A DNA stretch of 36,320 bases from Proteromonas lacertae (taxonomy: Eukaryota), in NCBI GenBank assembly GCA_002245135.1, contig NGBS01000656.1, positions 1 through 36,320 of the forward strand. The letters run 5' to 3'. Position 1 is the first letter of the stretch; every line of letters begins with the position of its first letter. Below the pieces are notes generated by a model. The model searched no databases. It worked only from the letters and a program-made list of their open reading frames with translations, and was not told the DNA's origin. Shown one piece after another: positions 1 to 36,320 of the stretch. The position numbers and the translations under genes are program-made.

Positions 1-498
1 GTTGATATGCAACACCACTATTAAAAGTTATTTGAGGTATTGGACCAGCTGACATATTAAAAACGGCTATAATGACAATATTGATATTATTGACTATATT
101 ATCACTCAAAAATATAATTATCTCAAATTATGGTTAAAAGAAGTTCAAAAGCGAAATATCGTAAGTATATTCATAGGTAAAGGCAAGTTCTGGGATGGAG
201 TAAAGAATTTCTTTAAGAAAACAAAAATTTTATCAACAGCAGCTAGTTTAATCCCAGGTGTAGGTCCAGCCTTAGGTAATGTTGTATCCAATGTAGGATA
301 TGGTAGAAAACGTAGAAGAAGAGGTGGACAAGCAGAATGGAATTATGATGGTGGTATAAGTGGTGCTGGTTCAATTTGGAATAAAATTAAAAAATTAGGT
401 CTCAATAGAGTACCAAAGGAATTAAAAAATGTAATTACTGGTGGTCCAGGCAGTATGCCCTATTTAAAAAATGGTGAATGGCTAATCCATTTGCTGTA
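1..498 (+). CDS. Probable C-terminus of a virophage-type major capsid protein (partial, with frameshifts)
   Basis: Frame open from 53 to 498 reads ...GKGKFWDGVKNFFKKTKILSTAASLIPGVGPALGNVVSNVGYGRKRRRGG...GAGSIWNKIKKLG. This resembles the protease-cleaved C-terminal extension of virophage MCPs (GG-F-x-x-LK...K-x-IS...IP...G-Y/L-G). It is missing from the ORF track because it has no start codon in the window. Confidence 0.55.
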
Positions 499-695
499 AA
501 GAATTGGACAAAAGGTGGTCCAAGTACTATACCTAAATTTTTGTTTAGCAAAGAAAAAGACTGGTTCTGGTAAAAGACGTAAAAGTAGTAATAGTCTCGA
601 TAATCGATATATTGACAATAAGATTAGAGTTTTCTAGTCTAATTTTATTTTTTCTATTTTAATCGTATTTCTTTATTTTTATTCGAAATAACATA

Positions 696-989
696 ATGCC
701 AAAAAGGTGGTAGAAGACATAGATGCGTTTATGGAAGAAGGGGTGGTTCATTTTGGGGTAAGTTAAAAAATTGGGGTTCCAAAGCATTTAATTGGGCAAA
801 GGATCATAAAATAGCATCCAAAATAGCTAGGGAATTAGGAAAGATAATATCGCAGATGGATTATCAACAATGGGATTTGGTCGTAGAAGACGTAGGTCAG
901 GAAGAGGTAGATTACCATTCAATGGAGGTGGGAGTAATCAACAAGCATTATTGAATGCATATTTAAAATCAAAGGTGGCTCGAATGTAA
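696..989 (+). CDS. Small basic/amphipathic virion core protein (adenovirus pVI/pVII-like character), two frameshifts
   Basis: Joined reading MPK/KGGRRHRCVYGRRGGSFWGKLKNWGSKAFNWAKDHKIASKIARELG/DNIADGLSTMGFGRRRRRSGRG...KVARM*. Both shifts fall at A runs. It parallels the motif in the 53-498 frame. Confidence 0.6.
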
Positions 990-1082
990 GCTTGACTTTT
1001 AATAATGCTAATAATACTTATATTATTATTATTTTCATTGTTTTTTTTGTTAATTTTATTTTTCATAACATAGAAATAAAAA

Positions 1083-1697
1083 ATGAGTGATACTGAATCA
1101 ACTGAATATGTGAGTGATGATAGTTCTACTGACGCGTCTGATAGTGAAGTAGAGTCAATAAATGAAAATGATTCCAAGATGTCCAAACCAAAAATCACAG
1201 AAGCTGAACCAAGTGATGCTATGATCAATGAATTACTATCACAATTCTCTCCAAAGGATATATACAACATATTACAGAATGATGGATCATCATCTCATAA
1301 AAATTCAAAAAAAGGTAAAAAACACTCCCATAAATCCAGATCAAGATCAAGATCACATGAGAGATCCAAAAGAAGATCTAGTAAGAAACAAAAATCAAAT
1401 GCTTTAGACGAGCCTAAGTCCAAACGTGGTGGTGGTAGAAAAAATAGTAAAAAGGATAGGGACTCATCATTACCTCCTCCTAGTCGTATGACAAAAGTTG
1501 AATTACAAATAGCTTTGAAAGAAACTAGAGATCAATTAGGCAAATATATGAAGAAATTAGAAAAGAGTTCAAATCCAAAGAAAGAGAAAATGGAGAAAGT
1601 AAAAGAACCAGAACCAGAAGAAGATAAACCATTAGGTAATGATATTGCAGGTAGAGAAATACAAGGCAAGCCTATCGAGCCTGTTTATGTTCAATAA
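1083..1697 (+). CDS. Hypothetical viral protein, acidic N-terminus and Lys/Arg/Ser-rich middle
   Basis: 204-aa ORF with ATG after an AT-rich intergenic stretch and a coding-like composition. Confidence 0.7.
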   Translation: MSDTESTEYVSDDSSTDASDSEVESINENDSKMSKPKITEAEPSDAMINELLSQFSPKDIYNILQNDGSSSHKNSKKGKKHSHKSRSRSRSHERSKRRSSKKQKSNALDEPKSKRGGGRKNSKKDRDSSLPPPSRMTKVELQIALKETRDQLGKYMKKLEKSSNPKKEKMEKVKEPEPEEDKPLGNDIAGREIQGKPIEPVYVQ

Positions 1698-1767
1698 TAT
1701 TAATAATACTTATATTACACATTATTATTATAATTAAATTGTTTATTTTATTTTCTATTAAGTTATT

Positions 1768-2832
1768 ATGAAAAAACTAAATAAGAAAATACTGCTTGCT
1801 GTGTTTGCTCGGATGAGAGGCAAAGGCAAAAGGAAGAAGATACGGAGAGGTGAAGGATATAAAGGACATGACAAATATTATCAGAGTTTATATAATAATT
1901 TTTATAGAGAAAATGCGAAAGATTTAGTGGATATGAGAAACAGTCGTTTAAATGAAATAAAAGATGAGATTAGTAAGTTAAATTCTAAAGACACTCCTCC
2001 TAATGAAAGTGATATTCGTAAATTGAATGATGAGCAAAAATTTTTAGAGAGACAGAATGCAATCGATTCTATGTTATCCACATCATTACATGAAGGTAAT
2101 GCAATGGCTATACCACTTGCTAATAGTTTAAGAGAGATTGATGATCAGCATTTGTTTGGCCCTAACATGTATGTGAATATGAATAGACCTAATTACAATG
2201 AAATGGCTCAAGCAAGTGCAAAGACTAGGATGCAGATGGGTGAGTATATGAGTAATCCAATTAACCAAATCAAGATGTCACAAATGCAGCAAATGGTATA
2301 TATGCTATATGTTTTGATTTATATATAATAGTAGAAGTTGAATAAATTGATTACTCCTAAAGCAGAAACAGATATTAAAGTACAGCCGTCTACTGATGTT
2401 AAAGATGATAAAGGTGATGATAATAATGATGATGATAATGAAATTACTATTGACAATGTTAAAAATTTTACTAAAGAACAAATAGACCAAATATTTGATG
2501 AATATGACTTTACAGAAGCTCAGAAAACTAAAATAAAAGAATTATGGGAAGAAGCTCAAAATATTAAACAATATGAAGAATGGGTTGCAAATGGAAAAAC
2601 AGATGATGATGATGATGAAAATGAAGATATTGAATTCAATAAACCAAAAGAAGAAGAAGATGATGATGATGATGATGAATTCTATACTCCTAATGCAAGT
2701 GATGAAGAAGTAGATGAAGAAGATTTAAAACAGTTTATAGAAGAGTGGGAACCAGAAGATGATAATGAGGATAATGTTAAAATAATTGATAGACAGTTAA
2801 ACAGAATTTTTGATGAACTGGGTATTCATTAA
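1768..2832 (+). CDS. Hypothetical viral protein (basic N-terminus, acidic C-terminus) with one predicted intron at 2296-2334
   Basis: ORFs 1768-2328 and 2338-2832 share a frame and are joined by a 39-nt AT-rich GT...AG segment that contains the stop codons. Confidence 0.65.
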
Positions 2833-2985
2833 TAATATCATCTATAATATCAATAACGGCTATATTTCTAATAGTATTGTTTCTCTATTTTTTTATATTG
2901 TTTTATATATTTTATGGGTGTTAAACGAAAGCATAAGCAACAATCATCACCAAAATAAGAAGCAATTGATTTTGAGAATCCCTCT

Positions 2986-4286
2986 GTGTATCATAATGCA
3001 CTTAAGAGAAAATTGAAAAAGATCATCTACAACAAGGTGAAAGATAACAAAAAAATAAAACTAGATCTCAGTCACATGGCTAACCCAACAGCTAATGTTG
3101 ACAAAGGCAATGGTACATATGGATTAGACATCTATGATCCTAAATCTAGTTTCAATAAATTTTATGATACTATAGGAGATGAGGATGATATAGAGGAATT
3201 ATCAAAGCCTGTTAATCCAAATATAAATGCAACAAAAAACAATTTTATGACTGATGAGATGAAATACAAATTATATATGTCAGGCATCACAGATCAGTTT
3301 GGACGATATTATAGGAACATAGGTAAGTATAACAAGCCATACTCAGATTATTATGCTCAACCAGAGAATTTAACATACCAATGGCAAAATCCATTTTTAT
3401 CTCAAATTGAAGGACAACCATTACAACAATGGGGATCACAGTACAATGTAAATTCATATCAATCCAATCCAAGATGGAATAATAATGCTGGTACAACACA
3501 AAAAGATCACGAGTATGAATTACAACAAGAAAATGAAATAGTGAAAGCAAGGAATGAAGAATATCAGAGAAAGATAGCTACAATGGAAGAAAGAGAAAAA
3601 CAATCATTAATTTCAAAAATTGATAAATATTTTTCAGGTAATACAACATACGATTGGTTGAAATTTGGTGTGAAGTTCTGCTTATGTACTATGACATTAG
3701 GTTCTATTTCACAAGTGTTTGATATACTATTTCCTGATAGTACTGCTGGTGCAATATTAAAGTATTTAGTAAATGCAGGAATAGGATATAGTGGTGTTAT
3801 GCAATGGATATTTGGTTTATCCCCAGCATGGGTTAATGCAGCATCTTTTGTATCAATGTTAACTCCTAATTTTGTCAGTTTGGTATATAATCGTTGGAAA
3901 CAAGTTCCTCCAATGGATATGTCACAATGGATTCATTCTAAGTTAGATAGTATAATGGGTTTCTTTACTACATCACTAAGCAATATATACAATTGGTTCA
4001 GAGGTATATTTGGTGCTACTCCTTCAACAACAACAAATTCGACGAGTGCGCCGGTCACTTCAAATATTCAAGCATCGAATGTTACAACTGGGGCCAGTTC
4101 TAATAATACAACTTCAATACCTACAACTGCCCCCAGTTATAATGTTACAACTTCAATACCTGCAACTGGTGCAGGTTATAATAATCAAAGTTCAAATGCT
4201 GCAAGTTACGCCGGAATGATGGCAGGTGCTGCTGCCGCCACGGCGGCAGCAGCCCAGCCAACATTGCAAAATAACACACAACCAAT

Positions 4287-4341
<55 letters not shown>

Positions 4342-6651
4342 AGATATAATGTTGATGCTATTATGGAAAAATTACAATCATTTTTGATTAATCAATATGA
4401 TTATGAATCAGTTAAGCAAATGGTTATGAATAATACAAAACAAGATTTAGAAAATTTAGGTAAAAATGTAGGATTGCCATTAGATATTATATCAAAGTAT
4501 TCCAGCTATGGTGGAACAATAGATCAATTGGCAGATTACTTACATTATTTCAAATATCAATGTGGTCGTAGTGTTCCAGAAGCACGATCAGATGTGTGTA
4601 ATTTAATTAATGGTATGGGTAGTGAATATCATTTATGGCCAAAAGTAAATTATGGTTTATTTGGTATGTCTTTAGATGGATATCCAAAGACAGGTTCAGG
4701 TAGAAGAAAACATGTTCATTTTAAACATAAGAAACATCACAGAAGAAATAAACTAAAATTAGAGAGTATCCCACGGAGGCATCTCTTGGCTACTAAGAAA
4801 TTAGGTGGTAATAGTGGTATTATACCTTTAAGAGTGGGTCAAAGTGTTGGTCCTAATGAGCATGTCATTATTACTAATCCAAGACAACAAATGTATGATG
4901 TTGCTAGTGCTGCTTATAATGGAACATCACAATTACAGCCAAGTCAAATACCAGAATATATTCAACCATATATACCAAAAGAAACTGTAGGATATGATTA
5001 TAATTGGAATTATGATAAATTATTTAGTCCAGGTTTGAATAGACAAGCTCGAAAAGAAGTTCAATATGCTTTAACTAATAATTATGCTTCTTTGCTTCCT
5101 AACAATTATCATATTAATTTTTATGATATGCTAGATCGTGAACATAAAACAGGAAATTTAAGAGGAACATTCCCATTAGCAACATTAGATACATCTAATC
5201 CAAGAAGCTATCTTTTGAATTGGCCTGAATATGTTACAGAAGCAGATGTTCAGGTATATGATAATGGAATGAATAGAGTTACAGATCCTTTGTTACAAAA
5301 ATTTCCTAAATTACAAAATTATAAATCATTGCAAGAGATTATAGAAAAGAATCCTCAATTAGCAGCGTATAAAAATTATAGACAAGATTGGTTGACCTCA
5401 ACTTGGGATAAATTAACAGGTAATGATAAAGATGCAATAGAATATTATAACAAACTATTACTACAGCAGGAGTATTTGCAAAATGAATTAGTTGATGGAG
5501 TAAGTAAGATCAATCAATATTCAGATCCATATAATTTTGATCCGAATCGAGCTGAAAAAGTAAAAGAATATATTGCATTGAATAATCAAAAGGCACAAAG
5601 ATATATGGATGATCCAGAGATATTAGAAAGATCAAAATTTTATAGATGGGCATTAGATCCAAAAAATCAAGAACTGATGAATAGTGTTATAGATATGGGT
5701 GAAGGACAGTGTACATTAATTAATGAAGATAAATATAGAGAACTGAATGAAATAGCATCACAAAATAGTAGAGATTTCATTAACTTTGATTATAACAGAG
5801 AGAAGTTAGGTCACTCACTTCCTCAAGAGTGGGTGAATGCAGATAATAAACAAAAATATGAAATAGCTATTGGTTTAGTGAAAACTGCTTGTAGTTCATG
5901 GGCACAATTTGAAAATTCACAGTTTCAAAAAGCACTTGATTCATTACGTGAATCTGATTTTATGGGTTTTGCTGGTAATTTGTTCCTGTGTGTAGAGAAT
6001 GTATTTAGGATATTTCCACAAATATACTATACAATGAAATCATATTTGGTAGGTGGAGTTACTCCTCAAATGTTTGAAGTAGATCATGCAATGAAGTATG
6101 TGTGTGCAATAGTAATGACATGTTTAGCTTATTGGTTATGGAAAAAATCTAAACTACCAACATCAGGGTTCTTGTATGTAATGTGGTACTTCATTTTCGA
6201 CTACTATGAAATAATTCGTATGCTGTCAGGTGGTAGATTACCTGCTATCACTGACTTGTATTATGGTAATTCAGAAAAAGTTAAATCAATGTTACCTGAA
6301 GCAATTCAAAAATCATGGTTACCTGTAGACTTGTTGTATAACTTTGGTGTTTCATTTATGTTCAATACTCATCCATATGTTCGATACTTATTTCAATTAG
6401 TTCCATTCTTCTACAAATTTTCTAATATTGGAAATATAGATGCAAAAAATGTAGGTGATACATTAAAAACAGCAGCAACTGTAGCTGCAGCTGCAAATGG
6501 AGGTGATGCAACAACTGCTGCAGCAGCAGTTAAAGGTATTAGTGAATTATCAAAAGCTATGCCATCAATGGCAAAAACTCTCTTTGAATCTCACCAAATC
6601 ACCTACTTCGAAATTTTGACCAGTATGATCCAATTTTTCATAATTCTTTAA
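2986..6651 (+). CDS. Large (1221 aa) viral protein with two hydrophobic/TM regions, a Thr/Ser/Ala linker, polyQ and an internal GSG-RRK basic tract
   Basis: Uninterrupted ORF. The true start may be the ATG near 2914 through a frameshift. The last ~28 codons overlap the integrase on the opposite strand. Confidence 0.8.
4288..4341 (+). repeat. (CAA)18 microsatellite encoding polyglutamine
   Basis: Perfect CAA run read directly from the sequence. Confidence 0.95.
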
Positions 6652-7618
6652 GTTGTAGTTAATTGATTTTTGTAATATTTGTTTTTGTAATTCTGGACTA
6701 TGGAATACTTCATTTGGGGTATATCCTTTAATTCCTGGTAATGGCTTGTTGTTATAGTCATCTATCACTTCCTGTATTATACTATCGAGTTTTAATTTAT
6801 AATTCATATCTGGTATAATATGCTTATCATTGTGATCAATATCTGCCATATATGTAGGTGCATCATATCCCAGATCCACCAAGTGTTTGTACAATAGTCT
6901 TTTTATCACACTCACTGATCTATCCAATAATGACTCTATTTTATGCTCTGAACCATCTTTTTGAAAATATTAAATTCCTTCAGCATCACATAACTTCTTG
7001 ATATTTGAAAAACTAGCATCAGCATCTGATAGGATACTTACCACATTTTTATGTGTTTTGTTTCCATAGGCATCTGTTTCATAATACCACTTCTGAAATG
7101 CATCCAATGTAATATCACCATATTTATTAGGCATAAATATTGCCCATACTTTTCTTGAATTCATTTCGATAAAATACAAATGTTCCATATTAGGTAAGAA
7201 AAACACAATATCCATTTGGAAGTACCCTGGCTTCTTGATAGTTGCGAATGGATTATTTTTTTTATATTTGAAATCGACAATTTGTTTTCCAGGTTGTCTC
7301 CTTAAGTATTCACGTACTACACATACTAGACAAATGTTGTGTCATTTTGATAAATTCATTTTCATTAAGGTAATAATATTTTTTATATAGTTCATCTAAG
7401 CGTGATCGATATTGGGCAATTTGGTTTGACATTTGGTCTTCATACGAAGCCTCTCTTGTTGGATGTGTAATATTCGGTGCTCCATGGTTAATATATGTTG
7501 CAAGTGATAAGTTACCATTTGTAGGTAACGGTTTGACAGGATATGGGTTCTGGTTGCTATATGAGCTGTATAAATGTGGATCGTAACTATTAGTGCTAAA
7601 CATATGGTCCAAAAACAA
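6565..7618 (-). pseudogene. Retroviral-type (rve, DDE) integrase of Polinton/virophage type, two frameshifts, probably 3'-truncated
   Basis: Three frames join as ...VVREYLRRQPGKQ...PGYFQMDIVFF...YFIEMNSRKVWA...ILSDADASF.../...LDRSVSVIKRLL...VIDDYNNKP...IKGYTPNEV...FEVGDLVR. The QMD, SD, YNN.....G.TP and F.VGD.VR motifs are typical of Polinton integrases. Confidence 0.85.
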
Positions 7619-7787
7619 AAAACAAAAGTAATAATGAAATTCATTTCATTATGATTATTATCTAAATTAATAGAGTTATATGTCTTTATAGCAACATTTA
7701 AAAAATATATATATATATATCCGTTTCATATATACATATAACATTTGTTCATCGTTCAACGTTATTTCCCTTTCAATTCACTTATTA

Positions 7788-8587
7788 TGAGCAACTGGAA
7801 GATACTATACAAAAACAGCTTCATTAATGATCCAAATCCGAGCATATATAAAATTTTATGTGAGAATTTTAAGACGATTGTAGAACATGAGAAAGATTTG
7901 CAACGTTATAGGTATATTATATTATTATATGTCTATAGCTGGAATGGTAACTTCAGTATAAGGCGTTTCACTACATGGTACAAAAGATTCACAGAAATTG
8001 AAAAGATTGATGCTCGACATGAAAGATTAAAAATGTCCAGAGTGTTGATGTCTGTCCTGCTATGTAATATCATGTATAAAGAGGATCTGGACAAAAGCAT
8101 CGTATATATTCATTTAATATATATTTCAATTTTGAATCAATAGTATGATCGTATGCTTGACCATGCAATGGAGGACATGGTGGAACTGACTTGTATGTAT
8201 ATCATACATTTCGGTGACAACGATTTAGCAAAATGCGAAAAAGAAGAAAACAAGAATTCGAAAGGAGATATAGTTTACAGAAATACTGCTGAAAGTATGG
8301 TAAGTAGTAAAGTCTCTGTAGCATCGTTGTTTGATAATCTGGATGATGATGATTATAATGATGATGATGACAACAACAAGTTGTTAAAGGTGGTATCGAC
8401 AAAAAGAAAGTGCAGTACATCTAAAACTCCAAGATTCAAAAGAAAGAAAATAAATCAAAAAAACATTTCAACCAAAAACCAAAAACAAGAAGATAGTACT
8501 ACAGAGGAAGATGATGATGATGATAACTTCTCACAATTTATAGTAGATGATGATGATGAGGAGCCAGAGTACCAAAATGATTATTAA
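7788..8587 (+). CDS. Hypothetical protein with acidic/basic C-terminal tail; predicted introns at 8102-8143 and possibly 7912-7938
   Basis: ORFs 7745-8143 and 8153-8587 are in frame and joined by a 42-nt GT...AG segment. A second in-frame 27-nt AT-rich GT...AG segment lies upstream. Confidence 0.6.
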
Positions 8588-8762
8588 TCTCTGGTCCTAA
8601 TTGGTTCAAATGATTGATTGTGTTTGTGTGGGAGTGTTGTTTTCATAATTTACATAATTAATTAGCATTATAACAAGTCTTATAAGAAATTTCAATAATA
8701 GAAAAATTGATGCGTTTCGAGATTTGACTTGAACTCCATTTTTTTGTTTTGTTTTTTATTAC

Positions 8763-8820
8763 ATAGGATGGTCACCATATGTTGCCATATCACACAGTAT
8801 GGTGGCCATCCTATCTATCT
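8763..8820. repeat. Terminal hairpin plus (CTAT)n, the putative right end of the virus-like element
   Basis: ATAGGATGGTCACCATA-18 nt-TATGGTGGCCATCCTAT (17-bp stem, one mismatch) followed by CTATCT. Confidence 0.65.
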
Positions 8821-9099
8821 ATGTTTTTTGAATTATTTTAAGAAAATTAGATTTCGATTATGATCAGAAAGTCAAACTAAGGGCATATATGAGCCCAGCA
8901 TAAATAGAGAAATCGATTGATGTATTTATTATTGTATAATTATGTTTCTATTGATTTTTTGCAAAGTAGATTTGAAGCATAACGACTAAATTTTCGAAAA
9001 CAAAAAGTAACGGATAAAAAAACCATATAGGATTTCGAATACAGAAACCCAAAAAAATAGGGGTTTCAAATTGTACTCATTTTATCTGAAAAAGAAACA

Positions 9100-9560
9100 T
9101 AAGAATTATAAAAGATTATATATTATTAGAAGTAGAGTCAATTATTAGAAATACTAGCTCAAATTCATCAAAAATTTTAAAAATTATAAAACACAAATAT
9201 TCTATCAGCAACAAAGTCGAAACAGATAATGTATACAATATTAGAAAGATTAACAACGAAAATAAATACACAGCTTAACGATACTATGATACTATTTGAT
9301 GTTGAAGCTGATTATCATAGATGTGATTATTATTGTGGTATGTGTAGATGTTTGTTTAAACTTGGTGAAAAAGAAGAATCATTAATACAATTTAAGAAAG
9401 CATTAGAATAAGCCAAGAATGATTATGATGTATTTTTATGTAATTTTAAATTAAATAATGTTTTTTCTACAGTGTATGATATATAATATATTATTATAAT
9501 ATTAATAGAATGAGATTGAAGAAGCAAAGAAATAGCAATTAAAGAAATTTATGGGGTTAA
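9100..9560 (+). pseudogene. Degenerate TPR-like host gene fragment
   Basis: YYCGMCRCLFKLGEKEESLIQFKKALE fits a TPR helix pair. In-frame stops and intron-like segments follow. Confidence 0.35.
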
Positions 9561-9946
9561 TATTAAATAGCACACTGTTTATCCAAATTTAAAAATAATT
9601 GATTTTTATAATAATGTAGGCTTGATTCTAAGCTTGTAACTTTCTCAATCTTTATCTTTTGAAATACAATTGGCTATCATGCAAAATACACCACATGAAA
9701 ACACTTCAAACACAGAAAAAATACCAGAATCTCCTGCTGTCTCAAAACAAGAAAGGAGTGATTTAGAAACACCTACTGCATTAAACCCCCTTAGAATGGC
9801 AGGTTTATGTGCTATTGTAAAAAGTGTCTCAAAAGGAATTGGAGCTGGTGTTTGTATTATTCTTTCTATAATTATTTAGTAAAAGAGTTTATTAAAACCA
9901 TTTTGTTAAACCATTCTTTTAAAACCAATAATATTTCTTTAAAGCA

Positions 9947-10804
9947 ATGATATTAGTAAAATACATATTTTTTCTTTTTATAATTTCATTTACATATAAT
10001 AGAATTTATAATAAAAACATTTGTCCTATTGCTTATGAAGTACTAGCTACAGGTTCATCTTCTAATCATTTTAATCTACTTTTACTAATGTTATATAGAA
10101 TTTATGAAATTGAAAGCAATAAATGTTTGGTGATTTGGAATTTAGGACTTACATTTCAACAAAAAAATTGGTTATTAAATGCAGAAAAATATTTAAAAAA
10201 AATGAAAGGCGATATTCGTGTATATAATTTTGATTTTAATTACAGCAATTATCCTCCTCATTTTAATATAAATATAAAAGCTGGGTATTATGCATGGAAG
10301 CCTTATGCAGTGTATAATACTTATAAAATGTTTAAAAGAAATATTCTATGGTTGGATGCTGGATGCTTCATTAAAAGTAAATTAAATTATGAATATAATG
10401 AAATAAAGAATAAAAAAGTATGGTCAATTAGTCAAGCTTCAACTATAAAAAGATGGACTTACATTAATCTATTTCATATGCTAGATTCTGATGAAACTAT
10501 ATACAATAAGACTATGTGTGCTGGAGGTGTTATTGGGTTATATTATCCTTCATTATTAGTTAAACATATAATGGATTTATGGACTGCTTGCGCCTTACTA
10601 AAGAAATGCATATCACCTGATGGATCAAGTATTAAGAACCACAGATATGATCAAAGTATTATATCTATATTATTTTATCAGCATAATTTGAGTTGCGAAA
10701 AAATAGATCCTATAAATTTTGTTACTCATTTTGATTCGAAATACAAATCATATCATAATCATAAATATGAAAAATATTTAAAGAAAATTAAAGTTGATAA
10801 ATGA
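9947..10804 (+). CDS. DUF1647-like putative glycosyltransferase, type II membrane protein
   Basis: N-terminal signal anchor and motifs SSNHF, NLGL, YAWKP, LWLDAG, W..CAL...CI.P and NHRYDQS. Confidence 0.75.
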   Translation: MILVKYIFFLFIISFTYNRIYNKNICPIAYEVLATGSSSNHFNLLLLMLYRIYEIESNKCLVIWNLGLTFQQKNWLLNAEKYLKKMKGDIRVYNFDFNYSNYPPHFNINIKAGYYAWKPYAVYNTYKMFKRNILWLDAGCFIKSKLNYEYNEIKNKKVWSISQASTIKRWTYINLFHMLDSDETIYNKTMCAGGVIGLYYPSLLVKHIMDLWTACALLKKCISPDGSSIKNHRYDQSIISILFYQHNLSCEKIDPINFVTHFDSKYKSYHNHKYEKYLKKIKVDK

Positions 10805-10954
10805 ATTAATATTTCAAATATACAATAATAATTATCATTAAATGATGAAATTTCCAATACTATAATTCTGTTATATTCCTTACAATTTTCCACTCTAGTT
10901 TTTATGACTATTGGGGGATTGATATACATTAATTCCAATATATATTGTATATAT

Positions 10955-11147
10955 ATGGACTTAAGCCACATGTCACAAAGTCCTAACGAGTTTTCTAGGG
11001 GTTCATCCCTTTCTAGATTCACAATTGACTTTTACAGAGCTTTCATCGATTGCATCTATAAATCTCGTAAAGTCAACTGTGACTCTAGAAAGGGACGGAC
11101 TCCTAGAAAACTCGTTAGGACTCTGTGACATGTGGCCAAAGTCCCAT
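10955..11147. repeat. ~190-bp imperfect palindrome (left hairpin of element A)
   Basis: GTCCTAACGAGTTTTCTAGG...TTTCTAGA...TTGACTTT is mirrored by AAAGTCAA...TCTAGAAA...CCTAGAAAACTCGTTAGGAC, centred on CATCGATTGCATC. Confidence 0.95.
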
Positions 11148-11963
11148 CTTACTCAGTCCCAAGAGATTCTATTATCATCATCCTCCTTCCATATCATCGA
11201 TAGCAATCCAGACTCTATGAACATCTCCGGTATTGATCAATTTCCTTACCTTTGTAACTTCTTGTTTTACTTACTCACGTACTTACCATGGTAAGAGATC
11301 AACAGTCCATTTCATTAACAATATCAATATCAATACAATGGAGTCATCGATAAGGAGGACGTGGATAGATACGTGAAGGTTACCTGGAGATGTCTTCTTA
11401 GATTTACTAAGCTTTACAACTCACATAACGATCTTGAGAATTGCCTCAGACATGGGGAACTTAGCTACAGTCCTTGACTGACCTTATCATGAAAGATCGC
11501 GATGACTTACTAGCTTCTTGATATAGAAGTCCCAATGGTTGTTTGCTTGGAGCCGACATCGTTGACATTTATAGGAACTACTCCATCATCCGTACTAAGC
11601 TCTCTAAACTCCGTGAATACCGACTCCTGCAGCTCTATAATGATTTAGCCATTCCATTTTCTGAATCCTTTAACTACCTGGAGATGATCATTGATGATGC
11701 TGATGGCTTCCAGAGATCCCTGGACAATGCAGAATCCCTTATCGACTCCTTTTCTTATTATTGATAATAACATTTTCATAGTTATTTTGTCTTGTTTTGG
11801 GTTACAACTTCAAGGTCATCTTCTTGAAGTTAACTTCTTGGAGTTGACTTCTCGGTAGCTTCCATCTTATTCAGCTCTTTAAGTTAAAGGCCTTTGAACT
11901 CCTTGGTTTATTGCTATTAATCATCCTCATATCACATCATTGTAAAGACCGAAGTTGTAAGGC

Positions 11964-12681
11964 TTAACTAACAACTACGGGCGTTCCATTGCTTACCAAG
12001 GTAATGATCGTGACTATTGTGAAGAGGCCAATGAAGGTAACTACAATACTTCCGAGGAAGCAACACTATCTACAACAACACTTACTACAAGTCCAACTCC
12101 ACTTAGCAAAGTTGAAACAGAGAAGGAAGATACCGATGATTCCAATTGCCATCACGTTAGTCAGGAACATAAACATTAGCAGGTCTTTCTCGTATAAGTA
12201 ATTGATGGCATCTACGATCAGTCGGAGGATGATATTCATGTTGGGACTTGATATTGCTAGGTCAAAAGAATTTACTAACTAGCTGATGATGGATTGAATG
12301 TAGCTCCTTGACTTTACCTATCCTTCAGTACCTTGCCTATTGCTTATCTGGTTTTCACCTTCCTTGAGTTGATTGTAGTGATCTCCATCGACTTGTTCAT
12401 CATTGTCTTGATCATGATCCCAGCTCCTAGTTCTTATTGACTCCGATCATCTTAAATAGCTTTTGGAATCCACGCTTTACTCGATTGATGAACGTTTCCT
12501 AATGCACTTCCTCGGAGCTGATTACCTCGGTATTGTCTGGCTTTACTATCACCGATAAGTTCGTGTGTATGGGATAGTCCTTGAGTATAACTTCATCAAA
12601 AGCACCTTCCTGGGAGGCTTGATTAGCAAATTGATCCTCTTGGAATGATCTGTTGATCCCAGAGTTGATGAAGCAAGACAA
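11964..12681 (-). pseudogene. Degenerate element-borne membrane protein ORF (two hydrophobic segments flanking a Cys cluster); five in-frame TAG codons, one frameshift, no start codon
   Basis: Manual translation continues through the TAG codons: ...EEVH*ETFINRVKRGFQKLFKMIG...MNIILRLIVDAINYLYEKDLLMFMFLTNVMAIGIIGIFLLCFNFAKWSWTCSKCCCR*CCFLGSIVVTFIGLFTIVTIITLV... Confidence 0.5.
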
Positions 12682-12771
12682 AAAGATTGGCTTTTGTTAT
12701 TTAAAAGAAAAATACACAAAATAAAAAGAAATTCAAAAAAATATTTTCAGCCTTTTTGCTAAACCAGAATA

Positions 12772-14166
12772 ATGACTAATATTTATTCATATAAAACAGA
12801 AAGTATTCTTTTTATTATTTTTTTTATATTTGCATTTAATTCTATTAATAATAACCATAAAAAAGTACTAAATTTATGTAAAAGTATTGTTGGAAAAGTG
12901 AAATATAAAACTTCAAGACAGTCATGCAAATTAAACTGCAAAATAGAAACAAATTATTCATTTCCTAAATATACAAACGATTCTTGTTTTATAAAACATT
13001 TATATAAAATAAAACATGAAAAATATTATTCTCTATATAACCTCAATATATCCCATTATTCATATGAAAATAAGTTAATATATTCTGAATTTATAAACGT
13101 ATCTATAAAAAATATAGTATTAGAAAAATAGTTACTTTTACACTAATTATATGGCAATTCTCTTTTACTATTCAATAAAAGATTTTGTTATAAACTTTAC
13201 TGTTATTAACAATTCCCTTAATAGAGTAATAGATGATGATCATTTAAATGTAAATATATATTTATATGATGCTTTATCAAGATATCGGTTTTCAAGACAA
13301 ATGGTATATACTAAAAATTATTTAATTGATCTTTCTAAAAAATATGAACTATATGAGATGATGAAATATCATACTATTGGAATTAATTCACCTTTAAATT
13401 ATAGAGCATTAATCAACGGAAAAAATTCAGTATCATTATTTAAGTGGTATAAGCTTAATAACTATACAATTGCTTCGTTACCAGGTTATTATGATTTAAA
13501 TTTAAACTTGTGTGGTAGTAGCAATAAAAAATATGTAGATTATAATGTTCAATTATTCAAAAGCTGGAGTGATAGATATTTATTTGGAAGTTCAAAAAGG
13601 TGTTTAGGTAATAAGCATATACATGAGCATCAATTACAATTTTTAGAATTACTATATTCTTCATATAACAACAAAAATCCAATTTTTTCATTTACCACAT
13701 TTATGGAATCACATGATTCATCATTTTTATCATTATTAAGAATGGATAAAGATTTTGCTAATCATTTATCTAAATTAGAAAAGAATTATATATTAAATAA
13801 AACTGTAACAATAATAATGAGTGATCATGGAATTCATTATGGAAAATATTATGATACTTTAGTATTGCGTTTATATTATTTTCTATTAGTTTGGAAAACA
13901 TGATAGAGCACTTCCGCTGTTTATAATAGTATAATACTACCATTTAATTGTAGATTTTCCCAAAATGGTATATCAATAAGAAAAAAAACTTCGACAATAA
14001 TTTAAGAACAAATCAAAATATATTCGTAACCGCATATGAAATACATAATATGTTAGTAGATATTATTAAAAGTAAGATTATTATCAAAGATAGCCTGCTA
14101 AACAAGTTAGACTACAGAAGAAATTGTAGTATGTATAAAATTATAGGAGGATGTTATTGCTTGTAG
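12772..14166 (+). CDS. DUF229-like (alkaline phosphatase/sulfatase superfamily) membrane-anchored protein; one frameshift near 13128 and short introns
   Basis: Motifs DALSR..F.R.M..T, YHTIG.NS..N, RCLG, ESHD, MSDHG.HYG, then after an intron (about 13862-13889) HDRALPLF. N-terminal signal anchor. The 3' end is approximate. Confidence 0.75.
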
Positions 14167-14666
14167 AATTATTAAGTAATTTTTATGAAAAATAAACTAA
14201 CTGAATTAACTACTCATTGATTTTCTAAGCCCGATTCATCGATATCTGTTGGTCTTCTAAGACCAGTGTTGTCGTTTTCAGCTTAAGAGTGTGAATACTT
14301 ACGAGGCATTATAATACCTGATTGTCATTGTTGGGAGGTAGATATGATCAAGATCCTCCGATGGAATAATGATGTTGCATAGGCTGACTCCTTCCATGCT
14401 CTTGAACTTTTTATTGGACATATTCTTTATCTAGATGACTTACAAAGACATTGAAATAAACCTTCAGAAGCCTCCGGAGAATGCTTATGATGACTTTCAA
14501 GGACCATTGAGAAATCCAGAACTAGCTAGAACCTCTCGAAGTCCCAGTTTATTCAGTTCCATTGAAAGCCTTTATAAGGTCACCAGCGTGATTAGATTCA
14601 TCATACTGAGATAACCAAGACTTGCAGATATCTTCATAGGAATCTTCATAGGAAATACCTTATGTA

Positions 14667-14701
14667 TATGGGACTAAGACAGTGGGCCAAAGTCCCATAT
14701 A
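14667..14701. repeat. Collapsed terminal hairpin at the right end of element A
   Basis: ATATGGGACT-AAGACAGTGGGCCAA-AGTCCCATAT. Confidence 0.8.
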
Positions 14702-14707
14702 TATACT

Positions 14708-15108
14708 ATATATATTCACATTGCCTGTAGCTATTCCAGTACTTAATGATGTTCTCATCATTATATAAATATAGCTCTGCTTTTATTAGTTTAGCATTTT
14801 CTTGTTTAGAAGAAGCAAAGAAGAATATTAATTTTGTATTGTAAGTATGCTTATTTCTGAGAAATTCTTTAATAAGTGATTCACTGTTATCTGAACAGTC
14901 GCTATATGTTATTACTCCTTTGTTTATAAAAGGCAACAGTGTTATCAAAGAGTTAGACAAACTAAATTCTTCATTTTTTACTCTCATAAAACTATACACA
15001 TTGTTAGAACAAGTAATTACAAAAGATTTAAGGAAGTATACTATAATTACAAATAATAAATATATAAATAATGCTAAGTTATATAAATCAAATATATACT
15101 AATAACAT
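14708..15108 (-). pseudogene. CgtA-like (beta-1,4-N-acetylgalactosaminyltransferase family) glycosyltransferase, 5' part, interrupted by element A; the probable 3' part is at about 10759-10945
   Basis: FMRVKNEEFSLSNSLITLLPFINKGVITYSDCSDNSESLIKEF matches the CgtA-family N-terminal motif (RVKNE..L..SL..ILP.I..GVI.Y.DC.D.S...I.EF). A hydrophobic anchor lies upstream. Confidence 0.65.
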
Positions 15109-15136
15109 TTCTATATATTTTAACACCTTTGATTGT

Positions 15137-15971
15137 ATGAAACTCATAATTATATTCTGTTATTTGATTATAGTAATGTTATTATTCGTATTATTAAAAA
15201 TGTATTTATCACCTCATATTTTAATTATTATACCATCAGATTTATATTATTTAGATTTGATTAGAAATTTTTATTTAACAAATATTATAAAATACAGATT
15301 ATCTGATAAATTTAAAGTAGTGGCATATACATATAAAATGTATGTTATGTGTAAAGAATATAAAATCCCAGTAGATAAAATGGATAATCAAATTAATGAA
15401 AATAACGATAGTAGTTTATATAATAACTTCCCCAAATTTTATAAAAAAAACAAGATTAAAAAATCCAATAATATTAAAATATTTAAAGTTATATAGAAAT
15501 ATTCTCTTTATGGATGCAGATTTATTATTTCCATTCTGATTCAGATTTGATGATGTCTTATGACAATTTAAAATGCAACATTTTAAACTACGGATTTGTT
15601 CTTTTAAAAAGATCAAAAAGAACTATCAAATATATAAAAGAACTAATTGCTATAGAAAAGAATTGTAAAATATATCAATATTCTAATTTAGAATGTTTAA
15701 ATAAATGCAATATAAAATATGTTGAAAATATATCCTTATTCTATGTAATTTACTTTATATATTCTTAATTGTTTAGTCATACATTAATAAAATTGAATCA
15801 ATAGGAAAAGAAAATCACTTATTGGCAAAACATTTAAACATCAGTCATATTTCAGATTTTGAAGAAAAACTAATAATTTTAGAAAATCTATATATTAAAA
15901 ATTTTAATAAGAAATATTCATGCGTTATTCCAGATAACTATTTTCAGAAGAATTATAAATTGTGTAGATAG
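15137..15971 (+). CDS. Nucleotide-diphospho-sugar transferase-like glycosyltransferase (frameshifted or pseudogene)
   Basis: Signal anchor, NILFMDADLLF (DxD motif, in a shifted frame near 15498-15530), LNYGFVLLK...T and an intron near 15745-15776. Boundaries are approximate. Confidence 0.55.
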
Positions 15972-16394
15972 AATTATTTATTTGAACATATATCAAATTC
16001 ATTATGCTTACTAAATATTTATTCTTTTGTATCTTTTGATTTGTAATAGTTAATTTAGTAGATATTATCTGTATACTTATTCATTCTATATAACAATTAA
16101 TCAAATGTTGATAGAGTTATACAAAATTATAAAGTGTATGTATAATCGTGAATTGTAATATTATTGAATGACACTTTCTTTAATGATGATGATAGTATAA
16201 TAGTAGAGCAATTATTGACATATAAGAGCTTTAATTTATTAATTAATTAATAGAATATTATACTATTTCCTTTTGAATTGTTGCTATTCTCGGTAATATT
16301 TTTCTAAAATGTCTATCATATCTTTCTATAAGCTTTACCAAAATAAGATAGCTTAGCAATAAAACTTGTCTTCTAAAGTTATTATAATGTAACT

Positions 16395-16555
16395 ACGTGA
16401 TTCCTCTTGCTAGATTCTTTGAAATGCTGGTGACCTTGTTAAGGCTTTCAATGGAATAGTAGAACCCGATCATAGAACCTGGACATTACAATTGTTAACT
16501 TTGTTACAAAATGGTAATACCGGGAGGTTCTAGCTAGTTGTGGTATTTCTCAAAG
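16395..16555 (-). mobile_element. Orphan inverted fragment of the hairpin-element subterminal region
   Basis: The reverse complement reads GAGAAATACCACAACTAGCTAGAACCTCC...AAGTTAACAATTGTAA...GAAAGCCTTAACAAGGTCACCAGC, matching about 24056-24217 and 14508-14590. Confidence 0.8.
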
Positions 16556-16599
16556 ACATTTGTTGTGCTCCGTTACATTGACCATAAAATAAAAAAATT

Positions 16600-16791
16600 A
16601 TGTCAGACGGACCTATTCCTCAAAGAACTTTTTCAGGTGGTATAACTACACAGTTAGATGCTCAGCATCCTATATATAAACAGCAGCCTTCTCAGACAGA
16701 ACAAGAGACCCAAGCTGATCAAGAATTATATTCTACATTGAATAAGTTACCGCCAGAAGCTAAATCTATGCTAAACAGTATCAATATATAG
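16600..16791 (+). CDS. Short hypothetical ORF that ends at the element B junction; possible continuation at 24611-24768
   Basis: ATG after an A-rich leader. The TAG stop is formed at the element boundary. Confidence 0.4.
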   Translation: MSDGPIPQRTFSGGITTQLDAQHPIYKQQPSQTEQETQADQELYSTLNKLPPEAKSMLNSINI

Positions 16792-17158
16792 TATATAAAT
16801 GGGACCCTGGGACATTGTCACAGAGTCCTAACGAGTTTTCTAGGGGTCCGTCCCTTTCTAGATTCAGAGTTGACTTTTACGGGGCCTTCATCGATTGCAT
16901 CGATGAAGCTCCCGTAAAGGTCAACTCTGAATCTAGAAGGGGACGGACTCCTAGAACACTCGTTAGAACTCTGTGACAATGTCCCATAGTCCCATTTACG
17001 TAAGGTTCCTACGGGATTCCTCCTAACGGGGTCTACTGCCTACGGAGTCTACTTCCCTACGGGGACTGCTGTAAGCTATTTCTATACCTATCTATGAGAC
17101 GATCTCCTACGGGGACTCCTGGAAGCTATCTAGAAGTGTTGGTTACCTCGAGGTGATG
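16790..17158. repeat. Left TIR of element B: ~200-bp hairpin (16796-16998) plus CCTACGG(G) direct repeats
   Basis: Direct comparison of the arms and with the right TIR. Confidence 0.95.
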
Positions 17159-17586
17159 GTAATGAAGAAGCAGTGATCTCTTTCGGAGTATGGGTAAGAA
17201 CGTCTCAGAGGAAGCTTCCTTACCAAGGACGATGTTGCGGAGCAATATCGGACTTGGATAGGAAGGTTCTGTCGTAGACGTTCTTGTCCATGCCCGGAAG
17301 AAGAACTGCTTTCTTCATTACCAGGATCATTGAGAAGGTACTTTCATTTGATCATCATCCAGGGATGTTGAATCTCTTGGAGTTGTTGCTGCCCAACAAA
17401 GCAAGGTAAACTATTTGCACCATGGTTGGGCAGCTCCGAAGGTGGTCACTGACTATAGTTATCCTCTTGCTTAGACTTCCTCTATCTATCTATTACTTTC
17501 CCATAACTTTAGTCTCAGTATCGGCTTCTCCTGTAATGTTTTTGATCGATCCCAAGACAGAACCTTATCGATAAAGCTTACTATCA

Positions 17587-20058
17587 TTAGTGATTGAAGG
17601 ATGTGCAAATGAAAGTAGAAGGAGACGCTATACTACCACTTTGGAAGTCTTCATAGGTGAAGTTAAACTTATCGATACCATTGAAAGTAAGATACCACCA
17701 AACGCCTGATGATGGTTCAGAGCCTAGCTTTCTTACCCAGCAGGTGGTTTTGTTATATAGCTGGAAGCTCTTAAGGAATGTCACCAGTTCTCTTTTCGTT
17801 GCGTTGGTTATTCTAATCCCACCACGTGTAGGGTCATGATTACCTTCAAGATAAAAGGACCGACCAGCATCTATAGTAAGTTCAATTCTATTAGGGTAAG
17901 CCGTAAGATATCCAGTAGGTTTATCCTGATATGCTGCAAACTCCAACCATATTACCTTAGCTATTACCACGTCTTGACTATTAAGGATGTAGTTCCACAT
18001 TGAAGTCAAGGTCTCATTCATCTGTTTAGCTACCGTGGTAATCTCCGATGATCCATCTCCTTGAGATGCCAGGCTTTCTACTGATGTCTTTAACTCGGTT
18101 GACTTCTTCTGGACGTCCTGAACATTGCTATCGACTGAGTTGATCTTACTTAATTGAGCTGCACTGGTAAAGTTGTTTACTTGAGTTACGGCCAGGTTGT
18201 TGAGGTTGTTGACTTTGCCTTGGACTTCAATGACTCTTGTCTGGCAATCTCCTATCTTTGAATGTACTTCATTGACCTTGGTTAATTGAGCTGGTGAACA
18301 GAAGCTATTGACATTCCCAGTATTGAATCCATCGATCTTGGTTCTGATAGCAGCTGCATTGTTGATAGCTGTATCGATCAGTCCTTTACGGGTATTGTTA
18401 AAGAAGCCATCCAAGTTCCTTCGGAGGTTGTCTTCTTCAGTCCTTCTAGCCACGCCACAGGTTGCATTCACATCGTTGATACTTAGAGAATCCACCTTGA
18501 TCTTGATCGCATCGGTGTTGGCCTTAGTTGTATCAATGAAGTTACCTCGGCCTTCAGTACAGAACTGGTTAATACTCTCCTTGTTGAGGTCATGGACACG
18601 TTCATAACACTTATCTATCTTCTCCGATCGATCCGAAGTACAGAAGTGCTTCACTGCTGTGTTAGTCTCATCGATATCAGCACTTCTCGGGATAGTACAA
18701 AACTCCTTGATCGCGTTGTCAGCATCGTCGATCTCTTTAGTTCTCTTATCGGTAATGAATCCTTTGATCAGTTCCTCAATGCTCTTGACAATGATAAGTC
18801 TCTCCAAGGAGCAGTAGTTGTTAATGTCTTCGATGGCTATGCCGGTGATCAGCTCATGGACTTTATCAATCTTCTCCTTCTGTGAGCTACTACAATATTG
18901 GTTGATATCATCGATATCTATCTTGCTTACAATATCCTTGGTCTTGTCAATAGCGGTAGCTCTCTCCTCAGTGCAGAAGGTATTCGTCTTGTCAGCTTCT
19001 CCATTCAACCCGGCGATCTCTTCCTCCATAGCATTCATCTGGTTCTTGAAGTCCTTGTTGTAACCATTGGCAATCTCAATCTCTTGTAAGACCTCCTTGA
19101 ACTTAATCATGTTATTGTTAATCACGGTGTTGATTGCTATGTACTCCTCGTAGTTGTTCTTCATCTTGATCAACTCCTCGGAGGTTACTTTGATCTGCTT
19201 CTCTAAGTCAGTGAGCTTCGTAAGGCTCTTATCATCCACCGTAGTGATGTACTTGATCATATCGTAGACGTTAACATCCCCGATGTTGAGACTCTCGCAT
19301 AATGACTTCAACAAGGTACTGAGACGATCCAGTTTCTCATCCTCTGATGCTTTCAATTGATCGATTGAAGTGTTGGTGGATTCAAGGGCATTGCTTACAT
19401 CCTCCATGCTCTTATACAACTCTAGTAATTGCTTCTCCGTGTACTGCTTAAGTTCATTGCTGCAAGTAGCAATATTGCTCAAGGTTGTAATAGTCGTATC
19501 TCCGAAGTCTTCAGGGATCTTGTTGTTAAGCAAAGTACCTAGGTTCTTGACTTCCTGGAGCTTCTGATCGATACCTTCAATCTTATCAGTCTCATCTAGC
19601 ACTTCCTTTAAGGTCGATTGAATAGCTTTATGATCTGGTTGTAAGGTACCTTGAAGGTACTCATGGAGTTGATGATGATCAGTCTCTAGCTTAGCCAACT
19701 TCGTAGATGACTCCTCCGAGTGATCATCCAACTTTCTCTTGATAGCTGTTGTGGATGAGGTTACTTCTTCTTGTTGCTTCTGATTGATACTGACGGGTGT
19801 TCCTCGGAGGACTTCTTGGATAGTGCTTACCAATGGAGGATTGATCTTATCATAGTCTATCACGGCCTTGAGTTCACCAGAACCCAAAGCCTTTTGAATC
19901 ACTTCCTGGGAATCTTGGAACAACACGTCCTTATCATACTTAACAACGACCTTCCCATCTATCTTTTGCTTCACATCGTAAGTAGTCTTGTCGATAGTAT
20001 TAAGTAACCTTAACATTTCCTCATCGTTCTCCCGTAAGTTGTTCCCGATGTTGAACAT
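17587..20058 (-). CDS. 823-aa coiled-coil, fibre-like protein with about 11 F/Y-C-T/S-x-x-R/Q-x-x-x-I-D repeats and a globular C-terminal domain
   Basis: Intact ORF with no evident intron, ending TAA TGA TAG TAA. Heptad-rich N-terminal half, repeats such as FCTEERATAIDKT, FCTSDRSEKIDKC and FCSPAQLTKVNEV, and an aromatic/Gly-rich last ~125 aa. Confidence 0.85.
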   Translation of the reverse strand: MFNIGNNLRENDEEMLRLLNTIDKTTYDVKQKIDGKVVVKYDKDVLFQDSQEVIQKALGSGELKAVIDYDKINPPLVSTIQEVLRGTPVSINQKQQEEVTSSTTAIKRKLDDHSEESSTKLAKLETDHHQLHEYLQGTLQPDHKAIQSTLKEVLDETDKIEGIDQKLQEVKNLGTLLNNKIPEDFGDTTITTLSNIATCSNELKQYTEKQLLELYKSMEDVSNALESTNTSIDQLKASEDEKLDRLSTLLKSLCESLNIGDVNVYDMIKYITTVDDKSLTKLTDLEKQIKVTSEELIKMKNNYEEYIAINTVINNNMIKFKEVLQEIEIANGYNKDFKNQMNAMEEEIAGLNGEADKTNTFCTEERATAIDKTKDIVSKIDIDDINQYCSSSQKEKIDKVHELITGIAIEDINNYCSLERLIIVKSIEELIKGFITDKRTKEIDDADNAIKEFCTIPRSADIDETNTAVKHFCTSDRSEKIDKCYERVHDLNKESINQFCTEGRGNFIDTTKANTDAIKIKVDSLSINDVNATCGVARRTEEDNLRRNLDGFFNNTRKGLIDTAINNAAAIRTKIDGFNTGNVNSFCSPAQLTKVNEVHSKIGDCQTRVIEVQGKVNNLNNLAVTQVNNFTSAAQLSKINSVDSNVQDVQKKSTELKTSVESLASQGDGSSEITTVAKQMNETLTSMWNYILNSQDVVIAKVIWLEFAAYQDKPTGYLTAYPNRIELTIDAGRSFYLEGNHDPTRGGIRITNATKRELVTFLKSFQLYNKTTCWVRKLGSEPSSGVWWYLTFNGIDKFNFTYEDFQSGSIASPSTFICTSFNH

Positions 20059-21218
20059 TGCCTAGGAAATGATTCCAGATCAGAACTTTACTTATAGATC
20101 CAGGAGCTACCTCCCGAGATGTACCTTGCTTACTCTATCCACACGATGAACTTCAACTCCTTATGATTACTAGCTGATGGATGTAGATGACTTTATCGGT
20201 CTTTGTAATGAGTTGCGTGATCTGTATGCTGTGAACTTCATAGTCTCGATCATCATCTACCATCTTAACTTACAATGCTTCTATTCCGATAAGACTTATA
20301 CGATAGTCAGAAGCCTCCCTTTGAAGTTCAACTACTCTCCGTAGACTTCACTTGCACCTTTGACTTCCAAGGATCTACTAATCGTCTCTCTATTCCAGAT
20401 GCTCCTTTACCTTCTTGGACTTCTCGGACGTGGCAGGCATTACCTATGAATTACTTTCTCTTCACTCTTGGTTCTAGCAGTCTATGATCACTGCTATAGT
20501 AAGTACCTTGAGACTGACTGCTGAAGTTAGAGTTGATCTCATCCTTAACATCTCTTGAAGAACTACTTGTGATCTTTACCGATACCTCTCTCTTGAACTG
20601 ATGGTAACCCCTCAAGTGACAATTCCTTCTAGTTCTAGTTCATCAAAGTTGTTGATCCTCAGTAATGTACTAGCCTTCAGTCTGATCACTACTAGTCTCG
20701 GTATTGTTATTGAAGTCAGTGTCTTTACCTATCTACTGATAATCACCTTACGATCGATATCTTATAGACTCTTGGACATCTATGCCAGTGTTGCTACTTG
20801 AGGAGTATACGATATCTCTGGTCTACTTACTTACTTACTAGTAATGATTCCTAGCATCACAAGTAAGGACTACTCAGGTAAAGGATTATCGATCACACTT
20901 CCTATAGTCTGCAATTGTAACTCTTTATGTACCTACAACTACTTCATGATCTTCAGAGTCATTGATCCAAGGTTGTTATCTCAGGGTTGTTGATGTCCTT
21001 ACTATCATTGACTTATCCGAGACTCCTTAAGTTTATTGAATTGATTACTTACCATGTCCTTGAGTTGCTCATCTCCGTAAGGTTCCTTGAATTGATTATT
21101 TCTATTGTCCTCGGTCATACCCATGGTAACATTTTACTAAGTACCAACAATGTTAATCACGTTCCTTATCAGGAGATGCGTTTACTACTACTACTACTAC
21201 TACTACTACTTGTGGAAG

Positions 21219-22007
21219 TTATGATGACTTTGCCTGGTAAGGAGTTGCTTCAGAAGCTAGCTTTAGATGCTTCGCTGGAGGATCACTTGAAGCACCTAGC
21301 GATGGTAGTGAGGGTGTTGCTATCGATCTCTTCTTCGGAGGATTACTAAGCTGTTTTTGTCTCCTCATTGATTCTATCCTGAGTCGGAGATGATCTTCAT
21401 ATTGTCTTAAGCGATGATACAGACTCAAGAGACAGCACATCGGAAGTGACTTTACCTTTGGATCTACGTGAAAGTTGATGTGACCATCTTTGATAGATAA
21501 AACTATCTTGGCCTGGCAAGACTTCTCTTTGAGGTGAACAGCATCACATGGAAATGAAATAATCTTATCGAACATCCCATCATGGTCGATTAGATCATTG
21601 TTGTCCTTGGTTGTCTTAAGAATCTCATGTATACTGTGTTGCATAAGCTGATTAATTATATCCCTTGTTTTATCACTGGAGTTGATGGAGATTCCTGGTT
21701 GTTGATTCTTAGTAAGTTTCCCAGATCTACATCTTGGACAACATCGATAGTAGTCTCCATTGGGCTTTAACATCATCGATGAAGCGAAGTGCATATGGCA
21801 TCTACTGCAGGACATAGTCTTGGCTATGAGTTCACCGTTCTCTTCCAAGGCTTTACGTTCCTCATGGCATCGGGCTATTGTCTTCTGCTTTGCCTTTCGT
21901 AAGAGAGCTCTACAAGAACTACAACAGCTGTATGCTCTTCCATCAGCTTCAGATTGGAACTCCTTCTTACATCGACTACATTTGACGATGGATTGCATGG
22001 TTACCAA
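21219..22007 (-). CDS. Protein with two CxxC...CxxCR zinc-finger repeats
   Basis: CSRCKKEF...YSCCSSCR and CSRCHMHF...YRCCPRCR, separated by a basic helix. Confidence 0.75.
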   Translation of the reverse strand: MVTMQSIVKCSRCKKEFQSEADGRAYSCCSSCRALLRKAKQKTIARCHEERKALEENGELIAKTMSCSRCHMHFASSMMLKPNGDYYRCCPRCRSGKLTKNQQPGISINSSDKTRDIINQLMQHSIHEILKTTKDNNDLIDHDGMFDKIISFPCDAVHLKEKSCQAKIVLSIKDGHINFHVDPKVKSLPMCCLLSLYHRLRQYEDHLRLRIESMRRQKQLSNPPKKRSIATPSLPSLGASSDPPAKHLKLASEATPYQAKSS

Positions 22008-22555
22008 TTAAGTATAAAAAAATAACTAGAAATATTTTAATGCCTTGAGTGACTGTAATAATTGACTTGTTACTAAATATTGATCTCATGGTTATTAGAT
22101 ACTTGTTTATTAGCTTTACTTCTATGAGTTCTTATTCATATCTAGGAATGATGATTAGTAGATAGTCTGTAACTGGTTACTACATATTGATCACTTAGAT
22201 AAGCTATTGGAATTTAGCAACTAAGTCCAGGATCTATTTTCTATGTCCCTATTTTTAAACCTTCCTTACGATGTCCTTAAGTCCGGTCAGTTCAATTTTT
22301 CTTGGCCTTATCAGAGTTGTGAATGCACCTCCAACTCCTAGGCTTCTTGTAGTAGGGGTCACTCAATGCTTCCTAAGCTCCTGCTGTTGATCTCATTCTA
22401 GTGTTAGGGTATCTGGTACTGTACTTTATAGTGAACTGTTGATTACAGATTCATCTCTATTCAATTTTTCTTTAGAATTTGGATCTTAGATGTTGCCTGT
22501 GATCTCCTGAGTTGATGAGGCAAGGCTATGTAGGAGGTGGTTCAGATATAAACAG

Positions 22556-22628
22556 TAGCTGTACTGGGGTTCGAACCCGGAGGGGATGGGATGTTGGTAC
22601 CTTGTCTGCCCACTAGGGCATCTTGACC
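22556..22628 (-). ncRNA. tRNA-like sequence / Pol III A-box plus B-box (not a foldable canonical tRNA)
   Basis: The minus strand reads GGTCAAGATGCCCTAGTGG...CCGGGTTCGAACCCCAG with tRNA-like spacing. Acceptor and anticodon stems do not pair well. Confidence 0.3.
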
Positions 22629-22879
22629 TTACTTATGGATTGCTGATCCTAGTATATGTATTGTTCAGCTACAGTATTTAGTGAATAGATTCAGAATGAT
22701 TCCTATTCAATCTCCATTGGACAGATGATGGGGAATTGACCTTAAGAAAATGCTCATTAGCTTACCTCCAGTAACATCTCTAACAAGTGCTCAGGTAAGT
22801 TCCTACTTATCCTAAGCTTCCCAATCACGGTATCCACGTTTCTACGATTGCTTAGATGATGATGCTGTCCTCGGGAATG

Positions 22880-24090
22880 AACTTTACCTTCAGGAATAAA
22901 TAAACTAAACTGGTATGTAAGGAGCTTCCTAGTAGATGACTTACAAGGCTAATGGAACATACCTACAGAACCCTCCTGAGATTGTTTATCACGATCTTCA
23001 AGGCCTTTGAGAAATTCAGAACTAGCTGGAGCATCTTGGATTCAAGTCTTAGAAGGGCAATGAAACTTACCTAGGCAATGATCCTGTTCCTTGGCTTTGT
23101 AATGCAGTCTCTTGATGGAAGTTCCATGACTGTGTCAGGAGGTTCCTCCTTGAGTTACAGCTCAAGGAGGAACATCCCGTCCTTGCTATGATAGATGATA
23201 GTTGAATGTTACCTAGTTGATTAATAAGGACGATAAGACTTACCTTTATAAGGCTCCCAAGATTGATAACAATGATCTTCAAGGACCCTTGAGAAATTGA
23301 AGCCTAACTGGAGTGGTAACAAAGTTGTTGATTGCTTAAAGAGGTTCTGATAATGGTCCTTTAACTGGATGAAGATCTCCTGGTCTTGTTATTGCTCAAA
23401 GTGTAGTACCTCCCCTGATACGATCACCATGCATGACTACGTCCGAGAGAACTCCTCCTTACGGCTATGCCTTCAGGAGGACTTCTCTCGTCCTTGTCAT
23501 CATGGTGATCTCCTCGGTGAGCTCCTGGACAATGTAATTAAACTTTACCTAGAAGAGTTATAAGGACAATGAAGCATACCTAGGCAATGATCCCATGGAT
23601 GTTCCTTGGCTTTGTAATGAAGTCTCTCTTGATGGAAGTTCCATGGCTTTGTCGGGAGGTTCCTCCTTGAGCTGTAACTCAAGGAGGAACATTCCTTCCT
23701 TGATAGGATAGATGATAGTTAAACTTACCTAGGAGAGTTATAAAGCCATTGTAACTTACCTCTAGGAAGCTCCCGAGAATGCTTAATTATGATCTTCAAG
23801 GCCCATCCTGAAGCGTTGCTTCGTAATGAAAGCTGATAAAGCTTAATAGAAGTACCATCAAGTCGCCTTCCCAGATACGTCCAGCCGTGCATGACTGCGT
23901 CAGGGAATCTCCCATCGTGGGAGATTCCTTCCTTGCCAACACGGCTGTACTTCTCGGGAAGGTCGTGGATGAACTTATCTAGGAGAGTTATAAGGATGAT
24001 AAAACATACCTTCAGAAGCCTTCCGAGATTGCTAATCATTATCTTCAATCACCCTTGAGAAATCCACAACTAGCTAGAACCTCCAGGAGT
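22880..24090. repeat. Degenerate tandem repeat array (~500-bp period with shorter shared modules) containing small hairpins
   Basis: About 23055-23230 resembles 23565-23735; 23410-23470 resembles 23868-23960; (A)CTTACCT and ATCTTCAAG...GAGAAAT modules recur. Confidence 0.85.
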
Positions 24091-24158
24091 TACCATTTGG
24101 TAACTTGTTACCAATTGGTAACTAGTTAACAATTGGTAACAAGTTAACAATTGTAAAC
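24089..24158. repeat. Four tandem 18-bp palindromic units (consensus GTTACCAATTGGTAAC-NN)
   Basis: GTTACCATTTGGTAAC-TT-GTTACCAATTGGTAAC-TA-GTTAACAATTGGTAAC-AA-GTTAACAATTGTAAAC. Confidence 0.9.
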
Positions 24159-24248
24159 TCCCGGTTCCCCAGTTGGTTTCCACGATTCAATTAAAAGCCC
24201 TTACAAGGTCACCAGCGTAGCAAGGAGAGTCAAGAGCGTGATTAGATT

Positions 24249-24608
24249 CATCACCTCGAGGTGACCAACACTTCTAGATAGCTTCCAGGAGTCCCCGTAG
24301 GAGATCGTCTCATAGATAGGTATAGAAATAGCTTACAGCAGTCCCCGTAGGGAAGTAGACTCCGTAGGCAGTAGACCCCGTTAGGAGGAATCCCGTAGGA
24401 ACCTTACGTAAATGGGACCCTGGGACATTGTCACAGAGTTCTAACGAGTGTTCTAGGAGTCCGTCCCCTTCTAGATTCAGAGTTGACCTTTACGGGAGCT
24501 TCATCGATGCAAGGCCCCGTAAAAGTCAACTCTGAATCTAGAAAGGGACGGACCCTAGAAAACTCGTTAGGACTCTGGCATAATGTGCCAGAGTCCCATT
24601 TATATACT
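24249..24608. repeat. Right TIR of element B including the hairpin at 24409-24602
   Basis: Reverse complement of the left TIR, with an 8-nt deletion at the hairpin apex and a remodelled outer module. Confidence 0.95.
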
Positions 24609-24902
24609 ATATATAAAAAGTGTTATAAAAGAAAATGAATGTTCAAACTCGTTTGACATTTTAAAACCAAAAATCAAATTTACTCAATATATTGTGATGT
24701 TTGTGATTTATTACAAGATTATATTTCCTTTGTTTTTGTTTATTTTATTTCTGTGGTTGTTTGTTTAAGAATAAGTGATGTAAATTTCATTATTTTGATT
24801 TTGTAGTGAAAAACCCCACTTACCAACTCTTGCAATATTGCTTCTTCAACAAATGTTTCTTTTCCTTCCTTAGCATTAAAATCAATACGCCTGACTTTAA
24901 CT

Positions 24903-27632
24903 CTGGGTTGAATAATAAAGGGACAGGGCAGTGGCGGGACAAGGGCATGTCCCGGGCAAAAATTGAAAGGGGCGTCCTTTATACTATCTAAAAATAGAAA
25001 AGGGTACAATTTGCCCTTTTCAATTATTTTATTTATATTTTTATATTTTGTGCGATTTTAGGGATATTAAACGCTATAAAAATATTTATTCTTTTCATAA
25101 TTATGTATTATTATCTTATAACAATAACAAACAATAATATTTCATTATAATAATAGCCTTAAAAGTAAGGGCTTTGAGATCCTTCATCACTAGAACTTTC
25201 ATTTTCATCACTAGAACTTTCATCTTTATCACTAGAATTTTCATCACTTAAACCTTCATCGCTAGAACTACCAGAACTTTCATCTTCATCACCAGAACAT
25301 TGATAATCTAAAGTGTCATATGCTATATTGTTATCAATTTCATTCAGCACATCTAAATTATATTCTTCTTCACTAATATCATTATCATCTTCATTTCTAT
25401 CTTTTTCTTTGTTTTTTTCTTTTAATAAATCATATTTTATTCTTAAAATATTATTTATAGTATTAAGCTGTAATTTATTTCTAATATGATTATGAACTAT
25501 TCCCTCAATACTAAATGAACGTTCAATAAATGAGCTTGTGACAGGAATAGTTGAAAGAATATCATATAGCTTCTTAACATTTGGGTAAAAAACTCCATAC
25601 ATATTGTACCATATATTAGTTGATATCTTTTCGAAAATATATCTGAAGGGCACTTTTTGGAGTATGGTTTTCTTCTTTCAAAATGATATATCTCATTTAA
25701 TGCTTTCTGATTTAAAATAGGGCTGAATTTAGATAATATATATCTTTATATATTATCCTTCTCCATGTCTGAAAATTTATGTTTACTGTTTATGTCTAAA
25801 AATTCATATAGAGCTAAAATGCTGTAGTTTGCATGTCTAGTCTCTTTTTTTATAATGTCTTTAATAAGTTCTTTTTCACTTGATGACCTTTTCATTAACT
25901 TTCTTTTAATTTTGGTCAATATTCTGAAACCATCATTTAATGTAGATGAATCTTTGCATAATAAGTGTATATTTGTGGAAATATATTTTGCAATCTTGTA
26001 GCATTCTTTAATTTCTGGTATATCTTCTTCCTTTAATAATTTTATCTGTAATAAAATTTCTTTATTGAGTAATATTTTTCTAAATACATCGCTATAGCTT
26101 GACCATCTCGTATCACAACCCTTGCGTATTTGGATATTTTTTTGTATAATTGAATATATAGTTTCTCTAATCTTTTGATTATTATTTAACTTATGAATAA
26201 TGTCATTACACATGACTATCACTTTTTTGTATTTCTCTATTTCGAATACTTTTTTACTGATTAAGTTTAGGATGTGTGCTAAACATCCAAACTTTAATAC
26301 AGGTCTATTTATTTTTTTCTCTAAAATACTACTTATCTTTTTCATGGTGTAGTTGTTATCACTACTCACAGCAACAATGTTTTTAATATCTAGTTTATAC
26401 TTCACTAATGTTTGAATTATTAATTCCACTATATTTTCTGATGTTTCTCGTTTATGTAAATAAATGGATTCCAAAAACGAAATATCACTGCTTTTCTTTA
26501 TTGCCAAATTAATAACGTTTTCATTGGTTACTGATTTCCAAGCGTCCACAATTATACATATTTTACTGTTATCTACAATTTCCTTTACTATTCTTTCTGC
26601 TTCTTCGTTCATTGATGCTTTTATTTTGTTTATTGTTATTGACTTTGTAGTTGGATTTAATGCATATATTAGATTTTTAAAGGATTTAGATTGTATGGTT
26701 CTGAAAGCTAAGTTATTTTTTATAAGATATTTGGTCACCATTAAGTTTATTGCACGTTCATCATATCTCAATTCTGTAAGTTTTGATTGGATTAGCTTTT
26801 CACTACATCTAATTTAATAAATATAATAAATATATTTATACTTTTTGTAATGACGTTTCAAATTAGTGCAATGAGCAATAATCATTGCCTTGCACCTTCT
26901 GCATTGAATTCTGTTGTATTTTTCAAGGGGTTTCTTTAACACCACATCTTCATTAAAGTATCTATACACAGCATCTCTCGTTTTACCCATATACAATTGA
27001 AATGCAAAATGATAGCTCGAAATTCTCAAACCATTTTCTAAGTATTCAAATAATTGCTTGAAATACATTAAGTAGTATGCAAAATATACTAAATAGTAAT
27101 TTTGAAATAGTTTTTCTATTAGTTTATGAAATATATTATGTTATTATCATAACAAGTACTATTGATTATCAATTAACTGAAAATACCCATTCTATAGCTA
27201 TACTTCTTAATTATCTATATGATTATGTATAATATACAAAATTATTTATTATATAAATTACATTTATGTTCAGTGACGTCAATCACCTTGAAATGTACAT
27301 AATGTATATATATGCATATCAGAATATGATATACAGTATGTATATTCTATATAATTAGTATATATGCATAAACATATGATATTATATAATCATAAGAAAA
27401 GTAGATGACTATTATGTTATAATACACAATAATATATCCTTTTTAACATATGTTAGTATATCTAGATGATAATATGGAAAAGTTATAACAAAAAATCAGA
27501 AAAAATATACTACAGCATAACACATGCTAATATTACTATGCCCGAGCAGTAAGGGGCAGGCTTCTTTTCAGCTGAAAAAAAAGGGGCAAAAATAGGGCAA
27601 AATTCGAAAAGGACGCCCTTTATCGAACCCAG
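24903..27632 (-). mobile_element. hAT-superfamily DNA transposon, full length
   Basis: Termini CTGGGTT...AACCCAG, exact 8-bp TSD CTTTAACT (24895-24902 and 27633-27640), subterminal AAGGGC/AAGGGGC repeats and an internal transposase. Confidence 0.95.
25159..26990 (-). CDS. hAT transposase (BED zinc finger, DDE core, dimerisation domain), with short introns
   Basis: CRRC...NLKRH (BED), DAW, SDN, CLAHILNL, TRWSS and IPVTSSFIERSFS. Exons correspond to ORFs 26814-27068, 25746-26771 and 25159-25653. Confidence 0.92.
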
Positions 27633-27839
27633 CTTTAACTTCACTCATAATCGTTATTAATTTTCTCTTTTGTGGTACTTCCTCCAATTGATAATGAACT
27701 TCTAATAATAACGGTTTAAAAGGGTTGAATAACTGAGATATAAAGAATTATAATTTGATAGAATAGCCAATCAAATCACTCCAACAAATAACGAATGAAA
27801 TATGTATTAGTTTTAAATTATAAATATGATTTATTACTA

Positions 27840-30800
27840 TTATTTTTTTACAGTATTCAATATTGAAGATGGTTGTATATATTTTATAAAAAATTCCTGT
27901 TCATATATTTCTTTCTTAAATTCTGACAGATAGAATGTTTTATTAACCTTTCCATTAACTTCTCCTATACAAATGTCATTAAACTTAAATTCTGTTTTAG
28001 TATTTGATGGATTTATACTCACTATTCCATGTAGTTTAGTATTTCGATCTATTATTCGATTGAAGTGTGATATAAGATTTTTTGGGGCATTTAATTTTCT
28101 TGTAGAATTTCCTTTTGATGAAACAAATACATAATGAAAATCTAACCATCCCATTGTCATAGCTAATTTTATAATACATTCATCAATTATATTATTATAT
28201 CCTTCATCTATATCACTACTTATTTTTATTCTCTCATCACTTATAATATGAATAAAGCAGTTATTCATCAAATAAATCATTTCTCTATTTTCAAGAGTGG
28301 CTAAGTGAAGTATACAAACTCCTTTCATTTTAGTACAATATATATCACTATCGAATAATTCTTTAAACTTTTCAAATTCATTGTCTTCTATGTTTTCTAA
28401 AACAAGTGCAGTTCTAGTATCCTTAATAACTAATTTTTCTGTATGATATAAACAGTTGTAAAAAACTAGTTCTTCAAATAATAATTGAAATATATTACCT
28501 TCTTTTTTACTATCAATTCTGTTAAAGCGACTTTGAATTTCTTTAATGTTATTTGGTTGTGCTGTATGTTTAATACTATAGAAGATAAAATCAAATATTT
28601 CATTAGATATAAACTCCATTTGATTGTTATCGATAGAACGAAAATCAATATATGAATATTTCACCATATAATGGCATAATGTACTATCAAATGATGTAGT
28701 ATTTGTGGATGTATTTTTATTATTTTCATTTGATGAAGGTTCACTTAGATATCTCAATAAAAAATCCATATAACTAAGACCACCTATTATTCGTTTAATA
28801 CCTTTTGAATATAACTCTTCCCAATAATCTCTACCATAACATATATCATATATTGCAGCATAATAGATATGTCTTGGAACATTTCCATATTTACTATTGA
28901 ATCTATTCTTATATATTGAATATTGTAATTCAATTGGTAAACATTTTTCTTCCCATTCTTCAATTTCATCCTTAGTGAAAACATCCATATAATAATATAT
29001 TCGATTAAATTGTGAATCATTAAAATGTTTATAATTATTTATATCTGGTGAAGTAACATAGAACAATATTGAAGCATTTGTACTATCTGGATCAAGGTTA
29101 TATGAATCAGATATAGCTATTTCAGAGTGTTTTTCATCATTTTCTACTTCAATTACATTTTCTTCTTTTAATCTATACTTGTCATATTTTCTTTTCTTTG
29201 AACTTTTATGTACTGTTGCTGCAATTTTCAATTCACTTTTCTTTGTTTCATCCTTTTCTTCCAATTCTATCAATTCTTTATTCATTGCATTTTTCTTTCT
29301 TTCTATTTTTTCATTCAATTCAATGATTTTCTTTAGCAAGAATATAATAAAGGAGGTTTTACCACATCCTGGATTTCCTCTTAACAAAATTTTTAATGAA
29401 TATTGTAAATTTGTGTTCTTATCAAAAAACTGTTTCTTCACATACTCTATATAAGGTTCTATATTAGATTCTTTATAATCACTTGTTTTAAGAATAGGAG
29501 TAAATAATATATCATCTTCTCTTATACACTCATTCAATATTTCAACTATTAAATTACTACTTTCGTATTTTTCATCTTCGAATAATTTTTCCAACTTAGC
29601 AAATAATATATAATATTTTAATTCATTCCATATATCTTTATAAACTTGTCGGATATACACTCTCTTTTCAGGATACTGATATATTTCACAGTCAATACTA
29701 ATTGTATTATCATAATTTATTATTACTGGATTTTCAAATATTCTACATAAAGAATTTGTTTCTATTATTAGAATATTATAATAATATAAATATACTTTTA
29801 CAAGTTGAACAATGATATCTCAAATTTCCTTTAACATCTGTTATTGAATTATTTGCTGATATTAACTTTTCATAATACTCTTTTTCGGCATATTTAAATA
29901 AATTAGATAAATAATTATCAATATCATCATGGACTTTAGGTAATACTGACAAAAACACTTTGTTAGTATTTTAATCTAATTTTCTTTGAAGCGCAGAGAA
30001 TAATACATTTATATTTTCATCATTTATAGGAATTGGTAATTTAGATAATAACTCTTTAATATCATCATCAGTAGCTTCATTAGTGATAGGTAATATTGAT
30101 AAAAACTTATAAATATCATCTTTAGTAGGAACAGCTAATTTAGATAAAAATTCACTTCTATTAACTTCACTAATAGTGAAAGATAATCCTAATAGAATCA
30201 TATTAATAACTTCTTTACCAGCATCATGAGGTAATTCTAATAAAAACTTTTCTATATAATCTCTACTAGAATTAACGAGTAAATCTAATAATAAATCATT
30301 TAAACAGTTTCCTTCATTATTAAACATGCCATAATTTGATAATATATTTTTTATGCCATCTTTCTTAGCATCAACAAGTAGTGTTGATATGAACTTATTT
30401 TTATCCTCTTCAACAATATTAACAGGTAAATTATCTATAAACCTGTAAATATTATCTTTATTAGCATCTTCAGTTAAATTAGACAACAACATCTCTATAC
30501 CCTTCTTCTTAGCATCAACAAGTAGTGATGATATTAATTGATTCTCTTGATTACTGGTAATAGGTAAATTATAAAATGTCATTTCAATTTTCTGTTCATC
30601 AAATTTAATGTTTAAATCATTGAAAAACTTTTTCATATCCTCTTTAGTAATCTCAACAGGTAAACTAAATAATAAATCATCCAAATAGTCTATATTAACG
30701 GTAACAGTTAATCCATTTAATAACATTTCTACATCCTCTTTATCAGCTTCAATAGGTAAAGCTGATATTAATTTATTTTTATCATCTTCACTAATAGTGA

Positions 30801-33800
30801 TATGAAAATCAGACAGAATCTGTTCTATACTATCTTTCTTAGCATCAACAAGTAGTGATGATATTAATATGCTTTTATCTTCTTCATTAATAGTAATAGG
30901 TAAAGCATTAAATAACTTCTTTATACTCTCTTCATCAACTTCAACAGGTAAAACTGATATTAATTTATTTCTATCATCTTCACTAATTGTAAATCCCAAT
31001 TCAAATAACATCTTTTCAATATTCTTTACTTTAATAGTAACTTTCAATCCAAATAATGAACTACATAATTTCTCTTTAGCATCTTCAACAAGAACTATAA
31101 GTAATACTATTTCTTGATTCTGTTTATTAATAGTCAATTCTGATTTTAACTGTTTATAATAATCTTGATTATCAGAAGAAAGTGAGAGATATAACTGATG
31201 TTTATCAATAGGATTGCCTAATCCACGTAATATTTCATATAAGTATTGTTTAGTAGAATCAATAGGTAAAACTGATAATACTAAATCCATGAACTGTTTT
31301 GTAGGTAAAGTAAATCCAATAAAGTCTTTCAAATGTTTTACGTAATTACTTTTATCTTTGTTTAGTACCATACTTTCATCTATTTTTCTACATACTTTTT
31401 CAATATCGTTTATTATCATTTTATTCTCTTTATTCAACTCCAATTCATTACCAGGTTTGCTTAAATAATCTATAATACTTTTGTATTGATTTATAATTTG
31501 TTTTAAACTGTCTTCGCTATTCGGTTTTATGATAATATCTTTAAATTCATTAACCAACATTTTAATATCTGTTTCATTCTTAATTCTCTTTTTAAAAGGT
31601 TCTTGAATAAGTAAACTTGGATAAACTGTCGGTGTGTATTTTAATGTTGTACTATCATTATATCTTTTCATTTCAGGAGGAGTGGTAGTTATACTTGTTA
31701 AAACACTCAATAATTGTTTTTCAGTTATTTTTAAAATACTAATTCTAAGTCTTTTGGATTTTATAGAAATGATTATATCTTCTGGTATAATTTTCTCTCC
31801 ATTATCTTTTACAATTACTTTTACTTCAGATTTTATATCCCATTTATAATTCTTTTTCATTTCTTTTATCATTTCATCTTTAATATCTACTCCATACTGC
31901 CCAAAACCAGCATGACCAACTTCAAGTGGATGAGTAACTACATTATGTTCATATGCAACAATTATTATTTTAAATTGCGGATTACATTTGTTTAATTCAT
32001 TTTCAATATCTTCTAAACTTGTACTTGTCGATTTTAATTCATCTTTAATTAACTATAATAATAATAAAATATAATAAAATATACCTTAATAATTTCTCGA
32101 TCCATAGAATCTTTCTCTGAATCATTTAAGCAATTGTATATTACATCGAAGAAATAGTCATCCAGATTATGAAATAACTGTGAGTTAATTTCATTATTTA
32201 GTTTTAATTTTACTAATTCATTTGAATCATCAAGATCAAATATACTTAACAATTGAAGTTGATATTGAAATGATTGAATTACATCACTATCATCACCATC
32301 ATCACTTTCATAACTATCATCATCACCATCATTACCATTGTTATCATCTGTTTCTATTGTTGGTGAAGAGTTTAAATATGATTGAAAGGTTTGAAGATCT
32401 TTCTCTAGTTTAAACTTTAAATATGATTGGAGTATATAATAAATTGTGTATATATCACTCTTCAATGATTGTATTTCGTTACATATACTTTTTATTTTTT
32501 CTAGATCATTTTTAAATTCAGCAATTTGATTATTTAAATATGTCAATCTATCTGATGAATCATGTATTTTTATTTTGAACAAATCAATTATATTTTTCAA
32601 TTGATCAACTGATTCACTGTAATGTAATTCATCAAGTAATCCTTGCAGTTGTTTTTTAAATACTTCTGATTGCATTTGTAATTCTATTATTATATTTGAT
32701 TTATCTGGTTCATTTTGTATATCATTTAATTCTTCAATAAACATTTTATCCACTTCATTTTTCATGTTTAATATATTTGAATTTATATTATTTGGCTTTA
32801 CTGAATCTGGTAATCTATTTATTAGATTATTAAACATAAGTAATAAAACTTTCAATTTATATGCTTTAATCAGTATGGAAATATCCGTTTTTTGTTTATC
32901 ATTGATGTATGAAGTTGTTCGTTTAACAGATTTTAGATTTTCCATTTCTATTTTTAATTTCTTTATATATTCCATGAATTTATCTAATTGTATTCTTAAC
33001 ACGTCTTTTTTTAATATTTTCTTATTTTGGGGGTGTAATTCACTCTCTAATGCATCAAACTTTTGTTTATCACTATCCATAACTTTCAAGAATTCTTCTT
33101 TTCTAACATTACTATATATTTCAATCAGACTATTGTCAATGTCATTCCTACAGCTAATTTCATTGATTAAAAACTATAAAAAATAATAGTAATAGAATAT
33201 TATATACATAACTTTCACATAGGATTCTTTTACGCTTATCCATTTTGAATATTATATCTTCTTTATAATTAATTGGTATATAACCAAGTTCATATATTGA
33301 AATTTCTCGATCAAAGTCTTTTGGAATTAGCTTATCTGTAGGAGGATTTAATATATACTTTATCATCTCCTTCTTATAACGATCGTATATCATCTAATCA
33401 ATTATAATATTATATATATACATTCAGAAATACAATTACAGTATCATTTATAGAATGATTAGCTGAAATTGTCATTTGAACAGATGTAACACTGGATTTA
33501 GTGATAATACAGCCATCTATTGCTGGGAAATTATGAATTTCACTAAAATCAACATATAATGAATCAACTTTTTTCTCTTTGTCATCTTTATCACAGTATC
33601 TTTCACCATCTTCTGCAAGATATTGAACAAAGTCTTTCATATTGTCATGATAAGCTAAGACACCTTGAATATATATTATACTACTTTCATCAATCAACCT
33701 ATTTCTTATTATAATGTGCATCATTCTTTCAAACTTAAAACCATCTCCTTCATCCTCAAACAAATTATATAACTTTGCAAACTTTTCTTTACTATTAAAG

Positions 33801-34612
33801 CATCTTCTTAGAATTTCTCTTTCTATTTCCTTTGATATAAACTTTAATCTTTCTGGAACAAAATCTACTCTATCAGTATCATATATATAAAACCATTCAT
33901 TGTATGAAGGTGGTATATATGATGGTAAAATATCTTTATCTTCATTAAATATTCTATCATTAATTGGATGTTCGTATTCAATCAACTTATGTTTCCAGTA
34001 ATTTTTTTCTTCATCTGTGAATGGTAGTATATAGAATTGTACTGGAGCTCTTTTATTACTCATAACTTTGTATTTCTCTGCTTTTGGAGAAGAAACCATA
34101 ATGACTATCTCACAATTGCTGTAGTCATCTTCTTTAATGGGAATATCATCACTGATTATTATCGTTTTTCTGTTTGTATCAGGTAGAACTGTTGTTTCTT
34201 GATATTCTACACCATAAGCTTCTCGAAAATAATAAGTAGTTGTATTATTATTATCAGTACAAATTATAAATATATTATATTCCTTCAAATCAGTATCTAT
34301 GTTTAAACAGTATGCTAGAAAACAGCTGAACGTTGTCTTACCTAATCTATCATTACCATAAACCAAAAAACATTTTTGATATTTTGATCCATGGTTCTTG
34401 ATAAGACTCTTCATCTCACTGTAAATACGAATGAAGCAATCTCGAACTATAAGGAACGGATCAACATTAAAAAAAAAAGGCTTGTTATTGTCATATTTCC
34501 CATAATTTGGATTTATTTTCTTTAGGTTATTAAATCCCAATTTATAATCTAAGTTAATTAAACGCATACCTAAAGAAACAAATTATATAATTATCAAAGA
34601 AAGAATGAATAC
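27840..34612 (-). CDS. Large multi-exon Crinkler/RHS-type protein: P-loop NTPase + REase-fold module, coiled coil, helical repeats, then a second NTPase (+ degenerate nuclease) module
   Basis: Module 1: LVYGNDRLGKTTF, MVSSP...YK, GFKFE, NFPAIDG...VQMTISANH. Module 2: LLRGNPGCGKTSF, VTSP...YK, YGNVPR, LFEE. Most ORF segments end in AT-rich GT...AG introns. The junction near 29965 needs a frameshift or marks a gene boundary. The 5' end is uncertain. Confidence 0.7.
30030..31010 (-). repeat. Coding tandem repeats of ~33 aa (e.g. TISEDDKNKLISALPIEADKEDVEMLLNGL)
   Basis: TTCTTAGCATCAACAAGTAGTG recurs near 30362, 30506 and 30836, and the repeat is visible in the 633-aa ORF. Confidence 0.85.
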
Positions 34613-34912
34613 CTAAAGATACAAGTTATATAATTATCGCTTTTACTTCTTTTGATTGTTATTTCAAGATAATATATATTATTTGAAGTTGTGATTTTAC
34701 TTCTCGTATAATTCTCTTCAATCATTTTTGTTTTATTGTAGGTAAAAAAGTAATTGATATTTTATATATTTTTCATAACTATCGATCTTTTGCTTACATT
34801 TTACCCTTTAAAAGAGTAATTGTTTAACAGAAGTGAATATAAATGAATAGAAGTTAATGCAAGTGAATAGATAGAAGAAATGAAACTATTTATAAATGAA
34901 CTTAATGTTTAT

Positions 34913-34920
34913 AACAAACA
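34913..34920 (-). promoter_or_regulatory. TGTTTGTT Blastocystis-type polyadenylation-associated motif downstream of DDB1
   Basis: AACAAACA on the plus strand, ~40 nt past the stop. The same motif occurs at 25126-25133, downstream of the hAT transposase. Confidence 0.5.
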
Positions 34921-34961
34921 ATTGCAAAGAATAGAAAGAATGAAATAATTATCACAATATC

Positions 34962-36320
34962 TTAGAATAATCTGTTCAAAGCATCAATATATTGAGATAA
35001 ATTTGATAAAGTCTGATGTTCTTTCTCAGGTAAATCTTTATTCATCAACTCTAATACTTTCAATTTACTTTCTTCATCAATCTCATTATATTTACAAATC
35101 AAATCACCATCAATAAAACCACTACTTTCACAACTTGTCTTATGAAATACGAATTTTCTCCAATTATTATAATCTAAACCTCCAATTCCTTTTATCACTT
35201 CATTCAATGAGTTTTGTAAGTGAATCAAATAATTATATTGATCAATATTCAATATTCCAATTATACCAATTTCACCATTGTTTGTTGTAAATACATATTT
35301 TGGAGTGGGAAGATCGGAATTTTCAGCAAATAATTGCGTATTTACAAGTGTTCCTTCTCTTATTGATGTTATTACTGAGCCATAATGATATAATCCACTG
35401 ATATCTAATGTTAGTCTTCCTTCATCAGTTTGATCATCCACTTTCTTCACTAATGAATATAAATCACCTTCTACATCAGATACTAAAATACTATTTAAAT
35501 AATAATTATTATTAAAATATATATACTTATCATTATCAACCATTATACAATCTCTTACCATTCCAGATCGAAAATCTCTAGCTATCTCTTCAATTGAATT
35601 TGTATCATTATCATATAAATATAGAAATATTGACTGTAATACATCACCTACTACTATATAATTATCATTAGTATCTAACGCTGTTATTATGACATGATTT
35701 GCCAATTTACATTCCATCGTTAATAGCATATTATTATCTTTAGATTTGGTTGAATATAAATATAACTATTATTATTAACATATAAAATATTATACAATAT
35801 TATTAACTCCAGCTAATATCTTATTCTTAAATTCTTTCATCACATAAACACATCCATTTACATCATATGATAGAACCAATGTTAATTTCGCTTCATCTGT
35901 ATCATTTTGGATGGTAAATATCAAGATTCGTCCATGTTTACAGTTCTCTTCTCCTTCCACTATAAATCCAGTTCCTGCTACTAAATATGTCTGATCTGTA
36001 CCAAATGAACTAGTCATTAAACTACAACAAATCTCTAAATTTTCACATAAGAATTTGTCTATTAATTCAAAATTCTATTCATAATAATAATAATAATAAC
36101 ATACTGATTCACTGTAGATTGCTATGGAACTTTGATATGGATCACTTGCTTCAGGTAAATCAGATAAAGATACTGCAAAATAATGATAATCTGACCAATA
36201 TTCACTTCTTCGGATTTGAGAACGATTATTTAATTGATTTGTGTTGGAGATAATACTGCTACTTCCTATATCATCACTTCTCTTGTGTAAATCACAACCA
36301 AATGATTGAATATGTAATTT
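34962..36320 (-). CDS. DDB1: DNA damage-binding protein 1 (DDB1), 3' part, several ~30-nt introns
   Basis: VAGTG...E....GRILIF, V.GCVY....F..KILAGVN, IVVGD...S, EEIARD, LQ.SL..VIK.IG.L....WR.F and GFIDGDLI match the DDB1 CPSF_A C-terminal region. Confidence 0.9.

Follow-up and report, generated by a model that had tools for sequence, protein, structure and literature searches.

We propose that element B (positions 16790-24608, 7.8 kb) of the window, i.e. the whole 36,320-nt stretch of DNA analysed, likely belongs to the Polinton/PLV (Polinton-like virus)/virophage class as a non-autonomous member or satellite, which would owe its copying and insertion to a helper element. In its fuller form, a Polinton/PLV-class element inserted by the helper's integrase and likely replicated from its own hairpins, this reading has in our estimate a probability of about 0.45. 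B combines structured ends, an ATATAT duplication of its flanks, arm mismatches conserved between its hairpins with few two-arm changes, and the lack of any recognisable enzyme. Since its TIRs carry palindromes and it has no recognisable mobility gene, B is likely a stripped-down passenger of a Polinton-like virus. Hairpin-ended passengers of such viruses are a kind of element only briefly noted previously. The host is an AT-rich eukaryote, likely a protist; a search with host genes gave no match at E 1e-30. The window also contains a related element, A, a third family remnant absent from the earlier sequence-only reading of this DNA, and a neighbouring element (1-8820), 2 kb left of A, the end design of which resembles that of B (Table 1).

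Table 1. Position and nature of the features of the window discussed in the text.
Feature	Position	Strand	Description
rve-like DDE integrase of the neighbouring element	6565..7341	-	Broken, truncated; in a Polinton/PLV-like element outside A and B
Inferred end of the neighbouring element	8760..8820	-	~58-nt terminal hairpin, z -4.9; 6-nt overhang starting AG
A, left flank	10938..10945		AT x4; candidate target duplication, compatible with 2, 4, 6 or 8 bp
A, left end	10946..11144	+	Starts TG, then ~190-nt imperfect palindrome; z -16.2
A, left interior	11145..12690		Element-type composition, 40% GC; unalignable to B; lacks long ORFs and Pfam families
Host-like AT-rich DUF229 gene in A	12700..14200	+	Interrupted by two short intron-like gaps of 28 and 25 nt, as judged by eye
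A, right subterminal region	14201..14656		14427-14656 homologous to B 23975-24305; one 31-nt GT..AG unit, minus strand
A, right end	14657..14707		Single small terminal hairpin; ends in CT
A, right flank	14708..14715		AT x4; adjoins the CgtA-family ORF
CgtA-family glycosyltransferase ORF	14709-15098	-	Abuts the right flank of A
Third family remnant	16426..16553	-	Inverted piece of the right subterminal region, without terminus
B, left flank	16784..16789		ATATAT, candidate 6-bp target duplication
B, left TIR	16790..17158	+	369 nt; six unpaired terminal bases starting AG
B, left palindrome	16796-16998		Inside the left TIR; small palindrome nested at each arm base, then ~16-nt tandem repeats
B, internal hairpin	17177..17305		Adjoins the left TIR on its inner side; z -8.4
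B, orphan 823-aa ORF	17587..20058	-	Eight copies of a short Cys-bearing motif; small C-terminal alpha/beta domain
B, orphan 259-aa ORF	21219..21998	-	Four CXXC pairs, likely two zinc sites
B, right subterminal array	22750..24248	-	Alternation of hairpin-bearing segments and four exact 31-nt intron-like units (GT..CTAG)
B, right TIR	24249..24608	-	360 nt; palindrome 24409-24602; ends in CT
B, right flank	24609..24614		ATATAT

The terminal motif that the sequence-only reading had ascribed to A and B was confirmed: GTATATAWATGG occurs exactly at four sites in the 36,320 bases, one per claimed end, and gives six matches with one mismatch allowed, as compared to 0.97 expected (none of 100 shuffles reaches six). 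B reads AG..CT between its two ATATAT flanks, and each of its TIRs opens with an imperfect palindrome of ~200 nt, the hairpins of which (z -21.0, left; z -16.8, right) were equalled in stability by none of 200 shuffles each. A palindrome inside the TIR and adjoining the duplication is the arrangement that marks palindrome-ended PLVs and virophages, and TIRs of 369 and 360 nt with AG at three of the four ends of A and B fall within the Polinton definition (TIRs of 100-1000 bp, AG..CT simple-repeat tips). The homologous ~200-bp hairpin claimed for A and B is found at both ends of B and at the left end of A, also equalled in none of 200 shuffles; the right end of A has only a lone hairpin of ~40 nt (z -2.6), the large palindrome having likely been deleted between its two small-hairpin units.

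Palindromes being a known class of artefact, these ends might be thought to be fold-back chimeras of assembly or amplification, which we regard as scarcely credible on the following grounds. First, three homologous palindromes occur at three sites, and the flanks of B are duplicated. Second, the two arms of B are 91% alike, as compared to 98% for the inner arms of its opposite ends. Third, seven arm mismatches recur at both ends of B, one of them also in A, which argues that the ends are not chimeras; the artefact that the earlier reading had named as its own possible undoing thus fails on sequence alone. Three of the 87 hairpin pairs are changed on both sides and the right tip of B is now a perfect 11-bp small stem; judging from these paired changes and this stem, the hairpins are maintained. 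Those of B have the same orientation at seven informative columns and show no flip/flop. At the stem base, an apparent flip/flop was discarded because the small palindrome nested there accounts for the pattern. The inverted terminal repeats of parvoviruses and AAV are likewise imperfect palindromes at the tips, the arms of which are nested and which are followed inwards by short repeats; unlike them, B has no Rep/NS1 or capsid match, its two ends are equally oriented and its flanks are duplicated.

The equal orientation of the hairpins also speaks against B being a linear replicon whose ends are covalently closed and whose resolution and insertion depend on a tyrosine recombinase or telomere resolvase, for which the TA-rich tip would be the crossover core. 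The (TA)n within the tips matches the target, as that interpretation would have it, and in stramenopiles the CryptonS elements are bounded by TATGG termini and show direct repeats of 5-6 bp (PMC3212892). However, Cryptons have a tyrosine recombinase and no TIRs (PMC3212892), whereas B has long TIRs and no recombinase found by Pfam, and we consider this origin very improbable.

The (AT)n setting proposed earlier was borne out in that AT repeats stand on all flanks, but the runs comprise just three to four units per side, and are therefore readable as a 6-8-bp target duplication. In B, overlaps of 2, 4 or 6 bp all fit, 6 bp being the maximum. All four junctions of A and B adjoin ATATAT, a hexamer found at 63 of 15,370 host-like positions. 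The same flanks could have been left by a foldback-type non-autonomous cut-and-paste transposon (Tc1/mariner-, PHIS/ISL2EU- or MULE-like) whose TIRs are long and structured and which targets AT microsatellites and picks up genes, an origin that we hold to be somewhat unlikely. A 2-bp TA or AT duplication fits too and would explain the AT preference, the TIRs are long with internal tandem repeats, and A brackets an intron-bearing host-type gene in the manner of Pack-type elements, which do so with such genes. However, the left and right AT runs are equal, so that a 2-bp duplication would require both insertions to have hit the exact middle of a run. MULE and Foldback duplications are typically 8-10 bp, and a MULE-type duplication of 8-9 bp misfits B (at most 6 bp; 8 bp in A). 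They have also been given as 4-10 bp; ITm elements duplicate TA, and PHIS elements leave either no duplication or one of 1-4 bp (PMC10045372). Nor would such a transposon account for the two large orphan ORFs or for TIRs that each hold a 200-nt palindrome.

In agreement with the sequence-only reading, no transposase, recombinase, Rep or polymerase was found by Pfam in the two ORFs of B or in the 24 frames obtained by reading the non-ORF parts of A and B through stops. As A and B have no pPolB, rve, ATPase, protease or capsid family match, they are not autonomous Polinton members. The intact sharp ends, the flank duplication of B and the lack of a detected enzyme support the earlier view of a non-autonomous element mobilised in trans.

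The cargo of B is orphan. At an E value of 0.001, the 823-aa ORF had no homologue among 7,996 scored candidates (near lengths only), and its two fold models (mean pLDDT 49.8 and 46.4) had no Foldseek match; the best Z values, 13.7 (helical bundles) and 6.6 (head), are both within the common range, and there was no usable Atlas match and no viral locus. For the C-terminal 277 aa, the prediction is a homotrimeric coiled coil (stalk). The trimer model scored 0.57, as compared to 0.00 for the best control, the mark set for this score being one that 21 of 30 solved pairs reached but none of 23 single chains did; with run agreement of at least 54% and pLDDT of at least 47, the fold is uncertain. A 30-nt GT..AG unit precedes the start of this ORF. 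For the 259-aa CXXC ORF the best Atlas score was 0.84, a lead only; its one match in 1.84 billion proteins was rejected, the score being summed over 11 repeats of an unrelated repetitive protein. The four hairpins of the right subterminal array have z values of -5.4 to -8.4, intron-aware gene models gave nothing longer than 123 aa in nine region/strand runs, and no tRNA was found. The 11 Rfam matches, all to miRNA-precursor models below gathering scores, were dismissed as plain hairpins. As to kinship with PLV or virophage proteins, no homologue of the cargo proteins was found, and the fold models are of low confidence, with unremarkable matches. Among viral and metagenome contigs, exact 19/20-mers of the hairpin had 0 stretches, and the TIR had no blastn match in phages.

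A trimeric coiled coil also fits a retroelement ORF1, which counts against the Polinton/PLV reading and bears on another one, in which B is a non-autonomous unit mobilised by a Penelope-like retroelement, its left repeat being an inverted copy of the element end. Penelope-like elements prefer (TA)n targets, frequently have inverted flanking copies, retain introns, possibly carry a coiled-coil ORF1 and can mobilise intron-bearing host genes in trans (PMC8557442). The targets, inverted flanking repeats, retained introns and coiled-coil ORF have counterparts here, the right region is common to all three copies, and the inverted left copy varies between the two left ends available (~200 nt in A, 369 nt in B). 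However, we found no RT, GIY-YIG endonuclease (Pfam; ORFs and read-through frames) or hammerhead (Rfam and motif scan), the lack of the first two being compatible with a non-autonomous unit; all four ends stop at the identical base, precisely and symmetrically, with no tandem partial copies; and the genes and intron-like units point away from the right end that the copies share, contrary to the pattern of 5'-truncation. Mobilisation of this kind is thus improbable.

In favour of the Polinton/PLV reading are the following lines of evidence. First, the tips are AG..CT (three of four ends, the left end of A being TG) followed by a short simple repeat, with a 6-bp duplication compatible with A and B; in vertebrate Mavericks both the end motifs, which start AG, and the duplications measure 6 bp (PMC8097293), and TIR length and tips are likewise those of Polintons/Mavericks (PMC8097293, PMC4196379), from which B differs by its half size, its long terminal palindromes and its lack of pPolB, integrase, ATPase, protease and capsid matches. 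Second, in Halocafeteria seosinensis, virophage subtypes 1, 2, 5 and 6 and PLV subtype 4 have palindromes within TIRs adjoining the duplication; these are associated with RVE integrases and with replication other than by pPolB, for which hairpin priming was proposed; remnants without core genes retain TIRs and target duplications, and these elements cluster with other mobile elements, as here (bioRxiv 10.64898/2026.07.28.741278). The earlier statement that the family is unrecognised and fits no known system fully was therefore overstated. Third, the neighbouring element has an rve-like ORF and an AG-ended terminal hairpin like that of B, beginning in both cases 6 nt inside the end; relatives of this D-D-E-type ORF match rve weakly (E 0.088 in two of six aligned rows) and rva_4 (E 0.0032 in one of six). 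Fourth, we count the maintained hairpins and the trimer model.

Several points weigh against the Polinton/PLV reading. No master copy or helper with B-type ends was found in the window or, by exact 19/20-mers of the hairpin, in viral and metagenome contigs. The neighbour has a broken integrase and a flank other than ATATAT, and its end gave no significant sequence match to A or B; nor was there any protein match. For relatives of its integrase, no locus was confirmed in viral or metagenome contigs, and no PDB match was relevant. All four junctions adjoin ATATAT, whereas Cafeteria EMALEs integrate without sequence specificity, with duplications mostly of 3-5 bp (PMC8547959). The duplication here could be 2, 4 or 6 bp long. 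In this viral class, the endogenous members of which were treated as intron-free (PMC10120064), intron-like units are unusual. The Halocafeteria elements are ~24 kb long, with a palindrome of 52 nt (subtype 5), as opposed to the ~200 nt, nested, of B, which furthermore has intron-like units, ATATAT flanks and no capsid, ATPase, protease, integrase or replication gene. Transpovirons resemble B in size (~7 kb), TIR length (380-520 nt), a zinc-finger-type protein, hairpins near genes and helper dependence, but their helicase is a core gene (PMC7031253), and no helicase match occurs in any ORF or frame of B, which lies in a nuclear genome, with GC above that of the host, spliceosomal-type units and no giant-virus link shown.

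Under the Polinton/PLV reading, DNA synthesis would be primed by the folded-back palindromes, and the retroviral-type (rve) integrase of the helper would insert the opened ends, the 6-nt tip of which starts AG; this integrase would make a 6-bp duplication and favour ATATAT. The cargo, a predicted trimeric fibre-like protein, a putative zinc-binding protein and a likely spliced hairpin RNA, would be transcribed by the host RNA polymerase II. We view as decidedly unlikely the bolder version that makes B an intact satellite replicon, in effect the nuclear counterpart of transpovirons, serving nuclear Polinton-like viruses. In it, B would replicate as hairpin-ended linear DNA, enter at ATATAT through the helper integrase, supply its own trimeric fibre to helper particles and provide the host with a spliced hairpin-RNA array, family members swapping everything between the ends.

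For the replication of PLVs and virophages without pPolB, the Halocafeteria preprint proposes hairpin priming and asks for tests (bioRxiv 10.64898/2026.07.28.741278). A young enzyme-free element with maintained 200-nt palindromes is a clean natural substrate for such a test, and B shows these ends in an element that searches for capsid genes would miss. Should a helper with the same tips exist, it would define a satellite class for nuclear protist viruses, and possibly an integrase endowed with sequence preference; should the master encode an ordinary transposase, the finding would shrink to an unusual foldback family.

As to the other family members, the claimed homology of the right subterminal regions of A and B holds in three pieces (76-88% identity), and their interiors differ as stated: A-left gave against B a best blastn match of 25 nt (E 0.03) and none with nhmmer, and seven of eight local-alignment scores did not exceed the best of 30 block shuffles, the eighth (34 vs 35) also lying within the shuffle range. 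Of the two elements claimed, B stands; A is unproven as one element because its 1.5-kb middle resembles host DNA: its GC is 21.5%, it matches Pfam DUF229 (E 6e-23), and its trinucleotide usage correlates with that of B at 0.03-0.16, as compared to 0.86-0.91 for A-left. The DUF229 gene is either captured cargo or host DNA separating two half-elements, and from its composition A may be two such halves around host DNA; A is also the main evidence for cargo shuttling. The CgtA-family ORF has no continuation left of A in any of the three frames, and is thus no help in fixing the unity of A or its duplication length. A 47-nt AT-rich match between the middle of A and 15727-15770 was discarded, having no protein-level support. 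As part of the Polinton/PLV reading and held as tentatively, A, the arms of which are 84-89% identical to those of B, and the third remnant are best explained as older, decayed relatives of B.

We propose that element B, which is real and young-looking and whose relatives are decayed, is most likely (at a probability of roughly 0.45) a non-autonomous passenger of the Polinton/PLV (Polinton-like virus) class, and that it is a variant of an already known kind of element, new in form. All results on B and on A, the candidate element to its left, rest on one window of 36,320 nt.

The terminal inverted repeats (TIRs) of B measure 369 and 360 nt and differ in 17 columns (eight substitutions, five of them within the first 31 nt, and nine gap columns). 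Each opens with six unpaired bases, followed by a palindrome of about 200 nt that is far more stable than shuffled sequence (z -21.0 and -16.8), and a homologous palindrome occurs at the left end of A (z -16.2). The terminal 12-mer has four exact matches, one per end of A and B, and the right region of B is matched by that of A, whereas the left interior of A did not align to B. The sequence-only reading, which had claimed a shared terminal motif, homologous hairpins and a common right subterminal region beside unlike interiors, was therefore right on these points. A small palindrome lies at the base of each arm; at the right tip of B it is a perfect 11-bp stem. Any one end thus has two small units in direct repeat, and loss of the stretch separating them may explain the single small hairpin at the right end of A.

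It had also been considered beforehand that the hairpins might be fold-back chimeras, in which one arm is copied into the other, so that the arms of one end should match best. The sequence argues strongly against this, since the arms of the left end of B are 91% alike, as compared to 98% for the inner arms of opposite ends, and seven mismatches between outer and inner arms recur at both ends (one of the seven also in A). Three columns are altered together on both arms of A, and in 3 of the 87 pairs that RNAalifold derived from the three ends, both partners have changed; three sequences do not suffice for statistics.

As also claimed earlier, B has yielded no recognisable enzyme for mobility or replication, be it from ORFs, from all 24 read-through frames or from intron-aware gene models. 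Its 823-aa ORF, which has no homologue among near-length candidates, bears a short Cys-containing motif eight times (mean 0.03 and maximum 2 in 5,000 shuffles). In a model of three chains of its last 277 residues, these form a parallel coiled coil; the model scored 0.57 (0.00 for the best of three controls), with run agreement of at least 54% and pLDDT of at least 47. The mark for this score was attained in 21 of 30 solved pairs but in none of 23 single chains; such a trimer job is beyond the calibration of the tool, and coiled coils may reach the mark because the tool has memorised them. The predicted trimeric shape would suit a virion fibre, as well as a retroelement ORF1. A second ORF (259 aa), for which no true homologue turned up, contains four CXXC pairs; a (TAC)9 microsatellite lies just beyond its stop.

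Farther right, an array holds 12 AGGTA sites on the minus strand versus one on the plus strand (1.6 expected), four strong hairpins and, on the minus strand, four exact 31-nt GT..CTAG units (0.0015 in shuffles on average, the units being repeats and so not independent), three of which directly precede another GT-starting segment. These minus-strand segments bear differing hairpins, giving a constant-repeat, variable-hairpin array of back-to-back intron-like units. From this pattern, we read the array as a candidate spliced non-coding hairpin transcript; alternatively, it may consist of protein-binding DNA repeats. A palindrome that presumably resembles a Pol III B-box gave no tRNA by ARAGORN or Rfam, and its fold was not significant (z -0.95).

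Positions of the features in the window
Feature	Position	Remarks
Neighbouring element	1-8820	extends past window edge
Small basic ORFs	in 1-8820	rich in Gly-Arg runs
Orphan ORF of neighbour	2959-6651	1230 aa
Terminal hairpin of neighbour	8760-8817	58 nt
Glycosyltransferase-like and DUF229 gene cluster	9932-16400	some members decayed
A	10946-14707	candidate element
Remnant	16426-16553	third family piece, inverted
Short ORF	16600-16789	37% GC; adjoins B on left
B	16790-24608	7.8 kb
Microsatellite	21183-21210	(TAC)9
Palindrome	22575-22590	presumed B-box resemblance
Array	22750-24250	minus strand
hAT transposon	24900-27625	Dimer_Tnp_hAT E 4e-8; DUF659 E 2e-12
Three ORFs	27840-34582	two P-loop-like orphans (659 and 390 aa); one of 693 aa with 96-nt repeats; weak family matches only

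ATATAT adjoins all four junctions of A and B. As this hexamer occurs at 63 of 15,370 host-like positions, a target preference is likely, even though the events number just two or three. B is compatible with a duplication of 2, 4 or 6 bp; the AT runs on the two sides are equal in length, in A as in B, which a 6-bp duplication would explain more easily than a 2-bp one.

The case for A is weaker than first claimed. Its left 1.7 kb shares the trinucleotide signature of B (r 0.86-0.91), but its middle 1.5 kb resembles adjacent host DNA (r 0.52-0.53) rather than B (r 0.03-0.16) and encodes DUF229 in two pieces (E 6e-23 and 5.5e-4). Flanks matching over 8 bp would favour a single insertion with a captured gene. 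Against it, target preference could itself yield such a match, no continuation of the CgtA-family ORF that the right end of A cuts could be detected on the left, and the orphan remnant close by shows that fragments exist.

The neighbouring element is distinct from A and B. Its broken D-D-E-type ORF, a putative rve-like (retroviral-type) integrase, has two relatives (55-56% identical), which match rve families weakly, and motifs that we take to be Polinton-like; its terminal hairpin begins 6 nt inside the inferred AG end, a layout as in B. Since it has no significant sequence in common with A or B, this Polinton/PLV-like element shows that the class is present in the window, not that it is the helper.

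The proposed assignment of B draws on the following comparisons. First, in a Halocafeteria preprint, four virophage subtypes and one PLV subtype have TIR-internal palindromes adjoining target duplications; these palindromes are associated with RVE integrases and non-pPolB replication, and hairpin priming is proposed. Fragmented elements lacking most core genes sometimes keep TIRs and duplications (bioRxiv 10.64898/2026.07.28.741278). Second, Mavericks are described with 6-bp end motifs starting with AG and 6-bp duplications (PMC8097293). By analogy, B would therefore work like the end module of the class to which these elements belong. It does not fit an autonomous Polinton, transpoviron, Crypton or Penelope-like element. 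Three points count against the Polinton/PLV reading: in EMALEs, the target sequence is not subject to any preference (PMC8547959), unlike B at ATATAT; viruses of this class are treated as intron-free (PMC10120064), whereas B has intron-like units; and the AT target and intron-like units of B resemble the (TA)n targets and retained introns of Penelope-like elements (PMC8557442). Our literature search, with Repbase and Dfam outside the comparison, found no report of an element that lacks enzyme genes, has nested palindromes of 200 nt and carries B-type cargo.

The window is AT-rich eukaryotic DNA (24-25% GC in its host-like parts) with the standard code, and family matches include DDB1/CPSF_A-family, CgtA-family and DUF229 genes and a hAT transposase. 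Intron-like gaps are 25-30 nt long, as judged by eye; the Blastocystis group of gut protists is similar, with 30-nt introns and low-GC lineages (PMC12129017), other short-intron protists being compatible as well. B may lie inside an intron of about 29 nt in the short ORF on its left, which could be host DNA or a piece of the remnant element. The hAT transposon, about 290 bases from the right end of B, has short inverted ends by eye.
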